Translations under genes and position numbers: made by a program
Virus record (IMG/VR): IMGVR_UViG_3300036398_002458
Location: 1-63,768 of that record
Direction: 5' to 3' (one strand)
Length of the DNA: 63,768 nt
Source of the DNA: a virus
Lineage: Duplodnaviria > Caudoviricetes
Notes under the pieces: model-generated
Told to the model about the DNA's origin: nothing
Database searches by the model: none
Seen by the model: only the letters and a program-made list of their open reading frames with translations
Shown here: positions 1 to 63,768 of the stretch, piece by piece
Layout: the number at the start of each line of letters is the position of its first letter
Numbering within the stretch: position 1 is the first letter of the stretch

Positions 1-1
1 T

Positions 2-160
2 TCGTTTGTGCCCTACGCACAATTGACAGAGAATGAGGTTCTGGGCTGGTGCTGGGCAAACGGCGTAGACAAGGCCGCAACCGAAGCCGCCGTTGAGCAA
101 CAAATCCAGAACCAGATCAACCCGCCCGTGGTGACGCCCGCACTTCCCTGGAGCAACTGA
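2..160 (+). CDS. Partial 3' end of tail-associated protein (allele of 63055-63390)
   Basis: Same frame as 63055-63390 but ends PPVVTPALPWSN* (TGA 158-160) instead of PPIVQPPLPWAAPVTA*. Confidence 0.8.
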   Translation, partial: SFVPYAQLTENEVLGWCWANGVDKAATEAAVEQQIQNQINPPVVTPALPWSN

Positions 161-162
161 AC

Positions 163-339
163 ATGACGCAACCCACCAACGATACCCCCATCACGCTGAC
201 CCTTGGCTTGGTCAACGGCATCCTGCAATATCTGGGTACCCGGCCTTACGCTGAAGTGTTCCCTTTAATTCAAGCCATTCAGGAGCAGGCCACGCCGCAG
301 GTGCCGGTGCCTGAAGTTAAAGACGAGCCGGTGCAGTGA
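163..339 (+). CDS. Small hypothetical protein, 58 aa (not in ORF track)
   Basis: Translated by hand: MTQPTNDTPITLTLGLVNGILQYLGTRPYAEVFPLIQAIQEQATPQVPVPEVKDEPVQ*. The allele at 63412-63585 keeps the core with mostly synonymous changes. TGATG coupling to the next gene. Confidence 0.85.
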   Translation: MTQPTNDTPITLTLGLVNGILQYLGTRPYAEVFPLIQAIQEQATPQVPVPEVKDEPVQ

Positions 340-536
340 TGGAAGAGTCGGTCGAAGTGCGCGTAGCGGTGCATGAGGCCGTCTGCGCCCAGAGGTACGA
401 GGCGATTGAAAAGCGCCTTGAAGATGGCAGCAAGCGGATGCGAAACATCGAAGTCTGGCTGTACATCACTCTGGGCGCTGTTCTGCTTGGCCCTGGCGCA
501 ATGGCAGAGGTGGTCAAGAAGTTCTTCGGGCTGTAG
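336..536 (+). CDS. Small membrane protein (coiled coil plus C-terminal TM), holin/XhlA-like
   Basis: HEAVCAQRYEAIEKRLE coil followed by hydrophobic WLYITLGAVLLG; first gene of the lysis-type cluster. Confidence 0.65.
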   Translation: MMEESVEVRVAVHEAVCAQRYEAIEKRLEDGSKRMRNIEVWLYITLGAVLLGPGAMAEVVKKFFGL

Positions 537-1031
537 ATGGAACCGATTACCGGCATTCTCGCGGCAGTATCAGCGGCGAATGCCGCCTTCGGAGCAGTTA
601 AGAAACTCGTCGCTACGGGCCGCGAGATTCAAGATGTTGCCGGTCAGATCGGCAAGTGGTACGGGGCGTTTGGGGACTTCAACCGCCTCGCCACCGAGAA
701 GGCCAACAAGAAGCCCTCGGTCTTCAAGCGGCTGCTGCACGACGACAGCATTGAGAATGAAGCCTTGCAGATCACGATGCACAAGCAGGCGCTGATCAAA
801 CAGGAGTATGAACTGAAGATTCTGATCATCGCTCACTACGGTGAGAACGTGTACAACGAGATGATCATGGAGCGCATCCGGCTGAAGAAGGAGCGCGAGA
901 AGAAGGAGCGTGAGCACCGCCTACGGCAACAGGAGTTCATGCTCAACGCCAAGTACGGCGCAGCAATTGCCTTCGTAGCCGTCGCCCTGATTGGGGTGGG
1001 TTACTACTTACTCGACAAGGTACAGCAATGA
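537..1031 (+). CDS. Hypothetical protein with C-terminal TM helix
   Basis: 164-aa ORF abutting its neighbours; charged coil then YGAAIAFVAVALIGVGYYLL. Confidence 0.8.
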   Translation: MEPITGILAAVSAANAAFGAVKKLVATGREIQDVAGQIGKWYGAFGDFNRLATEKANKKPSVFKRLLHDDSIENEALQITMHKQALIKQEYELKILIIAHYGENVYNEMIMERIRLKKEREKKEREHRLRQQEFMLNAKYGAAIAFVAVALIGVGYYLLDKVQQ

Positions 1032-1504
1032 GTTTCAGGAAGCCGCCGGAAGGCGCAAGCCGTTCAGAGAGGGAGGCCCATGTCAAGGCTCTTGCTGCGG
1101 TTTCTATTAGCCTGCTTGCTCTACTCCTTGCTGTTACAAATTACTTTGCCGGAAGGAACTCCTCTGCAGTTCTCAATGGAACCATAGAGTCCAACAACCT
1201 GTGGGCGTGGTATCAGGCCAAGAACGTCCGGGCGACCATCTACGAGGTCACCAACAACGAGCAGAAGGCCACCAAGCAGCGCGCCGACATGGACGAGATC
1301 ATGGAGAAGGCCCGTGCTGCTGAAGCCAAGCGCGATGCTGCCAAGGCCAAGTCTTCCTACTATTCCTACTCGGGCATGGCGCTGCAACTGGCCATCGTCC
1401 TGTCCTCTGCCGCCATCCTGGCCGTCACCCTGAGCCTGTTCTACGCCTCACTTGGCGTGGGGGCGGTTGGGGTGCTTCTGTTCTTCTTTGCTCTAGGAGC
1501 CTGA
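1028..1504 (+). CDS. DUF4337-like membrane protein
   Basis: N-terminal TM, SNNLWAWYQAKNVR motif, C-terminal ALQLAIVLSSAAIL TM pair. Confidence 0.65.
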   Translation: MSFRKPPEGASRSEREAHVKALAAVSISLLALLLAVTNYFAGRNSSAVLNGTIESNNLWAWYQAKNVRATIYEVTNNEQKATKQRADMDEIMEKARAAEAKRDAAKAKSSYYSYSGMALQLAIVLSSAAILAVTLSLFYASLGVGAVGVLLFFFALGA

Positions 1505-1505
1505 G

Positions 1506-2009
1506 ATGCTGTCGCTTCTTTCCACCCTCGGGGGCTTGCTGCTCTCGGGCCTGCCCAAATTGCTCGAATACTTTCAGAACAAGGCAGATCAAGCCCATGA
1601 ACTGAAGTTGGCTCAGGTTCAGACCGAGCGGGAGTTGCAACTGGCCGCAGCAGGTTTTGCCGCCCAGGCCCGGATGGAGGAGATTCGCACTGAGCAGGTG
1701 GCGATGGAGACTGACGCTCGGATGACCGAGGCGGCTCTGGCGCACGACCAGAAGATCATGGACAAGGCTTCCCGGTGGGTGGTGAACTACACCGGCACCG
1801 TCCGTCCCACGGTTACTTACATCTTCGTCTTCGAGTTGGTGGCCATCAACGCCTTCATGGCGTGGTATCTGTGGAACCACCCGACGCTCATTCAAAGCAT
1901 GGATGACATCATTCTGTACTCTGACCTGATCTTCTCTGCCGACGAGATGGCGATCCTCGGGGGGATCATCGGCTACTGGTTCGGGTCGCGCCAGTGGAGT
2001 AAGAAGTGA
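1506..2009 (+). CDS. Putative holin (GTA 3TM holin-like)
   Basis: ASRWVVNYTGTVRPTVTY and GGIIGYWFGSRQ motifs; directly upstream of the endolysin. Confidence 0.65.
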   Translation: MLSLLSTLGGLLLSGLPKLLEYFQNKADQAHELKLAQVQTERELQLAAAGFAAQARMEEIRTEQVAMETDARMTEAALAHDQKIMDKASRWVVNYTGTVRPTVTYIFVFELVAINAFMAWYLWNHPTLIQSMDDIILYSDLIFSADEMAILGGIIGYWFGSRQWSKK

Positions 2010-2509
2010 AACTGAGCAAGGTGGGCGAGGCTCTCATGCACAAGTATGAGGGCTTTAGAAGTAAACCCTACCTTTGCCCTGCCCACATCTGGACGATTGG
2101 CTACGGCCACGTCCTGTACCAAGAGCAGATTAGGCTCCCGGTCATCCGCAAGGAAGGCTACACCGGGATGCTCCGCAATGAGTTCCCCCTGAAGCCGGAG
2201 GACAGCCGTGTCTGGACTAAGACGGAGATCGACGAACTATTCCGTGATGATGTCGGGACTTTTGAACGTGGTGTTCTTCGACTTGTTCCCGGCGTATCTG
2301 GCCGTCAAGGCTCTTTTGACGCTCTGGTCAGTTTTTCCTTTAATGCAGGGCTAGGCAATCTTCAGCGCAGTCAGATCAGGATGCGGGCCAACCGGGATGA
2401 CTGGAGCGGGGCGGCAGACGCCTTCCGCCAGTGGACTATGGGTGGTGGCAAAGTCCTGCCCGGTCTGGTTAAACGCAGGGAAGCCGAGATTGCCCTTTTC
2501 CTGTCTTGA
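2006..2509 (+). CDS. Endolysin, GH24 phage lysozyme
   Basis: EG..(Y)LCPAHIWTIGYGH catalytic region, FDALVSFSFNAG, GGKVLPGLVKRREAE. Confidence 0.93.
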   Translation: MKLSKVGEALMHKYEGFRSKPYLCPAHIWTIGYGHVLYQEQIRLPVIRKEGYTGMLRNEFPLKPEDSRVWTKTEIDELFRDDVGTFERGVLRLVPGVSGRQGSFDALVSFSFNAGLGNLQRSQIRMRANRDDWSGAADAFRQWTMGGGKVLPGLVKRREAEIALFLS

Positions 2510-2524
2510 CGGGAGAATACCGCT

Positions 2525-4405
2525 ATGCCGCTGAAGAAACTCACACTGCGCCCAGGGGTGAACAAAGAGAACACCCGCTACACGTCGGAGAACGGTTGGT
2601 ATGAGTGCGACAAGGTGCGCTTCCGTCAGGGCACTCCAGAGAAGATTGGTGGGTGGACCCGCATCTCTGCCAGTACGTTCCTTGGTGTCTGCCGTTCCCT
2701 GTGGAACTGGGTCACGCTTGCGAACCTGAACCTGATTGCGCTGGGCACCAATCTCAAGTTTTACATCGCCCGTGGGGGCGTTTACTACGACATCACCCCC
2801 ATCCGTGCGACGGTCACGATCAACAACAACCCCTTTGCGCTGACTGCCTCGACCACGGTCACGGTCACGGACACAGCACATGGCTGCGTCACGGGGGACT
2901 TTGTGACCTTCAGCGGCGCCGTTGATATTGGTGGCGTGGGCACCAACGTGACTGCTGCCGTCCTGAACCAAGAGTTTCAGGTCACCGTACTTACGGTTGA
3001 TACCTACACCATTACCATCTCGGTCACTCCCAACGCAACCGCCATCGCCGGTTCCCCCGGAGGCGGAGCGGCAGTAGTTGCTGCCTATCAATTAAACACC
3101 GGATCGGCCACGGCAATTCCTCTTACGGGGTGGGGAGCCGGTGCGTGGAGCGCGGGCACTTGGGGTTTTGGTGGAACCTCCAACACAGCAATCCAGTTAT
3201 GGAGCCAGAAGAACTGGGGCGAGGACTTGGTGTTTGGACCTCGCGGTGGCGGCATGTACTACTGGGACGCCACGACCGGTGTAAACACCCGTGGGGTCGA
3301 TCTCTCTACCTTGTCCGGGGCCAACGGTGTACCGACCAAGCAAAACTTGGTCTTCGTGTCCGACATCAATCGTTTTGTGTTTGCCCTCGGATGCAACGAG
3401 ATTGGATCATCTGTGCTCGACCCCATGCTGATTCGGTGGTCGGATCAGGAGAGTGCAGTTGACTGGACCCCGGCAGCGACCAATCAGGCAGGCAGTCTCC
3501 GTCTTTCTGATGGCAGCGAGATCATTGCAGCCATCCAGGCCCGTCAGGAAATCGTAGTCTTCACGGACTCTGCTGTTTACTCCTTGCAGTATCTCGGCGC
3601 ACCAGAGGTTTGGGGTGCTCAGACCCTGGGCAGCAACATCTCGATCCTCAGTCCGAATGCCTTGGCCATCGGTTCCGGTGTGATCTACTGGATGGGGGTG
3701 GACAAGTTCTACGCCTACGACGGTCGTATTCAGACTTTGCCAAGTGACCTGCGTCGTCATGTGTTTGGAGACTTCAATCAGTCTCAGGCGGCTCAGGTCT
3801 TTGCCGGAACGAACGAAGGTTTCAATGAGGTCTGGTGGTTCTACTGCTCGGCCAACTCTATGGAAATCGACAGGTACGTTGTCTTCAACTACCTTGAGAA
3901 GATTTGGTACTACGGCACGATGGCCAGGACGGCATGGCTTGACTCCGGCTTGCAAGACTACCCAATCGCCGCGACGTACCTGGGCAACATCGTAGAGCAC
4001 GAGAACGGCGTCGATGACAACGCCACCGGGACGCCCGCTGCAATCAATGCCTACATTGAATCTGCCGAGTTCGACATTGAAGACGGCCAGAACTTTGGCT
4101 TCATCTGGCGCATGTTGCCGGACGTGACGTTTGTAGGCTCGACGGCCAACAATCCGCAATTAACCATGTCGCTCATTCCCATGAAGGGGGCAGGTTCCGG
4201 GTTTAACAACCCTCAGTCTTTGGGCGGATCAAGCAGTGCAGCGGTCACGCGCACGGCCACAGTGCCGATTGAGCAGTTCACCAACATCGTTTACATCCGG
4301 GTTCGTGGGCGTCAGTTGATTATGAAGGCTGAGTCGAATGCTCTCGGCGTGACGTGGCAGTTGGGTTCCCCCCGTATCGACGTTCGGATGGATGGTCGCA
4401 GATGA
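2525..4405 (+). CDS. Virion structural protein, probable tail nozzle/stabilisation protein
   Basis: 626 aa, beta-propeller-like composition (IRWSDQE, YWMGVDKFYAYDG); precedes the internal virion protein genes. Confidence 0.65.
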   Translation: MPLKKLTLRPGVNKENTRYTSENGWYECDKVRFRQGTPEKIGGWTRISASTFLGVCRSLWNWVTLANLNLIALGTNLKFYIARGGVYYDITPIRATVTINNNPFALTASTTVTVTDTAHGCVTGDFVTFSGAVDIGGVGTNVTAAVLNQEFQVTVLTVDTYTITISVTPNATAIAGSPGGGAAVVAAYQLNTGSATAIPLTGWGAGAWSAGTWGFGGTSNTAIQLWSQKNWGEDLVFGPRGGGMYYWDATTGVNTRGVDLSTLSGANGVPTKQNLVFVSDINRFVFALGCNEIGSSVLDPMLIRWSDQESAVDWTPAATNQAGSLRLSDGSEIIAAIQARQEIVVFTDSAVYSLQYLGAPEVWGAQTLGSNISILSPNALAIGSGVIYWMGVDKFYAYDGRIQTLPSDLRRHVFGDFNQSQAAQVFAGTNEGFNEVWWFYCSANSMEIDRYVVFNYLEKIWYYGTMARTAWLDSGLQDYPIAATYLGNIVEHENGVDDNATGTPAAINAYIESAEFDIEDGQNFGFIWRMLPDVTFVGSTANNPQLTMSLIPMKGAGSGFNNPQSLGGSSSAAVTRTATVPIEQFTNIVYIRVRGRQLIMKAESNALGVTWQLGSPRIDVRMDGRR

Positions 4406-5775
4406 CACTGCTTGTCGAAAATGTCACCGTACCTGCGCCGCCCAATCTTCCCCTGGCACCAGGGGATTACGACTCTCGGTATCAGGAGCAGTTCAACAAC
4501 GTCCTGCGTCTGTACTTCAACCGTTTGGACGCAATACTGAGGGGCATCGTGGCAACCACATCACCCATCCCAATCTCCATCGGCGGCACCAACACGGATG
4601 CCTTCGGGCGCCTGCGCGTCAGTCAGCCCTACACGCTCTTCGACAGCCAGAACCGATACGCCGCAGACAACCAATTTGATGTAGCCACGACCGGCACGGG
4701 TTCAACCACATACCTGCCCAACGAAGCGGCAGTGAAGATGGAAGTGACCGCAGGTGGTGTGGGCACCGTCGTTCGGCAGACCTATCGCTCATTCCCCTAT
4801 CAGCCGGGTAAGGGGTTGTTGGTGCTTGCCACCTTTGTGATGGACAGCAACCAGAGCCTGAACCTCACGCAGCGGGTGGGCTACTTCAACGACAGCAACG
4901 GAGTGTTCTTTCAGCGCGTGGACGGCGTTTCCTCATTTGTTCTCCGGTCTTCGGTCACGGGGACGCCCTCCGATGCCCGCACAGTAAATCAATCGGACTG
5001 GAACGGCGATAAGTTGGATGGCACGGGGGACTCTGGCTACACACTCGACCCGTCCAAGGCTCAGATTTTGTGGATGGACTTTGAGTGGCTCGGCGTCGGA
5101 TCAGTCCGGTGCGGCTTCATCATCAATGGCCAGTACATCGTCTGCCACACATTCAACAACGCCAACAACATCACCAACGTCTACATGACCACGGCTATCC
5201 TGCCGGTGCGGTATGAGATTAGAACCGCGACTTCTGCGGTGGCGGCTTCGATGAAGTCTATCTGCTCATCCGTAATCTCTGAAGGCGGATATGAGGCAAC
5301 CTCCATCGAGCATGTGGCAAGACGGATAAACGCGACTTCCGGTTCAACCATCACGACTTCGTTCTACCCCATGGTGTCCATACGGTTGGCGTCAACGGCG
5401 CTTGGGGCGGTTGTCGTTCCTTCTTCTCTTAACTTCCTGCCCACAACGGCGGACAACTACGAACTTGCGCTGATTAAAAATCCAACGCTGACCGGACCGT
5501 CGTGGTCTGCCGTGTCTTCGGATGTAAACGTCGAATCTGATATTTCGGCCACCGCCATGACGGGCGGCATCATTGCGTCAAGTTCTTTCACCACGGGCAA
5601 GTCCGGCCCCACGCCGCTTGCTTCTGTGAATTCCTACAACTGGGATTTGCAACTTGGCGCATCTTTGGCGGGCGTGAGCGACATCTACACCTTGGCTGCT
5701 AGAGTGGTGACAACAGGCGGCGCGGGTTCCGGCGGCGGCATCGGGTCGCTTTCCTTCTACGACCTGACGCAATAA
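4402..5775 (+). CDS. Virion structural protein
   Basis: Likely start ATG 4402 (ATGA overlap with upstream stop). [26 protein letters not shown]-terminus, then a [11 protein letters not shown] beta-rich domain. Confidence 0.7.
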
Positions 5776-5779
5776 GATC

Positions 5780-8700
5780 ATGGCGCGACTGTCCACAGAA
5801 GAAGAGTTTGAAACATTCCCGGAAGATGGGGGCGACGTCGCGCCCGCGCCCGCGCCTGCGCCTGCCCCTCCTTTTGATCTCAAGGCGTACATGTACGCGC
5901 TTGACCCCAACGATCATGCGCTTGCTACAAAGCGAGGCCTTGAATATGCAAAACAGCAGGGGTGGTCTCCCGAACGCACCGTAGCGGAGTGGAATAAAGC
6001 CCTTGGCACGTCCTTTACGCTCGCCGACTACTACCGCGTCACCGGTACGCAGCCTACCCCCACACCCACGGCTACACCCACGGCCACGCCCACGGCTACG
6101 CCTACGCCTACGCCCATGGCCACGCCTACGCCCACGGCCACGGTTGTTACTACACCTGAGCCCACGGCTACGGTTGCGCCTACGCCTGAACCTACGCCCA
6201 CGGCAGTAGTTACGCCCACGGCTACGGTTGCGCCTACGCCTGAACCTACGCCCACGGCAGTAGTTACGCCCACGGCTACGCCCACGGCTACGACTACACC
6301 GACGCCCGCTCCCACGCCTGCGCCCGCTACACAGGGCCCCCCGCTGCCCGCATGGGCGCGGAACATGCCAACTACGTACAGCGAAGAAGGTCGTAAGTTG
6401 CCGGACGGAACTTACGTTGGCGACGCTTACGGCTACTTCTTTACCGACTTTCGCGCCGCGTACAACGATACAAGTCCAAGTTACCCGGACGATCTGCGCC
6501 GATTTTTTGCTGCGCAGAAAGTGCAGTCCACGCTTGATACCTACGGGGTCACTGATCCTGAGCAACTGAAGAACTTCAAGATAGCCACGACCCCCAGTGG
6601 CGTCATTGCGATATTCAACCCGGACGGCTCCATCCGGTCCCAACGCTACGACGCACTGCTGGATACACGTGGTGCGGGCTTTGGCGACTTCCTCAAGAGC
6701 GCGGCGTCGATCGCCGTCATGGCGTTCCCGGGCATCGGTACCGCAATCGGCAGCGCACTTACCTCTGCTGCGGGCGTAACGGTAAGCGCCGCCACAAACG
6801 CTTTTATCGGCAGCGTCGTCATGAACACGGCGCTCAGCGGCGGAAATATCAAGGCTGCGGTAACGCAAGCGGTCGCATCAGTTGCCAGTTCGGCAGCGGC
6901 CAACGCCGTTGGAAATGCGGCGGCGGGTTTGTTTGACGGCGAGTTAGGTACTCGGTTCGTTGAGTCTGTCACACGAGATGTGACCCGCGCTGCCATTCTG
7001 GGGCAAGACCTAACGTCAGCGGCTACTGCATCCGTACTGGGCAATGCAACCGAGTTGGCGCTAAGCAAGATTCCCGGCTTTTCGTCTTTGCCGCCCACGG
7101 CTCAGTTGGCAGTGCGGCAGTCGGTGTACACAACGCTTCAGGGTGGCGACATGTCCAACCTGGGGGCATCCATCACCAATGCGGTGACCAATGGAGCGAT
7201 TGCATTTGGCATTTCGCAGATACCGGGCTTCGATCAACTGACCCGGTTCCAACAGCGCGTTGCTACCTCTTTGCTGACTACCGCCATCAAGGGTGGAGAT
7301 CTTTCGGCAGCGGCTATCAATCTGGCCATCAATCAGGTCGGACGTACGCTCTCGTCTGCTTCTTCTAAGACATTCCGTGATGTTGGCAAGAGCGCGGGGT
7401 TCTACGAGTTTGCGGACGGGTCGTACCTAGACGGCGACAAGTATTACGACAAAGGCGGCAATCTTGTCTCTACGGGGCAGACCCGGGAGTCTATAGGTAA
7501 GCCCTTGGCGGGAGAGGCCGAAACCGCCGTCACAACTCCTACCCCCACCGCCACCGAGCAGGTGACGGTCACCACGGCGACGCCGCTCCCCACGGAAGTC
7601 GTTGCACCCACTGCCACGCCTATTCCTACGCCGGTAATTACTCCCGTAGTTACGCCTACGCCTACGCCTACGCCTACGCCTACTCCTACGCCCACTGCCA
7701 CCGAGCAGGTGACGGTCACGGCTACGCCCACGCCAGAGCCCACGGATATTGTGGTTACTCCCACACCGTCTCCGGTTGTCACGCCAGTGATCACGCCGGT
7801 AGTTACTCCCGTAGTTACGCCTACGCCCACCGCTACGGAACAAGTGACGGTCACGGCTACGCCCACGCCAGAGCCTACGGATATTGTGGTTACTCCGGTT
7901 GTTACTCCGGTCGTGACACCCGTGATCACGCCGGTTGTCACCCCCGTAGTTACGCCCACTGCCACCGAGCAGGTGACGGTCACGGCTACGCCTACACCGG
8001 AGCCTACGGATACTGAGGTTATCCCCACACCGTCTCCGGTCGTCACGCCCGTGATCACGCCGGTCGTCACCCCCGTAGTTACGCCCACTGCCACCGAGCA
8101 GGTGACGGTCACGGCTACGCCCACGTCGGAGCCTACGGATACTGAGGTTACTACCACACCGTCTCCGGTTGTCACGCCCGTGATCACGCCGGTCGTCACC
8201 CCGACGCCTACCCCCACGGCTACTCAGACCGTGACGGTTACGACAACGGTTTTGCCAACCGATACGGTTACGCCTACTCCGGTCACGACGCCAACGCAAA
8301 CCGTGACGGTCACGACGCCAACGCCCACGGGAACGCCAACTCAGACCGTTACTGTGACGGCTACAACGCTGCCGACGGACACGCCGACGCCTACCCCGAC
8401 CCCGACCCCGACAGTGGAGCCTACGGTAGAGCCTACGGTGGAACCTACGGTGACGCCTACGGTAGTAACGAACACCCCAACTCAAACCGTAACAGTCACG
8501 GCAACAAAACTGCCGACGGATACGCCTACCCCGACACCCACGCCTACTCCTACTCCTACTCCTACTCCTACTCCTACCCCGACGCCGACGCCGACACCCA
8601 CGCCCACGCCCACGCCCACGCCCACGCCTACCTTCGTAGTACGTCCCAGGACGCCAACGCCAAACTTAACAGTACCTGAGGGCGCAGGGGCGCAAATGAC

Positions 8701-8890
8701 AACCATATCGCCGGTCTATGGGGGCAAATACACCGCAGTCGATCCCTACCGCACTCTGGACGAAATCTTGCAGGGCGGTAAAGGTGACCTTTTTTCTCTC
8801 CTACAAACTAGAATGGCCGAAGGCGGCCACGTAACCAATCAACCCAAGCGGCCCGGTACGTTGGAAGACCTGCTGCGCCTGCTGAAATGA
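5780..8890 (+). CDS. Pro/Thr-rich repeat protein, putative internal virion protein, 1036 aa
   Basis: Long ORF with two PT-repeat tracts flanking an Ala/Gly-rich hydrophobic region; MAEGG near the C-terminus. Confidence 0.8.
6050..6330 (+). repeat. In-frame Pro/Thr tandem repeats (ACGCCY/ACGGCY hexamers; duplicated [18 protein letters not shown] unit)
   Basis: Visible directly in the DNA and the translation. Confidence 0.9.
7530..8635 (+). repeat. Hierarchical Pro/Thr/Val repeats: ~40-aa units ([18 protein letters not shown]...VVTP) and (PT)n runs
   Basis: ACYGCCACCGAGCAGGTGACGGTCAC recurs near 7548, 7694, 7958 and 8087; pure PT hexamer runs at ~7652-7693 and ~8522-8632. Confidence 0.9.
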
Positions 8891-8897
8891 GGTCAAT

Positions 8898-10847
8898 ATG
8901 AGCAATCGAGACGATGAAATTGGTGGCGACGACGAAGTTGACTCTTCTTGGGAAGACGAGCCCATTGAACGGATTGCCATCAGCGAAGGCGCCAAAGAGA
9001 TCGTCAACAATGCTCTGCCGGGCCAAAACGGTTACGGTTGGAAATATTACGACAACGGTACGGCCATCAGCCCCGACGGTAAGTATTACTACAAGGGTGA
9101 TCTGGTCTGGAGCCCGGGGGATGCCGAAGGCAACAAGATCTTCAACAGCCTCAAGGGCGCGTTTGTAAACCCCAACGGCAGCATCAACTGGGCCGGGCTT
9201 GCTACCGCAGCGGCGGGTATTTACGGCATGCGAGGCGGAAACGACATCAGGACTGGCGGATACAACGTGCCGGTGCCAAAGATGACGGCCACCCGAGAAG
9301 CCGTGAACATTCAGGACCCCAATCGTCGTCCCGGCCAAGGCGGACTGCGGTACTTCACTGATGTGCAGTACACCCCGAGAGGGGACGAAGCTGCGCTGAC
9401 CGCCGCAAAAGAAGCCTCTGCTGCGCAAGCCGCCGGGCTACGCGCGGCCTATACGCCCACTGCCGCTCCTCCGCCCACAAGCCCCTATGCAGGCACGTTC
9501 AAGATGCCGTGGGAAAAGACTTCCGCTCCCGCGCCCGCCCCAGCCCCTGCTGCCCAGGGCGCATCGAACGTGGCGACTGTTCTCAAACCTGAAGACCGTA
9601 TGCCGGTAGACACGGATAAGAGCCTACCTGCCCAACCAAAACGAGGAGCCGCAACCATGGCTGATGGCGGTATTGCGATGTTGGCTCGTGGAGGTCGTTA
9701 CCTTCAAGGCGCTACGGACGGAATGGCTGACGAGATTCCCAGTTCAATTGACGGCAAGCAAGCTGCGGCCCTGAGCCACGGTGAGTTTGTGATTCCTGCG
9801 GACGTCGTGTCGCACCTGGGTAACGGCAACTCTGATGCAGGTGCCAAGAAGTTGTACGACATGATGGCGCGTGTGCGCAAAGCCCGCACGGGTAACCAGA
9901 AGCAGGGCAAGAAGATCAACCCAGACAAGTTCATGCCCGGCGGCCTTGCAGGCTACGCCGGAGGCGGCGTGGTGGCGTTCCAAGCCGGTGGTGCTGCTGG
10001 TACCGGCGGTACCGGTGGTGCCGCTTCGGGAGTTACCAGTTACGGCACCTCGCAAGCCTCTACTCTGTCTCCGTGGGCCGGTGAGTACGTCACCAATCTA
10101 TTGGGTGAGGCTGAAGCCCTGACCAAGCAGCCGTACCAAGCCTATCAAGGCCCTCTGACGGCGGGCGCGTCCAACTTGCAGCAGCAAGCATTCGCGGGCG
10201 CCGGTGAAATGGCTAAGACGGGCTACACCCCCGGTACGTTCACATCAGGTACGTTTGGTCTGGATGCGGCCAAGCAGTACATGAATCCGTACCTGAGCGC
10301 GGCTTTGGATCCCACATTGGCGGAGATGCGTAGGCAGTCAGACATTGCCCGCTTGGCCGACGCTGCGCGACTGACCAAGGCCGGTGCTTTTGGCGGTAGC
10401 CGTCAGGCCATCATGGAGTCTGAAGGCCGTCGAAACCTGCTTGAAAAACAACGACAGGCCATTGGTGAAGGCTATGCGTCCGCATACGACAAAGCCATGG
10501 CGCAGTTCAATGCCGAGCAAGGTCGCCAGATGGAGGCCCAGAAAGCCGGTGAAGCCTCGCGCCAGTTCAGTGCAGACTTTGGCGCTAAGTCGATTGCAGA
10601 CCTTGCCAAGTTGGGCGCGGAGCAACGCGAGATCGAGCAGCAGGGGCTGACGGCGGAGCGTAAAGCGTTTGAAGAGGAGCGCGCGTATCCGTTCTCCATG
10701 CTGGATTACCGGCGCAAAATGATTGAAGGGCTGCCAATCGGTGCTTCTACCAGTACCCCCAATACAACTGGGCTTAGCCAATTGACGTCCCGTATCAATG
10801 ATCTTGAGTCGTTGTACGAAACTCTCAAGAAACTTATTCCCGGCTGA
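8898..10847 (+). CDS. Putative internal virion/DNA ejection protein, 649 aa
   Basis: GATDGMADEIP..LSHGEFVIPADVV segment, then a Gln/Ala-rich pilot-protein-like region (YMNPYL, GAFGGSRQAI). Confidence 0.7.
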   Translation: MSNRDDEIGGDDEVDSSWEDEPIERIAISEGAKEIVNNALPGQNGYGWKYYDNGTAISPDGKYYYKGDLVWSPGDAEGNKIFNSLKGAFVNPNGSINWAGLATAAAGIYGMRGGNDIRTGGYNVPVPKMTATREAVNIQDPNRRPGQGGLRYFTDVQYTPRGDEAALTAAKEASAAQAAGLRAAYTPTAAPPPTSPYAGTFKMPWEKTSAPAPAPAPAAQGASNVATVLKPEDRMPVDTDKSLPAQPKRGAATMADGGIAMLARGGRYLQGATDGMADEIPSSIDGKQAAALSHGEFVIPADVVSHLGNGNSDAGAKKLYDMMARVRKARTGNQKQGKKINPDKFMPGGLAGYAGGGVVAFQAGGAAGTGGTGGAASGVTSYGTSQASTLSPWAGEYVTNLLGEAEALTKQPYQAYQGPLTAGASNLQQQAFAGAGEMAKTGYTPGTFTSGTFGLDAAKQYMNPYLSAALDPTLAEMRRQSDIARLADAARLTKAGAFGGSRQAIMESEGRRNLLEKQRQAIGEGYASAYDKAMAQFNAEQGRQMEAQKAGEASRQFSADFGAKSIADLAKLGAEQREIEQQGLTAERKAFEEERAYPFSMLDYRRKMIEGLPIGASTSTPNTTGLSQLTSRINDLESLYETLKKLIPG

Positions 10848-10861
10848 TAAGAGGTATAGAC

Positions 10862-12535
10862 ATGCCCGCACCAAATCTCGTTCAGATCCAACGCGACCTG
10901 CAAATGCTGCCCCCTGGGCCGCAGACGATGATGTACCTCAAACGCGCCAAAGACGGTATGGTGGCGTCTGTGCCTCCGTACTTGGCCGCTGCGGAACTTG
11001 CAGGGCGCGAAAAAATGGCGCAGCGTCAGGCTATGTCCGACGGTGCCGTACCGGGCGAGCAGCCCACGGTCTCGCAGCAGTTGTCGCAGAAGGCTGATCT
11101 TTTGGCGCTTCAGGCCATGAAGAAGCAGGCCATGGAGCAGCAGTCTGCGAACCAAGCCAGGGAAGCCGTGATGCCCGCTCCCGAAGGCACACCTGAGCCC
11201 AAAGAACAGCCCCGCCGCGAAGGCGGTATTGACCAGTTGCCGGTTGACTTCGGTCTGGCTGGCGGCGGTATCGTGGCGTTCACCCCGGGCGGTACTGTCT
11301 CTACGGAAGCAGAAGACATCAGCGGTATGTTGCCGCAAGCGGGTCAACTGCCAAAGACCCGCAAGCAATTAGAAGAAGAACGTCAGCGCGAAGAACGTCA
11401 GCGCGAAGAGGCTGAGCGCATGGCGTTCCTTGAAGCAAGTGCCCCTGAGTTGGCGGCGCGTATGAAAGCCGAACAAGCCGCGAGAAAGCAAGCCGTTAAT
11501 TCGTTTGTTGCGCCAACCGGAAACATGCAACAAATCGAGGCTGCGGCGCAACAGCGTCCCCCCGCTGCGCCTCCGGCCCCGCCCCAACAGCGTCCTCCCG
11601 CCGCCCCTGCGGCTCAAGCGGCCCAAGCGGCCCAAGCGGCCCAAGCGGCTCCCGCTGCGCCTTCGCCTCAGCAGACTATTGAGTCTGCCCTCATGCAGCG
11701 TCTTGGTCTCACCCCCGGCGGCGCCGGTCTGCCCGCAGCACTTGGCGCTCCGGCACAAGCCCCCACCATGGCCGGTACGGCGGGAGACGTTAAGGCAGCA
11801 CAAGCCCAGTTTGGGCTCAACGCTCCCATGGGCGCGGAAGAGCGCGAGATGATTGCGCAGATGCGTGCACGCCACGCGCAGCAAGAGCAAGAACGAGCCC
11901 GCATGGGACTCAAGGCTGTGCTCGGCGGTTTTAGCCGTGGCTACGGCGGCGCAGCGGCCTCAGAGGCGGAGTTCAAACAGCGTGCGTATGCTGAGGACAT
12001 GCAGCATCAGCAGCAGATGTACAACCTCATCAACGCTCTCAACACCGGCAACCGCAAAGAGGCTGAGAAGGCGTTTGAGAAAACCGTTGGGTTGCAGCAG
12101 CAGCGCGAAACGGACCTGCGTTCAAAGTCCAATACCGAACTGCAAGCCTTGACAAGTATGTACGGCAACATGCTTCAAGCAGGCAGCAGCAGGTACAACA
12201 CGGATATGCATTTCAAGGCGGCTATGCTGCAAGCAGCCCGGGCCGAGGCAAGCGGAAACCGGGCCGACAAGGAGCAGTCCATCAATACGCTTCGTGTTTT
12301 GTTGGATGGACAAGTAAAGGAACTTACCGGAATCTCCGCAGAACTTCGCGCCACTCAGGTCGGGCCCGCACGTAAGGAAATCAAGGAACGCTACGATCGC
12401 GTGGAGAGAGAATTGAACGAGACGCGAGCAAGACTCAAACGTCTTGAAGGGGTGCCAGATGATGCTCCTACCTCCGGCACTGCTCCTACCACTGCCACTA
12501 AGGGTCGCGTGGTCAACTGGGCTGACATCAAGTAA
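10862..12535 (+). CDS. Putative internal virion protein, 557 aa
   Basis: Ala/Gln-rich helical protein with FGLAGGGIVAF motif; lies between the other ejection-type genes. Confidence 0.65.
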   Translation: MPAPNLVQIQRDLQMLPPGPQTMMYLKRAKDGMVASVPPYLAAAELAGREKMAQRQAMSDGAVPGEQPTVSQQLSQKADLLALQAMKKQAMEQQSANQAREAVMPAPEGTPEPKEQPRREGGIDQLPVDFGLAGGGIVAFTPGGTVSTEAEDISGMLPQAGQLPKTRKQLEEERQREERQREEAERMAFLEASAPELAARMKAEQAARKQAVNSFVAPTGNMQQIEAAAQQRPPAAPPAPPQQRPPAAPAAQAAQAAQAAQAAPAAPSPQQTIESALMQRLGLTPGGAGLPAALGAPAQAPTMAGTAGDVKAAQAQFGLNAPMGAEEREMIAQMRARHAQQEQERARMGLKAVLGGFSRGYGGAAASEAEFKQRAYAEDMQHQQQMYNLINALNTGNRKEAEKAFEKTVGLQQQRETDLRSKSNTELQALTSMYGNMLQAGSSRYNTDMHFKAAMLQAARAEASGNRADKEQSINTLRVLLDGQVKELTGISAELRATQVGPARKEIKERYDRVERELNETRARLKRLEGVPDDAPTSGTAPTTATKGRVVNWADIK

Positions 12536-12541
12536 TACGCC

Positions 12542-15500
12542 ATGGCCTACTCAATTCGCTTGCCTGACGGCACTCTGGTTGAAGGGATCCCCGATGAAGT
12601 TACGCCAGAGCAAGCCAAGGCGCGAATTCTGGCGTCGCGCCCGGAGTTAGCCCCCACACCCAAAGCCGCGCCGTTCTCTCTGCGAGACGTGGCCCTGTCT
12701 TTGGGCCAAGGTGCCGTTGGCGGCGTCAAGGCCCTGACCGATGTGTTCGGTGCAGGCAACGTAGCCTCCGAAACCTTGGAGCGCGGTCAACGCGCACTGG
12801 GCGAAGCCATGACGCCCGAGCGTCAGGCAGAGTTGCAGCGGCGTGCCCAGATGGCAAAAGCCGCTGAAGAGCAAGGTGTTGGCGCGGAAGTCAGCACGGC
12901 TCTGGGCGGCGTGGCCGAAGCGCCCCTGCAAAGCGCGGCGCAAGCGGTGGGTTCGTTCCTACCCTTCATGCTTGCGGCCCCGGTCGGCGCTGCGGCCAAA
13001 CTGCTGCCCGCCACCATGAAGGCCATCAACACTGTGATCGGTACTGCACAGGGTGTGGGCGCCGTCAAGGGCTCTATCTACGACTCTGTAAAAGAACGTC
13101 TGGTATCCGAAGGGATGCCGGAGCAACTGGCTGAGCAGCAGGCACAGGCCGCGCAAGCCTATACGGGCAAGAACCTCGAACAGATCGGTCTGGGCGGCGC
13201 ACTGGGCGCTGTGGCCGGTAGGTTCGGTGCAGAAAGTTTGCTGTCCAAGGCCGGGGCCCAACAGGCGGCTCCCGGCATGCTGCGTCGTGCAGGCACGGCA
13301 GCGTTGGCCGAAGCCCCTACGGAAGCCGCACAGGGCGGTCAGGAACGCATGGCAGCCAACATTGCGTTGCAGCGTGAAGGGTTTAACGTCCCGACGTTCC
13401 AAGGCGTAGCCGGTCAGGCTGCGCAAGAAGCCGCCATGGGCGCCCTTGGCGGTGCTGCGGTTGGTGCTGTTCGCGGGCCCGAGGTCCAACCTCCCCCTGC
13501 TCCTCCCGCACCGCCCGCTCCTCCTGCTCCGGCCCCGGCACCCGCTGCCCCCGCCGTAGATCTCACCAAGTCGTACGGAGAACTTTGGAAGCAGCGCGAA
13601 GAACTGCGGGCTGCGGAAAAGACGCCAGAGATCGAGGCGGCTATTGGCCAACTGTCGCAGCGGATTCGGGAACTGGACACCGAGGGCATCAATGCTGCAC
13701 GGCAGCAAAAAGCCCAGGAGCAGGCTGATGCAGAGAAGGCAGCGCGCAGCGCCTTCACGCAGCCCGGTCAGCAGATGGAGATGCGGGAGTTCCTGCCTCC
13801 TGGCGGCGCCCAACTTGCAACCGAAGTCGAAACCGAACCCACACTGCGTGAGCAGCGCGCAGAGTACCGCCAAGATCGTCGGGAGTTGCGTGAGCAGGGG
13901 CAGATGCGCCTGCCATTCCGCTACACGGGCGAGGGAGAACCCACGTCTACTACGCCGCCCCCGGCGCCGCGCATCTATATGCCGGACATCGAAGCCGTTG
14001 GCGTGCCGTTCAAGACCGCAAAGGATTGGTTCAACCGTAACGTCGTCAACCGCACCAAGGAAGATGTCGCTGCTCTTGTGCAGCAGGATCCTTCTCTGGT
14101 AAAAGGTCAGGGGTCGCGGGCCAAGATTCTCCGTGCCTTGTTGGGCCCGGACGTACCCGCATTCAAGGAGGCCCCCCGTGGAGCGCCAACGTCAGCACCT
14201 GTTAGTGCAAAACCTCAGCCCGGAGGAGATCAGCGAGGCATGGGCGTACCTAGCGCGCCTCCCGTCGCCGGACCTCCCGCAGCCGCTGCTCCCGCCGCAC
14301 CTAAAAGACCTGTCGCCCCTAGATTGGCACCTGTTGCACCACCTGCTCCAGCAGGAGTTGCAGGAGAGGGACAGCAGCCCCTTGCACTGACTCCGGCTCC
14401 GGCCCCCGTTGCGCCTGTAGAAGATACCCGCACGGCGGCTGAGGTTCAGACTGCGATCGACTCGCTGCGCAACAAGCAGCGCGGACTGCTGCTCAAGAGC
14501 GGCAAGGTGCCGATGCCCAACTCCAAGGCGCGTAGTTCCTACGATGCTTTGGAAACCCAGGTGCAGGAACTGATCCCCGTCTACGACCGCAAGGCCGAGG
14601 AAGAGCGCCAGCGTGACGCCGCCGAGATGCAGCGTCGCTTGGACGAGCAGCAGAAGAAGACTGCGGAAGGCAAACGTAAGGCACACCCTGCGGCTGCCCC
14701 GACTCCGGCCAAGCCCACGCCGCCCATCTCCGAAGAGATGCGCGAGCCCATCGGCACGTCCACGTTTGGCATGGAAGAAGGCGAGGTCGAGATCCGTCGT
14801 GGCCCGCAGGCTGAGTTGTTCCCGTCAAGCAAGGCTGAAACGCGCAAGCGCGCCGAGGCCGCTGATGAGCGCGAACGCGCCGCTGCCGAAGAGCCCGCCG
14901 CCGAAGTCCCTGCCGTTGATGAGCGGCAGATGGTATTCGACCTTCAACCCCGCGCCGAACCGACGGTGCCTGCCTGGGCAGACGAGCGGGCCAAAGAATT
15001 CACGGGCGGCAAGGCTGTTTACGCTGAGGGCGATGTTGCCCTGGTGCGCAGTACAAATCGGTTTGGCTTCATCACATATATTGCGGTCCACAAGGACGGA
15101 CGTGCTGAGCGGGTGGATGTTCGCTCATCTACTAGCCCCCTGCTGACCGCAGAGGAACGTGCTAGGTTCGTTGAGGCCCGCAACCGCGCCGTTGATGCTG
15201 ATGCCGCTGAGTACGCCGCCAACCCGGACGGCCCGTTTGCCGGTGCGGCAACCAACGTGGTTGGGTCTGACGGTATCTCCAAAAAGTACACCGACTACTT
15301 GGCCGAACTCACGAAGTCTCTGGGTATTGGCGATGTGCGGTTCTTCGTGCACAACGGCGCGGATCTGGATGGGGAAACCGACCGCTACGGATTCCATGGC
15401 CCGTACTTGTCGGGCCTCAACACAACCAACGAATCCTCATCTACCAACGGGTCTGTGGTTTCTTTTGGCCCCAACCGCAACGACTTCATCATCTACCTCA

Positions 15501-18500
15501 AGCCGGAGATGAGTGAGACCAAAACGCTCGAAGTCATTGCACACGAACTCGGCCACGCCATTCAGCAGATCGCCTACGACAACGCTCCAACGCAAGTGCA
15601 GTTCGCCATTCGTAAGGAGTACGAGGCATGGCTGAAGGAGAACAAGAAACCCGGACACACGGCCATTGACCTTGCGCACAACTTGCGCACCAGGGAGCAG
15701 GCCCAAGACATCGAAGCGTCGCTCCGGGCACGGGGCAAGGCCGAGATGACCGCTGACGCCATGGACAACGTGGATTCGTACTGGCGTTCGTTTAGTGAAT
15801 GGTTTGCAGACAACACGGCGCGGTGGGCCACCACTGCGGACAAGCCGCTGACCATCACCGAGAAATTCTTCTCCCAGGTTGCGCAGAAGTTGCGTGACCT
15901 GCTGCGCATCGTCACGGGACGGCAGTACCTGCCCGCCAAGACGGTCAAGGACTTCTTGGATTCGATGGGCCCTGGCTCATCGAAGATGTGGTTCGAAGAC
16001 ACCACCCGCACGGAACAGGCGCCGCAGAAGCAGTTCTCCCTGTCCTACGGCGCACAGCAGATCATCGACGCTATGGGTCCGATCGAGCCCGAGCGCATGC
16101 CTTGGTACAAGGCCATGGTGCAGGGCATCACGACCCAGCCCGGGGATCCGACTCTTGGCACCAAGTTCCGCGTCATGATGGCGGACTCGGCTGCGGCTGT
16201 GGAGCAGCGCCTTCAGGCCAAGTTCAACGGCGCCGTGCGGGACGCGTTGGGCAACCTCAACCCCATGGGTGCACTGCGGCAGGCGCAGGACTACGTAAAA
16301 CTCCTGCCGGAATACTTCCAGAAAGGCTCGATCGAGAAAGATCCGACGACCGGGCTGTGGAAGGTAGTTGAGAAGAAGGACGTGCCTCCCCCAGTCGAAG
16401 TGTTTGCGGCTTTGGAAAAGTGGTCCAAGAAGAACGGCTACTCGATGGAAGGCGGTACCCGTGCGGCAAGCCGCATCCTCGAAGCCATGCGCTTGAAGGA
16501 GTTGCTGAAGTCCAACCAGACGAAGGGCACCGAGTTCGTTATCCACATGCCGGAGGCCGACATCGACGCCCTGGCAAAAGAGTACAACGCCGACCCCGAC
16601 CTGCAAGAGATCAGCGCGCTGATGGACAAGGCCCGTATCGCCATGGTGGACAACATGGTTGCCGTGGGGCGACTGTCTAAGGCCGAGGGCGATGCGTGGA
16701 AGTCGGTAGTCAACTACGTGCCGTTTGACCGCATATCGGATGAGATCTCCTCGTTCGATCGCATCAAGAAACTGTCTGGCAAGGGCGTGGCGCAGTTGGG
16801 CAAACTGCCAGAACTGGTCGGCTCCCTGGAGCGCCCGGTGGGCAACGTGTTCACCAACTACGCAAACACGCTCGGTTGGATGCTGCGGCAGACAACCAAC
16901 GCCGACGCCACGCGCACCACGATCGAAGTCATGGAAAGCATGGGCTTGGCCAAACCGCTTGGCACAACCACGCAGCACAAAGACAACACCGTCGGCGCGT
17001 ACGTGGATGGAGAACTTCGGTACTGGCAAGTGCCGAGCAAGTACGACGTGCTGGCGTTCAAGGATCTGACGCTGCCCAAGAGCGGGCTGATGAAGTTCCT
17101 CGGGGCGTTCTCCAACGTGCTGCGCACCACGGTTACCGCACTGCCGCCTTTCGCGCTCAAGCAGGTGGCAGACGACGTGCAACGCGCCATCTTCACGTCA
17201 GGCGTTCGCAACCCGGGCCCCATGATCCGCATGGCTCTGACGAACTTCCCGAAGATCGCCCTGGCCGAAATGCGCGGCATCAAGCATCCCATCGTGCGGG
17301 AACTGGGCGACCTGGGCCTGACCGGCGAGTACGACTTCCAACAGGGACGCCCTGCCGAGTCGCTGCTCAAAGAAGCGGGCTACATGAAGCGTGGTCGGTT
17401 CGAGACTTTGCTGCATCGACTGGATGGCATTACGCGGGCATCCGACATCGCGGTGCGCAAGGCCATCTACGATCAGACCAAGCGCGAGACGAACGACGAG
17501 TTGCTGGCCCAGGTGCGGGCCCGAGAGTTCATCAACTTCCGTCGGCGCGGAGCAAGTAACTTCGCCGCTTCGCTCACGTCCACCATCCCGTTCTTCAACG
17601 CCTACATCCAGGGTACCGACGTGCTGTACCGTGCGGCCACCGGCCAAGCGGCAGCATCAGGGCTTGAAAGAACCGCCGCCCGTCGGCTGTTCTGGAGCCG
17701 CGCGGCCATGCTCACTGCGTTCGCTACGCTGTATGCCCTCGGCAAGTCCGACGACGAGGACTACAAGGACATGGACCTGCGCACCCGGGACGGCAACTGG
17801 ATCTTGGGCGACGGCCTGAAGATCGGGGTGCCGACCGAACTGGGCGCCATCTTCAAGGTGATCCCGGAGCGCATGGTCGAATACTACAAGCGCAAGGGTA
17901 CGCCGGAGGAGCAGGAGGCCATGGAGGCTGTCCGCACCGCTGTGGCTTACATCGCGGAGCAATACTTCGGACGCGCCATGCCGATCCCGCAGGCTGCCAA
18001 GCCGCTGCTTGAGGCATGGACCAACTTCTCGTTCCTGACCATGCGCCCCCTGGAAGGCATCTTCCAGAAGGGCCAACTGCCCAGTGAGCGCCGCACGGCC
18101 ACAACCAGTGAACTGGCAATCGCCATGGCAGGATTTAGCCGGGATATGGTTGGCGTTCAGATCTCCCCGATCATGATCGACAACGTGCTGCGCGGGTACT
18201 TCGGCTCTACGGCGGCCATGGTCACCATGGCAACGGACAGCCTGCTGAACCCGACGCGAGTCGATCGCCCCCTGCACAAGTACGCGTTGCTGTCGAACTA
18301 CCTGTACGACCCGGTTGGCACCCGTCAACTCTCGGAGTTCTACGAAGAGCGCGAAAAGGTTGGGCAGATCAACGCTACGCTCAACGAGTTGGCAAAGACG
18401 GATCCCGTACGTGCCGAAGCGTTTGCCATAGAAAACGAAGACCGCCTCATGCTAGAACGGTCGATCAACGCTACGCTGAACCAGTTGAAAGACACCCGCG

Positions 18501-18661
18501 CGTACCGCAAATATCTCAACAGCCCGATCGGGGCCGAAGAGATGTCCAAGGACGAGCGGGAGCGCGAACTGGAAGAGATCCGCAAGTTGGAAGCCGAACT
18601 CACCGGGTGGCTGCGAGAAGCCAAGACGGAGATCCGCAAAGCGGGTCGGATGGCGGTCTAG
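12542..18661 (+). CDS. Large polyvalent-type internal virion protein (zincin HExxH domain, LPD38-like C-terminus), 2039 aa
   Basis: VIAHELGHAIQ metallopeptidase motif with downstream SFSEWFA; INFRRRGA..IPFFNAYIQG and RDGNWIL..KIGVPTELG segments typical of LPD38-region proteins. Confidence 0.7.
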   Translation: MAYSIRLPDGTLVEGIPDEVTPEQAKARILASRPELAPTPKAAPFSLRDVALSLGQGAVGGVKALTDVFGAGNVASETLERGQRALGEAMTPERQAELQRRAQMAKAAEEQGVGAEVSTALGGVAEAPLQSAAQAVGSFLPFMLAAPVGAAAKLLPATMKAINTVIGTAQGVGAVKGSIYDSVKERLVSEGMPEQLAEQQAQAAQAYTGKNLEQIGLGGALGAVAGRFGAESLLSKAGAQQAAPGMLRRAGTAALAEAPTEAAQGGQERMAANIALQREGFNVPTFQGVAGQAAQEAAMGALGGAAVGAVRGPEVQPPPAPPAPPAPPAPAPAPAAPAVDLTKSYGELWKQREELRAAEKTPEIEAAIGQLSQRIRELDTEGINAARQQKAQEQADAEKAARSAFTQPGQQMEMREFLPPGGAQLATEVETEPTLREQRAEYRQDRRELREQGQMRLPFRYTGEGEPTSTTPPPAPRIYMPDIEAVGVPFKTAKDWFNRNVVNRTKEDVAALVQQDPSLVKGQGSRAKILRALLGPDVPAFKEAPRGAPTSAPVSAKPQPGGDQRGMGVPSAPPVAGPPAAAAPAAPKRPVAPRLAPVAPPAPAGVAGEGQQPLALTPAPAPVAPVEDTRTAAEVQTAIDSLRNKQRGLLLKSGKVPMPNSKARSSYDALETQVQELIPVYDRKAEEERQRDAAEMQRRLDEQQKKTAEGKRKAHPAAAPTPAKPTPPISEEMREPIGTSTFGMEEGEVEIRRGPQAELFPSSKAETRKRAEAADERERAAAEEPAAEVPAVDERQMVFDLQPRAEPTVPAWADERAKEFTGGKAVYAEGDVALVRSTNRFGFITYIAVHKDGRAERVDVRSSTSPLLTAEERARFVEARNRAVDADAAEYAANPDGPFAGAATNVVGSDGISKKYTDYLAELTKSLGIGDVRFFVHNGADLDGETDRYGFHGPYLSGLNTTNESSSTNGSVVSFGPNRNDFIIYLKPEMSETKTLEVIAHELGHAIQQIAYDNAPTQVQFAIRKEYEAWLKENKKPGHTAIDLAHNLRTREQAQDIEASLRARGKAEMTADAMDNVDSYWRSFSEWFADNTARWATTADKPLTITEKFFSQVAQKLRDLLRIVTGRQYLPAKTVKDFLDSMGPGSSKMWFEDTTRTEQAPQKQFSLSYGAQQIIDAMGPIEPERMPWYKAMVQGITTQPGDPTLGTKFRVMMADSAAAVEQRLQAKFNGAVRDALGNLNPMGALRQAQDYVKLLPEYFQKGSIEKDPTTGLWKVVEKKDVPPPVEVFAALEKWSKKNGYSMEGGTRAASRILEAMRLKELLKSNQTKGTEFVIHMPEADIDALAKEYNADPDLQEISALMDKARIAMVDNMVAVGRLSKAEGDAWKSVVNYVPFDRISDEISSFDRIKKLSGKGVAQLGKLPELVGSLERPVGNVFTNYANTLGWMLRQTTNADATRTTIEVMESMGLAKPLGTTTQHKDNTVGAYVDGELRYWQVPSKYDVLAFKDLTLPKSGLMKFLGAFSNVLRTTVTALPPFALKQVADDVQRAIFTSGVRNPGPMIRMALTNFPKIALAEMRGIKHPIVRELGDLGLTGEYDFQQGRPAESLLKEAGYMKRGRFETLLHRLDGITRASDIAVRKAIYDQTKRETNDELLAQVRAREFINFRRRGASNFAASLTSTIPFFNAYIQGTDVLYRAATGQAAASGLERTAARRLFWSRAAMLTAFATLYALGKSDDEDYKDMDLRTRDGNWILGDGLKIGVPTELGAIFKVIPERMVEYYKRKGTPEEQEAMEAVRTAVAYIAEQYFGRAMPIPQAAKPLLEAWTNFSFLTMRPLEGIFQKGQLPSERRTATTSELAIAMAGFSRDMVGVQISPIMIDNVLRGYFGSTAAMVTMATDSLLNPTRVDRPLHKYALLSNYLYDPVGTRQLSEFYEEREKVGQINATLNELAKTDPVRAEAFAIENEDRLMLERSINATLNQLKDTRAYRKYLNSPIGAEEMSKDERERELEEIRKLEAELTGWLREAKTEIRKAGRMAV
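14178..14390 (+). CDS. Putative overprinted small protein, 70 aa, in an alternative frame inside the 2039-aa gene
   Basis: Perfect AAGGAGG (14165-14171) 6 nt before GTG 14178; amphipathic product ending SSPLH. Confidence 0.55.
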   Translation: MERQRQHLLVQNLSPEEISEAWAYLARLPSPDLPQPLLPPHLKDLSPLDWHLLHHLLQQELQERDSSPLH

Positions 18662-18909
18662 TTCATGCGCCAGACGCGCACCCCGTAGCGACCATACTCG
18701 CGCCGGGTGCGCAGTTCGACTATGTAGCCATGGTGCCGCACTGCGTCGCGTATGGCCCGCTTGACCTGTGCAATCGTGCCCGTGGTGGGCAGGAAGAACG
18801 ACGCGCCAAGCGTCAGTTTTTCCCAGTAGACGTAGTATTCAACGTCCTGCACCACCACTAAGCGGAAGTCATGCGGCTTGCCCGGCGGCTTGGCTTTGGT
18901 CCTGGGCAT
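18658..18909 (-). CDS. Hypothetical protein
   Basis: WEKLTLGASFFLP..GVRVWR; last gene of the minus arm. Its stop overlaps the stop of the converging plus-strand gene. Confidence 0.7.
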   Translation of the reverse strand: MPRTKAKPPGKPHDFRLVVVQDVEYYVYWEKLTLGASFFLPTTGTIAQVKRAIRDAVRHHGYIVELRTRREYGRYGVRVWRMN

Positions 18910-21766
18910 CGTCTTCGTTGGAAGTGAACGAGGTCTCGTCGATACCAAGCGCGGTGCCATCAATCACGTAGCACCGGACGCACAGGCCGGACAGCCCGCC
19001 CACTGCGCCTGCACCGATCCGCTTGGCAACAGCGGTGCCGTTGTGCTTAATCACGTTGATGGCTGTCAGGGCACGGATGCTCTCCCGCACATCCACCTGC
19101 TTCTTGGTGAAGTGTGCGCGGAAGTCCGCCACCGTTATGAACAACTCCTTGGTATCAGGCTCGTAGCGCATGCGCAGCACGTTGCGTGGGGACACGATCG
19201 GCGCCGTTGGCATGGCACCCTTGACGGGGCTGTTGATGACGAGCGCGTTAGACACGTTCTCGTTGATGAACGACGACAGGGTTTCCTGGGCCACCACAGT
19301 CGGGCCGCCCACGCTGCTGATCTGAAGCGCCTTGTTCTGCCGCACCAGTTCCAGGGCGTAGTTGTAGATGCGGTTGATCTCGATGTCGAACAGACCCAGT
19401 TTGCGGGCGATGAGCGCGGCAACGAATGCACAGGCCAGGACGCAGGAATAGAAGCGATCGTTCTGCTCCAACGACAAAGCTGCGTCGATCTTGGCCTGCA
19501 TGTCCTTGAGCGCCGCGAGAACGAGTTGCTGATTGGACACCACGTACTTGATGAACACGGGGCCTGCCACCCCATAGTTCTCTGTCAGTTGCCCGAACAG
19601 CCGGTCCACATCGGCCTTGGCTACGTTGCGCAGACGCGGCACTTCGATTTCCAACGTACGCTTGAGTTCGCCGTCGGCGGTGCTTTTGAGTTGCGCCAAC
19701 TTGTCAATCATCGACCCGTTAGAAGACGTGATAGTGATGGCATTCCACGTGGTGTTGTTGGTACGCAGTCGGTTGGTCTGCGACTCCATGCGGTGCCGAT
19801 CCCGGCCCGTGGTAAAGCCGTAGGCCATAGACGACAACTCTTTGTCTTCCGCGTTCGTGATCTCGTCCACGGTGTAGGCAATGCTGTTAAGCAAGCCGAT
19901 GCGGTGCATCTTGGCGGCGTAGGTATCGTCCTTGGTCATGAGCAGTTCAGACGGGTGGCCGAAGATGGAGTTCACCATCATCTGCACCGTGGTCTTGCCC
20001 GACCCAGACTCGTTGGACTTCAAATGGATCAGGGCGCCCTTGACCGCCTCCCCGCCGATGAACTTCAGCAGCGGTGAGCCAAACCCAAAGAAGAAGGCCA
20101 GAGCGTGCGGCTCAAGTCCGGGCGTGTTGTAGAAGTTCGCCATTTCCTTCCACGCATCGAGGGAGCCGCGCGGCACGAAGGCCGGGGCCAACTGCCGAAT
20201 GCCACTGGCAGGGGGCGCCAGTTTGGTGCCGTCAGGGGTGTACTCCAGTTCCCCCACCACGAACCCTTGCATGTCGGGGGTCCAGCCCATCTGACTGCGG
20301 GTCTTGGATGCTGCGTACTGCGATTGCAGTTTGCGAATGCTTGACGCGAAGTAGGCCATGAGAACGTCCAGTTGTTTGCCGTAAGCGATTGCTCCGTTTT
20401 TGTTCAGAAGGTCGCGCAGTGAATCTTTGGCGAACAGGTCTGTAACCCGAGCGTGGAACCTGCGCACTCCGTCTTTGCGCATGTGCAGGTTGATCCCCAC
20501 CAGTTCGCCGTCGCCATCTCCGTGTATGTCGGAATCGAAGAACCTACCCGTGATGTAGAGGTCGCTTGGGTAGACTTCAATGTCGATGGTCTCTTGGTCA
20601 ACGACCGTGCGCTTGAACACGCCGCCGTTGGCGCCCCGGAAGTACGGGAAGGGGTAGGCCGGAATCTCTACAGTGACCTTGGCGTCTGGATCCTCGTCGC
20701 CCTCGGTCGAAACCTCCACCACGTAGGCGTCGTTGACCGGCGTAGATTCCTGCACAATCTTGCCCAGCACGATGGGGCTAGAGATCTGCTGCTTGCACCC
20801 CTTGCACTGTGCGGGGTTGTTGGTGCGGTACCAGTCGCAGGTGTAAGGGCCCTTGGTCTCGGACGCCTTCTTCTCGGTGGCCGACGGGCTGTAGCCGGGG
20901 TGGGCCTTGGACACCTTGTGGATGGCTTCGCCACCATCTACGCACCGCACCGCGATTGACAGGACGCCCCGCCACAGCGGTTCTTCCAGGGTGGCTGCGT
21001 TCTGCACGGCATGCGCCATCTGCGCACACCCGTTGCCCTTAACACTTAACCGTACGATCTTTGCAAACTCACTGGGCGGGTGGTCTTCCGCTGCGAGGTC
21101 CTTGGTCACATCGTCCGTGCCGAACTGCTTGGCGGCGAAGATGGACGTGGGCGCCACAAGCGTGGGGGGCGCAGGAAGTACCTTCACGATGTCGGCCAAG
21201 GGCACAGGCTGCCCCTGGTAGACGACCATCACCGGACGCGGGTTGGTCTCTTTGAAATTCTGGGTGCCGGGAACACGCAGGATGCGGGCAGCGTCCGCAG
21301 TCACCGCAGGGTCGGCATCAAGCCCGTGCAGTTTGCACAGGGTCTTCAGTTTCTTGGCGTGCTCTACCCAGTCCTTTGCGGGGACGTCCTCAGTCAGAGG
21401 CCAGTAGACATGCAAGCCGCCGCCAGAACTAACGATGATGGGCAGCGGCAAGCCCGTGGTGTTGATGAATTGTCGGAGCGCCTTTGCCGCGTCCGATTGT
21501 GTGGCGTAGGCTTTTGTTGGACCTACGTCGAGGTCAAGGAAAAAGCACCGCAGGTAGACAGCGTTTGCGGCTGTGCGTCCCAGTGCGGGGTCGTCGAAAC
21601 TGGCTAGTGCGAAGTAGGCATCTGCGCCTTTGCTGCCTGCGGCTTGAGCCGCTGCATCGACATCAGCAATAGTTCCATGGAATGACGGCTTTACCTTTCC
21701 CCCCTTGATCGCCACAGCGCAGTACATGCCCTGCGTAGGCAATACGGAGTCGAGGAAGGAATGCAC
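18869..21766 (-). CDS. Primase-helicase (RepB-like primase, DUF927-like region, P-loop helicase)
   Basis: FFLDLD, SSGGGLHVYW and ARILRVPGTQN primase motifs; ESGSGKT Walker A; YTVDE Walker B; ITSSN sensor. Confidence 0.88.
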   Translation of the reverse strand: MHSFLDSVLPTQGMYCAVAIKGGKVKPSFHGTIADVDAAAQAAGSKGADAYFALASFDDPALGRTAANAVYLRCFFLDLDVGPTKAYATQSDAAKALRQFINTTGLPLPIIVSSGGGLHVYWPLTEDVPAKDWVEHAKKLKTLCKLHGLDADPAVTADAARILRVPGTQNFKETNPRPVMVVYQGQPVPLADIVKVLPAPPTLVAPTSIFAAKQFGTDDVTKDLAAEDHPPSEFAKIVRLSVKGNGCAQMAHAVQNAATLEEPLWRGVLSIAVRCVDGGEAIHKVSKAHPGYSPSATEKKASETKGPYTCDWYRTNNPAQCKGCKQQISSPIVLGKIVQESTPVNDAYVVEVSTEGDEDPDAKVTVEIPAYPFPYFRGANGGVFKRTVVDQETIDIEVYPSDLYITGRFFDSDIHGDGDGELVGINLHMRKDGVRRFHARVTDLFAKDSLRDLLNKNGAIAYGKQLDVLMAYFASSIRKLQSQYAASKTRSQMGWTPDMQGFVVGELEYTPDGTKLAPPASGIRQLAPAFVPRGSLDAWKEMANFYNTPGLEPHALAFFFGFGSPLLKFIGGEAVKGALIHLKSNESGSGKTTVQMMVNSIFGHPSELLMTKDDTYAAKMHRIGLLNSIAYTVDEITNAEDKELSSMAYGFTTGRDRHRMESQTNRLRTNNTTWNAITITSSNGSMIDKLAQLKSTADGELKRTLEIEVPRLRNVAKADVDRLFGQLTENYGVAGPVFIKYVVSNQQLVLAALKDMQAKIDAALSLEQNDRFYSCVLACAFVAALIARKLGLFDIEINRIYNYALELVRQNKALQISSVGGPTVVAQETLSSFINENVSNALVINSPVKGAMPTAPIVSPRNVLRMRYEPDTKELFITVADFRAHFTKKQVDVRESIRALTAINVIKHNGTAVAKRIGAGAVGGLSGLCVRCYVIDGTALGIDETSFTSNEDDAQDQSQAAGQAA

Positions 21767-21787
21767 GATACCTCTCGGGTAGAACGA

Positions 21788-22033
21788 TCAGGCGCGGTTC
21801 CAACGCGCCAGGATCTGCTTGATTTTTTCTTGGTGTCGCGCCCGTGGCTCAGACCTTCCGGTGAACCACGAGTACACGGTTGCCCGTGTGACGCCGAGTC
21901 TTTCCGCCACGGCTGATACGGGGATCTCCCGTACCAAGCACTCGTGGACGAACTGGAACATCAGGTCAGACAGGCAACCGTGTGCAACGGCTGCGACAAA
22001 GGAGGTGCTATACCCCCTGAGTCCTTTAGGCAT
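21788..22033 (-). CDS. XRE/Cro-like HTH DNA-binding protein
   Basis: IPVSAVAERLGVTRATVYSWFTGRSEP. Confidence 0.85.
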   Translation of the reverse strand: MPKGLRGYSTSFVAAVAHGCLSDLMFQFVHECLVREIPVSAVAERLGVTRATVYSWFTGRSEPRARHQEKIKQILARWNRA

Positions 22034-22913
22034 CGTCGTCGGTGCCCCACTCGCTCAGAATGGAAGAGACGTCCTTTGGCGCGGCGGCGGGCTCGGCCTT
22101 CTTGGTGGTGCGCTTCACAGGTTCGGCCACTTTGGCTTCCTGCTGAACCGGGGCCTCCTTGAACGCGGCGGGCAGGGCGGGGGCGCTGCTACCCGTGTCG
22201 GCCTTGGAAGGCACCATCTTGAAGTCGATGGCCTGACGTGCGTCGTCGGTCTGGCTCTGGGCCTTGGCTGAGTCCCACTCTTCGCGGGTCAGCGGGCGCA
22301 CGGCGCGGAACTTCAGCACGGGGACAGCCTCGGACGTGTCGAAGCGGGCCTCGGTCACGATGCCGGTGATGGGAATGCCATGACCTGCCAGGAACTTGCC
22401 GAATGCTTGCAGGGGCATCTTGTCGCCGTCGGGCTTGCCGAAATACGACTTGGCCGGGATCGACATGCGGTAGATGTTGCCGGTGATGTCGTTCTCCAGA
22501 GCCACGGCCAGACGCTTGCTATAACGGCAAGCGCGGGATTTGCCCTCACCGGAGCCCTCGATGTTCTGGGGGCAGGTGGCGCAGGACGATGCTTGGGGGT
22601 TGGGCACCTCGGGGTTGGGCTTCTCGCCTTCGGCGGACCAGCAGGAGGGCTTGACATCCTTGCCTTCCTCGTACTTCTCTGCATAGAAGGTACGCGTGAT
22701 CCCCTTGCCCGCTGCGATCACCACAAGGTTCATGGAGCGATCTTCGTTCTTGGCAACCTCTTCGCCACCAACGATCATGCGCCACACACCCCCACGGATG
22801 GAGATCTGCTTGCCACCGGAACTACCGGCGATGTCCTTGGTGGTGGAGTCTGCGGCTTCGCGCAGGTAATCGGGAACGACGGAACCAGACTTGAAGAGAG
22901 TGATGTTACTCAT
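22026..22913 (-). CDS. Putative single-stranded DNA-binding/annealing protein
   Basis: Replication-module position, CWS..CATCPQN..C motif, acidic aromatic tail (EWGTDDDA). Confidence 0.55.
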   Translation of the reverse strand: MSNITLFKSGSVVPDYLREAADSTTKDIAGSSGGKQISIRGGVWRMIVGGEEVAKNEDRSMNLVVIAAGKGITRTFYAEKYEEGKDVKPSCWSAEGEKPNPEVPNPQASSCATCPQNIEGSGEGKSRACRYSKRLAVALENDITGNIYRMSIPAKSYFGKPDGDKMPLQAFGKFLAGHGIPITGIVTEARFDTSEAVPVLKFRAVRPLTREEWDSAKAQSQTDDARQAIDFKMVPSKADTGSSAPALPAAFKEAPVQQEAKVAEPVKRTTKKAEPAAAPKDVSSILSEWGTDDDA

Positions 22914-22932
22914 GTGATTTCCTTGAGTGAAG

Positions 22933-23319
22933 TTACTTGGCGCGGCGCACGGTGACGGAGTACCGTGAGTCCACGTTCATGCCTTGCGGCATCTTGTCAG
23001 GGTTCTCTTGGAGGAACTCCTTGAAGTTACCCTGGTGCACACGGCGCTCCAACAGTTCGGGGGCGTCGTGATCTTTGATGAACTGGTACATGCTATCCCA
23101 GTCCGAGGTCCAGTAGCGGGTCTTGACCGTACGGGTAAACGAGCCATACTGGGTCTTGCCGCCGTCCTGGCCGGTGTTCTTGCAGATCTCCAATAGAGAT
23201 TCCTCAACGGCAGCGAGTTGCTCATCGAGTGCGGCTATCTCTTCTTCGTGCTGCTTGGTTTTGATTTCCTTGGCGTCGCGGATCTTGATGTAGACCTGCA
23301 CAAGTTTGTTGGCGTCCAT
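22933..23319 (-). CDS. Hypothetical replication-module protein
   Basis: 128 aa, coil plus DWDSMYQFIKDHDAPELLERRV; own promoter upstream. Confidence 0.8.
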   Translation of the reverse strand: MDANKLVQVYIKIRDAKEIKTKQHEEEIAALDEQLAAVEESLLEICKNTGQDGGKTQYGSFTRTVKTRYWTSDWDSMYQFIKDHDAPELLERRVHQGNFKEFLQENPDKMPQGMNVDSRYSVTVRRAK

Positions 23320-23353
23320 GATGATTCCTGTTGACTAGCGTTGATGTGATTGA

Positions 23354-23381
23354 AGTATACAGTGTTTAGTTTGGTCGTCAA
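23354..23381 (-). promoter_or_regulatory. Sigma70-type promoter TTGACG-N16-TATACT
   Basis: Intergenic, ahead of the SSB/primase genes. Confidence 0.6.
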
Positions 23382-23385
23382 GGGG

Positions 23386-24933
23386 TCATGTGATCTCCTG
23401 TTTGTAGAGATCGACGAGGCTCAGGTGCATGTCGATCTTGTTCTGCAACATGTGGAACACCCTGCGCTCCACGGGACTACCCTGTAGATGCGTGACCGTG
23501 ACCTTGTTGGTCTGCCCGGCGCGGTGTGCACGGGCATTGGCCTGCATGTAAATTTCTGTGGAGGGCACCGGGCCCCACCACACCACTTGGTCAGCGCGTG
23601 TCAGCGTGATGCCGTGAGCGGTGGCCTGCGGCACGAGCAGCAGAACGCGTGGGTCGTCCTCTGACTGGAACTGCTTGATGATCTCCGCTCGACGGGTGGG
23701 CGACACGTCGCCATGGATTGCCTCCACGGTGTAGCCTGCCTTGAGCAGATCTTCGTGCAGGACCTCCAACGAGTGCCGGAAGGGCACGAACACGAGCACC
23801 TTGTTGTCGGTGCTCTCGATGACGCTGACCAGTTCGTTGAAGCGGTTGCTCATGTCGAACGACACCACGTCCCTATCGTCCGTATAGGCCGCACCCTGGG
23901 AGATCTGCAACAACTTGTTGAGCATGCCCGCTGCGTTGCTCGCCGTGATCTCGGCGCCTGCGGCCACCGTAATCATCTCCTTGCGGATCGCGTCGTAATA
24001 CTTCTGCTGCTGCGTCGTCAGCGGCACGTCGCGTGTGGTGTAGAGCATGTCCGGCAGATCCAAGCATTCGTCCTTGGTGAACCGGATGGCCGGTTGCAGG
24101 GCAGCATGCACGATGTCTCGTGCGGCAGGGCGCGGCATCCACTTGTACTGGGTGACCTTAATCATCACCTTGTCGCGGAACGCACCGAAGAAGCGCGGCA
24201 CCCCGTCGGGGTTGACCAACTTGGCAAGCCCGTAAGCGTCGAGCGGCGACTGCGATGCGGGCGTGCCCGTCATGAGCCACAGCCGGGTGTTGGCCTTGAC
24301 CAAAGATGCGATGGCCTTCCAACGCTCTGTGGTCACTGACTTGATGGCATTGGCTTCGTCTACGATGATGAGGTCGAACCCGCCGTTGCGCAACTCGTCT
24401 GCCACCACCTTCACGCCATCGAAGTTGATGATGACGAACTCGAAGTTGCCTGCGATCACCTTGCGTCGTTGTTCCTTGGAACCCATGGCGATAGCCACCG
24501 TGCGGTGCATCACGGTCTTGAACAGATCCGATCGCCACGCAGTCTCCATGATGGACACCGGGCACACCACGAGGACGCGAGTCACGCGGCCCTGCTGCAT
24601 CAGGTAGTCGGCAGCCCACGCTGCGGCGCTTGTCTTGCCCGTGCCTGCCTCGTTAAACACGAAGCACCGGGGGTGCAGGGTCAGGAACTCAGCAGTTGTT
24701 TTCTGGTGGACGAACGGGGCAAAGATGCCCGGCCATTTGTAGCGCCCAACGATGGGAGAGGGCACGTTCTTGACGCCCAGGTTGCGCAGGAGTTGCACCT
24801 CCTCGAACCCCCAGTTGACGAGTATCTGCGGCTCGTCGCTGTCGTCTAGCACCTTGCTCTTGGGGATGAGCGCGGTGATCTGATCCGCTGCGCGAGTGCG
24901 GAAGAGTAACGCGCGGTCTTGCACGATTTCCAT
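23386..24933 (-). CDS. SNF2-family (SF2) helicase
   Basis: EAGTGKT, IIVDEA, LMTGTP, HGITLT and QANARAHRAGQ helicase motifs. Confidence 0.92.
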   Translation of the reverse strand: MEIVQDRALLFRTRAADQITALIPKSKVLDDSDEPQILVNWGFEEVQLLRNLGVKNVPSPIVGRYKWPGIFAPFVHQKTTAEFLTLHPRCFVFNEAGTGKTSAAAWAADYLMQQGRVTRVLVVCPVSIMETAWRSDLFKTVMHRTVAIAMGSKEQRRKVIAGNFEFVIINFDGVKVVADELRNGGFDLIIVDEANAIKSVTTERWKAIASLVKANTRLWLMTGTPASQSPLDAYGLAKLVNPDGVPRFFGAFRDKVMIKVTQYKWMPRPAARDIVHAALQPAIRFTKDECLDLPDMLYTTRDVPLTTQQQKYYDAIRKEMITVAAGAEITASNAAGMLNKLLQISQGAAYTDDRDVVSFDMSNRFNELVSVIESTDNKVLVFVPFRHSLEVLHEDLLKAGYTVEAIHGDVSPTRRAEIIKQFQSEDDPRVLLLVPQATAHGITLTRADQVVWWGPVPSTEIYMQANARAHRAGQTNKVTVTHLQGSPVERRVFHMLQNKIDMHLSLVDLYKQEIT

Positions 24934-24954
24934 GATTTTCTGATGACTAGAGGT

Positions 24955-24986
24955 GACAAAGAGGCCCGGTAGCGAACTACCGGGCC
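24955..24986 (-). terminator. Probable intrinsic terminator hairpin
   Basis: GGCCCGGTAG-TTCG-CTACCGGGCC, 10-bp stem followed by TCTTTGT on the minus strand. Confidence 0.6.
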
Positions 24987-25045
24987 AAAGGTCTTACGAC
25001 CAAGGAGAAACCGCCCTGTGCCTATCAGGGCGGATAAATACTACC

Positions 25046-25336
25046 TCAGCGCGATCGCTCGCGCTTGGAAATTTCTGACTTCAGTTTATTGGTAGAAGTC
25101 CTAGCAAAACTGCGATTGCCGCTTCGCCCTTCTGCCTTTAGATTACTGACATTGACCGGCGCACCGCCCTTGGACAAGGCCCTCTTGTGCGCCACGTCCG
25201 TGGTGGATGGCAGGTCGCCATTCTTCTTTTCGTACGCCCGCCTAGCCTTGTTGCGGTTGGACCGCGCGGCGATCTGCTCGGGGGTGCCCTGGTACTTGCG
25301 GTACTCGGCGGCGTAATCGCGTTTTTTCGTAGCCAT
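25046..25336 (-). CDS. Small basic protein, degenerate HNH-like
   Basis: DVAHKRALSKGG..NL..NR pattern; GGAG RBS before ATG 25336. Confidence 0.55.
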   Translation of the reverse strand: MATKKRDYAAEYRKYQGTPEQIAARSNRNKARRAYEKKNGDLPSTTDVAHKRALSKGGAPVNVSNLKAEGRSGNRSFARTSTNKLKSEISKRERSR

Positions 25337-25346
25337 GGCTATCTCC

Positions 25347-26003
25347 TTAGCCCGGATGGTTTGCACAATCCTTGACCGGGCAGAACTTGCACAGCGCACT
25401 GGGGCGCGGATTCCACACGTTCACTTCGACGGCCTTCTCCACTGCCCCGATGCGTCCGGCCCACTTGGACCAGATCTCCGGCAACTGGGCTCGGGTGAAC
25501 TCGGCCTTGATGACATCTTTGGCAACAACGAACAACAGTGCGGCCTTGACTGTTTGCACCTCGGAATGATGCGCCATGACCATGGCCGCCATCAACTCCA
25601 ACTGCGCCATGTCGGCGTACCTGCTGCTCTTGCCTGTTTTGTAATCAGCGACACGGGCCACGCCTTTGGCCCGGTTGACAGCCAGATAGTCTGGGATGCC
25701 CCGGATCCAAACATCTGGATCGAAGAAGGTGCAGGGGCTAAAGTCGCGTCGGACCCCCAATTTCTCTTCGCACCGGATGTCTCCGGCCAGGGTGGCAAGG
25801 GGCTCGACGAACGGTTGGAACTGGCCGAACTGCTCAGGCAGGGGCGTCTTGTCCCGTACGTATTCCTCGAACGCCTTGTGCACCGCCGTGCCGTACAGCG
25901 TGGCCTCGGTGTCTTGGTTCTTGAAACGCTTGGCGATACGGACTGCGTGGTACCGCTTGGGGCAGCCTTCGAAGTCCTTGACTGACGAGTAGGAATGAGC
26001 CAT
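25347..26003 (-). CDS. PD-(D/E)XK exonuclease, Cas4/RecB-like, with four conserved Cys
   Basis: HSYSS..CP, GTAVH, IRGIPDY..VADYKTGK, QLELMA, CKFCPVKDC. Confidence 0.88.
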   Translation of the reverse strand: MAHSYSSVKDFEGCPKRYHAVRIAKRFKNQDTEATLYGTAVHKAFEEYVRDKTPLPEQFGQFQPFVEPLATLAGDIRCEEKLGVRRDFSPCTFFDPDVWIRGIPDYLAVNRAKGVARVADYKTGKSSRYADMAQLELMAAMVMAHHSEVQTVKAALLFVVAKDVIKAEFTRAQLPEIWSKWAGRIGAVEKAVEVNVWNPRPSALCKFCPVKDCANHPG

Positions 26004-26037
26004 ACGACGCGCGTGAACTGGAGTTATTTGAAGCCCC

Positions 26038-26066
26038 AGTGTAGCAATCAGAGGCAGCGCAAGGAA
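26038..26066 (-). promoter_or_regulatory. Possible extended -10 promoter (TGC-TACACT, weak -35)
   Basis: Lies between the polymerase and exonuclease genes; a palindromic box variant is 8 bp upstream of the -35 position. Confidence 0.4.
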
Positions 26067-26074
26067 GCCCCGCC

Positions 26075-26089
26075 GTCTAACGGTTAGAT
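26075..26089. repeat. Palindromic box variant GTCTAAC-G-GTTAGAT
   Basis: Compensatory change relative to ATCTAAG-G-CTTAGAT; same GCCCCGCC flank as the 39008 copy; abuts the polymerase stop codon. Confidence 0.65.
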
Positions 26090-27996
26090 CAGCAGTCGCC
26101 ATAGGTCGTTCCCACCCCAGACTCGCACGCCAGGGGCAGCGTCTGGGCCCAGTCCGGGCGCCAGGACATGCACTCCTCGACGTACCGCTGAGCCTCAGCC
26201 TTCTCCTCCACGGGGGCGATACAGGCCACGGCATCGTGAACTGTCAAGACCGCCTTGTAACGCTTGGCAATGCGCAGCATCTGCTCCCCGACCACGCACC
26301 GGGCGATAGCCTGGGTGAAGTTCTCCACAACGAGTCCGCCATAAACCTTGGTGGCGATGCCCCGGGACACGTAGACCGTCTGGGGTTTGCCGTCCCCGAA
26401 AACCGTGGTCAAGCCGGGATACTGGATCCACAGCCCGGAGGGCAGGGTAATTCCCCACTCGGCGCCGCTGAGCCCCTTGGGGATGCGCGCCGTGCGGCAC
26501 AGGCCCTGCACGTCGATCTCGTACTCCTGCTCACTCTGAAGATAGGACAGCGCCATCTGCGCTTTCTGCCACAACTCCGGGATTCGGTAGTACGTGGTGC
26601 GATAGGTGTCCACAATGTTCCGCGCCTGAAGTTCGGTGACATCAACCCCCGCCTGCATCTTCAAGAACGTCCGCAGTTTGACGTGCCCGACTCCGTAGCC
26701 TGCGCCCAGGATCACGACCTTGCCCACCTGCCGTTCGGACTTGGTGATCTGGTCTTCGTGCTTGCCGTAGATGCGGCTTGCCATGATTCTGTATACATCC
26801 CGCTTGTTCTCGAAGGCGGTGACCAGATCTTCCTGTCCGGCCAACCACGCCAGGGTCCGCGCTTCGATCTGTGAGGAGTCCGCGTCGATGATGACGTGTC
26901 CGGGCGGCGCTTGGATGGCCCGCTTTATCTTGCCTGCGTTCTCTCCGCGCGATGGCAGGTTCTGGAGGTTGATCTTGTCCTGGCCCGACCACCGGCCCGA
27001 GTGCGCCCCGTAGTAGCGCAGAGGCACCGGGAACTTGCCCCGGAACGACATGTCGATGAACCGCTCCGTGCGAGTCTCTTCAAGCGTAGTCTTGTTACCC
27101 AGGCGGGCGGCCACCAGGGCCTGCACCTGCTCGTTCGGATGATCTTGCAGGGCGATCATGCCCGGGTCGGTCTTGGCAAAAGCGTAGGTCGTGCGGCCCG
27201 TGGTCGGGCTTACCTTCAGCGGCGGGATCACGCCCAACAACTCAAGCGCGGCGGCGAACTTGTCGTTGGACATCAGGAGTTTCTTCAGCCCCTCGGTGCC
27301 CTCGGTGAAGATGGTCTGCACGAAGTCGGCGTTGCCCTCCTCGATCATCTTGTCGCGCAAGGTTGCCAAAAGGTTGGCTTTGCGGTCCTTGACTTCTTGC
27401 AAATGTGTGATAAGCAGATCGCGGTCCAACTCCAACACGGGCTCGATGAACATGCGCAGGGTCAGGTCGATCAGTTTGAGTTCGCGCGTCGGGAACCCCC
27501 GCTTGAGGTAGATGTGGAAGAGTTTGTGCGTGAGGTCTACGTCGTTGCGGCAGTAGGCGGCGTACCCGGCGATCGCGTAGGCGGAGAAGTCTTTGCGCCG
27601 CATGCCCATGGCATGCACCACCTCGTCGCCCTTGGCACCGATGGCTTCGCGCTCAGCCTGTGCGGCCAGACCGTGAGACTTCTCATGCGGGAACAGGGAG
27701 CGTGACATGCCCAGGGTGTCGGCCCACGCCTTCGGGTTGACTCCGTAGCGCCAGTTCAGGATGGCGCCATCGAACATCGTGTTTTGAGCCAAGACCATCT
27801 TGTCAGACCAATCAATCTCCCCCAACACCCGGGCCACCTCGGGTTGGTCCACCCACACCGTCGGTTCATTGTCGTGCTTGATGCCCACACCGATCACCTC
27901 GAACTCGGGGCGTCGGATGTACTCCTCCGTGGTCATCTTGGACAGCGAATATTCGCGGTCGTAGTAGGTCTCGAAGTCAATCGTTATTAGTTTCAT
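26089..27996 (-). CDS. polA: DNA polymerase family A with 3'-5' exonuclease
   Basis: ITIDFET (ExoI), DSSQIEAR (motif A), RQVGKVVILGAGYG (motif B), LTVHD (motif C). Confidence 0.95.
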   Translation of the reverse strand: MKLITIDFETYYDREYSLSKMTTEEYIRRPEFEVIGVGIKHDNEPTVWVDQPEVARVLGEIDWSDKMVLAQNTMFDGAILNWRYGVNPKAWADTLGMSRSLFPHEKSHGLAAQAEREAIGAKGDEVVHAMGMRRKDFSAYAIAGYAAYCRNDVDLTHKLFHIYLKRGFPTRELKLIDLTLRMFIEPVLELDRDLLITHLQEVKDRKANLLATLRDKMIEEGNADFVQTIFTEGTEGLKKLLMSNDKFAAALELLGVIPPLKVSPTTGRTTYAFAKTDPGMIALQDHPNEQVQALVAARLGNKTTLEETRTERFIDMSFRGKFPVPLRYYGAHSGRWSGQDKINLQNLPSRGENAGKIKRAIQAPPGHVIIDADSSQIEARTLAWLAGQEDLVTAFENKRDVYRIMASRIYGKHEDQITKSERQVGKVVILGAGYGVGHVKLRTFLKMQAGVDVTELQARNIVDTYRTTYYRIPELWQKAQMALSYLQSEQEYEIDVQGLCRTARIPKGLSGAEWGITLPSGLWIQYPGLTTVFGDGKPQTVYVSRGIATKVYGGLVVENFTQAIARCVVGEQMLRIAKRYKAVLTVHDAVACIAPVEEKAEAQRYVEECMSWRPDWAQTLPLACESGVGTTYGDC

Positions 27997-28091
27997 CAGT
28001 CAGTCCCTGCGCGCGCCGACGGTATCGGTCACGGCCAGTTCGTTCGTATTGGTCGCGTTGTCGGAATCGCTTCTGCGTGATTTGCAGTTCT

Positions 28092-28448
28092 TCATTCGTC
28101 GGTTCCTTCAAGTGGCGATGCAAAAAGGTGGTAATTGGATGTGGGGGAACGGTTTTCTTGGATGACATCAAGGCACTCCGTTAGGTACTCAATGTTCTTC
28201 TCGTTGATGACGAGGGCCACGCCCCCGGCATCGTCGATGTCGCGCAGGTGTTTGATCTGTAGCGCCGTGGGCTTGCCCCGCCCGGCCTTGCACTCGATGC
28301 CGATGAACCTGCCGCAGTAGCAAACCAGAATGTCAGGCGTGCCGTTGTTGGCATACGCCCCACCGATGTAGTTGACTGCGTACGCACCGCGCTCTTTGAG
28401 CATGGCGTGCACCTTCTTCTTGACCTTGGACTCTGGCGTTGCTACCAC
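28092..28448 (-). CDS. VRR-NUC domain endonuclease
   Basis: TPESKVK..GTPDILVC..GRFIGIECKAG..PTALQ..GGVALVI. Confidence 0.9.
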   Translation of the reverse strand: MVATPESKVKKKVHAMLKERGAYAVNYIGGAYANNGTPDILVCYCGRFIGIECKAGRGKPTALQIKHLRDIDDAGGVALVINEKNIEYLTECLDVIQENRSPTSNYHLFASPLEGTDE

Positions 28449-28621
28449 GGGGCTTCCTCGTACTGCTGTGCAGTTTCCTTGATCTGCTTGACGTTGCGCT
28501 TACACCATCGCTCCAGATCTGCCGGGTTGACGACCGTGAACGGCCACGTCGGGTATGGGTCAGTAGGCTTGAGCCGCACCCCTTGCGGGGGCGGGGCCTG
28601 GGGCTTGGCACGTTTGATCAT
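28442..28621 (-). CDS. Small hypothetical protein, 59 aa
   Basis: ATG 28621 overlaps the upstream stop (ATGA); fills the gap in the operon. Confidence 0.6.
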   Translation of the reverse strand: MIKRAKPQAPPPQGVRLKPTDPYPTWPFTVVNPADLERWCKRNVKQIKETAQQYEEAPW

Positions 28622-29091
28622 GGCTTGAACATGCTGTTCATGGTTTCTTGGTAATCGAACACGCTGTCGAAGCAGTCCATCACCCGGACCTGTGCGGAAC
28701 TGACGCCGCGCAAGCGGTCGTTGTACGTAAACACTTCCTTGGGAATCGCCGCGTGGCCCAGTGCGAAGTCGCGCCCCAGTTGCGTGGGACGCCACAGCCC
28801 CGAGTGCTTGGACTTGCTGCCCTTGACGGGTGCGTTGCGCTCGATCAGCCCCCAGAACTTCAGCGTGGACATGGAGTTGGTGCGCACCAACCACCGGGGC
28901 GCCGTGTTCGGCACGTCGATCCATCCGTTGCTGAGCGGCGTCTGACATAGCCAGAGCAGGGCCCGCACTCGGGCGCGGGTCACGGCATGTTTGTACGTCT
29001 TGCCCCACCGTGCACACACGAGGCAGTGCCCGCCCTTGCGGTCTATCGTCTCATGCCACGCGGTTTGCAGTTGGCTCAGGGTCGGTTCCAT
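28618..29091 (-). CDS. Hypothetical protein
   Basis: 157 aa, GGAG RBS, CxxC near the N-terminus. Confidence 0.75.
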   Translation of the reverse strand: MEPTLSQLQTAWHETIDRKGGHCLVCARWGKTYKHAVTRARVRALLWLCQTPLSNGWIDVPNTAPRWLVRTNSMSTLKFWGLIERNAPVKGSKSKHSGLWRPTQLGRDFALGHAAIPKEVFTYNDRLRGVSSAQVRVMDCFDSVFDYQETMNSMFKP

Positions 29092-29425
29092 TGTGTTTCT
29101 CCATTTCAGTTTCTAGTAATTTGTCGATGTAGTGGCGCGCCTTCTTCAGATCTTCTATTCCATTCTTGTGTCGCCATCGGCTGAGGTACTTGACGGCGTT
29201 GCCATCCAAGTAGCCAAGACCCCAGTCAAGGATAACGTCCCAGGTTTCGTACCTGAACTGCTTGTAGTGAGCGCCTCCTTCCTGGCGATCATTTGCGCGT
29301 AGTAGGCTTTCTCCTGCCTCGATGTCCTCACTGCCTGCTCGTGGCGGTGGGGGTTGTTGTGCAACCCCAGTCTCAGGTCTTCTGCTGTTCCCATTGTCGT
29401 AAAGCGTGTTCCACAGGTCTTGCAT
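29051..29425 (-). CDS. DUF3310 (SaV-like) protein; start uncertain
   Basis: ANDRQEGGAHYK..GNAVKYLSRWRHKNGIEDLKKARHYIDKL. Confidence 0.8.
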   Translation of the reverse strand: MQDLWNTLYDNGNSRRPETGVAQQPPPPRAGSEDIEAGESLLRANDRQEGGAHYKQFRYETWDVILDWGLGYLDGNAVKYLSRWRHKNGIEDLKKARHYIDKLLETEMEKHNGTDPEPTANRVA

Positions 29426-29508
29426 TCATATCTCCTTCGCTTCAAGCCATTTGCGGCTCTTCGGGTTTCAAGGGTGTATGTGTTAGCACCGCACTCAGGG
29501 CATTGCAT
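29155..29508 (-). CDS. NrdR-like zinc-ribbon protein
   Basis: MQCPECG..ETR..RRRYECKTCGTRFTT. Confidence 0.75.
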   Translation of the reverse strand: MQCPECGANTYTLETRRAANGLKRRRYECKTCGTRFTTMGTAEDLRLGLHNNPHRHEQAVRTSRQEKAYYAQMIARKEALTTSSSGTKPGTLSLTGVLATWMATPSSTSADGDTRME

Positions 29509-29849
29509 CTAATTAACTCCATGATCTTTATCTGTTTCTTCTTGGCGCGATAGGCGATCTGTCGTTCAGCCTGCGTCTTCTTCTGACGCCGCTTGTCGTT
29601 GCCCTCACCAAGTTTGTAGATCTTAGACAGGTCCCGACCCCGTGGGTCTTTCTCCCACCCGCTAATGTGGGCAGCGCCCGCACGGTGCAGTTCCCTGGTG
29701 TACTGGCACACGGTCACGTAGTGCAACCCGGTCATCTCCGCCAGTTCGGCACAGGTGTACGTGCCTTCGAGTAGTAGTTTGATGAGTTGCGCCTGCATGA
29801 TCGCGTTGATCTTGATCTGCCGTTTACCCTTGGGGTTTGGTGGGTTCAA
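29442..29849 (-). CDS. Winged-HTH DNA-binding protein
   Basis: YTCAELAEMTGLHYVTVCQYTRELHRAG. Confidence 0.7.
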   Translation of the reverse strand: MNPPNPKGKRQIKINAIMQAQLIKLLLEGTYTCAELAEMTGLHYVTVCQYTRELHRAGAAHISGWEKDPRGRDLSKIYKLGEGNDKRRQKKTQAERQIAYRAKKKQIKIMELIRCNALSAVLTHTPLKPEEPQMA

Positions 29850-30069
29850 GTTTTTTCCTCAGTCGAATCAGTTCATCGAGCATCCGCTCCATCTGGTCTG
29901 CGGCGTGTAGGTGGAACGGACTGATGGGGATGTTGCGTGCGAGGCTTCGCATCATGCCGATGGTGACTCGCACTGATCTCTCAGACACCTTCTGCCTTGA
30001 CTTGGGCTCCGCATCTATCTGCGCCAGTACCTTGGTTGCCTTCTGATTTGCGTTGTGGTCGCCGCTCAT
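29824..30069 (-). CDS. Hypothetical protein
   Basis: Start ATG 30069 overlaps the upstream stop. Confidence 0.6.
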   Translation of the reverse strand: MSGDHNANQKATKVLAQIDAEPKSRQKVSERSVRVTIGMMRSLARNIPISPFHLHAADQMERMLDELIRLRKKLEPTKPQG

Positions 30070-30287
30070 TCCCGCCCCCTTGCTCTGATTGCTGCGGCGC
30101 AGTCCATCGTTGCTGCCTTCCGTGTGCTGTCTTGGTTCCAAGCCAAAATCTCACACACATTTGCACACGCCTCACGCTCGGCCTCCAACGCCCGGTTCGC
30201 CAGTTCTAGCGCGTTCTTCAGTCGATGCAGTTCTGCCTCAACCTCTTTAAGTTTGTCGATGGCAGCAAATGTTTTCGCGTGGGTCAT
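30066..30287 (-). CDS. Hypothetical protein (EREACA..AIRARG type)
   Basis: Translationally coupled; shares motif with 30508-30726. Confidence 0.7.
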   Translation of the reverse strand: MTHAKTFAAIDKLKEVEAELHRLKNALELANRALEAEREACANVCEILAWNQDSTRKAATMDCAAAIRARGRE

Positions 30288-30511
30288 TTCTTCCCCCTGT
30301 CTTTGAGTTGCCCCGGTTCAGGTGCCAACAGTGCCGCATCAAACAACTGTCGCAGCGTCGCAAAGATTCGATCTTGCTCGTACCGGGCAACGAGATCAGC
30401 GAACCGTTCCATCTCCTCCGTCCAGTACCCATCTGTGATCCATACCCCCTCGTCGGTGGTGTCGGTAAACCCGGCTTCTCGCGCCAGTTCAAGTACCTTC
30501 CAGTTTTTCAT
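30284..30511 (-). CDS. Hypothetical protein (ELAREAG..ERFADLV type)
   Basis: Translationally coupled; AAGGA RBS. Confidence 0.7.
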   Translation of the reverse strand: MKNWKVLELAREAGFTDTTDEGVWITDGYWTEEMERFADLVARYEQDRIFATLRQLFDAALLAPEPGQLKDRGKK

Positions 30512-30726
30512 TCCTTGCTCCTTGCTCTGATGGCGTCCCCATATGTGCCGCCGCCTTCCTTGAGTATGTGGTCAACCAACTTCGCGCACTCCTCTCGTTC
30601 CCGTTCAGCCACCAGTCGAGCAAAGTGTTCAAACGAAGCGATGCCCGTGCTAGAAGCGACCATGAAACGCCGGTCAATGTAGGCGTGTGCCTTGTTTGCC
30701 AGTTCAATGATTTCTTCTTGGGTCAT
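30508..30726 (-). CDS. Hypothetical protein (MTQEEIIELA..EREECAK..AIRAR)
   Basis: Translationally coupled ORF, related to the two downstream genes. Confidence 0.7.
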   Translation of the reverse strand: MTQEEIIELANKAHAYIDRRFMVASSTGIASFEHFARLVAEREREECAKLVDHILKEGGGTYGDAIRARSKE

Positions 30727-31034
30727 ATCCCGCTCCCCTTCCGGCATGGCCACGCTGCGCGCATTGCCTGGGAGGCCAAGAAGTCGGCAGACAAGTGCCT
30801 CTGCTCTGGCCTGTTTTCCAGATAGCGTTTAACCACATCAAGCGCCTGCCCCAATGTCACATCGCTTGGTGAGCAGAACAGAACCTTGTCGTTGGCATCA
30901 TGGACACCCGCCACATAGAACATGACCTGAGAAAGCCGCCCATCTCGCAGGCGCTCGTAGAGTTCGTTCCCGCTGAAGAACTGTGCCTGGGCGGGGCCGC
31001 TGCACAGCGCCAAGACTGCAATCCATTTCTTCAT
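30723..31034 (-). CDS. Secreted Rap1a/Tai-like immunity-family protein
   Basis: Signal peptide [17 protein letters not shown], then SGNELY..YVAGVHD..FCSP..VTLGQ..VVKRYLENRPEQRH..A..AMRAAWPC. Confidence 0.75.
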   Translation of the reverse strand: MKKWIAVLALCSGPAQAQFFSGNELYERLRDGRLSQVMFYVAGVHDANDKVLFCSPSDVTLGQALDVVKRYLENRPEQRHLSADFLASQAMRAAWPCRKGSGI

Positions 31035-31150
31035 ATCATTCCCCACAAGTAAGTCAGCAACATCATCAGCGTCACGAACGGGGCGAGGAACACCACGACC
31101 ATGACGGTGATCAGCCAGTACAGGACGATGAATTCACCAAGCCATCTCAT
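31031..31150 (-). CDS. Small hydrophobic membrane peptide, 39 aa
   Basis: AAGGAG RBS; [39 protein letters not shown]. Confidence 0.6.
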
Positions 31151-31875
31151 GTTTGCGTCTCCTTCTTCTCTTTCTTGCGCTGCTCTTCTTCCCACGCAGC
31201 GCGTTCGTCCGGGCTCATCTTGGCCCACTCATGCGCTTGCCTGATGGCGTCGAAGTCCACGCCCTTTGAAATCCCTGCGCATTCGCGCAGTGTGTCCACG
31301 CGGGTAGGGTGCTTGAGTTTACGGATGGCCTTTGTCTCGATCTGACGGATGCGTTCCCGGCACACATCGAACTTGGCGCTCACCTCTTCCAACGTGAGTT
31401 CGCTCTGAGTGTCGATACCAAACCGCAGACGTAACACCTTGGCCTCTCGCGGCGTTAGGCTGTCGAGCATCTCGGCTACAACACGATGCCGATCTTCTTC
31501 CTCCAGGCCCGCATCGGGGGCGGGGGCCTCAAGCAACTCCCCGGTGTGCCGTGCAAGCATCTCCACCATCGCCCTGTGGCTCATGCCAAAGTGCGACTTG
31601 TTGGTGGGCAGCACAAACAGCAACTGCTCAGGCGTCCACAGGTCTTCGGGCAACACCCCCAGGAACTCGCAAAGGCGTTGAGCGGTGGGAATGATCTCCC
31701 CGCTCTTGCCCATCGGTGACGCCTTGAAGTTAATCAAATTACCGATGTGCGTCGGGGTCAGGTTTGCAGCCTTGCAGAACTGCGCCACATTTGCGTAGCC
31801 CGCCTTCTCGATGGCGTTGAGGATGAGGTTGTTCCTGACCTTGAGGTCTATGCGGTATTCGCCGTCGTCGCTCAT
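31147..31875 (-). CDS. XRE-type HTH fused to a sigma70 region 4 domain
   Basis: N-terminal [36 protein letters not shown]; C-terminal [45 protein letters not shown], closely RpoD region 4-like; no region 2. Confidence 0.85.
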
Positions 31876-31994
31876 GTCAACCACCCTGCCCAGTGAAGGA
31901 AGTACACCAGGGAGAAGAACAGAAAGCCCAGTGCCATCAGCATGGCGATGAGCCACCCCAACTCTTCCATGCCATCGTCTTCATAACGATTCAT
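31872..31994 (-). CDS. Small single-TM peptide, 40 aa
   Basis: GGAGG RBS; coupled by ATGA overlaps on both sides. Confidence 0.6.
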
Positions 31995-32101
31995 TGCTTG
32001 TTCCTCCAGAACCATCTCTCGATGGCGATGCGAATACCAAACGCTACGACGGCCATGAATAGCCACCACAGCACCAGATAGAAGACCATCTCAGCGTCCA
32101 T
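31991..32101 (-). CDS. Small single-TM peptide, 36 aa (not in ORF track)
   Basis: GGAG RBS; [36 protein letters not shown]. Confidence 0.6.
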   Translation of the reverse strand: MDAEMVFYLVLWWLFMAVVAFGIRIAIERWFWRNKQ

Positions 32102-32309
32102 TTGGTTTCTCCGCTAAACCGCGCCACTCGTCATTGCGGCAAATCCACAGCCCCACAACCTTGTCTTTGGGCTGCCACATCCACCGCTTGCCGGTCCAGT
32201 ACGCACGCACCCCCACGATACCTACGCCATGGTAGTCATACCACCCCACGTGCATCGGGCGGAACTCTTTGGCGCGGAACCACTGCGTAAGTTTGGGCTT
32301 GGTCTTCAT
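32091..32309 (-). CDS. Hypothetical Trp-rich protein
   Basis: 72 aa, LTQWF..PMHVGWY..YWTGKRW..WRGLAEKP. Confidence 0.7.
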   Translation of the reverse strand: MKTKPKLTQWFRAKEFRPMHVGWYDYHGVGIVGVRAYWTGKRWMWQPKDKVVGLWICRNDEWRGLAEKPNGR

Positions 32310-32830
32310 GCGAACATCCTCTTGAGTGCGGCGAACAGGTCGCGGGCTTGGGCGATGGTCAGCGTGGAGATCAGCGCGTCTACGTCGTAGGCGGGAGTCA
32401 CGGGCGCCGGGGCGGCGGGCACTTCTTTACGAGTGAGCACGACCTTGGGCTTGTCGGCCTTCGGGTTGCGCCCCGTGGGCGTGGGAGTGTTGCGGGCCTT
32501 GCGCAGTTTGCTCAGTTTGACCGGCGAGTATTCCTGAAGGTTTGTGAAGTACGTGCCGTTGGGCGCGCGAGTGATGATGCCTGTGCGGGACATCTGCGAC
32601 ACCAGTGCAGATACGGATGAGTCCTTGTGTCCCTTGGCTACCAGAGCATCGCGGATCTGGCGGGTGGTGCGGTGCGGGTTGTCGCGCACGTAGTTGAACG
32701 TCTCCCGCGTCACGTCAGTGGTGCGAGTAAAGAACGGGGGTAAGTTGGGTTTATGTTGTGTTTGCACGGTTTGCTCCGGTTGGTTCCATTCGTTAAGGAC
32801 TGATTGCAGTGCTGATTTCAGATCAGGCAT
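32306..32830 (-). CDS. Putative winged-helix DNA-binding protein
   Basis: TRETFNYVRDNP..SSVSALVSQMSRTG; GGAG RBS directly after a palindromic box. Confidence 0.65.
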   Translation of the reverse strand: MPDLKSALQSVLNEWNQPEQTVQTQHKPNLPPFFTRTTDVTRETFNYVRDNPHRTTRQIRDALVAKGHKDSSVSALVSQMSRTGIITRAPNGTYFTNLQEYSPVKLSKLRKARNTPTPTGRNPKADKPKVVLTRKEVPAAPAPVTPAYDVDALISTLTIAQARDLFAALKRMFA

Positions 32831-32840
32831 GGTGGGCTCC

Positions 32841-32855
32841 ATCTAAGGCTTAGAA
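32841..32855. repeat. Palindromic box (ATCTAAGGCTTAGAA, 14/15)
   Basis: Contains the TAA stop of 32850-33044. Confidence 0.9.
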
Positions 32856-33044
32856 GAGTTCAAGTTGACGGTCGTCCGGGTGCGGACGTGGGGCTTGCGG
32901 ATCGCGCTTGGCTTGCGCGTGTTGAAACTCGTCGATGTCCCGAAGGCGCATCTCCAGTCGCTCTCCCACGGCACGTGCCAGGGCGTCGCCCTTCAGGTAC
33001 ACCATGTTCAGCAACTCCTCATCACTTAGGTTCTCGTATCTCAT
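32850..33044 (-). CDS. Hypothetical protein, 64 aa
   Basis: Coupled ORF ending QLELF. Confidence 0.7.
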   Translation of the reverse strand: MRYENLSDEELLNMVYLKGDALARAVGERLEMRLRDIDEFQHAQAKRDPQAPRPHPDDRQLELF

Positions 33045-33442
33045 TTGCGCGGGTCCTCTAGGTCAATGAATGTGGTTAGGTGATGGTTCTTGTCGGTACG
33101 GAACCACAGGATCTCGTCCGGTGGCGGCTCGTTGGTCTTGCGTAGATGGCCGGATATCTTCGCCACCACGAGGATTGGCACAAGCCATACCGGCACGTTG
33201 TCTGTGTTTCCACGGTCAGTCCATTCGGTGCCGTCGTACCAACGCTTGATGAGATAGACATCCCCACGTCGCTCGTACCGGAACTCGTATTCGTCGTTTG
33301 TCATGTGGATTGATTTGTGTTGATGTCGGGCTCGTCGCAGTCCGTCGGCCCAGACAATCTCGTCTATCGATCGGTACCAGTCCTCATGGTCAGCAACCGT
33401 CTGCCTGATCTGCTCAAGCCAATACTGTTTGATCAGACCCAT
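33041..33442 (-). CDS. Hypothetical protein (start 33442 or 33304)
   Basis: ORF filling the operon; GGAG upstream of ATG 33442. Confidence 0.6.
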   Translation of the reverse strand: MGLIKQYWLEQIRQTVADHEDWYRSIDEIVWADGLRRARHQHKSIHMTNDEYEFRYERRGDVYLIKRWYDGTEWTDRGNTDNVPVWLVPILVVAKISGHLRKTNEPPPDEILWFRTDKNHHLTTFIDLEDPRK

Positions 33443-34331
33443 CGTCCACTCCCCAGTCGAATGCCGCCAGGATCGCGTCCACCTTCTGCTTGGTGGCCGC
33501 ACGGGTACCGTCGGACTCTCGCAAGTCCTTTGGTGTTACGCCAGACAGAACTTCCTCCAGACGACGCCGCGCCTTCTCCAGTGCAGGGTCGTTGGTGATG
33601 TTCATGTGCGTCAACAACTCGCACAACTCCACGGCGCCAGTGACCATGGTGTCGTGGAACTTGCGCTTCTTGCCGTCCTCTTCGATCACGAGCCGGTCGC
33701 TCAGGCGGGACAGCGCATCGTGCAGTCGAGTCCATGAGTCCTGCGCCGCCGCTTCCAACTGCTGCTCCATGCGCTTGTCGTACTGACGCATGAGATCGCG
33801 TTGCACTTCGCTCTCGATGTCGAGCCGGAAGTCGCCCGCCGTGGGCAGGGGAGAGAACGCAATGTCGAACCGGAACTTGCGCGCCACCTGCTCACGGGTG
33901 GGGTACTCATCACGATCAAAGAGCGTGCCCAACTGGAACGCGGCGGCGGCCACGAGCGTGTCGTACTTGTCGAGGAACGCCTCGACCAGACGGTTGAACT
34001 CAGCCTCATGCACATTCATCTCCGCCTTGTAGGACTGCAACAGGGCAGTGGGCAACAAGCGCGCGCCGTAGTCGTTCCAGGGCTTCGTGAGCCGGTAGTG
34101 GTCGGCACGGGCACGGGCTTGGTACTTGGTGATGGCGTCCAGTTCGGCACACTCTGCGAACAGAGACTTGTAGACAGACGCCGCCTTGGACGACTTCGCG
34201 CCCTTGGATTGCGTCACCTCGGCTTGCGTAGCCTTGTCCTGCTTGCGCCCCGAGTACAGGGAGATTTGCAGGTCCACGAGCATGGCCGCACGTGCCACGC
34301 CTGCTACGGGGTTGGTTTCGATGTAGTTCAT
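33414..34331 (-). CDS. DUF3150-like protein
   Basis: AMLVDLQISLYSGRKQD..TKPWNDYGARLLP..FDRDEYPT..GDFRLDI; linked to AAA and vWA genes. Confidence 0.6.
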   Translation of the reverse strand: MNYIETNPVAGVARAAMLVDLQISLYSGRKQDKATQAEVTQSKGAKSSKAASVYKSLFAECAELDAITKYQARARADHYRLTKPWNDYGARLLPTALLQSYKAEMNVHEAEFNRLVEAFLDKYDTLVAAAAFQLGTLFDRDEYPTREQVARKFRFDIAFSPLPTAGDFRLDIESEVQRDLMRQYDKRMEQQLEAAAQDSWTRLHDALSRLSDRLVIEEDGKKRKFHDTMVTGAVELCELLTHMNITNDPALEKARRRLEEVLSGVTPKDLRESDGTRAATKQKVDAILAAFDWGVDDGSDQTVLA

Positions 34332-34591
34332 TCTGATTTCTCCTGTTGCTTTTGAACGAATTTAATTGCTTCGACTTGCTCGTCGCTTACGACATTGATG
34401 GTCAGTTGCTCTAGCGGGTTGAATGGTTGGATGATTGGCAGGTAGTTGTTGCCGCTTCCAGTAGTCCCCTTGCCGTTGCCAATCCATTTGGTTTGCATGC
34501 TCTCGGCTTTGCACAGCAGCGTTGACAACGCTTCCAACTGCTCGTACGTCAGCAGCACCGTGTGGTCGCTGATCTCGACTTTGAATCTCAT
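34328..34591 (-). CDS. Hypothetical protein
   Basis: 87 aa, AGGAG RBS, coupled. Confidence 0.75.
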   Translation of the reverse strand: MRFKVEISDHTVLLTYEQLEALSTLLCKAESMQTKWIGNGKGTTGSGNNYLPIIQPFNPLEQLTINVVSDEQVEAIKFVQKQQEKSE

Positions 34592-35202
34592 ACGGTTTCT
34601 CCTTCGATTTCAAACTTCACTTCGTTGATCTCGCACGACTCTATGAAATACTCCTCGGACGAGATGTGGTCCCACTCCGACCGCAACGCGTCGAGCAGAA
34701 CGTCGGCTTTTTCTTGTGCGAACTCCCGCACCACTTCCTCGATGCGGGACTCTCGCCACTGGTCGTCTAGCAGTTCTTCCCAAGTCTCTTCGTCCAACTC
34801 GGAGAAGATTCCGCGCGGCGCCATGAAGCGGGTGTTTTCCTGAATGTCTACCTCCAGGGTCTTGTTCCGCCATCCAGTCAGATACACCCGTGCCCACGAG
34901 CGATCGTGCTCCACAGCGATGTACAAAGCCGGGTAGCGTTCGTCCAGCCCCTTGCGCTTCATGAAGGGAGCGAGGTGAAACGAGCCCTGCCAAGCGGCAT
35001 CAGCGTGGCCGTAGTCGATGCCCTCGAACTGGATGTCCGCCACCTGCACTCCCAACTCGTCCATCTGCTGTTTGAAGTCGTCCTCCACCGTGTCCCACCA
35101 CTCGGGGTGAAGGCAGTTGTCGAGGAAGCCCTGATGCTCTTTCTCAAACCGCTTTGGGTCTAGCGTCTTGAGTTCGTGGATGTCTACTTCGCGTGTAGTC
35201 AT
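34588..35202 (-). CDS. Acidic hypothetical protein, 204 aa
   Basis: About a quarter Asp/Glu; GGAG RBS immediately after a palindromic box. Confidence 0.8.
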   Translation of the reverse strand: MTTREVDIHELKTLDPKRFEKEHQGFLDNCLHPEWWDTVEDDFKQQMDELGVQVADIQFEGIDYGHADAAWQGSFHLAPFMKRKGLDERYPALYIAVEHDRSWARVYLTGWRNKTLEVDIQENTRFMAPRGIFSELDEETWEELLDDQWRESRIEEVVREFAQEKADVLLDALRSEWDHISSEEYFIESCEINEVKFEIEGETV

Positions 35203-35213
35203 TTCATTTCTCC

Positions 35214-35228
35214 ATCTAAGGCTTAGAT
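35214..35228. repeat. Palindromic box ATCTAAGGCTTAGAT
   Basis: Supplies ATC TAA, the last codon and stop of the vWA gene. Confidence 0.95.
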
Positions 35229-36407
35229 GTCCAGGTGAATCGTGGTGCCGAACGGCGCCACAAGGTTAGAAGTCACAGCCCACAGGGTTGGGATGGTGGT
35301 GCGTCCCCAGTCCCCGACATACCCGTCGGTGAACTGCACGATGGCCTGGGGAGCCAAACTTTTTTCTTTCAAGTAATCAAACAACACCGACCCGTCGGTG
35401 CCGCCGCCACCCTTGATCTTCAGGTCCTGCACGGCGAACTGACCATCCTCGAAAGTTTGATGCCCGGCCACCTCGGTGTCCCAATAGATCACGTGGACCT
35501 TGCCCGGCTTGACCTGTTCGATGATGGTGCGCAACTCCGAAACGAACCGCGTCATTTCATCGCCGCCGAAAACCGAGCCGGAGGTATCGAACCCGATCAC
35601 CAACTCGGTGATAGTGATGCCCTGCATGGACGGCATGTAGATGTCGTCGGCCAAGAACCTACGGTTGGGCTTGCGCCACGTGGACTCGTCGCGTCCCTGG
35701 CACATCTCTTGGATGAACTCACGCAACGCCTTGCGCCAGTCAACCTTGGGTGCAAGCAAGTCGCCGAAGATACCGTCGGCCATGCCCGCGCCCTTGCCTG
35801 CCAACTTCTGACGCAACATCTCGCCCTGGCGCACGGCACGTGCGATCTCCTGGGCTTGTGCTTCTGCGGCTTTCTTGGCCTCATCGCCACCGTCCCTGGC
35901 GTTCTCCCAGTCGTGCGTGTCGAGCCCGCCATCGCCGTCCCCATCGCCGCTCTCGCCCCCATCAGGCGGCGGGTTCTTCTTCAGGTCGTCGAAGATCTGA
36001 CGCACCGACCAGCCCCGGTACTTCTCGTCGGGCTTGATGCCGATCTTGGGCATGCGGATGAACCCCTCGCCCGCATCCATGTCCACGAGTGCGAGGTTGA
36101 CAAAGTAGTCGGCGGCTACGTTGGCAAGGTGCGGGTCCTCGTCGTGCAGGTCCTGCCACGTGTGCAGGTGGCGATACGCCTTGTGCGTGGCCTCGTGCAA
36201 CACCACGAAGCGCAACTCCGGGTCGGTCGGCATGTACTGCTTCATGAACTCGGGGTTGTACTTCACGTCCCAACCATTCGTGGCGGCGGTGGGCACCTCG
36301 TCGGTGACCTCGACCTTGCCGCATGCCAGGACCCCGGCATACACGCATGCCTTCTTGTGTTGCATGATGGCGATGTGCGCCTTGCGGATACGATCAATCG
36401 GTTCCAT
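35223..36407 (-). CDS. DUF2201-type metallopeptidase plus vWA domain protein
   Basis: PTAATNG, LHEATHK (HExxH), FDTSGS MIDAS, GGGGTD, FTDGY. Confidence 0.88.
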   Translation of the reverse strand: MEPIDRIRKAHIAIMQHKKACVYAGVLACGKVEVTDEVPTAATNGWDVKYNPEFMKQYMPTDPELRFVVLHEATHKAYRHLHTWQDLHDEDPHLANVAADYFVNLALVDMDAGEGFIRMPKIGIKPDEKYRGWSVRQIFDDLKKNPPPDGGESGDGDGDGGLDTHDWENARDGGDEAKKAAEAQAQEIARAVRQGEMLRQKLAGKGAGMADGIFGDLLAPKVDWRKALREFIQEMCQGRDESTWRKPNRRFLADDIYMPSMQGITITELVIGFDTSGSVFGGDEMTRFVSELRTIIEQVKPGKVHVIYWDTEVAGHQTFEDGQFAVQDLKIKGGGGTDGSVLFDYLKEKSLAPQAIVQFTDGYVGDWGRTTIPTLWAVTSNLVAPFGTTIHLDI

Positions 36408-36423
36408 GGTTTCTCCTGTTGTG

Positions 36424-36438
36424 ATCTAAGGCTTAGAT
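36424..36438. repeat. Palindromic box ATCTAAGGCTTAGAT
   Basis: Intergenic, 16 nt before the vWA start codon. Confidence 0.95.
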
Positions 36439-36445
36439 GTTGTGG

Positions 36446-36613
36446 CTACTTGATTCCCCTGCCTATGAAGGCAGTCTGGATACGGTGCGCATCACGGGAT
36501 TCGACGTGGTTCTTCATGGGTGGGGTGTATGCCTTGCTGATGCGAGCAGGGCTCCAGTCCTTGTGCAAGCGCACACGGCGCGTTCCGTTGCTGAGGTATT
36601 CGATGACTAGCAT
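36446..36613 (-). CDS. Small hypothetical protein, 55 aa
   Basis: MLVIEYLSNG..; fills the AAA-vWA gap; AAGGGG RBS. Confidence 0.55.
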   Translation of the reverse strand: MLVIEYLSNGTRRVRLHKDWSPARISKAYTPPMKNHVESRDAHRIQTAFIGRGIK

Positions 36614-36623
36614 GGCGGCCCCC

Positions 36624-37685
36624 TTAGAAATACTTGCCCAACTTAGCGGCGGCTGCGGTGAAGCGGCGGTTCTTGCACGCCATCGCCACCTTGGACTTGT
36701 TGCCCGCAAGTGAGGATACGAACAGCGAGTAGGCTTCGAACGACGTGATGCGTTCGGCGTACACCATGACTGCATCGAGATCGTCCTCGGTCACACGGTT
36801 GGCAAGCATGAAGGCCAGGATAAACATGGCACCCACGGCGTCCTCTTTCGGAACCTTGGTCTTGTGCGGATCCTTGACGATGTTCTCGTACAGGGGCAGG
36901 GAGTCAGCGAGGTTGACCAAAGCCACCATGAGTTGCGCCGCCGACTCGCCGATCGTGCCTGCTAAAGCCGGCAAAAATGCGTCCCCCAAAACAGACCTTT
37001 GTTTCACGATGTTCGATCCACGCTCCATGGAACGCGGTGAGCAGAAGGTCCGCGTGTTGCCAGTCAGGGGGTTGAAGATGTACGGGTTCTTCTCGTTGCG
37101 ACCCAGGTCGGTGTAGCACTGGAACACCTCGGGGTTTTGCTTGGCGAACGCCATCATCTCGGGGGCGATGTCGTTGTCCGCCGCCCAGTGCAACCACTCG
37201 TCAGCGGTGGGGTTGGCCACCACGAGTTCAGTCATGCGGTTGTAGGCATGCGCCGGGATGTTGTCGCCCACCCCGTCGGTGTCGAGGTTTGTGGTTGCGA
37301 TGACGATCGACCCGGTAGTCAGGCCACGGTCAGCGATGCGCTTCTCGTTGACGAGCGGCAACAGCATGTTCAGCACAGGGCGGGACGCCTTGCCCAACTC
37401 GTCAAGCATGATGAGCAGGGGGCGGTTGCTGCCGTTGGCAAGCCCGAAGCGGGCGTTCGGTGCGTAGTTGGTAACCATGGCTTCGCGGTCGATGACGGGC
37501 ATGCCCAGGTCACCGAGGTCAAGGTTAGCCACGTCGATATAGCAGGGGATGTAGTCCGGCAGTTCCTTGGCGAGCATGGTCAGGATCGCTGACTTGCCCA
37601 CACCGGGTTGGCCCCGCAGGATCACGGTGTTGGTGGTGCCGACGGCACGGATCACGGTAGCGGCTTGGTTCAGATTGACTTTCAT
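36624..37685 (-). CDS. AAA+ ATPase (MoxR/dynein-related type)
   Basis: GQPGVGKS Walker A, LIMLDE Walker B, IATTN sensor, SPRS motif. Confidence 0.9.
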   Translation of the reverse strand: MKVNLNQAATVIRAVGTTNTVILRGQPGVGKSAILTMLAKELPDYIPCYIDVANLDLGDLGMPVIDREAMVTNYAPNARFGLANGSNRPLLIMLDELGKASRPVLNMLLPLVNEKRIADRGLTTGSIVIATTNLDTDGVGDNIPAHAYNRMTELVVANPTADEWLHWAADNDIAPEMMAFAKQNPEVFQCYTDLGRNEKNPYIFNPLTGNTRTFCSPRSMERGSNIVKQRSVLGDAFLPALAGTIGESAAQLMVALVNLADSLPLYENIVKDPHKTKVPKEDAVGAMFILAFMLANRVTEDDLDAVMVYAERITSFEAYSLFVSSLAGNKSKVAMACKNRRFTAAAAKLGKYF

Positions 37686-37705
37686 GATGGGTTCCTATTG
37701 CGTTG

Positions 37706-37720
37706 ATCTAAGGCTTAGAT
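37706..37720. repeat. Palindromic box ATCTAAGGCTTAGAT
   Basis: Intergenic, 20 nt before the AAA start codon. Confidence 0.95.
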
Positions 37721-37759
37721 GTTGATGAGTGATTTTGCTTTGGTTGGCTTACGGATGGT

Positions 37760-38533
37760 TTACTTGGTCGGGGTGGGTGCGGTTACGGTCTCATACAGAT
37801 CCTCCTTGGCGGCTTTCATGATGGCGGTCCACGCTTGGCCTGCCGGGAGTTTGGTGTACTCGTAGGAGCGGCTTGCCCAGTTGAACCCGTGGGTGAACGC
37901 ATACCTGCGGATGATGCCCGGCCAGTTGTGGCTCCGGTCAGGGTTGGTGAGGATGTCGCGCAGTTGCGGGGCGATGCGCCCACCTGCGTTTTGCCACCCT
38001 ACGTCGTCGGACGTAGCGGCGGCATGCAGGAGTTTGAACACGTCCTTGAACCCGGACGCCTTGACTCCATCGTGCAGTTCCTTGGTTTCGCTCTTGTCGA
38101 TGCGCTTGGCTTCGAAGGGCTTGGGTTGAGAAAGTAACTCCCCGGACGATGAGAATGAAATTCCATCGTAGTACCGATACTCCTTGCCGTTGACGCTCAC
38201 GATCGGTTGGTTCTTGCTGAACTTGACGCCGTTGTAGACCGACACGCGAAGCCCGGCGTCGTGGAAGAAAGCACCAAACGCATCGTTCATGCAGATGCGG
38301 GTGGTCGGGGAGCGGAACCAGTTGTCGCAGTTGAGGACGAAGGAATCGTCGGGCTGCACGGTGATGACGTCGGTGTTGTGGAAGCGCACGGCCATGTTGC
38401 CCACGGCAGTCTCGCGCACCCTCTCGTGGTTGCGCCCACGGCGAGAGCCGTCGAGCGGCGCCGTGCCTTTGTGCTTGCCGCGCTTGTACATGTGGCGGGC
38501 TACGTGAAGTTGCATTGCGGTGTAGACAGTCAT
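37760..38533 (-). CDS. Hypothetical early protein, 257 aa
   Basis: GGAG RBS; AVRFHNTDVITV..WFRSPTT. Confidence 0.8.
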   Translation of the reverse strand: MTVYTAMQLHVARHMYKRGKHKGTAPLDGSRRGRNHERVRETAVGNMAVRFHNTDVITVQPDDSFVLNCDNWFRSPTTRICMNDAFGAFFHDAGLRVSVYNGVKFSKNQPIVSVNGKEYRYYDGISFSSSGELLSQPKPFEAKRIDKSETKELHDGVKASGFKDVFKLLHAAATSDDVGWQNAGGRIAPQLRDILTNPDRSHNWPGIIRRYAFTHGFNWASRSYEYTKLPAGQAWTAIMKAAKEDLYETVTAPTPTK

Positions 38534-38551
38534 TTGGTTTCTCCGGTTGTG

Positions 38552-38566
38552 ATCTAAGGCTTAGAT
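38552..38566. repeat. Palindromic box ATCTAAGGCTTAGAT
   Basis: Supplies ATC TAA of 38561-38767. Confidence 0.95.
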
Positions 38567-38767
38567 GGTTCGCTTGGGGTTGAGTTGGGACAGCAGTGCG
38601 GTGTCGGTGAAGAGCATGTAGTTGGACTTGTTGAGGGGCGCCACGCACCAGTGGCGGCGTTCCTCCTTGGCTTGTTCGTCGCCGCACTCCAGGCAGATGG
38701 GCTTGATGGCCGCCCGTTCGGGCGGGTCGATCTCATGGCCGCAGATGCGGCACTTGGGTATGGTCAT
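38561..38767 (-). CDS. Small Zn-finger protein (CxxC..CxxC)
   Basis: CRICG..ER..CLECG..APLNKSNY; GGAGG RBS. Confidence 0.75.
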   Translation of the reverse strand: MTIPKCRICGHEIDPPERAAIKPICLECGDEQAKEERRHWCVAPLNKSNYMLFTDTALLSQLNPKRTI

Positions 38768-38768
38768 T

Positions 38769-38981
38769 TCAGTCCTCCAGTTGGGTTATCACGGCGTCGA
38801 TCCGGGCCATCTGATCGGCCAACACCTTGGCCTTGAACGCGTACCAACCTTCGGGCAGGTCGGCGTCGCCGTAGCGGTCCTGCATGTACCCGTCGAGCGG
38901 TGTGCGTACGTTGCGCCATTCGCGCAGGATCGTGAGCAGGGTGTACGCCGTGTCCGGCGTCAGGTTCAGACTGGTTTTCAT
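38769..38981 (-). CDS. Hypothetical early protein, 70 aa
   Basis: GGAG RBS; first ORF after the long leader. Confidence 0.7.
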   Translation of the reverse strand: MKTSLNLTPDTAYTLLTILREWRNVRTPLDGYMQDRYGDADLPEGWYAFKAKVLADQMARIDAVITQLED

Positions 38982-39000
38982 GTGGTTTCTCCAGGTTGGG

Positions 39001-39029
39001 CCCCGCCATCTAAGGCTTAGATGACGGGG
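39001..39029. repeat. Palindromic box (39008-39022) with extended stem CCCCGCC..GACGGGG
   Basis: Seen directly. Confidence 0.95.
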
Positions 39030-39072
39030 GTTTGGGTTGTTAAGTGTTTGGTTAGATGTTTGGGTGTTGTTG

Positions 39073-39347
39073 AGTGCGATAGGACGTGTCAGCGTGGCAT
39101 CTCCCGCATCACTGCGGCTCCACGCTCAAGGGAACGTACCGGTTTCCCGGCATAGGTTCCCATCCATTTAGGCACTATGCGTCGGCTTTGCATCACGCTA
39201 TCCCCGTTCGGAGCCGGGCAGGGCTCACTACTCTACGGGTACACCACGGATGCACCGGACTGACTACCGGACGCCTTCTCGCGCAGGGAGGTTACTTGGA
39301 TGTACCGGGCGTCTCACGACGTGGACCGGGCTAGCCTATCTTTCACC
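39073..39347 (-). ncRNA. Candidate structured non-coding RNA, ~275-330 nt
   Basis: No credible ORF. Closing helix GATAGG/CCTATC, three GNRA-capped hairpins only on the minus strand, bracketed by two extended boxes and downstream of a near-consensus promoter. Confidence 0.55.
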
Positions 39348-39386
39348 TATGGCGCTTCTGCCATGTGGCAGCGGCGGTTTGTTTGC

Positions 39387-39413
39387 CCCGGCATCTAAGG
39401 CTTAGATGACGGG
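39387..39413. repeat. Palindromic box (39393-39407) with extended stem CCCGGC..GACGGG
   Basis: Near-identical to the 39001-39029 copy. Confidence 0.95.
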
Positions 39414-39426
39414 ACGGGTCAGCGGA

Positions 39427-39439
39427 TTGTTAAGGAGCG
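39427..39439 (-). promoter_or_regulatory. boxA-like antitermination motif CGCTCCTTAACAA
   Basis: One mismatch from GCTCTTTAACA; ~65 nt downstream of the early promoter. Confidence 0.45.
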
Positions 39440-39509
39440 CGGGTTGGCATGGGGTAGGGGAAATGGCAACCGCATCGGAGATCGCAGGGCGAAGTCCGAC
39501 TGAACCCTT

Positions 39510-39538
39510 ATTATGCCTGAAAGCGGGGCGTTTGTCAA
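39510..39538 (-). promoter_or_regulatory. Strong sigma70 early promoter TTGACA-N17-CATAAT
   Basis: Near-consensus hexamers with ideal spacing, pointing into the early operon. Confidence 0.8.
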
Positions 39539-39577
39539 GTCTCCAGAAAATGTTTTGGAGAGTGAGATTGGAGGGGG

Positions 39578-40021
39578 TTGTAACGGATGTAACGAAATTG
39601 GCGAGGTTGTAACGAAATTCGCGTAACAACACTAACCCTTAGGGGGACAATGAATGGCGTGGTAGTGGGGGCTTACTTCAGGGGCGAAAATGGGGGGTGC
39701 AACGGTGTAACGCGGTTTTAGAGAGAGAAAGCGAAAAAACAAGAATTTTCGCTCAAAAAACAAGTCACCAAGGGTTTACACCTACAAAATGAGCGAAATT
39801 TGGGAATCATATAAAAATCCGCGTTACAGCGTTACATCCTATCTATCTATCTATTATGTAGTGTAGTAACAACACAAACACCTGCTTTTTCCTACGGGTT
39901 GCTACCTACTTTTGCTACATTTTGCAGCAACTCGGGGTGTTTTCGTTCGGGTTAACCCGAGGGTTAGTGTTGTAACGCCGATTTCGTTACATCGAGGCAA
40001 ATTTCGTTACATCCGTTACAA
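39578..40021. other. Candidate replication origin: 62-bp inverted repeats carrying TGTAACG iterons around an AT-rich core
   Basis: 39578-39639 vs 39960-40021 (8 mismatches); inner IR ~39698-39720 vs ~39814-39836; about 10 TGTAACG/CGTTACA heptamers. Confidence 0.6.
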
Positions 40022-40181
40022 GGTCATCTAAGGCTTAGATGCGAAAGTGCTTGACGCCGCGCAAAAAAGCGCGCACACTACGTGTGCGCGGTCATCTAAG
40101 GCTTAGATGCCGCCCCTGCGTGATAGTGTCTAATCTTAGATGCGGCGGGGTCGGCCCGGCGATCTAAGATTAGATGCGGCG
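40022..40181. repeat. Cluster of four palindromic boxes (40026, 40094 perfect; 40128, 40162 14-bp variants)
   Basis: GGTCATCTAAGGCTTAGATGC is identical at 40022-40042 and 40090-40110; TTAGATGCGGCG at 40136 and 40170. Confidence 0.9.
40051..40079 (+). promoter_or_regulatory. Possible sigma70 promoter TTGACG-N17-CACACT between two boxes
   Basis: Correct spacing; no downstream ORF; -10 lies in hairpin CGCGCACAC-TAC-GTGTGCGCG. Confidence 0.4.
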
Positions 40182-40275
40182 CTTCGCGCGCCTGCTCCCC
40201 CACGCGCCCTCTCGCTCACGCGCCTTCGGACTACTATCACGCAAACGTAGCGCAGGCTACGTTTGCGTAGGCAAC

Positions 40276-40298
40276 AAAAAAGCCCGCCGAGGCGGGCT
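40276..40298 (-). terminator. Intrinsic terminator after 40329-40886
   Basis: Minus strand AGCCCGC-CTCG-GCGGGCT followed by a T run. Confidence 0.8.
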
Positions 40299-40328
40299 GT
40301 GGGGGCAAGGGGCCGAAGCCCCTGCTGA

Positions 40329-40886
40329 TCACTCTGCGGTTTCCTTGAACCCGTCCAGGGATTCGATCGCCACGTCCAAGACTTGCGCGGCGAACTCTGT
40401 CAGGCCGAGCATGCGGGCCTGGGCGATCGCCTTGGACAACGTTTTGTCCAGATCCTCGCGTGACGTGGACGTCACGGCGCCTGCCTTGCTCGCGCCACCC
40501 TTGCCCGCCTTGCCCCAGGGCAGGCCAAATTCCGGGCGATTCTTGATATCGGCGAACCATTCAACGCCGTGGTGCAAGGCGCGGGCGGCGCCCTGCGCAT
40601 ACTCTGTAACCGTGCTACGGTGCAACAGGCCGTCCGCAACAGCCCGGACAAACGCATCGGATTCCCGGATCGCCTTTTGCACGGCCTTGCAAGACTCTTG
40701 ATCCTTGCCGATGCCCGGGGCAACGCGCACCGCGTCAATGTATTGATTCATTGTGCGGGACAGTTGATCGGCAAAATTGGACGCGGCCTTGTCAAATTTC
40801 CCGTAGGATTTGACGATCGTCAGGGCAAATGGGTTGAAGGCCGGGGCGGTGACAGCGGGCTTCGTGGGGGTCTTGATAACTGACAT
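40329..40886 (-). CDS. Hypothetical monocistronic early protein, 185 aa
   Basis: AAGGA RBS before ATG 40886; own promoter and terminator. Confidence 0.8.
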   Translation of the reverse strand: MSVIKTPTKPAVTAPAFNPFALTIVKSYGKFDKAASNFADQLSRTMNQYIDAVRVAPGIGKDQESCKAVQKAIRESDAFVRAVADGLLHRSTVTEYAQGAARALHHGVEWFADIKNRPEFGLPWGKAGKGGASKAGAVTSTSREDLDKTLSKAIAQARMLGLTEFAAQVLDVAIESLDGFKETAE

Positions 40887-40948
40887 GGTGATTTCCTTTG
40901 ATTGACGTTGATTGAATTGCCGATCGCGTGTCGCAATCGACAAGGCCG

Positions 40949-40977
40949 ATTGTGCATGGGTTCGCATGGGTTGTCAA
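40949..40977 (-). promoter_or_regulatory. Sigma70 promoter TTGACA-N17-CACAAT
   Basis: Perfect -35, 17-bp spacer, upstream of the 40886 start. Confidence 0.7.
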
Positions 40978-40989
40978 GTGTTTAGTTAG

Positions 40990-41004
40990 ATCTAAGGGTT
41001 AGAT
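40990..41004. repeat. Palindromic box variant ATCTAAGGGTTAGAT
   Basis: 12 bp upstream of the 40977 -35 element. Confidence 0.8.
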
Positions 41005-41269
41005 CCTGGGGGCCCCTGGCGCGACCCCACCGCCCCCCGGGGCCCCATGTGGCGCTTGGGACTCCGCGCGCTGCGCTTGTGCTGAGTGTTGCACGCTCCC
41101 ACACCTCCCCAAAACAACGTACTGTATAAAGCTCCAGTACAAAATAAAATTTCCCGCCAGCCCGACCCCACCCCCCTTAAAAGGGAAACACCCCCCGTCA
41201 AGGGGACCCAAACTACCCAACACACAAAAAATACCCTACACTCGCGCCGTCCAGGGCTGCGCAATCGCC

Positions 41270-41845
41270 ATGTTCGTACCGTCAATCGATTTTGATACCC
41301 CCCTTGCGGACTTCTCGCCGACGTTTGAGTCGCTTGAAGATCGAGTAACCGCCGCCCTCCAATCCTTGATGGATGTGGGGCACTTGCCGACTCCGACGGA
41401 GCAAGACCGCAAAATCGGTCGGGCAGCCCTGATGGGCAACTCGGTATCCGAGGAAGAACTCTCCAGGCCGGAAGTAATCGTTCACATCGCGGCCATGCTG
41501 GACGAGTACGACAAGACGGTCGTGAAATCTGCCCAGCAGATGCGGACCTACGTCACGAACAAACTGATCCTGGAGACCGAGAACCCCGACCCCCGGATCC
41601 GCCTGAAATCCCTGGAACTGCTGGGCAAGATCTCCGACGTGGGACTGTTCACGGACAAGACCGAAATCACGCTGCGCCACCGTCCGACCGAAGAGTTGGA
41701 GCAGATGCTGCGCGAAAGGCTGACGCAGGTCATCGAAAACGAGGTGTTCGAGCCCCGTGCCGACGCCAAAACCCCTGCCAAACTAGACCTGTCAGAGATT
41801 ACGGACGTGGAATCCCGCGAAGAAGCGGATGAAAATTCCCTCTAG
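41270..41845 (+). CDS. Putative terminase small subunit
   Basis: Immediately upstream of and overlapping TerL; RIRLKSLELLGKISDVGLF motif. Confidence 0.6.
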   Translation: MFVPSIDFDTPLADFSPTFESLEDRVTAALQSLMDVGHLPTPTEQDRKIGRAALMGNSVSEEELSRPEVIVHIAAMLDEYDKTVVKSAQQMRTYVTNKLILETENPDPRIRLKSLELLGKISDVGLFTDKTEITLRHRPTEELEQMLRERLTQVIENEVFEPRADAKTPAKLDLSEITDVESREEADENSL

Positions 41846-43355
41846 TTTTACCCCTGCCATGCTTGACCGCTTGGTCAAGTCGCTGCCGCCCGACGAGGCC
41901 GTCGAGTTGCTGGCCATGTTTGATGAGTTGGAAGAACGCAGGCGCATGACCCTGTGCCAGAACGACTTTCTGGCGTTCATCGGGGCGCTGGACCCCAAGT
42001 ACAAGTTCGGTTTGCACCTCAAACGCCTGGGCGGACTGCTCATGGACGTGGAAAAGGGGTACAAAGACCGGATCGCGGTGTCAATGGCACCCCGTATGGG
42101 TAAGTCGCAGATGATTTCCATCTACTACCCGGCTTGGTATCTGGGGCGAAACCCCGACCACAAGGTGATTGTGGCGTCGCACACGGCGGATTTGGCCGTC
42201 GTGATGGCCCGCAAGGTGCGAAACCTGATGCAGACGCCGGAATACCAGAAGGTTTTCCCCAAAACGCAGATTGCGTCGGACGCCAAGGCCGCTGGCCAGT
42301 GGAATACGACCGCCGGAGGCGAGTATTTCGCCATCGGTGTGGGCGGTGCACTGGCCGGACGGGGTGCTCACCTCATCATTGCCGACGATCCGCACTCAGA
42401 ACAGGACCTGAAATCGTCGAATTTCACGTCTTTGGACGCTACATACGAGTGGTTTACGGCGGGCCTGCGTACTCGTCTGATGCCCGAGGGCAAGATCTGC
42501 GTGTTGCACACGCGGTGGCACCTGCGGGATCTCATTGGACGGCTGACCAAAGACTCGGCCATGAACGAAGACGGCGACAAGTACGAAGTCTTCGAGTTCC
42601 CCGCGATTCTGAACGAGAACACCGAGGAAGAGAAGTCAATTTGGCCCGAACAGTGGGCACTTGAGGCGTTGCAGAAGACCCGGGCGTCCATGCACCACAT
42701 CATGTGGCAGTGGTACGCGCAATACCAGCAGAATCCGACGGCCTCTGAGGCTGCCATCATCAAGCGGGATTGGATCCAGTGGTGGAAAGAGCGCGATCCG
42801 CCCGAAATTGACTTTATCGTGCAGGCGTACGACACGGCCCTGACCACCAAGGAGCGATCGGACTTCACCGTGTGCCAAACCTGGGGCGTTTTCAAGGACC
42901 TCAAGGGCGTGGACAACGTGATCCTGCTCAATTCTGTGCGCGACAAGTACGAATTCCCCGAACTCAAGGTCATGGCGCTCGAACAGGCCAAGGAATGGGA
43001 GCCGGACTCGGTAATCGTGGAAGCCAAGGCGTCTGGCCAGCCGCTGATCGACGAAATGCGCAGATCTGGGATATTTGTGCAGGACTTCAGCCCCGGGAAA
43101 GGGCAAGACAAGATTGCGCGCCTGAACGCCGTGGCCGATATGTTCGCCTCCGGGCAGGTTTGGTTCCCCGAAACGTCATGGGCATCCACGGTAGTTGAAG
43201 AGATACTGGCTTTCCCTGCCGGAGAGCACGACGACACGGTAGACGCGTGCACGCTCGCATTGATGCGGGTCCGCAAAGGTGGGATGATGCGACTGGTTAC
43301 GGATCAGGCCGACAACGAGCCTTTGTACCGGTCGCGCCGTTCGGCGTATTACTGA
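41829..43355 (+). CDS. terL: Terminase large subunit
   Basis: APRMGKS Walker A, LIIADDP Walker B, TRWH, YQQNP, AYDTA and HDDTVDA nuclease motifs. Confidence 0.95.
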   Translation: MKIPSSFTPAMLDRLVKSLPPDEAVELLAMFDELEERRRMTLCQNDFLAFIGALDPKYKFGLHLKRLGGLLMDVEKGYKDRIAVSMAPRMGKSQMISIYYPAWYLGRNPDHKVIVASHTADLAVVMARKVRNLMQTPEYQKVFPKTQIASDAKAAGQWNTTAGGEYFAIGVGGALAGRGAHLIIADDPHSEQDLKSSNFTSLDATYEWFTAGLRTRLMPEGKICVLHTRWHLRDLIGRLTKDSAMNEDGDKYEVFEFPAILNENTEEEKSIWPEQWALEALQKTRASMHHIMWQWYAQYQQNPTASEAAIIKRDWIQWWKERDPPEIDFIVQAYDTALTTKERSDFTVCQTWGVFKDLKGVDNVILLNSVRDKYEFPELKVMALEQAKEWEPDSVIVEAKASGQPLIDEMRRSGIFVQDFSPGKGQDKIARLNAVADMFASGQVWFPETSWASTVVEEILAFPAGEHDDTVDACTLALMRVRKGGMMRLVTDQADNEPLYRSRRSAYY

Positions 43356-43367
43356 TGAGGATTTGAG

Positions 43368-45887
43368 ATGGCAACCAATTCCATGATGCCTTCGGTTTAT
43401 TCCGCCCCACAGGGTTTGGAAACGCTGGCCGAAGATCTACCTGTAATCGAAATCGAGGTTGAAGACCCGGAATCTTTGAAGATCGCCATGGGCGGCGTCG
43501 AGATCGAACTGGAGCCCGAAAGCGAAACCGGCGACGAAGCGTTTGACGCCAACCTTGCCGAGTACATGGACGAGAACGAACTCCAGAAGGTCGCCTCCGA
43601 TCTGATGGGCGAAGTGGACGGCGACATCAACTCCCGCAAAGACTGGGTGGAGATGTTCGTCAAGGGGCTCGAAGTCCTGGGCATGAAGTACGAGGAGCGC
43701 ACCGAGCCGTGGAACGGCGCGTGTGGCGTGTACTCCACGATCCTGACCGAAGCCGCAGTGCGCTTTCAGTCCGAGACGATCATCGAGACTTTCCCCTCCG
43801 TCGGGCCCGTCAAGACCGAAATCGTCGGTGCAATCGACAAACTCAAGGAAGAAGCAGCCGAGCGCGTGCGCGACGACATGAACTACCAGTTGACGGAGGT
43901 CATGTCCGAATACCGCCCCGAGCATGAACGCATGCTGTTCAACCTGGGCTTGGCAGGTTCGGCGTTCAAGAAGGTGTACTTCGACCCCAGCCTGGGTCGG
44001 CAGGTCTCGATCTTCGTCCCGGCAGAAGACGTCATCATTCCCTACGGTGCTACCAGCGCCATGGAAGCGCAGCGGGTCACGCACCTCATGCGCAAGACCA
44101 AGAACGACATCAGGAAACTCCAAGTCGAGGGGTTCTACCGCGACGTTGACCTGGGCGACCCGGTTCAGATCCACACGGACGTGGAGAAAAAGAAAGCCGA
44201 GGATCAGGGCTACAGCCTGACGGATGACGACCGGTACCAGATCGCAGAGATTCAGGTCGATTACGACCTGCCGGGATACGAGGACAAGGACGGTATCGCG
44301 CTGCCCTACATCATCACCATCGACCGGGGCACTTCCAAGGTCCTGGCCATCCGTCGCAACTGGCAGCCTGACGACGAGAAGAGACTCAAGCGTCAGCACT
44401 TCGTACAGTACACCTACATCCCAGGGTTTGGCGCTTATGGCTTCGGCTTCATACACCTCATTGGTGGATACGCTCGTGCTGGTACTTCTCTCATCCGGCA
44501 GTTGGTTGATGCCGGTACTCTCAGCAATCTTCCGGGCGGTCTGAAATCGCGCGGCTTGCGCGTCAAGGGCGACGACACGCCCATCGCCCCGGGTGAGTTC
44601 CGCGACGTGGACATCCCGTCTGGTGCGCTGCGCGACAACATCATGCCGCTGCCGTACAAGGAGCCGTCACAGGTCCTGGCAGCACTGCTTGAGCGGATCA
44701 CCGAAGAAGGCCGCCGTCTGGGCTCCATCGCGGACATGAAGGTCAGCGACATGTCGGCCCAAGCCCCGGTGGGCACGACGCTGGCCCTGTTGGAGCGGCA
44801 ACTCAAGACCATGAGCGCGGTGCAGGCACGTGTGCACTTCGCCATGAAGCAGGAGTTCAAACTCCTCAAGGCCATCATCCGCGACTACACCCCGTCGGCG
44901 TATTCCTACGACCCGGAGAAGGGCAGCCGCCGCGCCAAGCAAGAGGACTACGACATGGTGGAGGTTATCCCCGTGTCGGACCCCAACAGCAGCACGATGG
45001 CGCAGCGGATCATGCAGTACCAAGCGGTCATTCAGTTGGCTGCGCAGGCTCCGCAGATCTACGACCTGCCCCAGTTGCATCGGCAGATGATCGAGGTCCT
45101 GGGCGTGAAGAACGCCGAGAAGTTGGTGCCAATCGAAGACGACATGACCCCGCGCGACCCGCTGTCGGAGAACATGGCGTTCCTCAACGGCAAGCCGGTC
45201 AAGGCGTTTATCTACCAAGATCACGACGCCCACATCGCCACCCACATGGCGCTGATGCAAGACCCGCTGATGGCGCAGCAGATCGGCCAGAACCCGATGG
45301 CTCAGCAGATGATGTCGTCCATCCAGGCGCACATCATGGAGCACTTGTCCTTCGCCTACCGGGCCAAGGTCGAGGAGCAACTGGGCGTGCCGCTGCCCCC
45401 GCCCAACGAGCAGTTGCCCGAGGAAGTCGAGGTCAACCTCTCGCGCATCATCGCGCAGGCTGCACAGCAGTTGTTGGCCAAGGACAAGGCTCAGGCTTCG
45501 CAACAGCAGGCGCAGGAGATGCAGCAGGATCCGCTGATCCAGATGCAGCAGAAAGAACTCCAGATCAAGGCCCAAGAAGCCCAGATCAAAGCGCAGAAGG
45601 TCATGGGCGACTTGCAGGTCAAGCAGCAGGAACTGGCGCTCAAGGCCCAGGAAGCGGCGGCTCGCAGCGGAGAAGATCCGCAACTCAAGGCCATGGCGCA
45701 GCAAATGGAGATGCAGATGCGGCAGCAGTCGCACAATCAGAACCTCCAGCAAAGCGCCCAGACGCATCAGCAAAAGATGGCCCAAGCCGCCCAGACGGCT
45801 GAGCAGCAGGCCAAGATCCGGGCCTTCAACGCCGCCACGGCTGCGATGAACAAGGCCAACCAACCCAAGAAGGAGAAGCCTGAGTGA
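43368..45887 (+). CDS. Portal protein
   Basis: 839 aa after TerL; GSAFKKVYFD, GFGAYGFG, PVGTTLALLE; Gln-rich C-terminal coil. Confidence 0.88.
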   Translation: MATNSMMPSVYSAPQGLETLAEDLPVIEIEVEDPESLKIAMGGVEIELEPESETGDEAFDANLAEYMDENELQKVASDLMGEVDGDINSRKDWVEMFVKGLEVLGMKYEERTEPWNGACGVYSTILTEAAVRFQSETIIETFPSVGPVKTEIVGAIDKLKEEAAERVRDDMNYQLTEVMSEYRPEHERMLFNLGLAGSAFKKVYFDPSLGRQVSIFVPAEDVIIPYGATSAMEAQRVTHLMRKTKNDIRKLQVEGFYRDVDLGDPVQIHTDVEKKKAEDQGYSLTDDDRYQIAEIQVDYDLPGYEDKDGIALPYIITIDRGTSKVLAIRRNWQPDDEKRLKRQHFVQYTYIPGFGAYGFGFIHLIGGYARAGTSLIRQLVDAGTLSNLPGGLKSRGLRVKGDDTPIAPGEFRDVDIPSGALRDNIMPLPYKEPSQVLAALLERITEEGRRLGSIADMKVSDMSAQAPVGTTLALLERQLKTMSAVQARVHFAMKQEFKLLKAIIRDYTPSAYSYDPEKGSRRAKQEDYDMVEVIPVSDPNSSTMAQRIMQYQAVIQLAAQAPQIYDLPQLHRQMIEVLGVKNAEKLVPIEDDMTPRDPLSENMAFLNGKPVKAFIYQDHDAHIATHMALMQDPLMAQQIGQNPMAQQMMSSIQAHIMEHLSFAYRAKVEEQLGVPLPPPNEQLPEEVEVNLSRIIAQAAQQLLAKDKAQASQQQAQEMQQDPLIQMQQKELQIKAQEAQIKAQKVMGDLQVKQQELALKAQEAAARSGEDPQLKAMAQQMEMQMRQQSHNQNLQQSAQTHQQKMAQAAQTAEQQAKIRAFNAATAAMNKANQPKKEKPE

Positions 45888-46624
45888 GTGGACCGCTAGT
45901 CTCGCTGATGATGATCTCGTACAACAACGTGGCCTACCTCAAGGCCGCGATTGATAGCGTGTTGGCTCAGACCCACACGAACTGGGAAATGGTCATCAGC
46001 GATGACTGCTCCACTGACGGCTCCTGGGAATTGGCTCAAGTGCTTGGCGCCCGGGACAGCCGGATCAAGGTCGTCCAGAACGAGCGCAACCTCAAGACTC
46101 CGGGCAATCGCGCCGCTGCCATGAAGCACCTGAGCGGGGAGTTTGTGGGCCACATCGACGCGGACGACATGCTCTATCCGTACTCGGTGGAGCACATGCT
46201 GCGGCTGTTCGCCTCCCGTCCAGATGTAGGCATGGCGTACTCCGACATGTCTGACATCAACACCAAGAGCAAGGTGACGGGCTATCGAGCCCACCCCGAG
46301 GAAGATTCCAATCTAGCGCACCACGGATGGCGGCACTTTGGCATGTACCGCATGAGCGCGTATCAAACGGTGGCTGGGTACAACGACAAGTTGACCCAGG
46401 GCTGCGAAGACGGAGACTTGTTTCTTCAAATCGCAGAGCATCACAAGTTTGTGCGTATCCCTGAAGTGCTCTACGCCTACAGATCTCATGGGGACAACAA
46501 CAGCACCAAGAACCACAAGTGTGAGTCTTGCCCCGACCGACCGGTGTGTAACTACGTGCGGATCTGGTCCAAGCACGCTGGGTACGACCCCGTAACCTTT
46601 ACTCCGCTGAAGAAGGATTCCTGA
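45884..46624 (+). CDS. Glycosyltransferase family 2 (GT-A fold)
   Basis: PLVSLMMISYN..AIDSVLAQT..DDCSTDGS, IDADD (DxD), EDGDLFL. Confidence 0.92.
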   Translation: MSGPLVSLMMISYNNVAYLKAAIDSVLAQTHTNWEMVISDDCSTDGSWELAQVLGARDSRIKVVQNERNLKTPGNRAAAMKHLSGEFVGHIDADDMLYPYSVEHMLRLFASRPDVGMAYSDMSDINTKSKVTGYRAHPEEDSNLAHHGWRHFGMYRMSAYQTVAGYNDKLTQGCEDGDLFLQIAEHHKFVRIPEVLYAYRSHGDNNSTKNHKCESCPDRPVCNYVRIWSKHAGYDPVTFTPLKKDS

Positions 46625-46821
46625 TGGCAACGACAGTGTTTGATGTACTTACTCGGGACATCGAAGAGAAGCGGGAAACGATCGCCCGTGCTCTCGTAGA
46701 CGGCGCTGCGCGGGACTACGCGGAATACAAATCCATGTGTGGCGAGATCCGGGGTCTCTCGGTTGCACATGCCTATATCAATGACCTCGTGCGACGAATG
46801 GAGCAAGACGACGATGAGTGA
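46624..46821 (+). CDS. Small head-module protein
   Basis: DYAEYKSMCGEIRGL motif; coupled. Confidence 0.75.
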   Translation: MATTVFDVLTRDIEEKRETIARALVDGAARDYAEYKSMCGEIRGLSVAHAYINDLVRRMEQDDDE

Positions 46822-47215
46822 ACTACTTGTAAGCCAGGACGGTGAGACCGCAACCACGCTGCCCCAAACAGCGGAGGAGAAGGCTCGCCAGATCCCGGAT
46901 CCCTCAACCTTTCATCTCCTGTGCGTTCTCCCAGAGATTGATGAACAGTACGACAGCGGACTGGTCAAGGCCAGTCAAACGATGCACTTTGAAGAAGTGC
47001 TCTCACCTGTCCTGTTCGTCGTCAAGATGGGGCCGGACGCTTACAAGGACGAGAAACGATTCCCTTCTGGCCCTTCGTGCAAGGTCGGAGATTTCGTTCT
47101 GGTGCGGCCCAATACGGGTACGCGCATCAAGATCCACGGCAAGGAGTTTCGGATCATCAACGATGACTCCGTGGAAGCCGTGGTCCAAGACCCCCGGGGT
47201 ATTTCCCGTGCGTAA
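46814..47215 (+). CDS. groES: GroES-like co-chaperonin
   Basis: VVKMGPDAY..CKVGDFVLV..GTRIKIHGKEFRIINDDSVEAVV. Confidence 0.8.
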   Translation: MSELLVSQDGETATTLPQTAEEKARQIPDPSTFHLLCVLPEIDEQYDSGLVKASQTMHFEEVLSPVLFVVKMGPDAYKDEKRFPSGPSCKVGDFVLVRPNTGTRIKIHGKEFRIINDDSVEAVVQDPRGISRA

Positions 47216-47225
47216 GGAGTAGACC

Positions 47226-48179
47226 ATGCCACTTGATAAAGAAGAGTTCAAGTTCCCCGACGAGAAGGTCGAGGACAAGAAAGACGACGTGGAGTTCGAA
47301 GTCGAGGGTGAGGGTAAACCCGAAATCGAGGTGGTGGATGACACCCCCGAGGAAGACCGTGGCCGCGCTCCCATGAAGGAGCCGCCCAAGGAACTCACTG
47401 ACGACGAACTAAACAAGTACGACGAAGGTGTGCGCAAGCGCATCCAGCATTTCACCAAGGGCTACCACGAAGAGCGCCGGGCTAAAGAAGCCGCCCTGCG
47501 CGAGCGCGAAGAGGCCATTCGAATCGCCAAGGCCGTAGCCGACGAGAACAAGAAACTCAAGGGTTCGCTGTCTGAGGGTAAGAAGGCACTGCATGAGCAG
47601 GCGCTCAAACAGGTGGAAGGAGAAGTCGAGACCTTTAAGGCTCGACTGCGCGACGCCCTGGAGGCAGGCAATGCCAACGATATGGCGTACTGGCAAGATC
47701 AGTTGACCAGCGCCAAGATCAAACAGGACCGTTTGCAGAATTTGCAAATCGAACCTTTACAGGAAAATGATTTTGGGGTACAAATCCCTCAACCGGCTGA
47801 ACCAGAACCGGCGGCAGATCCCAAACTACTTGCATGGCGGGAAAAGAATCAGTGGTTTGGGCCCAATAAGCGCATGACCGCATACGCCCTGGGACTGCAC
47901 GACGATCTGGTAGCAGAAGGAATACCGCCCGGCAGTGATGAATACTGGAGACGGATCAACACTGACGTGCGGACAAGGTTCCCAGAGCAGTTTGGATCTG
48001 AGGAGCCCGCTGATGCGCCCAAAACTCAGCGTGTGAAGACCAACGTTGTCGCCCCGGCGACTCGTAGCACAGCGCCCAAGAAAATCGTGCTCACGAAGTC
48101 ACAGGTCGAAATCGCCAAGCGGCTTGGAGTTCCCCTGGATCTCTATGCTCGTAAGGTTGCGGAAGAGATGAGGAAATAA
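47226..48179 (+). CDS. Putative scaffolding protein
   Basis: Acidic N-terminus, long coiled coil, IVLTKSQVEIAKRLGVPL C-terminus; upstream of capsid genes. Confidence 0.65.
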   Translation: MPLDKEEFKFPDEKVEDKKDDVEFEVEGEGKPEIEVVDDTPEEDRGRAPMKEPPKELTDDELNKYDEGVRKRIQHFTKGYHEERRAKEAALREREEAIRIAKAVADENKKLKGSLSEGKKALHEQALKQVEGEVETFKARLRDALEAGNANDMAYWQDQLTSAKIKQDRLQNLQIEPLQENDFGVQIPQPAEPEPAADPKLLAWREKNQWFGPNKRMTAYALGLHDDLVAEGIPPGSDEYWRRINTDVRTRFPEQFGSEEPADAPKTQRVKTNVVAPATRSTAPKKIVLTKSQVEIAKRLGVPLDLYARKVAEEMRK

Positions 48180-48181
48180 TC

Positions 48182-48634
48182 ATGGCCGAGCAAGAACGCA
48201 AGAGTCGAGATCTGGAATCCCGTGAACAGGTGTCGCGTCCCAAACTTCAATGGGCGCCGCCCCAACTGCTACCTGACCCTGAGCCTGAGCCGGGTTACGC
48301 TTTCCGTTGGATTCGCCTGAGCACGCTCAACAATCCCGACCCCACGAATATCTCCTCGAAACTCCGCGAAGGCTGGGAGCCGGTAAAGGCAAGCACGCAG
48401 CCCAAACTGTTTGCTATGTCTAATCCCCAGAGTCGATTCCCTGATGGGGTCGAAATTGGTGGCCTGCTCCTGTGCAAGACCCCGGTTGAGTTGACGGAAC
48501 AGCGCAACGCCTATTACCAAAATCAGGCGGACGCGCAGATGAACTCCGTTGACAACAACTTCATGCGCGAGAGCAACCCGAAGATGCCGCTCTTCAATGA
48601 GCGTCGTTCTGAGGTGAAGTTCGGACGTGGTTAA
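48182..48634 (+). CDS. Head-module protein
   Basis: GYAFRWIR..KLREGWEPV..GGLLLCK. Confidence 0.8.
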   Translation: MAEQERKSRDLESREQVSRPKLQWAPPQLLPDPEPEPGYAFRWIRLSTLNNPDPTNISSKLREGWEPVKASTQPKLFAMSNPQSRFPDGVEIGGLLLCKTPVELTEQRNAYYQNQADAQMNSVDNNFMRESNPKMPLFNERRSEVKFGRG

Positions 48635-48653
48635 ACCCTGTTAGGAGTCACAA

Positions 48654-49529
48654 ATGGCATACCCTGTTGTTGACGCTCCCTACGGTTTCAAAGCCATCAA
48701 CGAGTTGAATGGCCTACCGTACGCTGGAGCAATCCGACAAATTCCTATTGCCCGAAACTACGGCACCGCCCTTTTCAATGGCGACCTGTTGCAGTTGACG
48801 ACAGACGGAACCATCATCAAGACCGGCTACTCTGCCGCATCCAGCCCGAGCACGGTTATTGCCGGGGCTATCGGAGTGTTCGTTGGTTGTTCTTACACCA
48901 ACCCTTCCACGGGTCAGAAGTTGTTTGCCCAGTACTACCCCGGTAGTGTTCTGGCTAACGACATCGTGGCCTTCGTTGTGGATGATCCTTCGGCACTGTT
49001 CAAGGTGGCGATGGTTGGTCAAACGTCCAGCGAGAGCAACACCGTTTCGACCATTGGCTACGCCAACCAGTCTTTCATTGGAACCAACGTGTACGCGATT
49101 ACCGGCGTTGCTGGTAGCACCGTCACGGGCAATTCCAAGATGGCTGTGTCTGGCGACGGCCCGAGCAACGGCACCGGCAACGTCCGCGTGGCGTCCACCT
49201 CGCTGCCGTTCCGCGTTGTGGCTGTGGTTCCTGAAACGGCTTACTCCGTGTCTGGCACGGGTACTTCCGCTTCTACGACCATCACGCTGGATGCTGCGGT
49301 TACTGGCCTTCAGGCCGGTATGGCAGTTGTCTGCCCCGATGCAAGTGCTGGCGGCACCCCTGGCGACTTCAACTATGTGACCAACGTGAACGGCACGACC
49401 GTCACCGTGGCGAAGACGCTGACCGCCGCTACTGCTGGCAGCAGTTTCACCTTTACCGGCTTCCCTGAAGTCCTGGTGAAGTGGAACCAAGGCTGGCACT
49501 CGTACCAATTCGCTACGGCGCTCGCGTAA
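48654..49529 (+). CDS. Putative capsid decoration/minor capsid protein
   Basis: DAPYGFK..GVFVGCSYT..VVDDP; directly upstream of the major capsid gene. Confidence 0.6.
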   Translation: MAYPVVDAPYGFKAINELNGLPYAGAIRQIPIARNYGTALFNGDLLQLTTDGTIIKTGYSAASSPSTVIAGAIGVFVGCSYTNPSTGQKLFAQYYPGSVLANDIVAFVVDDPSALFKVAMVGQTSSESNTVSTIGYANQSFIGTNVYAITGVAGSTVTGNSKMAVSGDGPSNGTGNVRVASTSLPFRVVAVVPETAYSVSGTGTSASTTITLDAAVTGLQAGMAVVCPDASAGGTPGDFNYVTNVNGTTVTVAKTLTAATAGSSFTFTGFPEVLVKWNQGWHSYQFATALA

Positions 49530-49542
49530 GGAGTAATTCAAA

Positions 49543-50451
49543 ATGGCAATTTCTCGTGCCCAACTACTGAAGGAACTCCTGCCCGGCCTGAACGCGCTGT
49601 TTGGTCTGGAGTACGCCCGCTACGGCGAAGAACACAAAGAGATCTACGAAACGGAGACCTCTGAGCGTTCGTTTGAAGAGGAGACGAAACTCTCCGGCTT
49701 CAGCGCCGCACCCGTCAAGCCGGAAGGCCAAGCCATTGCGTATGACAATGCGCAGGAAGCCTGGACTGCCCGCTACAACCACGAAACCATCGCCATGGGT
49801 TTCTCAATCACCGAAGAGGCGATCGAGGACAACCTGTACGACTCCCTGTCGTCCCGGTACACCAAGGCCCTGGCTCGTGCGATGGCCTACACCAAGCAGG
49901 TCAAGGCTGCTGCTGTTCTGAACAACGGTTTCAACTCCGCCGTGACCTACGGCGACGGTGTGAGCCTGTTCTCGACGGCGCATCCGCTGATCTCTGGTGG
50001 CAGCAACAGCAACCGCCCCACGGTGGCTGCTGACCTGAATGAAACGTCTCTTGAGAACGCCGTCATTCAGATCGCTGGTTGGACGGATGAACGCGGTCTG
50101 CTGATCGCTGCCAAGCCCCGGAAACTGATTGTTCCCCCGGCTCTGATGTTCGTGGCAACCCGCCTGCTCGAAACCGAGTTGCGCGTGGCTACCGCCGACA
50201 ACGACATCAACGCCCTGAAGAACAACGGTTCGATCCCCGAGGGTTACACCGTTAACCACTTCTTGACCGACACGAACGCGTGGTTCCTGACCACGGACGT
50301 GCCCAACGGCCTGAAGCACTTTGTCCGTACCCCGATGTCTACGTCCATGGACGGAGACTTCGACACCGGCAACGTCCGCTACAAGGCGCGCGAAAGGTAT
50401 TCGTTCGGAGTGAGCGATCCGTTGGGTATCTTCGGTTCGCCCGGAGCTTAA
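49543..50451 (+). CDS. Major capsid protein (Mu gpT-like)
   Basis: MAISRAQLLKELLPGLNALFG..RYTKALARAM..DFDTGNVRYKARERYSFG; strong codon bias; followed by a terminator. Confidence 0.88.
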   Translation: MAISRAQLLKELLPGLNALFGLEYARYGEEHKEIYETETSERSFEEETKLSGFSAAPVKPEGQAIAYDNAQEAWTARYNHETIAMGFSITEEAIEDNLYDSLSSRYTKALARAMAYTKQVKAAAVLNNGFNSAVTYGDGVSLFSTAHPLISGGSNSNRPTVAADLNETSLENAVIQIAGWTDERGLLIAAKPRKLIVPPALMFVATRLLETELRVATADNDINALKNNGSIPEGYTVNHFLTDTNAWFLTTDVPNGLKHFVRTPMSTSMDGDFDTGNVRYKARERYSFGVSDPLGIFGSPGA

Positions 50452-50483
50452 CCCAATAAAATCAAGCACTTGCGCTTGGTTGG

Positions 50484-50509
50484 AGGCCCCTTCGGGGGCC
50501 TTTTTATTT
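50484..50509 (+). terminator. Intrinsic terminator after the capsid gene
   Basis: AGGCCCC-TTCG-GGGGCCT followed by TTTTATTT. Confidence 0.9.
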
Positions 50510-50514
50510 GCCTG

Positions 50515-50543
50515 TTGACTTCTTGGGGTACCACCGGTACATT
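50515..50543 (+). promoter_or_regulatory. Sigma70 promoter TTGACT-N17-TACATT for the endonuclease
   Basis: Directly after the terminator; correct spacing. Confidence 0.65.
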
Positions 50544-50579
50544 ACGGTCATGTTCCTTAGCCCTGTAACGGAGAGCAAC

Positions 50580-51473
50580 ATGACCCAGGTCATCTACAAG
50601 ATCATCAACCTCGTAAACGACAAGTTCTACGTCGGAAGCACTACGAATCAGAAAGTGCGGTTTCGCCAACACCGTAAGTTGCTGCGCGGGGGCCGTCACC
50701 ACTGCAAACATCTTCAAGCAGCCTGGAACAAGTACGGCGAAGAGAAGTTTGCTTTCCGGGTCATTGAAGAGGTCGCAAGTGTGGAGTCTTTACAGGGCGT
50801 GGAAGAACGCTATCTTGCAGAGCATGTCGGGAAGCCGTACTGCTACAACACCGGCCATTCGGCGGACGCGCCCTGGCGCAATGCGCCTGCCCACAAAACC
50901 CCTAACTTTGGCCGTCCTGTCGCCCCTGAGCAAAAAGCCCAAATCTCCAAGACCTTGAAGGAGTTCTACGCCGCCGACTACTTCAACCATCCCCGTGTGG
51001 GGAAGGCGCATACGGAGGAAACCAAGGAGAAGATTCGCCAAGCCAAACTGGCTAACCCACAGACACCATGGTTGGGCAGAGAGCGAAGCGACGAAACCAA
51101 GGCCAAGATCGGTGCAGCGCAGCGTGGCAAACCCAAGGCTCCGGGGCGAAAGGTGTCGGAAGAGGGGCGAGCCAAGATCCAGGCCAACATCGAGGCCGGG
51201 CGTAGCCACAAGCACTGGACGGGGCGTAAGCACACGGAAGAAGCCAGGGCAAAGATGTCCAAGGCGGTGTTTGTTATGCCTGACGGGCTGATGTTCCCAA
51301 GCCTGACCGCTGTGCTTGAGCGGTACCAGATCAAGATGCCGACGTTGCGCCGTGCATTGGCCTCCGGCAAACCCATTACCAAGGGAAAGTTGGCCGGATA
51401 CTCGTTCAAGTACGGCGGGGTAAATCCTCAGTTCACGCTCACGGACAAACTTCTTGCGTTTCCCAAGAAGTGA
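50580..51473 (+). mobile_element. Free-standing GIY-YIG homing endonuclease with NUMOD3-like repeats
   Basis: VIYKIINLVNDKFYVGST..R..H..LQAAWNKYG; repeated HTEETKEKI, RSDETKAKI, HTEEARAKMS. Confidence 0.9.
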
Positions 51474-51482
51474 GGGTATAAA
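51454..51482 (+). promoter_or_regulatory. Possible promoter TTGCGT-N17-TATAAA for downstream structural genes
   Basis: Correct spacing; overlaps the endonuclease 3' end. Confidence 0.5.
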
Positions 51483-51567
51483 CACACCAGTCCAAGATTT
51501 CCCACTGCTTGCTGACCGGCTTGGCGGACTGACCTCACAGACAGCAAGCGCAATTGAGGAGCCTTCA

Positions 51568-52209
51568 ATGGCACGCACTACCTTCTCCGGCCCAGTCAAA
51601 TCCGATAACGGTTTTGAGGGCAGTTTCATTGGTACGCTGACGATCACGTCGGGCGGCAACACCATCACCACAACCAATTCTGCAACCAGCGGCACTTATC
51701 AGCCTTTGGTTGTTTCAACGGCCATGACCGGCGCTGGCGCTGATGGCGGTCGTGCAAAGTTTGACATGACCACCAATGTGGCTTTGGGATCGTTTTCCAA
51801 TGCCCTGAAGGCGGAAGTCACTTACGGCGCGTCTGGTCGTACCACGGGCCTGGGCTCGGCATTTGTTGCTGAAATGACCTTGTCGGCTGGCACCTCCTCG
51901 GGAACCTATGCTCCTATTGAGATTGAACTCAATATGGGCACTGCGGGTTCTACGGGCACTTCTACGTCGCTCATTTATGCCTCCGTAAACGGCAACGCCG
52001 CTACCACATTTGACAGCAATGGCTTCATTATGACGCTTGCGGGCTTGACTGCTGGTGCTGCTGACGCGGTCGCCACCCCCGGCGCGACATTTGCCGCTAC
52101 GGCAACTGGCACCGCCTTGGGTGGTGCAAATCTGCGTGGTCTGAAGGTCAAGATTGGAACTTCAACTTTCTATCTTGCTGCGATTCCTTCTGCAACTTAC
52201 GAAGCATGA
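51568..52209 (+). CDS. Structural protein (possible head fibre)
   Basis: GAGGAG RBS; MARTTFSGPVKSDNGF; Thr/Gly/Ala-rich. Confidence 0.7.
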   Translation: MARTTFSGPVKSDNGFEGSFIGTLTITSGGNTITTTNSATSGTYQPLVVSTAMTGAGADGGRAKFDMTTNVALGSFSNALKAEVTYGASGRTTGLGSAFVAEMTLSAGTSSGTYAPIEIELNMGTAGSTGTSTSLIYASVNGNAATTFDSNGFIMTLAGLTAGAADAVATPGATFAATATGTALGGANLRGLKVKIGTSTFYLAAIPSATYEA

Positions 52210-52373
52210 GCCTAACCAAAGAGCAATTGTTGGAAACTCGTCAGCAAGCAGTTGCTAAACGACAGCAATTGTTTGAGATGATTCAACAGGCTAATGGCGC
52301 AATCGACATGATTGATCACTTGCTTCAACAATTAGATCAAACAGAATTGGAGCCGCAAGATGATGCAAACTGA
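52206..52373 (+). CDS. Small coiled-coil protein, 55 aa (not in ORF track)
   Basis: MSLTKEQLLETRQQAVAKRQQLFEMIQQANGAIDMIDHLLQQL..; ATGA-coupled; AT-richer than its neighbours. Confidence 0.7.
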   Translation: MSLTKEQLLETRQQAVAKRQQLFEMIQQANGAIDMIDHLLQQLDQTELEPQDDAN

Positions 52374-52641
52374 CGTTAAATCGGGCACAGCGGCGGCGGC
52401 AACCAGTACGGCTGTCACGTCGTTCCGTGCCCGTATCAAGGCGCTTGCGCTGACCTACACCTCGTCTGCCGGGAACATTGCGATCACGGACGGCAACGGT
52501 GGGGCCACGCTGTTCTCGTTTACACCGGCTGCTGCCGCAGGTTCGTTGTACATGCTATTCCCTGGCGAGGGCATCCTTGCTGAGACTGGCATTTACGTGA
52601 CCAACGGCACCGGCACCGCTGCGACGGTGTTCTATGGCTAA
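52360..52641 (+). CDS. Small beta-rich structural protein
   Basis: MQTDVKS..RARIKAL..FPGEGIL..TVFYG. Confidence 0.75.
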   Translation: MMQTDVKSGTAAAATSTAVTSFRARIKALALTYTSSAGNIAITDGNGGATLFSFTPAAAAGSLYMLFPGEGILAETGIYVTNGTGTAATVFYG

Positions 52642-52888
52642 GAGCCCAGCATGGCAGCGCAAGGAAGGCAAAGCGGAGAGTGGCGGATTGAACGCCAAAG
52701 GCCGCGCCTCCTACAACCGCGCCAATCCTGGGAAGCCGGGTCTGAAAGCCCCTCAACCGGAGGGCGGACCTCGGCGCGACTCCTTCTGTGCTCGGATGAA
52801 GGGCATGAAGAAGAAGTTGACAAGCGCCAAGACCGCCAATGACCCGAACAGCCGGATCAACAAGTCCTTGAGGGCGTGGAACTGCTGA
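52634..52888 (+). CDS. Small basic protein (DUF6321-like)
   Basis: AWQRKEGK..GGLNAKGRASY..RRDSFCARM..SLRAWNC. Confidence 0.75.
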   Translation: MAKSPAWQRKEGKAESGGLNAKGRASYNRANPGKPGLKAPQPEGGPRRDSFCARMKGMKKKLTSAKTANDPNSRINKSLRAWNC

Positions 52889-52889
52889 C

Positions 52890-53225
52890 ATGCCAAGCAC
52901 AAGCGGTAAGCAGCACAGGTTCATGGCGGCGGTGGCGTCAAACCCCAAGTTCGCCAAGAAGGTAGGTGTCCCTACGTCCGTAGGGGAAGAGTTCATCCAG
53001 GCCGACAAAGGCCGCAAATTTTCAAGCAAGGAGTCCGACATGAAGGGCATGAAGACAAAGAAGATGATGGGTGGTGGCTACGCCAAGGGCGGTATGGCTC
53101 CCTCCAAGATGGGCGCCGTGAAGACCGCTGCCCCCAGCCGTGACGGCGTTGCTGTCAAGGGCAAGACCAAGGGCACCATGGTCAAGATGGCCAAGGGCGG
53201 CAAGATGATGGGCGGGAAGTGCTGA
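52890..53225 (+). CDS. Small Lys/Met/Gly-rich basic protein
   Basis: MPSTSGKQHRFMAAVA..DGVAVKGKTKG..MAKGG. Confidence 0.75.
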   Translation: MPSTSGKQHRFMAAVASNPKFAKKVGVPTSVGEEFIQADKGRKFSSKESDMKGMKTKKMMGGGYAKGGMAPSKMGAVKTAAPSRDGVAVKGKTKGTMVKMAKGGKMMGGKC

Positions 53226-53226
53226 C

Positions 53227-53514
53227 ATGATGCCCAGTCGCGGGATGGGGGCCATGCTCCCATCCAAGATGCCCAAGGGTGAGCGCAAGACTCGGCGTGA
53301 TGACACGGATTTCGCGGAGTACGCCGAAGGCGGCGAGGTGAAGTCCAAGGTCAACGAGGCCGGGAACTACACCAAGCCCGGTATGCGCAAGTCTCTCTTT
53401 GAGAAGATCAAGGGGCAGGCTACGCAGGGCACTGCGGCAGGGCAGTGGAGCGCGAGAAAAGCGCAGTTGCTTGCCAAGCAGTACAAGGCCAAGGGCGGCG
53501 GGTACCGTGACTAA
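53227..53514 (+). CDS. Small basic protein (DUF5872-like)
   Basis: NYTKPGMRK..GQWSARKAQLLAKQYKAKGGGY. Confidence 0.75.
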   Translation: MMPSRGMGAMLPSKMPKGERKTRRDDTDFAEYAEGGEVKSKVNEAGNYTKPGMRKSLFEKIKGQATQGTAAGQWSARKAQLLAKQYKAKGGGYRD

Positions 53515-53743
53515 GAAGCCGCAGCAGTCGTTGAAGGACTGGACTGCCCAGAAGTGGAGGACAAAAAGTGGTAAACGATCTTCTGACACGGGTGAAAGAT
53601 ATCTTCCAGAGGCTGCGATCAAAAGTCTTTCCCCCCAAGAGTACGCCGCCTCAACCCGAGCAAAACGAGCAGGCAAAGCCTCCGGCAAGCAGTTCGTAGC
53701 GCAACCCAAGGCCATCGCTAAGAAGACCGCGAGATTCAGATGA
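53507..53743 (+). CDS. Small basic protein
   Basis: GTG start; PQQSLKDWTAQKWRTKSGK..TGERYLP. Confidence 0.7.
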   Translation: MTKKPQQSLKDWTAQKWRTKSGKRSSDTGERYLPEAAIKSLSPQEYAASTRAKRAGKASGKQFVAQPKAIAKKTARFR

Positions 53744-54672
53744 CCACTTCCGGTACCGCATCGTTCAACCTCGATCTGACGGAGATCGTGGAGGAAGCCT
53801 TCGAGCGTTGCGGGGCTGAATTGCGCACGGGCTATGACCTGCGCACGGCGCGGCGTAGTCTGAACCTCATGTTTGCCGACTGGGCCAACCGGGGCGTGAA
53901 CATGTGGACGTTCGAGCAAGGGACGATCCAACTGGTGCAGGGTCAGAACACCTACGCCCTGCCGGACGACACGGTGGACCTGCTTGAGCACGTCATCCGC
54001 ACGGGGGCCAACAGCAGCACCAATCAGGCAGACCTGACCATTACCCGGATCAGCGTATCCACGTACGCCACGATCCCGAACAAACTGCAACAGGCCCGTC
54101 CCATTCAAGTGTGGATCCAACGGCTGAACGCGCAGACTTCGCCCACTGGGTATACGCTGCCCGCGCTCATCACTGCCTCAGCCACCACGATTACGCTGAG
54201 TTCGACCATTGGCCTTCCGGCCAACGGCTTTATCCTGCTCGACAGCGAACTGATCTATTACGGCTACATCAGCGGCAACACGCTCTACAACTGCGCCCGT
54301 GGGCAGCAGAACACGACGGCGGCGTCGCACCCCCAGGGAACTGCGGTCTACATCAAGCAGGTCCCGGCGGTCACGGTGTGGCCCACCCCGGACAATACGC
54401 AGACGTATACCTTTGTGTACTGGCGCCTGCGCCGTACGCAGGACGCCGGAGATGGCGTCAATGTCATGGATGTCCCGTTCCGGTTCATCCCGTGCATGGT
54501 GGCAGGCTTGGCCTACTACATGAGCATGAAGATTCCCAAGGCTCTGGAGCGTATGGACACGCTCAAGGCGCAGTACGAAGAGGCTTGGCAGTTGGCCGCA
54601 GACGAAGACCGCGAGAAGGCAGCGATTCGGTTTGTGCCACGGCAGATGTTTATTGGCGGGGGGTATACCTAA
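53740..54672 (+). CDS. Putative head-tail adaptor protein
   Basis: IVEEAFERCG..TARRSLNLMFADWANRG..VWPTPD..AGLAYY. Confidence 0.6.
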   Translation: MTTSGTASFNLDLTEIVEEAFERCGAELRTGYDLRTARRSLNLMFADWANRGVNMWTFEQGTIQLVQGQNTYALPDDTVDLLEHVIRTGANSSTNQADLTITRISVSTYATIPNKLQQARPIQVWIQRLNAQTSPTGYTLPALITASATTITLSSTIGLPANGFILLDSELIYYGYISGNTLYNCARGQQNTTAASHPQGTAVYIKQVPAVTVWPTPDNTQTYTFVYWRLRRTQDAGDGVNVMDVPFRFIPCMVAGLAYYMSMKIPKALERMDTLKAQYEEAWQLAADEDREKAAIRFVPRQMFIGGGYT

Positions 54673-55089
54673 ATGGGTAACCGGTTCGCCTCTGGCAAAT
54701 ACAGCATCGCCATGTGCGATCGCTGTGGGCAGCAGTTCAAACTCAAGGTACTGCGCAAAGAGATCATCAAGACCAAAATCTACGATCTCTTGGTTTGCCA
54801 GGAGTGCTGGGATCCCGACCATCCGCAGTTGCTGCTTGGCATGTACCCGGTGGACGACCCCCAGGCTGTGCGCAACCCCCGCAAGGACAATACGTACATC
54901 ACGGCGGGCGTCAACGGTTTGGAGTTGGATCCCAACTCGACGTTTGCGGGTTTCCCAACCGGCGGCTCTCGGGATATTCAGTGGGGTTGGAATCCGGTTG
55001 GCGGAGCACGTGCAAATGAAGCAGGGCTGACGCCAAATTACTTGGTGGCAACCACCTCTGTTGGTACAGTAACCATCCAAACGACGTAA
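54673..55089 (+). CDS. Hypothetical protein with CxxC..CxxC
   Basis: CDRCG..VCQECWDPDHPQL..DPQAVRNPR. Confidence 0.75.
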   Translation: MGNRFASGKYSIAMCDRCGQQFKLKVLRKEIIKTKIYDLLVCQECWDPDHPQLLLGMYPVDDPQAVRNPRKDNTYITAGVNGLELDPNSTFAGFPTGGSRDIQWGWNPVGGARANEAGLTPNYLVATTSVGTVTIQTT

Positions 55090-55099
55090 GGAGTCGATC

Positions 55100-55306
55100 A
55101 TGGACAAGAAAGATCTGGCACAGGACAAGAAGACGGCGGCTTCCGCAGTGCACAAGCACGAGAAGGCCATGCACCCGGGCAAGCCCATGACCAAACTTGC
55201 CAAGGGCGGCAAGACCAACCTCCAGATGAGGCAGTTGGGCCGTGGGCTGGCAAAGGTTGCCAACCAGAAGAAGTCGGTGCGCAAGGTGCCGAAGTCGGGG
55301 ATCTGA
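55100..55306 (+). CDS. Small basic protein
   Basis: AAGGAG RBS; HKHEKAMHPGK..LAKGG. Confidence 0.75.
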   Translation: MDKKDLAQDKKTAASAVHKHEKAMHPGKPMTKLAKGGKTNLQMRQLGRGLAKVANQKKSVRKVPKSGI

Positions 55307-55308
55307 TC

Positions 55309-55569
55309 ATGGCAAAGTTCAGCAAAAAGGTTATGGGCAAAGAGGTTGGCGAAGCCGCCGTCTATGCCGAGCCCCACACCATGAAGGGGGGCAAGGTTGC
55401 TCTTGGCAACGGCACCCAGGCGGAGCCCACGCGGGCTAACCGCGTGAACATGTCCGTGGGCAACATCGACCGCGACGGGTATGACCCCGCTCCCAAGACC
55501 TCGGGTATCAAGATTCGTGGGACTGGCTGCGCAACCAAGGGCACGATGGCGCGAGGCCCGATGGCCTGA
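55309..55569 (+). CDS. Small basic protein
   Basis: KTSGIKIRGTGCATKG..RGPMA. Confidence 0.75.
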   Translation: MAKFSKKVMGKEVGEAAVYAEPHTMKGGKVALGNGTQAEPTRANRVNMSVGNIDRDGYDPAPKTSGIKIRGTGCATKGTMARGPMA

Positions 55570-55582
55570 GCGTGAGGCGTAG

Positions 55583-56248
55583 ATGAACTACACCGAGTTG
55601 AAGACCAACATCGCAGACATCTGCGAGAACACGTTCACTGAGGACGAGTACGCGCTGTTTACCAAGCAGGCTGAGCAGCGCATCTACAACACGGTCCAAC
55701 TCGCCAATCTGCGCAAGAACGTCACCGGTACGCTGACTTTGGGCAACAAGTATCTTGAGTGCCCGTCAGATTTCCTGTCGGTGTACTCTCTGGCCATCGT
55801 CAAGGCCAACGGAGAGTATGAGTACCTGTTGAACAAGGATGTGAACTTCATCCGGCAGGCGTACCCGAATCCGGCTACCACGGGAGTGCCCAAGCACTAC
55901 GCCATCTTTGGCCCTCGGTCAGACAATGTGAACGAGTTGGCATTCATTTTGGGTCCGACCCCCAACGCGGCGCTGACGGCAGAACTTCACTATTACTACT
56001 ACCCGGTGTCGATGGCTGACACAGTGCTGAACCCGACCGGCACCACGTGGTTGGGTGACAACTTCGACTCCGCCCTGCTGAATGCGGCTCTGGTGGAAGC
56101 CATCCGGTTCATGAAGGGCGAGCCCGACATGGTGCAGTTTTATGAGCGCATGTACATGCAGTCTATTGCTCTGCTCAAGAACCTGGGCGATGGCAAGCAG
56201 CGCATGGATGCGTACCGCGACGGCCAACTGCGCATTGAGGTCAACTGA
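55583..56248 (+). CDS. Putative adaptor/connector protein
   Basis: MNYTELK..QAEQRIY..PKHYA..LGPTP..TWLGDN..ALVEAIRFMKGE. Confidence 0.6.
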   Translation: MNYTELKTNIADICENTFTEDEYALFTKQAEQRIYNTVQLANLRKNVTGTLTLGNKYLECPSDFLSVYSLAIVKANGEYEYLLNKDVNFIRQAYPNPATTGVPKHYAIFGPRSDNVNELAFILGPTPNAALTAELHYYYYPVSMADTVLNPTGTTWLGDNFDSALLNAALVEAIRFMKGEPDMVQFYERMYMQSIALLKNLGDGKQRMDAYRDGQLRIEVN

Positions 56249-56670
56249 TGACTTCGATCGTCCAAACGCAGACCACCTCCTTCAAGAAGGAGTTGTACCA
56301 GGGCATCCACGATCTCACGACGGATGTCCTGAAGATTGCGCTGTACACAGCCAATGCGGACCTCAACGAAGACACCACCGTTTACACCACGACGGCAGAG
56401 ATCATAGGGACTGGGTATGTGTTAGGGGGCAAGACGCTGACCGGCACAACCATCAGCAGTTCCGGGTACACGGCCTTCGTGGACTTCGACAATGTGGAGT
56501 GGAACCCCGGCGTGTTTACCGCACGGTGTGCTCTGATCTACAACTCCAGTAAAGCCAACCGTTCCATCGCCGTGCTGGACTTCGGGTCAGACAAGACCTC
56601 GACGGCCACCTTCACCATCGTTATGCCGATCAATGACGCCAACAGTGCGCTGATCCGGTCTTCCAATTAA
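56248..56670 (+). CDS. Tail-associated structural protein
   Basis: SFKKEL..KIALYT..TARCALIYN..VLDFGSDKT. Confidence 0.7.
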   Translation: MTSIVQTQTTSFKKELYQGIHDLTTDVLKIALYTANADLNEDTTVYTTTAEIIGTGYVLGGKTLTGTTISSSGYTAFVDFDNVEWNPGVFTARCALIYNSSKANRSIAVLDFGSDKTSTATFTIVMPINDANSALIRSSN

Positions 56671-56679
56671 GGAGTCACC

Positions 56680-57252
56680 ATGTCCAACGAACGCGCTGTC
56701 GCCTCGGATTTCATCGGGAGCGGGCTGATTGCCGGAGCGCAGGGTCAAGAGCAAGCCCTTGCTGTGGGCCGCTACAAACTGGAGTGCCGTGACAAGGATG
56801 GCAACATCAAGTGGGTTGTTGAGGAAGACAACCTCGTGGTCAACGTCGGCCTTCAGTACATGGCCGGTACTGCGCTGACCTCCACCGCACAGATCACGAC
56901 TTGGTTCTTGGGCTTGATCACTGGCCCCGGCGTGACCACGAGCGCAACCGACACGATTGCCTCTAAGGGCTGGACTGAGTTCACGGGCTACAGCAACTCG
57001 ACCCGCGTGGCTCCGACGCTCACGGCTGCGACCAATGCCAACCCCTCGGTGGTGACCAACTCGGGCACCCCGGCCAACTTCAATATCAATACCTCTGGCA
57101 CGGTGGGCGGTGCGTTTCTAGTCTCCGACAGCACCAAGGGCGGCACGACTGGCACGCTGTTCTCAGAGAAAGCCTTCTCTGCTCCTGGGGATCGCACGGT
57201 GGTCAGCGGGGACATCATCGCAGTGACGTACACCTTCAGCCTCGCCGGTTGA
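56680..57252 (+). CDS. Tail-associated structural protein
   Basis: NLVVNVGLQYM..GTVGGAFL..GTLFS..DRTVVSGD. Confidence 0.7.
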   Translation: MSNERAVASDFIGSGLIAGAQGQEQALAVGRYKLECRDKDGNIKWVVEEDNLVVNVGLQYMAGTALTSTAQITTWFLGLITGPGVTTSATDTIASKGWTEFTGYSNSTRVAPTLTAATNANPSVVTNSGTPANFNINTSGTVGGAFLVSDSTKGGTTGTLFSEKAFSAPGDRTVVSGDIIAVTYTFSLAG

Positions 57253-57261
57253 GGATGAGTT

Positions 57262-58110
57262 GTGGCAGAAGGCGGATGGGGTTCCGGCACCTGGGGTCAG
57301 GCCGGTTGGGGTGACTCTGTTTATGACCGGGCTGTCGATGAGTCGGCTACCGGTGCGGATACCGTCGCCTCCGCTGTTACCTTCGCCTCTTCCGTTACTG
57401 AATCTGCCACCGGCACGGATGACGTTTCTGCGCTCGCCACGTTTGGCGCGGTCATCACAGAGGTCGCTGAGGGGCAAGATACCGTTTCCGCTGCGGTCAC
57501 CTTCGGAGCCGCTGTCACTGAGTCCGCTACTGGTACGGATGCGATCAGCGCCGCACAGACTTTTGGGACAGCGGTTACAGAAAGCGCAAGCGGATCAGAT
57601 GCGGTCAGCGCAGCGCAGACGTTCAATGGACAGGTAACAGAAACTGCCACGGGCACGGATGCTATTGACTCAGCGTTCTTGTTCAACGCCTTTGTTGATG
57701 AGACTGCTACCGGCACAGACGCATTTTTGGCCAACGCCACGCTTGGGGCTTCGGTCTCTGAAACGGCAAGCGGGGCAGACGCAGTTTCTTCCGGGATTAC
57801 TTTCGGTGCTGCGGTTACGGAGACAGCCACCGGAACAGATGCTACGAGCGCAGAGGCTCGGTTCTTTGCCCAGATTCAAGAACTTGCCACCGCCACGGAC
57901 AACATCCCTGGCGGAAAACTCTGGGAACTCATCGACGATGTGCAGAACGCCAACTGGGGCAACATCGGAAATACGCAGTCGGCAGGGTGGGTTAATGTGA
58001 GTGACACCCAGACTGCTAATTGGCAGAATATCGGCAACACCCAGTCGCCTTCTTGGGGTAGTGTGAATACCAACCAGACCCCGACTTGGACGACCATCGA
58101 CACGCAATAG
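57262..58110 (+). CDS. Structural protein with ~19-aa repeats (VTETATGTDA..TFG)
   Basis: About 10 repeats visible in the translation; Trp-spaced repeats at both ends. Confidence 0.75.
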   Translation: MAEGGWGSGTWGQAGWGDSVYDRAVDESATGADTVASAVTFASSVTESATGTDDVSALATFGAVITEVAEGQDTVSAAVTFGAAVTESATGTDAISAAQTFGTAVTESASGSDAVSAAQTFNGQVTETATGTDAIDSAFLFNAFVDETATGTDAFLANATLGASVSETASGADAVSSGITFGAAVTETATGTDATSAEARFFAQIQELATATDNIPGGKLWELIDDVQNANWGNIGNTQSAGWVNVSDTQTANWQNIGNTQSPSWGSVNTNQTPTWTTIDTQ

Positions 58111-58119
58111 GAGCATTAG

Positions 58120-61100
58120 ATGCCCACCTCATACACCTCCCTCCTTGGTCTGGCTCTGCCTGTTACGGGCGAACTGTCCGGCACCTGGGGCGACACGGTA
58201 AATGACTACCTGACCAAGTACCTCGATGCGGCTGTTGCGGGTGCTCAGACCATCAGCGGAAGCCAAACGGCGGTCACCCTGACCACCACAAACGGCTCAA
58301 CGCTCACCCAGGCAGGCTCCGGTTCAACGGGCTCGGCTCAGTACCAGATCATCAACTGCACGGGTAACCCCGCTTCGCTTCTGACGATCACGGTCCCGGC
58401 GCAGAGCAAGGCATACCTTGTTTTAAACGCAACTTCGACTTCGCAGTCGGTCAAGGTGGTGGGCGCAGGCCCGACCACGGGCGTGACGATGGTTTCGGGT
58501 GAGAAGGCTCTGATTGCCTGGGACGGCTCGGACTTCGTGAAGGTTGCGTCTAGCACGGCGGACGGTGTAACCACGCTGAGTTTCGGTACCACGGGTCTGA
58601 CTCCTAACTCGGCCACAGCCGGTGCGATCACGGTCGCGGGCACTCTGGTTGCTGCCAATGGCGGAACGGGGCAGTCTTCTTACACCACGGGTGATCTGCT
58701 GTACGCCACGGGCTCTACCGCCCTGAGCAAGTTGGGCATCGGCACCAACGGTCAAGTCCTGACCTCGACGGGAACGGCCCCTCAGTGGAGCACCTTGTCT
58801 GGTGTGGCAGTCACGACCTTTAGCGCAGGCACGACGGGCTTTACTCCCTCAACTGCCACCTCCGGCGCAGTCACCCTGGCAGGAACGCTTGCCACCACGA
58901 ACGGCGGCACGGGGCTGACATCGTTCACGGCCAACCGGGTCTTCTACGCCTCGTCCACGAGCGCCATCGCCCAGTCTGCCAATCTGACTTTCGACGGTAC
59001 GACCCTTACGGCAGCAGGCTTCTCCGGCCCTCTGAATGGCACTGTTGGGGCTACGACTCCTAACACGGGATCGTTCACCACCCTGACCACTTCCTCGACG
59101 GTCACGATCAACGGAGGCACCGCCAATTGCGTGGCCTACCTCAATGGCAGCAAGGTTCTGAGCGCGGGGGTGAACCTGACGTTTAATGGGTCAACCCTCG
59201 GTGTTGGTAGCGGTCTAGATTTGGGATTGGCATCCGCTACGCCGACTATCACTTTCAACAGCAACGGCAGTTTCCGGGCGTCACTTAGTTACAGCAACAG
59301 CACCGGCGCCGTAACTCTCAACAACGCTTACGGCCCGTTTGCTGTTTCCGTTGGGTCAGGAGGCTCTAGTTCCGAAGGTATGCGACTGACCTCTACCGGG
59401 TTAGGCGTGGGTACGAGTTCGCCTGCTAGTCGTCTTACTATTTCTGGGACTTCTACGGGCGCGTGGTTGACGATCAACAGAACCGACAGCGGAACAAACA
59501 TTGTTGATTTTACGGAGTCGGGTTCACGTCTTGGTTATATTGGATACAGCGGAAGTACCCTAAATATCCTTCAGGCACAAGCGGCCAGCATTGTATTTAG
59601 TACTTCTGGCAGTAGCCGAGCAACCATTGATTCTTCCGGCAATTTCGGTCTGGGTGTTACTTCGCCGCTTTTCAGGTTTGATGCTCGTGGCGCGTCTGGC
59701 ACTGGAATCAGTTACATCGAAACAACTACAGGCAATACCAACCGAATCCAACTTGGCGCAACCACGGGCGCAGGGTATATCAATGCAACAGCAGGCTCTG
59801 GCAGCCCTGTCCTGCAATTACAAGTGGCGGATTCAACCAGAGCCACCCTCGACTCCTCCGGCAACCTCGGTCTGGGGGTGACGCCGAGTGCTTGGGGTAG
59901 TACATGGAGAGTGCTTGACGCAGGAAATCTTTCGTCATTTGCAAATAACACTGGTAGCAGCGTAACAGATATTTGGCATAACGCATTCGTTAATAGCGGC
60001 GGTGTTCCCACATACAAAACGACTGCTGCGGCGGGTTTTTACCGATTAGAGGGCGGCACATTTAAATGGTTTAACGCCTCCTCCGGCACAGCAGGAACCA
60101 CCGCCACCTTCACGCAGGTGATGACGCTTGATGCTGATGGTGACTTGGGTATCGGTACAACTTCGCCGGGGCAGAAACTGACTGTTCAGGGTGGAATTAC
60201 CGTAACGTCCTCGGCAACGCTGCCCGTTGCTCAGGGCTCAATGCTGTTCAGTTACGAAGCCCCCATCAATCGAATCTATATGGGGGACGGCACTGGATAC
60301 AGTTTTGCGTTCAGCAAGCGCGCGTCATCTACCACGACGGATTTGATGACGCTGACTGATGGAGGCAACCTCGGCATTGGGACGAGTTCGCCTACAACCA
60401 AGTTGGATGTAAAGCAAAGTGGCGCTAATTGGTATGACGGTATTGAGGTAGTTCGTTCCACCACCGATAACCAAAGGCTTGTACTTGGAAACACAAGTGG
60501 CGCAAGTTGGATTGCAAGCGTAGATGCCGCCGGTGGTTCAAATAACGCAATGATATTTGGTCGTTCTACCAACGGAACTACCTTTACTGAATCTGCAAGG
60601 TTTGACTCCTCCGGCAACCTCGGCATTGGGACGAGTTCGCCGGGATACCCATTGGATGTGAATGGCGCAGGAAGGTTTGGTGCTACGTCGAGCGTTAGCC
60701 TGTACTTCAACAGCAACTTACGCCATACAAATGCCAGCGGGTCTGCTCTTTATCTGGACGTTTGTGCAGGCGGTGCTGCCGGAGACTTAATTATCCGCAA
60801 CAGCAGTTCGTTTACCACGCAACTGACCCTTTCCTCGGGAGGCAACCTCGGTCTGGGGGTGACGCCGAGTGCTTGGGGCAGTTCTGAAAGATTTATTGAT
60901 GTTGGTAATAGTGTGGCCTTTGGTAGAAGTTCGGCCGGTGGTGGGGCGGTTGTTGCATATAACGCTTTTATCAATTCTTCTGGGCAGATTATTTATAAAA
61001 TTAATGCCCACGCAACATATTATCAGTCTGTATTAGGCCAACACCAATGGTACACCGCAGCCTCCGGCACCGCAGGAAACATTATCAGTTTCACGCAGGC

Positions 61101-61845
61101 GATGACTTTGTCTGCTGCTAACAACTTGCTTGTTGGCGTGACGACTGATACAGCGTCTGCGCGGGCAGTTGTTGGTGGTACGGTTATATCTACAACAAAT
61201 ACAGTATCTACTTTTAGTGGTGACTACGCAGGTTTTGACCGCACATCGTCAAAAAACATGCGTATTTTTTCAGGGTCTTCAGACGCAACTGGCTCAAGCA
61301 TTGAGTTTTACGCTGGGGTTTCTGGCTCAGTTGCCGAACGCGCACGGATTACGTCGGTCGGTAATATGTCCTTGGGCGGCACGGCAAACCGTGGAACGAC
61401 GGTTGGCACTAACGCTCTCCAAATCTTCAACGGCACTGCCCCTGCGGGTACGCTGACCAACGGCGTATCTCTGTACTCCTCATCCGGCGATCTGTTCTTC
61501 ATGGACGCTGCCGGTACTGCTTCTAGGGTTGGCTTCCGTGGGGTTCCTCAGTCGGGTTCTGCCAAGACGGGTTCTTACACCCTGGCCACGACGGATGTGG
61601 GTGACTACATTGAAGTCGGTTCAGGAGGCAGCATCACGATCCCTGACGCGACCTTCTCTACTGGGGATGTGGTGAGCATCTTCAACAACACCACGGGCAA
61701 CATCACGATCACCTGCTCGATCACCACGGCCTACATCGCGGGTACGGACTCCGACAAGGCTACGATGACTCTGGCAACTCGGGGTGTGGCAACCGTCCTG
61801 TTCATCAGCAGCACCATCTGCGTCGTTACCGGGAACGTGTCATGA
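58120..61845 (+). CDS. Tail fibre protein, 1241 aa, modular
   Basis: Repeated SSGNLG[IL]G[TV][ST][SP] linkers separating variable modules; Thr/Gly/Ser-rich. Confidence 0.85.
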   Translation: MPTSYTSLLGLALPVTGELSGTWGDTVNDYLTKYLDAAVAGAQTISGSQTAVTLTTTNGSTLTQAGSGSTGSAQYQIINCTGNPASLLTITVPAQSKAYLVLNATSTSQSVKVVGAGPTTGVTMVSGEKALIAWDGSDFVKVASSTADGVTTLSFGTTGLTPNSATAGAITVAGTLVAANGGTGQSSYTTGDLLYATGSTALSKLGIGTNGQVLTSTGTAPQWSTLSGVAVTTFSAGTTGFTPSTATSGAVTLAGTLATTNGGTGLTSFTANRVFYASSTSAIAQSANLTFDGTTLTAAGFSGPLNGTVGATTPNTGSFTTLTTSSTVTINGGTANCVAYLNGSKVLSAGVNLTFNGSTLGVGSGLDLGLASATPTITFNSNGSFRASLSYSNSTGAVTLNNAYGPFAVSVGSGGSSSEGMRLTSTGLGVGTSSPASRLTISGTSTGAWLTINRTDSGTNIVDFTESGSRLGYIGYSGSTLNILQAQAASIVFSTSGSSRATIDSSGNFGLGVTSPLFRFDARGASGTGISYIETTTGNTNRIQLGATTGAGYINATAGSGSPVLQLQVADSTRATLDSSGNLGLGVTPSAWGSTWRVLDAGNLSSFANNTGSSVTDIWHNAFVNSGGVPTYKTTAAAGFYRLEGGTFKWFNASSGTAGTTATFTQVMTLDADGDLGIGTTSPGQKLTVQGGITVTSSATLPVAQGSMLFSYEAPINRIYMGDGTGYSFAFSKRASSTTTDLMTLTDGGNLGIGTSSPTTKLDVKQSGANWYDGIEVVRSTTDNQRLVLGNTSGASWIASVDAAGGSNNAMIFGRSTNGTTFTESARFDSSGNLGIGTSSPGYPLDVNGAGRFGATSSVSLYFNSNLRHTNASGSALYLDVCAGGAAGDLIIRNSSSFTTQLTLSSGGNLGLGVTPSAWGSSERFIDVGNSVAFGRSSAGGGAVVAYNAFINSSGQIIYKINAHATYYQSVLGQHQWYTAASGTAGNIISFTQAMTLSAANNLLVGVTTDTASARAVVGGTVISTTNTVSTFSGDYAGFDRTSSKNMRIFSGSSDATGSSIEFYAGVSGSVAERARITSVGNMSLGGTANRGTTVGTNALQIFNGTAPAGTLTNGVSLYSSSGDLFFMDAAGTASRVGFRGVPQSGSAKTGSYTLATTDVGDYIEVGSGGSITIPDATFSTGDVVSIFNNTTGNITITCSITTAYIAGTDSDKATMTLATRGVATVLFISSTICVVTGNVS

Positions 61846-62672
61846 GCGGCGCAATGATGATGCTGTTGGGGCGAACGTCAATAGCGAACCCGCCACCTAC
61901 CGTTGAATATCTTGTAGTTGCGGGCGGGGGCGGTGGCGGTCATGATGATGGCGGTGGCGGCGGTGCCGGTGGCTATCGCACCGCATCTGGGTTTTCTGTC
62001 TCCGCAGGCGTTTCGCTAACTGTTACCGTTGGTGCGGGGGGTGCGGGCTCTTTGGGCGGTGGCGGTTCCGGTGGAGGCGGAAGCAACTCCGTCTTTTCCT
62101 CTATTACCTCGACAGGTGGAGGTGGCGGCGCGGGGTCTAATACCGAAATAGGGTCTAACGGCGGTTCCGGCGGCGGCGGGGTAAATATTTCCGGCGGCAC
62201 AGGCACTTCCGGTCAAGGCAATGATGGTGGTGTAGCAACTGGCGGGCGCAGTGGCGGTGGCGGTGGCGGCGCAGGCGCAGTGGGCGGCGACTCTAGCACC
62301 TTTGAAGTAGCCGGAAATGGCGGCGCCGGTACGGCATCTTCTATTTCTGGGACATCGACCACCTATGCGGGTGGTGGAGGTGGCGGTGGTAGGCAGACCT
62401 CAGGTGGCGCTGCGGGTAGCGGTGGCGGCGGTGTTGGTGCTGCGGCCAATTTAAGAGCAGCAACGAATGGAACGGTAAACACTGGTGGTGGCGGCGGTGG
62501 CGGAGCCGGTTCCGGCAATACAACCGCAAGGGCCGGTGGGTCAGGAATTGTGATTATTCGATACGCTGATACTTACGCCCTTGCGTCATCGACAACGGGT
62601 TCCCCGGCAGTAACTACTTCCGGTGGCTATCGCATCTACACATTTACTGCTTCGGGCAGCATCACTTTCTGA
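61842..62672 (+). CDS. Glycine-rich tail-associated protein
   Basis: VEYLVVAGGGGG..GGSGIVIIRY..YRIYTFTASG. Confidence 0.8.
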   Translation: MSGAMMMLLGRTSIANPPPTVEYLVVAGGGGGGHDDGGGGGAGGYRTASGFSVSAGVSLTVTVGAGGAGSLGGGGSGGGGSNSVFSSITSTGGGGGAGSNTEIGSNGGSGGGGVNISGGTGTSGQGNDGGVATGGRSGGGGGGAGAVGGDSSTFEVAGNGGAGTASSISGTSTTYAGGGGGGGRQTSGGAAGSGGGGVGAAANLRAATNGTVNTGGGGGGGAGSGNTTARAGGSGIVIIRYADTYALASSTTGSPAVTTSGGYRIYTFTASGSITF

Positions 62673-62680
62673 GGCAACGT

Positions 62681-63052
62681 ATGGCGCACTTTGCCGAACT
62701 CAACGCAAACAACGTGGTGCTGCGGGTCATTGTTGTTCACAACAACGAGTTGATGGAGAACGGTGGCGAGTCCGAAATCAAGGGTATTGCGTTCTGCCAA
62801 TCCCTGTTTGGCGGCAATTGGATGCAGACTTCCTATAACGCCACATTCCGCAAGAACTACGCGAGCGAGGGATTCACTTATGACGCACAACGCGATGCGT
62901 TTATCCCTCCCAAGCCGTTTGCTTCATGGGTGTTGAACGAAGATACTTGCCGGTGGAATTCTCCCGTTCCATACCCCACTGACGGCAAACGCTACAAGTG
63001 GGACGAATCAATCGTTAACTGGGTCGAAGTGACCCTTTCTGAAGGAGCATAA
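62681..63052 (+). CDS. Tail-fibre-associated hypothetical protein
   Basis: MAHFAEL..WMQTSYN..FRKNYA..DAFIPPKPFASW. Confidence 0.75.
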   Translation: MAHFAELNANNVVLRVIVVHNNELMENGGESEIKGIAFCQSLFGGNWMQTSYNATFRKNYASEGFTYDAQRDAFIPPKPFASWVLNEDTCRWNSPVPYPTDGKRYKWDESIVNWVEVTLSEGA

Positions 63053-63054
63053 AA

Positions 63055-63390
63055 ATGGCTACGACTATTACCTGGGTAATCTCTGCCCTTGATTGCATCC
63101 CCAACACCCCTGAAGGTGCTGACTACGTTGTCACGGCCCACTGGTCCTGCAACGGCACGGACGGCACTTATAGCGGCAGCGTCTACTCGACCTGCTCGTT
63201 CCCGGTGGTGCAGGGTTCTTCGTTTGTGCCCTACGCACAATTGACAGAGAATGAGGTTCTGGGCTGGTGCTGGGCAAACGGCGTAGACAAGGCCGCAACC
63301 GAAGCCGCCGTTGAGCAACAAATCCAGAACCAGATCAACCCGCCCATCGTGCAACCCCCGTTGCCCTGGGCTGCTCCCGTAACTGCTTAA
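63055..63390 (+). CDS. Tail-associated hypothetical protein
   Basis: AAGGAG RBS; VVTAHW..FVPYAQLTENEVLGW..LPW. Confidence 0.75.
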   Translation: MATTITWVISALDCIPNTPEGADYVVTAHWSCNGTDGTYSGSVYSTCSFPVVQGSSFVPYAQLTENEVLGWCWANGVDKAATEAAVEQQIQNQINPPIVQPPLPWAAPVTA

Positions 63391-63768
63391 CCCAACTCCG
63401 AAAGGAAACCCATGAACGACAAGACTGAAATCAAACTGACCCTCGGCTTGGTCAACGGCATCCTGCAATACCTGGGCACCCGCCCGTATTCGGAAGTGTT
63501 CCCGTTGATCGCGGAAATCCAGTCGCAGGCTACGCCGCAGGTGCCGGTGCCTGACGTCGCTCAAGGCGAAACCCAGGTGCAGTGATGGAAGAGTCGGTCG
63601 AAGTGCGCGTAGCGGTGCATGAGGCCGTCTGCGCCCAGAGGTACGAGGCGATTGAGAAGCGCCTTGAAGATGGCAGCAAGCGGATGCGAAACATCGAAGT
63701 CTGGCTGTACATCACTCTGGGCGCTGTTCTGCTTGGCCCTGGCGCAATGGCAGAGGTGGTCAAGAAGT
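63219..63768 (+). repeat. Terminal direct repeat, right copy (see 1-522)
   Basis: Direct comparison of the two ends. Confidence 0.95.
63412..63585 (+). CDS. Small hypothetical protein, 57 aa (allele of 163-339)
   Basis: AAGGA RBS; MNDKTEIKLTLGLVNGILQYLGTRPYSEVFPLIAEIQSQATPQVPVPDVAQGETQVQ*. Confidence 0.85.
   Translation: MNDKTEIKLTLGLVNGILQYLGTRPYSEVFPLIAEIQSQATPQVPVPDVAQGETQVQ

What the first reader, a model, noticed from the sequence alone, without database searches (positions are those of the whole stretch)
32841..41004. Oriented 15-bp palindrome ATCTAAG-G-CTTAGAT punctuates the early region into gene cassettes
Seen: copies at 32841 (14/15), 35214, 36424, 37706, 38552, 39008, 39393, 40026 and 40094, with variants at 40128, 40162, 40990 and 26075; none noticed in the late arm. 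Six lie 10-26 nt before a start codon, just 5' of the RBS, and three supply the upstream gene's TAA stop. Despite the symmetry, every 15-bp copy has G as the central base on the plus strand, and the 26075 copy has a compensatory change. Three inferences compete. (a) Stoperator-like sites as in mycobacteriophage L5, read by a phage HTH protein. (b) RNA hairpins (AUCUAA-GCC-UUAGAU) that process or gate the early transcript into single units. (c) Recombination joints for gene shuffling like T4-type PeSL cassettes; the half-sites are one base from the integron RYYYAAC/GTTRRRY cores and the 26075 copy matches both, but no recombinase is encoded. This is the best candidate for an undescribed system here.
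Basis: partly seen in the sequence, partly recalled or inferred. Interest (0 to 1): 0.9.

Follow-up and report, generated by a model that had tools for sequence, protein, structure and literature searches.

The report
Private palindromic operators in phage early genes
An uncultured lake phage marks the junctions of its early genes with 13 copies of one short DNA palindrome, each of its many relatives uses its own version of that word, and the likely reader is a small phage protein of unknown fold, so this is a testable new variant of the known "many operators, one regulator" phage circuit.

Summary
There are 13 boxes of the form NTCTAA-(2-3 nt)-TTAGAN between 26075 and 41004 and none elsewhere in this complete 63.8-kb phage genome; chance expects 0.01.

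The genes here lie on the minus strand, and six boxes abut their ribosome-binding sites.

- **Family pattern.** About 80 related phage contigs carry a box at the same junctions but with genome-specific arms such as TTCTAA, TTATAA, TTTTAA and TCTTAA. Two near-identical phages differ by the same symmetric base pair at 6 of 6 junctions compared.
- **Symmetry.** Spacers vary, and across the family they occur in both orientations. The uniform orientation in this window is lineage-specific.
- **DNA, not RNA.** Most hairpins would be very weak, 0 to -2 kcal/mol. One box sits just upstream of the promoter of a 185-aa gene in 23 of 24 loci, outside that transcript.
- **Candidate reader.** That protein, p185, tracks box class best: AUC 0.83 against 0.61 for the ATPase. 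It is predicted to be a symmetric homodimer and has no known fold.

Best reading: symmetric DNA operators for a co-evolving phage regulator, working like stoperators. RNA punctuation and recombination joints are less likely.

This scan has reported similar palindrome arrays in other phages.

The parts
26075..26089 (.). Box variant GTCTAA-CGG-TTAGAT between the stop of the DNA polymerase gene and the exonuclease gene
   Evidence: Distant relatives carry the exact consensus 15-mer at this place. An isolated box 6-10 kb downstream of the main cluster also occurs in 5 of 5 complete relatives.
32841..32855 (.). Box with one mismatch, abutting the GGAG and the start at 32830 of a 174-aa gene
35214..35228 (.). 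Exact box. It holds the TAA stop of the vWA/metallopeptidase gene and lies 11 nt before the start at 35202.
36424..36438 (.). Exact box, 16 nt before the start of the vWA/metallopeptidase gene (36407)
37706..37720 (.). Exact box, 20 nt before the start of the MoxR-like ATPase gene (37685)
38552..38566 (.). Exact box. It holds the TAA stop of a 68-aa gene and lies 18 nt before the start at 38533.
39008..39022 (.). Exact box at the tip of a GC-extended hairpin (-21 kcal/mol as RNA), 26 nt before the start at 38981. It forms the 3' border of an ORF-free stretch.
39393..39407 (.). Exact box at the tip of a GC-extended hairpin (-16.5 kcal/mol), about 100 nt downstream of early promoter P1
   Evidence: A box lies 41-150 nt downstream of 39 of 100 strong promoters in relatives.
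40026..40040 (.). Exact box next to the right arm of the origin-like inverted repeat
40094..40108 (.). Exact box, directly upstream on the minus strand of a terminator-like hairpin (40090-40070)
40128..40141 (.). 14-bp box with a 2-nt spacer (GTCTAA-TC-TTAGAT)
   Evidence: The 2-nt spacer is the commonest form among relatives.
40162..40175 (.). 14-bp box with a 2-nt spacer in the opposite spacer orientation (ATCTAA-GA-TTAGAT)
40990..41004 (.). Box with spacer GGG, 12 nt upstream of the -35 hexamer of promoter P2 and so outside the P2 transcript
   Evidence: The same arrangement occurs in 23 of 24 distinct related loci.
40329..40886 (-). p185, the candidate box-reading protein. It is 185 aa, all-helical, and predicted to be a homodimer.
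40949..40977 (-). P2, a sigma-70-like promoter (TTGACA-17-CACAAT) for p185
39510..39538 (-). P1, a sigma-70-like promoter (TTGACA-17-CATAAT) for the leftward early arm
40281..40298 (-). Intrinsic-terminator-like hairpin plus T run after p185

Best explanation
The boxes are double-stranded DNA operators for a two-fold symmetric, phage-encoded regulator.

**What is read.** Each half of the dimer reads one 6-bp arm. The inner TAA/TTA is common to nearly all relatives, and the outer three bases are private to each phage. The 2-4 bp spacer is not read.

**Who reads it.** The most likely reader is the 185-aa protein encoded at 40329-40886 (p185). It has its own strong sigma-70 promoter and its own terminator, and a box lies just upstream of that promoter.

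**Inferred course of events.**
1. Host RNA polymerase starts at P1 and P2 on infection.
2. p185 accumulates and occupies the box at its own promoter (autoregulation) and the 12 boxes along the early arm.
3. There it blocks or slows elongating polymerase in front of successive genes, so early and replication genes are shut down together and in a graded way.

**Shown here.**
- The sites, their confinement to the early arm, and their symmetry.
- Their concerted change between relatives.
- The conserved box-promoter-p185 layout.
- The statistical link between p185 and box class.

**Inferred, not shown.** That p185 binds DNA, and that binding represses.
For: **1. Not chance, and confined to one sector.**
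- The window has 13 boxes in 15 kb and none in the other 48.8 kb.
- In 5 of 5 complete relatives all 11-17 boxes lie in one sector of 14-23 kb.
- G001 has 13 boxes, all within its first 16.4 of 34.8 kb.

**2. A trans factor reads the sequence.** Nearly every one of 80 related loci has its own arm sequence, repeated 5-19 times. L072 and L075 have ATPases 97% identical. At 6 of 6 orthologous junctions compared they differ by the same symmetric pair of substitutions, with identical flanks.

**3. The site is symmetric.** Of 690 boxes, 228 have palindromic spacers, and both orientations occur on one strand. In some genomes the spacer sequence varies freely, for example L086 and L091.

**4. The level is DNA.**
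- A box lies upstream of the p185 gene in 23 of 24 distinct loci, and an exact TTGACA follows within 30 nt in 20 of them, so that copy is upstream of the promoter.
- The same layout holds in three further complete genomes with divergent p185.
- Gene-junction boxes fold weakly as RNA: -1.4 to -2 kcal/mol in 4 of 6 flanked cases in the window, and 0 for a TTATAA box.

**5. p185 is the best candidate.**
- Among 18 protein families, p185 identity best predicts a shared box class: AUC 0.83 against 0.61 for the ATPase on the same 435 pairs. The next best is 0.76 against 0.65.
- On 34 shared loci the box class needs 11 changes on the p185 tree, against 14 (ATPase), 14 (p257) and 13 (vWA, 32 rows); the least possible is 7.
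- The two p185 N-terminal types match arm type in 38 of 38 loci. G008, with GTCTAA arms, has the predicted type.
- Homodimer prediction: ipSAE 0.82, best of 3 controls 0.00; that mark was reached by 20 of 30 proteins solved as pairs and 1 of 23 solved as single chains; runs share at least 76% of contacts; partner pLDDT at least 80.
- The columns most tied to box class include residues 94, 95 and 98 on one face of helix 90-106. These three are not in the predicted dimer interface.
Against: **p185 is not shown to bind DNA.**
- It has no Pfam, NCBIfam or PHROG hit and no fold match. The best Foldseek E-value is 1.2 and the best VIA Z is 5.6, which is in the noise for helical proteins.
- The nearest named Atlas clusters (DUF3102 at 0.82, Streptomyces phage repressor c at 0.80) are below the level that counts.

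**The covariation has weak spots.**
- It is confounded by shared descent. The type-versus-arm match rests on only 1-2 independent changes, with sign test p = 1.
- L057 and L066/L069 share a class but have only 48-49% identical p185.
- G009 has RY-type arms with a third, divergent p185 type, and complete genome G012 gave no p185 match at E <= 0.001.

**Some features are not explained by an operator alone.**
- The ribosome-binding site starts 0-6 nt after the box in about 170 of 690 boxes, against about 20 in the reverse-direction control. Compaction of intergenic space is only a guess.
- The window's own boxes are 12:1 oriented.
- Two boxes sit in strong hairpins whose flanks differ from a close relative by G-U-compatible changes, which points to RNA at those two sites.

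**Open points.** The sign of regulation, repression or activation, is untested. No RNA data exist.
Confidence: 0.55

Rival explanations
1. RNA-level punctuation. The box acts in the early transcript as a small hairpin or a site for an RNA-binding protein next to each ribosome-binding site. It would gate translation or direct processing of the polycistronic RNA into units, including release of the ORF-free stretch 39023-39392.
For: - The box and the ribosome-binding site are tightly coupled on the coding strand only.
- The window's boxes are 12:1 oriented.
- The boxes at 39008 and 39393 are tips of -21 and -16.5 kcal/mol hairpins that bracket an ORF-free stretch. Their flanks differ from L010 by changes that keep G-U pairing.
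- A box lies about 100 nt into the transcript of 39 of 100 strong promoters in relatives.
- Symmetric arm changes also keep base pairing.
Against: - Stems are A-U rich. They fold at 0 to -2 kcal/mol in most cases, and TTATAA and TTTTAA types cannot form a stable stem.
- The arms are invariant and the loop varies, which is the reverse of most known protein-hairpin recognition (established knowledge, recalled).
- Loops of 2 nt are impossible, so the register would have to change between relatives.
- The conserved copy upstream of the p185 promoter is not in that transcript.
- Both spacer orientations, and fully palindromic spacers, are common across the family.
Confidence: 0.17
2. The boxes are DNA operators, but the reader is not p185. 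It would be another phage protein outside the loci compared, or a host factor. p185 would then be merely one of the regulated genes that evolves fast.
For: - p185 has no recognisable DNA-binding fold.
- Only plus-strand ORF families within about 10 kb of the ATPase gene were tested, so genes elsewhere in the 64-kb genomes were not.
- G012 has boxes but gave no p185 profile match.
Against: - p185 is the only one of 18 families with a clear gain over the phylogenetic baseline.
- Its gene is the one constantly preceded by a box-flanked promoter.
- It is predicted to be a symmetric dimer.
- The recognisable HTH candidates do not fit. The 174-aa family scores AUC 0.72 against a 0.71 baseline. The XRE-sigma-4 protein occurs in only 4 of 80 loci.
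- A host factor would not explain different arms in phages that are 97% identical in neighbouring genes.
Confidence: 0.15
3. Recombination joints. The boxes are crossover points that shuffle box-plus-gene cassettes between co-infecting relatives, in the manner of PeSL or integron cassettes.
For: - Accessory genes inserted between conserved genes carry their own box, for example between the ATPase and vWA genes in L034.
- 4 of 48 indels have both ends within 30 nt of a box, and 20 more have one end there.
- In Cluster O mycobacteriophages, deletions by recombination between such repeats are described (PMC4351075, passages read).
Against: - No tyrosine or serine recombinase is found in six frames.
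- 24 of 48 indels have no end at a box.
- The box-free stretch 28-32 kb is as mosaic as the boxed part, and the loss of gene 34588-35202 in L010 and L015 runs from start codon to start codon.
- None of the 7 joints seen in contigs of 4 runs has either end within 30 nt of a box.
- Exchange would homogenise boxes between phages, whereas each lineage keeps a private word.
Confidence: 0.05
4. Phage-specific promoters. The boxes would be read by a phage RNA polymerase or a sigma-like factor.
For: - Many copies lie in front of genes.
- The phage encodes a protein with RpoD region 4.
- Hairpin-type promoters are known for the phage N4 virion polymerase (recalled).
Against: - Symmetric co-variation and both orientations are not expected of a promoter.
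- The ribosome-binding site starts 0-6 nt after the box, leaving no room for a start site that keeps it.
- No T7-type polymerase matched, though the control genomes did not ring either, so this is weak.
- The large virion proteins show no polymerase domain.
- The sigma-4 protein is in only 4 of 80 loci.
Confidence: 0.04

Closest known systems
Stoperators and operators of Cluster A mycobacteriophages (L5, Bxb1), bound by the immunity repressor
   Same: - Many copies of one short site lie in short intergenic gaps of transcribed regions, and some lie at promoters.
- The motif differs between related phages and correlates with the repressor.
- The proposed action is a block to elongation.

Sources: PMC6550527, passages read; PMC9283540, abstract; PMC4557955, passages.
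   Different: - Stoperators are asymmetric 13-bp sites bound by a monomer and oriented with transcription. The sites here are two-fold symmetric, and orientation is not a family property.
- Cluster A phages are temperate. Here no integrase, resolvase or ParB was found, and there are no prophage copies in 185,579 species genomes.
- Sites here are confined to one early sector of 14-23 kb.
- The candidate reader has no known fold.
Conserved inverted repeats of Streptomyces phage phiC31, bound by the repressor c proteins
   Same: - There are multiple dispersed repressor sites (18-30 for phiC31 and L5 together; PMC4557955, passage).
- From memory: they are symmetric inverted repeats in intergenic regions of the early genes, and one is the operator of the repressor's own promoter. 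That is the layout seen here.
   Different: - phiC31 is temperate.
- Its sites and repressor are unrelated in sequence as far as tested. The only link is an Atlas feature score of 0.80 to a 'repressor c' cluster, which is below the level that counts.
- Details of the repeats are recalled; the primary papers are not held.
17-bp palindromic repeat of Cluster O mycobacteriophages (Corndog)
   Same: - The anatomy is very close: 7-bp inverted arms, a 3-bp spacer read in either orientation, and more than 30 copies.
- Many copies are in short intergenic gaps of one long operon.
- The authors suggest a dimeric regulator, and deletions between repeats are seen.

Source: PMC4351075, passages read.
   Different: - In Cluster O about a third of the copies are inside genes, copies lie throughout the genome, and they are not linked to translation starts.
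- Here copies are confined to the early sector, and many abut the ribosome-binding site.
KorB and its OB operators on IncP plasmid RK2
   Same: - One short palindrome with a free central base sits at about a dozen places.
- Some copies lie directly upstream of a -35 hexamer and others far from promoters.
- It acts as a global repressor.

   Different: No ParB N-terminal domain is found in six frames, and p185 is much smaller. This is an analogy only.

Membership tests
Cluster A stoperator system | Many copies of one short site in intergenic gaps of transcribed regions, plus operator copies at promoters | tested here: met
   There are 13 copies. Seven lie at minus-strand gene junctions and one next to promoter P2.
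Cluster A stoperator system | Asymmetric site, bound by a monomer, oriented with transcription (PMC6550527, PMC4557955) | tested here: not met
   The arms are inverted repeats. Of 690 boxes in the family, 228 are perfect palindromes, and both spacer orientations occur on one strand.
Cluster A stoperator system | The site motif co-varies with the cognate repressor between relatives | tested here: met
   p185 scores AUC 0.83 against a 0.61 baseline. Box class needs 11 changes on the p185 tree against 13-14 on other trees. The protein's DNA binding itself is not shown.
Cluster A stoperator system | Temperate phage with an immunity repressor of the gp71 family | tested here: not met
   No integrase, resolvase or ParB N-terminal domain was found. 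The only 2 relatives in genome contigs are short MAG contigs. p185 has no family hit. I did not compare gp71 itself.
Integron attC / cassette recombination site | A tyrosine recombinase (IntI) encoded nearby | tested here: not met
   PF00589 gave 0 matches in six frames of the whole genome, while the control rang in 14 of 14 genomes.
Integron attC / cassette recombination site | Imperfect long palindrome (tens of bases) with paired inner and outer cores and unpaired bases | tested here: not met
   The two 'cores' are only 1-3 nt apart in a site of 14-15 bp. The attC anatomy is recalled.
T4-type PeSL cassette (early promoter plus stem-loop) | A sigma-70 early promoter in each unit | tested here: not met
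   Only two sigma-70-like promoters were found in 25.5-41.5 kb, neither at a gene-junction box. This was a simple consensus scan.
Intrinsic terminator | G+C-rich stem followed by a T run | tested here: not met
   The scan lists terminator-like sites at 40298-40281 and 40090-40070 but none at a box. Box stems are A-T rich.
Symmetric multi-copy phage operators (phiC31 inverted repeats, Cluster O repeat) | Inverted arms with an unread spacer, many intergenic copies, and one copy at the regulator's own promoter | tested here: met

The most novel reading that the evidence does not exclude
The private arm sequences form an 'operator code' by which virulent phages of one family tell self from kin. 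On this reading p185 made by the first phage in a cell would shut down the early arm of any co-infecting relative that uses the same word. Lineages would then escape by changing reader and all operators together, which would explain the fast, concerted and symmetric turnover between phages that are otherwise 90-97% identical. It would be superinfection immunity without lysogeny, carried by a DNA-binding fold not yet described.
Probability: 0.2. Interest if true: 0.75.

Novelty: new variant of a known kind. Interest (0 to 1): 0.55.

Why it matters

Here the same logic appears in a large family of apparently virulent freshwater phages. At least 130 contigs in IMG/VR encode the marker ATPase. The family supplies a natural mutagenesis series: the same junctions, the same flanks, and different arms.

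It also supplies a named candidate reader of no known fold. That makes three questions directly testable with a gel shift and a reporter:
- How a regulator and a dozen sites change specificity together.
- Whether that change is driven by competition between phages.
- Which residues read which bases.

The family could also give sets of orthogonal repressor-operator pairs.

Tried and rejected
**Searches that found nothing useful**
- Rfam (gathering thresholds) and ARAGORN found nothing in the window.
- Megablast of 32-42 kb against cultured phages found nothing.
- p185 fold and family searches all gave nothing usable: Foldseek against PDB, VIA wide, a profile against PDB sequences, Pfam, NCBIfam and PHROGs, and the ESM Atlas, whose named clusters scored only 0.80-0.82.

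**Other candidate readers**
- The XRE-sigma-4 protein was rejected because it occurs in only 4 of 80 loci.
- The 174-aa and 135-aa winged-helix-like proteins have only sub-threshold Pfam hits. The 174-aa family shows no covariation gain.

**A cultured proxy**
- Rhizobium phage RHph_TM3_14A shares the gene order and has 34 copies of TTACC-N5-6-GGTAA. These are spread over the whole genome and fold into stable hairpins, and no p185 profile hit was found at E <= 10. It is therefore not a safe stand-in.

**Sequencing runs**
- No RNA holder is listed. All 22 good holders are lake-water DNA runs kept as contigs, so transcript ends could not be examined.
- Laying contigs of 4 runs showed intact boxes and 7 joints. 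No joint has either end within 30 nt of a box, and most have short sides of 21-43 nt at 85% likeness. Contigs drop rare variants, so this is weak.

**Other limits**
- The independent-pairs test of p185 type against arm type had no power, with only 1-2 pairs.
- The T7-type RNA polymerase search is uninformative because its controls did not ring.
- The phiC31 genome paper is not held.
Those of PMC6550527 may hold stoperator counts and orientations that bear on the comparison.

**Limits of my own counts**
- Gene calls are crude, based on the longest ORF and third-position GC.
- Only plus-strand ORFs of the loci entered the family analysis.
- Loci with fewer than 5 boxes were dropped (14 of 80), and near-identical loci were collapsed (66 to 56) before the AUC.
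- The box class of L057 rests on 5 mixed boxes.

Full report
**What the window is**

It is a complete 63,768-bp virus record from IMG/VR, rated 100% complete by CheckV, with about 59% G+C.
- Plus-strand genes at 41270-57637 encode terminase, portal and major head protein.
- A minus-strand arm from about 39000 down to 18869 encodes a MoxR-like ATPase, a vWA/metallopeptidase protein, a DUF3150 protein, a protein with RpoD region 4, DNA polymerase A, an exonuclease, a helicase and a primase.
- The nearest cultured phages are Rhizobium phages of the RHph_TM3_14A type and Pseudomonas phage KPP25 and its kin, at only 33-35% identity in the polymerase.
- The phage DNA is held by 22 lake-water metagenome runs.

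**The observation**

The 15-mer has 8 exact and 2 one-mismatch copies, against 0.01 expected. A generic pattern of 6-nt arms and a 2-3 nt spacer gives 13 sites between 26075 and 41004 and none in the remaining 48.8 kb.

Read on the coding (minus) strand:
- Six boxes lie 10-26 nt before start codons and directly before the GGAG.
- Two supply the TAA of a credible upstream gene.
- Four form a cluster between the terminator of a small gene and an origin-like inverted repeat.
- One lies about 100 nt into the transcript of the strong early promoter P1.
- One lies 12 nt upstream of the -35 hexamer of a second strong promoter, P2.

P1 and P2 are the only sigma-70-like promoters found in 25.5-41.5 kb by a simple consensus scan.

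**Relatives**

The exact 15-mer occurs in 20 IMG/VR stretches. Twelve of them are relatives of this phage and eight are unrelated single hits.

Searching with the ATPase, first alone and then as a profile, gave 80 loci out of 130 confirmed candidates, from a family of phages of about 61-68 kb. Nearly every locus has a box at the same kind of place but with its own arms. These include ATCTAA, GTCTAA, TTCTAA, AACTAA, TTTTAA, TCTTAA, TTATAA and ATGTAA. Spacers are 2, 3 or 4 nt, and there are 5-19 copies per 10-21 kb.

The inner TAA/TTA is almost invariant. The outer three bases are private to each phage.

In 5 of 5 complete relatives all 11-17 boxes lie in one sector of 14-23 kb, with one outlier 6-10 kb further down, as in the window.

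**Concerted, symmetric change**

L072 and L075 have ATPases 97% identical. At all 6 orthologous junctions I aligned, out of about 13 boxes each, one phage has TTCTAA..TTAGAA and the other TTATAA..TTATAA. The flanks, including the ribosome-binding site, are the same.

A sequence that is identical within a genome and differs between genomes in both arms at once is read by something that changes with it, and it is read symmetrically.

**DNA or RNA**

Evidence for DNA:
- The arms are invariant and the spacer is free. L086, L091 and L101 each have several spacer sequences.
- Of 690 boxes, 228 have a palindromic spacer. The rest split 271 to 156 between the two orientations on the coding strand, and some genomes show the reverse bias.
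- Most boxes fold at 0 to -2 kcal/mol as RNA.
- In 23 of 24 distinct loci one box lies upstream of the p185 gene, and an exact TTGACA follows within 30 nt in 20 of them, so that copy is outside the transcript. Three further complete genomes show the same layout.

Evidence for RNA:
- The ribosome-binding site begins 0-6 nt after the box far more often than in the reverse-direction control, about 170 against about 20 of 690.
- The window's own copies are oriented 12:1.
- The two boxes that bracket the ORF-free stretch 39023-39392 are tips of strong hairpins of -21 and -16.5 kcal/mol. Their flanks differ from L010 in ways that keep G-U pairs.

I read the first set as decisive for the family and the second as showing that some copies have an added RNA role.

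I called plus-strand ORFs in all loci (2,648 proteins), clustered them, and asked which family's pairwise identity best predicts a shared box class.
- The 185-aa protein encoded at 40329-40886 stands out. Its start is the ATG at 40886, not the longer ORF. It scores AUC 0.83 against 0.61 for the ATPase on the same 435 pairs.
- Sixteen of the other 17 families are at or near their baselines. One family that follows p185 in many relatives, and is absent here, reaches 0.76 against 0.65.
- In pairs with ATPases at least 88% identical but different boxes, p185 is usually only 40-65% identical. The exception is L057, whose class rests on 5 mixed boxes.
- On 34 shared loci the class needs 11 changes on the p185 tree, against 14, 14 and 13 on the ATPase, p257 and vWA trees.
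- p185 has two N-terminal types that match arm type in 38 of 38 loci. This rests on only 1-2 independent changes, so it has no statistical weight.
- A prediction made from the arms held for G008 (type I). G009 has a third type, G011 only a weak match, and complete genome G012 none.

Properties of p185:
- It is confidently modelled as all-helical, with pLDDT 88.8 and pTM 0.57.
- It has no fold or family match and is mildly basic, with a family median pI of 8.6.
- It is predicted to form a symmetric homodimer: ipSAE 0.82; best of 3 controls 0.00; mark reached by 20 of 30 proteins solved as pairs and 1 of 23 solved as single chains; at least 76% shared contacts; pLDDT at least 80. My own alignment was used, so these counts hold only roughly.
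- The alignment columns most tied to box class include residues 94, 95 and 98 on one face of helix 90-106, outside the predicted interface. This is suggestive only, because it is confounded by descent.

**Lifestyle**

No integrase, resolvase or ParB N-terminal domain is found in six frames, and none appears among the roughly 45 ORFs scanned. Among one genome for each of 185,579 species, only two relatives turned up, both on short MAG contigs. So I take the family to be virulent, and the circuit to be a timer or a competition device rather than lysogenic immunity.

**Recombination**
- The loss of gene 34588-35202 in L010 and L015 runs from start codon to start codon and keeps the box.
- Of 48 distinct indels between relatives, 4 have both ends at boxes, 20 have one end and 24 have none.
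- None of the 7 joints seen in contigs of 4 runs has an end at a box.

Boxes may now and then serve as crossover points, as described for Cluster O (PMC4351075). That looks like a by-product.

**Comparison with what is known**

The logic matches three known systems:
- Stoperators of Cluster A mycobacteriophages (PMC6550527; PMC9283540, abstract).
- The dispersed repressor sites of phiC31 (PMC4557955; details recalled).
- In anatomy, the 17-bp palindrome of Cluster O, whose function is unknown (PMC4351075).

It differs in four ways:
- The sites are symmetric.
- They are confined to the early sector.
- They are often fused to the ribosome-binding site.
- The phages look virulent, and the candidate reader has no known fold.

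My literature searches found no description of this family's boxes. This scan has reported similar palindrome arrays in other phages: 37 notes hold the search words, and follow-up reports on other genomes reach a similar reading. One note on a relative mentions a palindrome before the ATPase and vWA genes.

**Verdict**

The boxes are most likely symmetric DNA operators of a co-evolving phage regulator, probably p185 (0.55). RNA punctuation (0.17), another reader (0.15), recombination joints (0.05) and promoters (0.04) follow.

It is a new variant of a known kind. Its interest is moderate to good because the family offers a ready-made specificity series and a testable protein.

Noticed in passing
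It occurs in only 4 of 80 related loci. Both early promoters have a perfect TTGACA, so a region-4 mimic could compete at them.
   Followed up: partly
window 39023-39392: An ORF-free stretch of about 370 nt is the first thing transcribed from P1. It is bracketed by two boxes that sit at the tips of strong hairpins (-16.5 and -21 kcal/mol). It has no Rfam match and is only partly conserved in L030 (84-87% over pieces of 50-105 nt).
   Followed up: partly
window 39578-40021: Long inverted repeats with GTAACG-type iterons surround an A+T-rich core between P1 and the four-box cluster. This is an origin candidate, and its right arm abuts a box.
   Followed up: no
window 34588-35202 (-): This 204-aa gene is missing from close relatives L010 and L015. 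The deletion runs from its start codon to the next gene's start codon, and the upstream box then serves the next gene.
   Followed up: yes
window 50508-51473 (+): A GIY-YIG-type homing endonuclease gene lies directly after the major head protein gene.
   Followed up: no
window 12542-18661 (+): A 2039-aa virion-module protein has an LPD38 'large polyvalent protein' domain and a weak metalloprotease hit. No RNA polymerase signature was found.
   Followed up: partly
L109 and L118 (Rhizobium phage RHph_TM3_14A, MN988472.1): There are 34 copies of TTACC-N5-6-GGTAA (13 exact copies of GTTACC-N5-6-GGTAAC in the 40.9-kb part scanned) at gene borders over the whole genome. Two that were folded gave stable hairpins of -8 to -11 kcal/mol. 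No p185 relative was found.
   Followed up: partly
L041-L079 and other loci, just downstream of the p185 gene: A 150-280 aa gene family (f19) follows p185 in many relatives and is absent from the window. It has the second-best link to box class, AUC 0.76 against 0.65.
   Followed up: no
L058 / G009:350-865 and L100 / G011:30897-31196: Divergent p185-like genes keep the box-TTGACA promoter layout although their N-terminal domains fit neither main type.
   Followed up: partly
window 36624-37685, 35223-36407, 33414-34331 (-): The MoxR ATPase, vWA/metallopeptidase and DUF3150 trio is the conserved backbone of the early arm in essentially all relatives (found in 77, 74 and 63 of 80 loci). Its role in infection is unknown.
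   Followed up: no

What the first reader, a model, noticed from the sequence alone, without database searches (positions are those of the whole stretch)
39023..39392. Box-bracketed ~300-nt structured RNA is the first product of the strong early promoter
Seen on the minus strand: closing helix GGUG-AAA-GAUAGG..CCUAUC-G-CACU (39347-39335 with 39083-39073); CGUC-GUGA-GACG (39321-39310); UGCAUC/GAUGCA (39254-39249 with 39194-39189); GGGAAC..GCCGG-GAAA-CCGGU-AC-GUUCCC (39161-39130); AGCGUGG..CCGCA-GUGA-UGCGG..CCACGCU (39126-39091). Three GNRA tetraloops appear only on this strand, there is no credible ORF, A/C-rich unstructured linkers lie on both sides, and near-identical extended box hairpins flank it. 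Inference: a discrete phage ncRNA (decoy for a host defence or RNA-binding protein, ribozyme or antiterminator) treated as one cassette of the box array.
Basis: partly seen in the sequence, partly recalled or inferred. Interest (0 to 1): 0.8.

Follow-up and report, generated by a model that had tools for sequence, protein, structure and literature searches.

The report
New structured RNA heading phage early operon
An elaborately folded RNA of about 300 nucleotides, matching no catalogued RNA family, is conserved in a large group of uncultured phages and sits first behind their early promoter and a copy of the bacterial ribosomal-RNA anti-termination signal; its job is still unknown.

Summary

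**Structure.** Window 39376-39073 (minus strand) is one member of a conserved non-coding RNA family. I collected 31 distinct homologues from IMG/VR and metagenome contigs.
- Two covariance models give 95-96% paired cells. 24 of 32 and 26 of 33 pairs show compensatory changes, against 30-44% pairing when partners are slid.
- The fold has three domains and 12 helices.
The proposed closing helix is wrong: CACU pairs locally with AGUG, and GGUG pairs with ACCU.

**Known families.** Rfam 15 has no match. The single-sequence folding energy is no better than shuffles (z -0.63).

**Context.** A near-consensus sigma-70 promoter is followed by an rrn-type boxA: 10 of 11 consensus positions in the window and 11 of 11 in 17 of 27 relatives. 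Then come a hairpin tipped by the phage-specific palindrome and the RNA. The downstream palindrome is present in only 18 of 31 homologues, and the first gene varies.

**Reading.** Most likely (about 0.45) this is a stable RNA made rRNA-operon style, with Nus factors protecting the untranslated stretch. The main rival (0.3) is a boxA-tethered RNA that modifies RNA polymerase in cis. The function is not shown.

The parts
39510..39538 (-). Sigma-70-type early promoter: TTGACA (39538-39533), 17-nt spacer, CATAAT (39515-39510). The transcription start near 39503 is inferred.
   Evidence: 11 of 12 consensus positions; for coordinates. A TTGAC[AT] element lies 66-102 nt upstream of boxA in all 27 leaders examined.
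39426..39438 (-). rrn-type boxA, GCUCCUUAACAAU. It matches 10 of 11 positions of the published consensus GYTCTTTAANA.
   Evidence: It is the only exact copy in the window. 17 of 27 relatives match the consensus exactly and 10 of 27 have one mismatch (consensus from PMC5725501, passages read). A relative's leader is 22 of 24 identical to the E. coli rrn leader 121-144 nt before a 16S gene.
39386..39413 (-). Upstream 'box' hairpin, CCCGUCAUCUAA-GCC-UUAGAUGCCGGGG. In relatives it forms the tip of a longer hairpin (P0) whose 5' strand is a boxC-like UUUGUGUA.
   Evidence: Single-sequence minimum-free-energy folds of the leaders of 26 of 27 homologues show it. RNAalifold on a MAFFT alignment did not recover it.
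39272..39376 (-). 5' domain, a three-way junction. H1: CGCC 39376-39373 with GGCG 39275-39272. Ha: hairpin 39371-39358. Hf: GCGC 39355-39352 with GCGC 39284-39281. Hg: AGGU 39348-39345 with ACCU 39292-39289. Hg carries a variable insert that includes CGUC-GUGA-GACG at 39321-39310.
   Evidence: H1 occurs in three compensatory forms: CGCC/GGCG, CAUC/GAUG and CGUC/GACG. Helices 1-5 of alignment A6 are 93-98% paired. Coordinates.
39189..39270 (-). Central domain. Hb: hairpin 39270-39255. Hc: UGCAUC 39254-39249 with GAUGCA 39194-39189. He: CCCG 39239-39236 with CGGG 39206-39203. Hd: hairpin 39226-39211.
   Evidence: Helices 6-8 of A6. The same architecture appears in single-sequence folds of all 31 homologues. 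He is lineage-specific.
39177..39188 (-). Linker AAGCCGACGCAU. Its ACGC is conserved in at least 90% of homologues, and no partner was found.
   Evidence: Consensus of A6.
39073..39176 (-). 3' domain. Pa: AGUGC 39176-39172 with GCACU 39077-39073. Conserved internal loop: CUAAAU 39171-39166 opposite UAUC. Pb: GGAU 39165-39162 with GUCC 39085-39082. hp1: 39161-39130, GAAA loop. hp2: 39126-39091.
   Evidence: Model R1 and alignment A7: 95.9% of cells paired, 24 of 32 pairs with changes on both sides, slid controls 30-44%.
39030..39071 (-). A/C-rich, G-free linker after the RNA. It is not conserved in relatives.
39001..39029 (-). Downstream 'box' hairpin (13 bp). A counterpart is present in 18 of 31 homologues.
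38769..38981 (-). First ORF of the early operon (70 aa, preceded by GGAGAAACCAC). A different gene follows the RNA in L009, L013 and L004.
   Evidence: No Pfam or PHROG match.

Best explanation
**What it is.** Window 39376-39073 (minus strand) encodes one member of a structured RNA family that matches nothing in Rfam 15. Members are 260-500 nt, with three domains and 12 helices. The family forms the first, untranslated module of the early operon in a large clade of uncultured phages. Their closest cultured relative is Pelagibacter phage HTVC023P (terminase 44% identical).

**What is shown.**
- The RNA fold and its conservation.
- Its fixed place behind a near-consensus sigma-70 promoter, an rrn-type boxA and a hairpin (P0) tipped by the phage's own palindrome.
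- Its independence from the identity of the gene that follows.

**What is inferred.**
- Host RNA polymerase starts at the promoter.
- NusB and NusE (S10) bind boxA as they do on rRNA leaders. That keeps the 0.5-0.8 kb untranslated stretch free of Rho termination and may help the RNA fold as it is made.
- The RNA is then trimmed, at the P0 stem and in the single-stranded A-rich 3' flank or the downstream palindrome where there is one. It accumulates as a stable RNA that acts in trans on a host or phage component in the first minutes of infection.
- In short, the phage has borrowed the rRNA-operon recipe for making large amounts of a folded RNA.

I put at least 0.95 on 'real conserved structured RNA family behind an rrn-type boxA'. 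I put about 0.45 on the 'released, trans-acting stable RNA' part. The target is unknown.
For: **The fold.**
- 31 distinct homologues were found.
- 3' domain: 95.9% of cells paired and 24 of 32 pairs changed on both sides. None of 500 shuffles reaches the observed value on four of five measures, and 1 of 500 on the fifth. Slid controls give 30-44%.
- 5' and central domains: 95.0% paired, 26 of 33 pairs changed on both sides, slid controls 30-43%.
- The long-range helix H1 switches between CGCC/GGCG, CAUC/GAUG and CGUC/GACG. It is concordant in 29 of 31 by script. L009 is concordant by eye, and L107's 5' strand was not located.
- Single-sequence folds of every homologue give the same helices without using the alignment.
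- Many G-U pairs make the fold strand-specific, for example GU 16 / GC 12 at one pair and GU 22 at another.
- No frame is open across the RNA in the 30 homologues examined.

**The rRNA-operon-like setting.**
- boxA matches the published consensus.
- A relative's leader is 22 of 24 identical to the E. coli rrn leader at the boxA position.
- The boxC-like UUUGUGUA is the 5' strand of a long stem, as boxC is in rrn operons, where the RNase III site overlaps it (PMC10250234, passages read).

**Independence from neighbours and prevalence.**
- The gene after the RNA differs among close relatives.
- The RNA is present in 13 of the 15 terminase-linked loci that hold at least 3.1 kb upstream.

**No sign that extra antitermination is needed.** Terminator-like sites in 32-42 kb are not enriched (12 found, 10.1 expected).
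Against: - No expression or end-mapping data exist. The only runs that hold part of the region cover 39709-40111, not the RNA.
- Single-sequence folding energy is no better than shuffles.
- Processing at flanking palindromes cannot be the general rule, because 13 of 31 homologues lack the downstream copy.
- No leader-trailer pairing beyond the palindromes was found. Homologues lacking the downstream palindrome give z from +1.1 to -2.3.
- The P0 stem has almost no covariation, because its 5' strand is nearly invariant.
- The constant 10-12 nt spacing between boxA and P0 fits the cis-acting rival just as well.
- No RNA-binding or RNA-processing protein was recognised among the 36 ORFs scanned.
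- The alignments behind searches were fitted to the models' structures, which favours those structures.
Confidence: 0.45

Rival explanations
1. The RNA is a cis-acting modifier of RNA polymerase, a very large nut- or put-like site. Held at the RNA exit channel through boxA, NusB and NusE, the folded RNA contacts the polymerase or recruits further host factors. It takes the role that protein N plays in lambda, or that put RNA plays in HK022. The result is a processive polymerase for the roughly 20 kb early operon of a phage in which no RNA polymerase gene was recognised.
For: - The order boxA, then a 10-12 nt spacer, then hairpin P0, then the RNA holds in the 27 leaders examined.
- There is one copy per genome, always at the head of the single long minus-strand operon.
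- Only two sigma-70-like promoters were found in 32-42 kb.
- No RNA polymerase gene was recognised among the 36 ORFs scanned, but a sigma-70 region 4 protein is present.
- 13 of 31 homologues have the RNA running straight into the first gene's 5' UTR, without a downstream palindrome.
Against: - With 260-500 nt and 12 helices it is, as I recall, several times larger than any known cis-antiterminator RNA (put about 70 nt, EAR about 120 nt).
- Terminator-like hairpins are not enriched in the operon, so the need is not evident.
- rrn-type boxA alone is known to counter Rho (PMC5725501, passages read).
- The plus-strand late operon has neither boxA nor the RNA.
Confidence: 0.3
2. The RNA is a riboswitch-like sensor in the 5' UTR of the early operon. 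Its conserved junctions bind a metabolite, ion or host RNA and set the level of early gene expression.
For: - The junction nucleotides are highly conserved: CUAAAUGG, CGACA and CCUAUCG are each at least 90% conserved.
- Helix tips vary, as in aptamers.
- Some relatives have two terminator-like hairpins after the 3' domain. One contains UAUCUUGUAG, which resembles the 3' strand of Pa and could allow alternative pairing.
Against: - No conserved expression platform exists. The region after the 3' domain differs between lineages and in the window is an unstructured A/C-rich linker.
- The core is larger than most known aptamers.
- No Rfam riboswitch matches.
Confidence: 0.1
3. The RNA is a self-processing or trans-cleaving ribozyme that cuts itself out of the early transcript or cuts a host RNA.
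For: Its size, multi-domain fold and invariant unpaired nucleotides are in the range of large ribozymes.
Against: No match to any ribozyme family in Rfam 15. No conserved candidate cleavage site was identified. Nothing here tests catalysis.
Confidence: 0.07
4. It is not a functional RNA: either chance folding of G+C-rich spacer DNA, or a DNA-level element or small gene.
For: Folding energy is no better than shuffles. An 82-aa ORF lies on the plus strand at 39086-39334.
Against: 50 of 65 modelled pairs show compensatory changes. G-U pairs are valid on one strand only. Insertions of 0-190 nt fall at helix tips. No stop-free frame spans the region in any of the 30 homologues examined.
Confidence: 0.01

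Closest known systems
Bacterial rRNA operon leader (promoter, boxB hairpin, boxA, boxC) followed by a stable RNA
   Same: Strong promoter, a leader hairpin, a boxA that matches the consensus GYTCTTTAANA, and a boxC-like U/G-rich segment that forms one strand of a long stem. A large untranslated folded RNA follows. One relative shares 22 of 24 nt with the E. coli rrn leader.
   Different: The boxC-like strand pairs locally to form hairpin P0, not with a trailer. The RNA shows no likeness to E. coli 16S, 23S or 5S rRNA (best 8.3 and 4.0 bits). Protein genes follow in the same operon.
Lambda nut sites and HK022 put RNAs (cis-acting processive antitermination; recalled, plus PMC10250234 passages read)
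   Same: The position just behind early promoters, and boxA followed by a phage-specific hairpin. The palindrome differs between related phages, much as boxB differs between lambdoid phages.
   Different: No N-like protein was identified. The RNA is many times larger than nut or put. The palindrome recurs at 9-10 intergenic places without boxA.
Large 'ornate' phage-associated RNAs of unknown function (GOLLD, ROOL)
   Same: A big, multi-domain, strongly covarying RNA carried by phages with no known function. A GAAA loop plus a receptor-like internal loop could mediate docking or self-assembly (the receptor motif is recalled from memory).
   Different: No match to their Rfam models. It is shorter (260-500 nt). 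It sits at a fixed position at the head of an early operon behind boxA.
T7 early region: RNase III hairpins between early genes, with the first product an anti-defence factor (gene 0.3) (recalled)
   Same: Repeated intergenic hairpins in a host-polymerase-transcribed early operon. The first product comes before any replication gene.
   Different: The first product here is an RNA. Cleavage at the hairpins is untested, and 13 of 31 homologues lack the 3' hairpin.
boxA in front of other untranslated or regulated transcripts (suhB 5' UTR, PMC5725501; CRISPR arrays, recalled)
   Same: boxA used outside rRNA to shield or regulate RNA that ribosomes do not cover.
   Different: Here it is in a phage, immediately fused to a large structured RNA.

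Membership tests
Any Rfam 15 family (4227 models, including GOLLD, ROOL, phage pRNA, riboswitches, ribozymes, 6S, tmRNA, RNase P) | Covariance-model score at or above the family's gathering threshold | tested here: not met
   0 matches in the window. No match inside 39072-39392 even at E up to 10. 0 matches in 12 homologous loci, 140,898 nt. No tRNA or tmRNA by ARAGORN.
rrn-type boxA (NusB/NusE site) | Sequence GYTCTTTAANA on the transcript shortly after the promoter | tested here: met
   Window GCTCCTTAACA: 10 of 11. 17 of 27 relatives are exact and 10 of 27 have one mismatch. Consensus from PMC5725501. Similarity to the E. coli rrn leader.
rrn-type boxA (NusB/NusE site) | Binds NusB/NusE and confers resistance to Rho | not testable with these tools
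   Needs binding or read-through assays.
rrn boxC / leader-trailer helix | UCUGUGUGGG-like element 18-19 nt after boxA that pairs with a trailer beyond the stable RNA | tested here: not met
   A boxC-like UUUGUGUA lies about 16-20 nt after boxA. It pairs locally in P0. Leader-trailer duplexes are not better than shuffles where no downstream palindrome exists (z +1.1 to -2.3).
rRNA-derived RNA | Sequence and structure likeness to 16S, 23S or 5S rRNA | tested here: not met
   R1 and R2 against an E. coli rrn operon: best 8.3 bits (E 0.88) and 4.0 bits.
Riboswitch | Conserved aptamer coupled to a conserved expression platform (terminator or RBS-sequestering helix) | tested here: not met
   The sequence after the 3' domain is not conserved across lineages. 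Ligand binding is not testable here.
Hairpin-bracketed processing cassette (T7-like RNase III sites) | Processing hairpins on both sides of the unit in all members | tested here: not met
   Upstream palindrome in 27 of 31 homologues, downstream in 18 of 31. Cleavage is not testable here.
HK022 put-type antiterminator RNA | Two stem-loops of about 70 nt that act in cis on the transcribing polymerase | not tested
The size and fold differ from what I recall of put.
11-nt GAAA tetraloop receptor | CCUAAG opposite UAUGG in a helix, with a partner GAAA loop (motif recalled from memory) | tested here: inconclusive
   The internal loop is CCUAAAU(G) opposite (C)CUAUCG in 23 of 31 and 30 of 31 homologues. 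The hp1 loop is GAAA in 19 of 31. It is a near match, not identical, and docking is untested.

The most novel reading that the evidence does not exclude
The RNA is an RNA-only substitute for an N-type antitermination protein. Tethered to RNA polymerase through boxA, NusB and NusE, this 300-nt folded RNA reprogrammes the host elongation complex for the whole 20 kb early operon. That would make it by far the largest and most elaborate cis-acting transcription-elongation RNA known. It would also be the first case of a phage outside the lambdoid group capturing the host rRNA antitermination machinery with an RNA partner.
Probability: 0.3. Interest if true: 0.9.

Novelty: new variant of a known kind. 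Interest (0 to 1): 0.72.

Why it matters
Large RNAs with many covarying helices and invariant junctions are rare, and those studied have tended to turn out to be ribozymes, ribonucleoprotein scaffolds or self-assembling particles.

This family has three features that make it worth pursuing:
- **It is widespread.** It was found in 13 of the 15 loci with enough upstream sequence, drawn from a clade with 221 terminase relatives in IMG/VR.
- **It is in the most privileged place in the genome.** It is the first thing transcribed from the early promoter.
- **It is fused to a copy of the host's rRNA antitermination signal.**

Together these point to a new way for a phage that appears to lack its own RNA polymerase to use host Nus factors. 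The purpose could be to mass-produce a folded RNA, or to remodel the polymerase itself.

The work here supplies a covariation-backed fold, defined boundaries and 31 sequences. These make direct tests possible: expression in a proteobacterium, boxA and nus mutants, pull-downs and cryo-EM.

Tried and rejected
- **Phage collection, DNA search.** blastn of 38950-39600 against 50,697 phage records gave no match.
- **Exact-pattern scans of 185,579 species genomes.** One pattern gave 0 hits. The other gave 1 hit that is a chance match beside a Tannerella gene and has no model hit. These are exact-match scans only, so absence from bacteria is not shown.
- **Cultured relatives.** Pelagibacter phage HTVC023P and phage DSL-LC04 have no R1 match. 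The tool itself warns that an empty answer shows little.
- **Expression.** No RNA holder is listed. Four wastewater runs labelled RNA-Seq (flagged by the tool as probably DNA) hold contigs only over 39709-40111 and a few short pieces. None covers the RNA. This is no evidence either way.
- **rRNA mimicry.** Rejected at covariance-model level. 10-11-nt complementarities to E. coli 16S and 23S rRNA are at chance level and are not conserved in the window lineage.
- **Leader-trailer helix around the RNA.** Only the palindromes pair.
- **P0 stem.** RNAalifold on MAFFT alignments failed to recover it. On the first seven sequences it also proposed a wrong long-range CCGC/GUGG pairing, later replaced by H1.
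- **AUAGG pairing with CCUAU.** The 5' side varies without compensation, so this was rejected.
- **N4-like reading.** Only the AAA ATPase resembles N4-like phages, at about 25% identity. No virion RNA polymerase was recognised.
- **A single genome end near the RNA.** Related contigs break at scattered points across about 1 kb, not at one site.
- **Prior catalogues.** Supplements of PMC10690425, a catalogue of 10,006 candidate structured RNAs from IMG/VR, could not be seen. This RNA may be listed there unnamed. I read only that paper's abstract and outline.
- **Literature.** Four searches found no description of such an RNA.

Full report
**The window and the sequence elements**

The window is a complete IMG/VR virus record of 63,768 nt. 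Minus-strand early and replication genes run from about 39.0 kb down to 18.9 kb. Plus-strand structural genes run from 41.3 kb onward.

Taken alone, the sequence does not fold better than chance:
- Sense strand: minimum free energy -125.6 kcal/mol against -121.9 +/- 5.9 for shuffles, z -0.63.
- Antisense strand: z +0.67.

The comparative evidence overrules it.

**Homologues**

A neighbouring 257-aa protein led to two related contigs whose upstream DNA aligned with the region and already showed compensatory changes. Further sequences came from several routes:
- Motif scans gave more copies: 3 viral contigs and 6 metagenome contigs.
- The large terminase has 221 relatives in IMG/VR, of which the best 80 were fetched.
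- A covariance model of the 3' domain (R1) hit 12 further, much more divergent loci. All lie on the strand opposite terL and 2.7-4.1 kb upstream of it.
- A second motif scan added 25 viral contigs, of which 15 of the 18 sources searched gave R1 hits.

After removing duplicates there are 31 distinct sequences. Of the 80 terminase loci, 15 hold at least 3.1 kb upstream of terL. 13 of those 15 carry the RNA, and L074 and L091 gave no hit.

**The fold: 3' domain**

The 3' domain (window 39176-39073) consists of:
- a closing helix Pa;
- a conserved internal loop, CUAAAU opposite UAUC;
- helix Pb;
- two hairpins, hp1 and hp2. Some lineages have a third hairpin inserted between them.

On 31 sequences, 95.9% of cells pair and 24 of 32 pairs change on both sides. 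Sliding the partners gives 30-44%.

**The fold: 5' and central domains**

A second model (R2) covers the 5' and central domains. It gives 95.0% paired and 26 of 33 pairs changed on both sides, with slid controls at 30-43%.

The 5' domain is a three-way junction of H1, Ha and Hf-Hg. H1 is a 4-bp long-range helix that occurs as CGCC/GGCG, CAUC/GAUG or CGUC/GACG. Hg carries inserts of 0 to about 190 nt.

The central domain has hairpin Hb and a long-range helix Hc that encloses a conserved internal loop and a variable inner hairpin.

Single-sequence folds of every homologue recover these helices independently of any alignment.

Frequent G-U pairs make the structure valid on the minus strand only. 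No stop-free frame spans the RNA in any of the 30 homologues examined.

One caveat applies. The alignments used for counting were fitted to the models, which favours them. The slid controls and the independent single-sequence folds argue that this is not the cause.

- Hc (UGCAUC/GAUGCA), hp1 and hp2 are confirmed.
- CGUC-GUGA-GACG sits in the variable insert of Hg. Only the window and L013 have it, with identical sequence, so it is untestable.
- The proposed closing helix is wrong. CACU pairs with the nearby AGUG (becoming CUAC/GUAG in relatives). GGUG is part of AGGU, which pairs with ACCU. GAUAGG is in the insert that most homologues lack, while CCUAUCG is kept in 30 of 31.

**Known families**

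Nothing matches in Rfam 15:
- the window at gathering thresholds;
- the region at E up to 10;
- 12 homologous loci, 141 kb in all.

ARAGORN finds nothing. The two models find nothing in an E. coli rrn operon.

Four literature searches found no description. A 2023 catalogue of 10,006 candidate structured RNAs from IMG/VR (PMC10690425; abstract and outline read) may list it in supplements that I could not open.

**Context upstream of the RNA**

1. The promoter TTGACA-17-CATAAT scores 11 of 12. A -35 element lies 66-102 nt before boxA in all 27 leaders examined.
2. About 65-100 nt into the transcript lies GCUCCUUAACA. This matches 10 of 11 positions of the boxA consensus GYTCTTTAANA (PMC5725501, passages read). 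17 of 27 relatives match exactly and 10 have one mismatch.
3. A relative's leader is 22 of 24 identical to the E. coli rrn leader 121-144 nt before a 16S gene. Read side by side, the two share TCTTTAACAATTTATCAG and then a U/G-rich UGUGU segment like boxC (boxC and its RNase III site from PMC10250234, passages read).
4. In 26 of 27 leaders this boxC-like strand starts a long hairpin (P0). Its tip is the phage's palindrome and its 3' strand ends where the RNA begins. Formal covariation for P0 is lacking because the 5' strand hardly varies.
5. boxA occurs once in the window.

**The box array**

The palindrome family is real: 10 places in the window against 0.05 expected. It is uniform within a genome and differs between related phages.

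Bracketing of the RNA is not conserved. 27 of 31 homologues have an upstream copy, but only 18 of 31 have a downstream copy within 160 nt.

The gene that follows the RNA differs among close relatives. No leader-trailer pairing beyond the palindromes is detectable.

**The phage**

- Its terminase is 44% identical to that of Pelagibacter phage HTVC023P. That phage and DSL-LC04 gave no R1 hit.
- Among the 36 ORFs scanned I recognised a DNA polymerase, a primase-helicase, a helicase, a MoxR-type ATPase with a VWA/metallopeptidase partner, a sigma-70 region 4 protein and an HTH protein.
- I recognised no RNA polymerase and no RNA-processing enzyme.
- Terminator-like hairpins are not enriched in the early operon.

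**Mechanism**

Shown:
- a conserved, strand-specific, three-domain RNA;
- its fixed position behind the promoter, boxA and P0;
- its independence from downstream genes.

Inferred:
- host polymerase and Nus factors act on boxA;
- this protects the 0.5-0.8 kb untranslated stretch from Rho;
- the RNA is trimmed and accumulates.

I favour the reading that the phage copies the rRNA-operon recipe to make a stable folded RNA that acts in trans early in infection (about 0.45).

The main rival is that the boxA-tethered RNA itself remodels the polymerase in cis (about 0.3). The tight boxA-P0-RNA arrangement and the apparent lack of a phage polymerase fit it. The RNA's size and the absence of evident terminators argue against it.

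A riboswitch-like sensor (0.1) lacks a conserved expression platform. A ribozyme (0.07) has no support beyond size and conservation.

**Expression**

Expression could not be examined. The only runs that hold part of the region carry short contigs over 39709-40111, not over the RNA.

**Verdict**

This is a genuine new structured RNA family with an unusual rRNA-like setting. Its fold is now defined, but its function is open. The closing helix and the cassette-between-boxes idea are not.

Noticed in passing
window 39560-40070 (both strands): The gene-free stretch between two terminator-like hairpins (40298-40281 and 40090-40070, minus strand) and the early promoter holds many GTAACG/CGTTAC copies in both orientations, like iterons or an operator array. 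Many related IMG/VR contigs break within about 1 kb of the equivalent region. Four wastewater runs hold short contigs over 39709-40111 only.
   Followed up: partly
window 32840, 35213, 36423, 37705, 38551, 39007, 39392, 40025, 40093, 40989; L060:2246-2359: The intergenic palindrome (core TCTAA-gcc-TTAGA) is uniform within a genome. It is replaced by a different palindrome in related phages: TATAAccTTATA, TCTAAtaTTAGA, CTTAAgcTTAAG or TTTAActgTTAAA. That suggests a co-evolving phage factor. In L060 a copy forms the tip of hp2 inside the RNA.
   Followed up: partly
window 31147-31956 (-): A 269-aa protein has a sigma-70 region 4 domain (E 1.7e-16). It is a likely phage sigma-like factor for host core polymerase. 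No RNA polymerase gene was recognised among the 36 ORFs scanned.
   Followed up: no
window 30723-31046 (-): A 107-aa protein matches the Rap1a family, which are type VI secretion immunity proteins (E 3.9e-17). This is unexpected in a phage early region.
   Followed up: no
window 1-522 and 63219-63768: The two ends of the record repeat each other at 82-99% identity, not 100%. This looks like a circular or terminally redundant genome assembled across strain variants.
   Followed up: no
window 5780-8890 (+): A 1036-aa ORF has long tandem Pro/Thr-rich repeats of 12-nt period, plus four 129-135-nt repeats. It has no PHROG match.
   Followed up: no
window 39166-39171 with 39078-39081; hp1 loop 39146-39143: The invariant internal loop CCUAAAU opposite CUAUCG is one or two letters away from the 11-nt GAAA-tetraloop receptor as I recall it. 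hp1 carries GAAA in 19 of 31 homologues. This is a lead for intramolecular docking or self-assembly.
   Followed up: partly
L027, L072, L006, L038, L068 and others, 10-70 nt after the 3' domain: Many relatives, but not the window, carry a conserved module CUGUUUAUCUUGUAG followed by a hairpin. Its UAUCUUGUAG echoes the 3' strand of Pa (UAUCGUAG) and could compete for the same partner.
   Followed up: no
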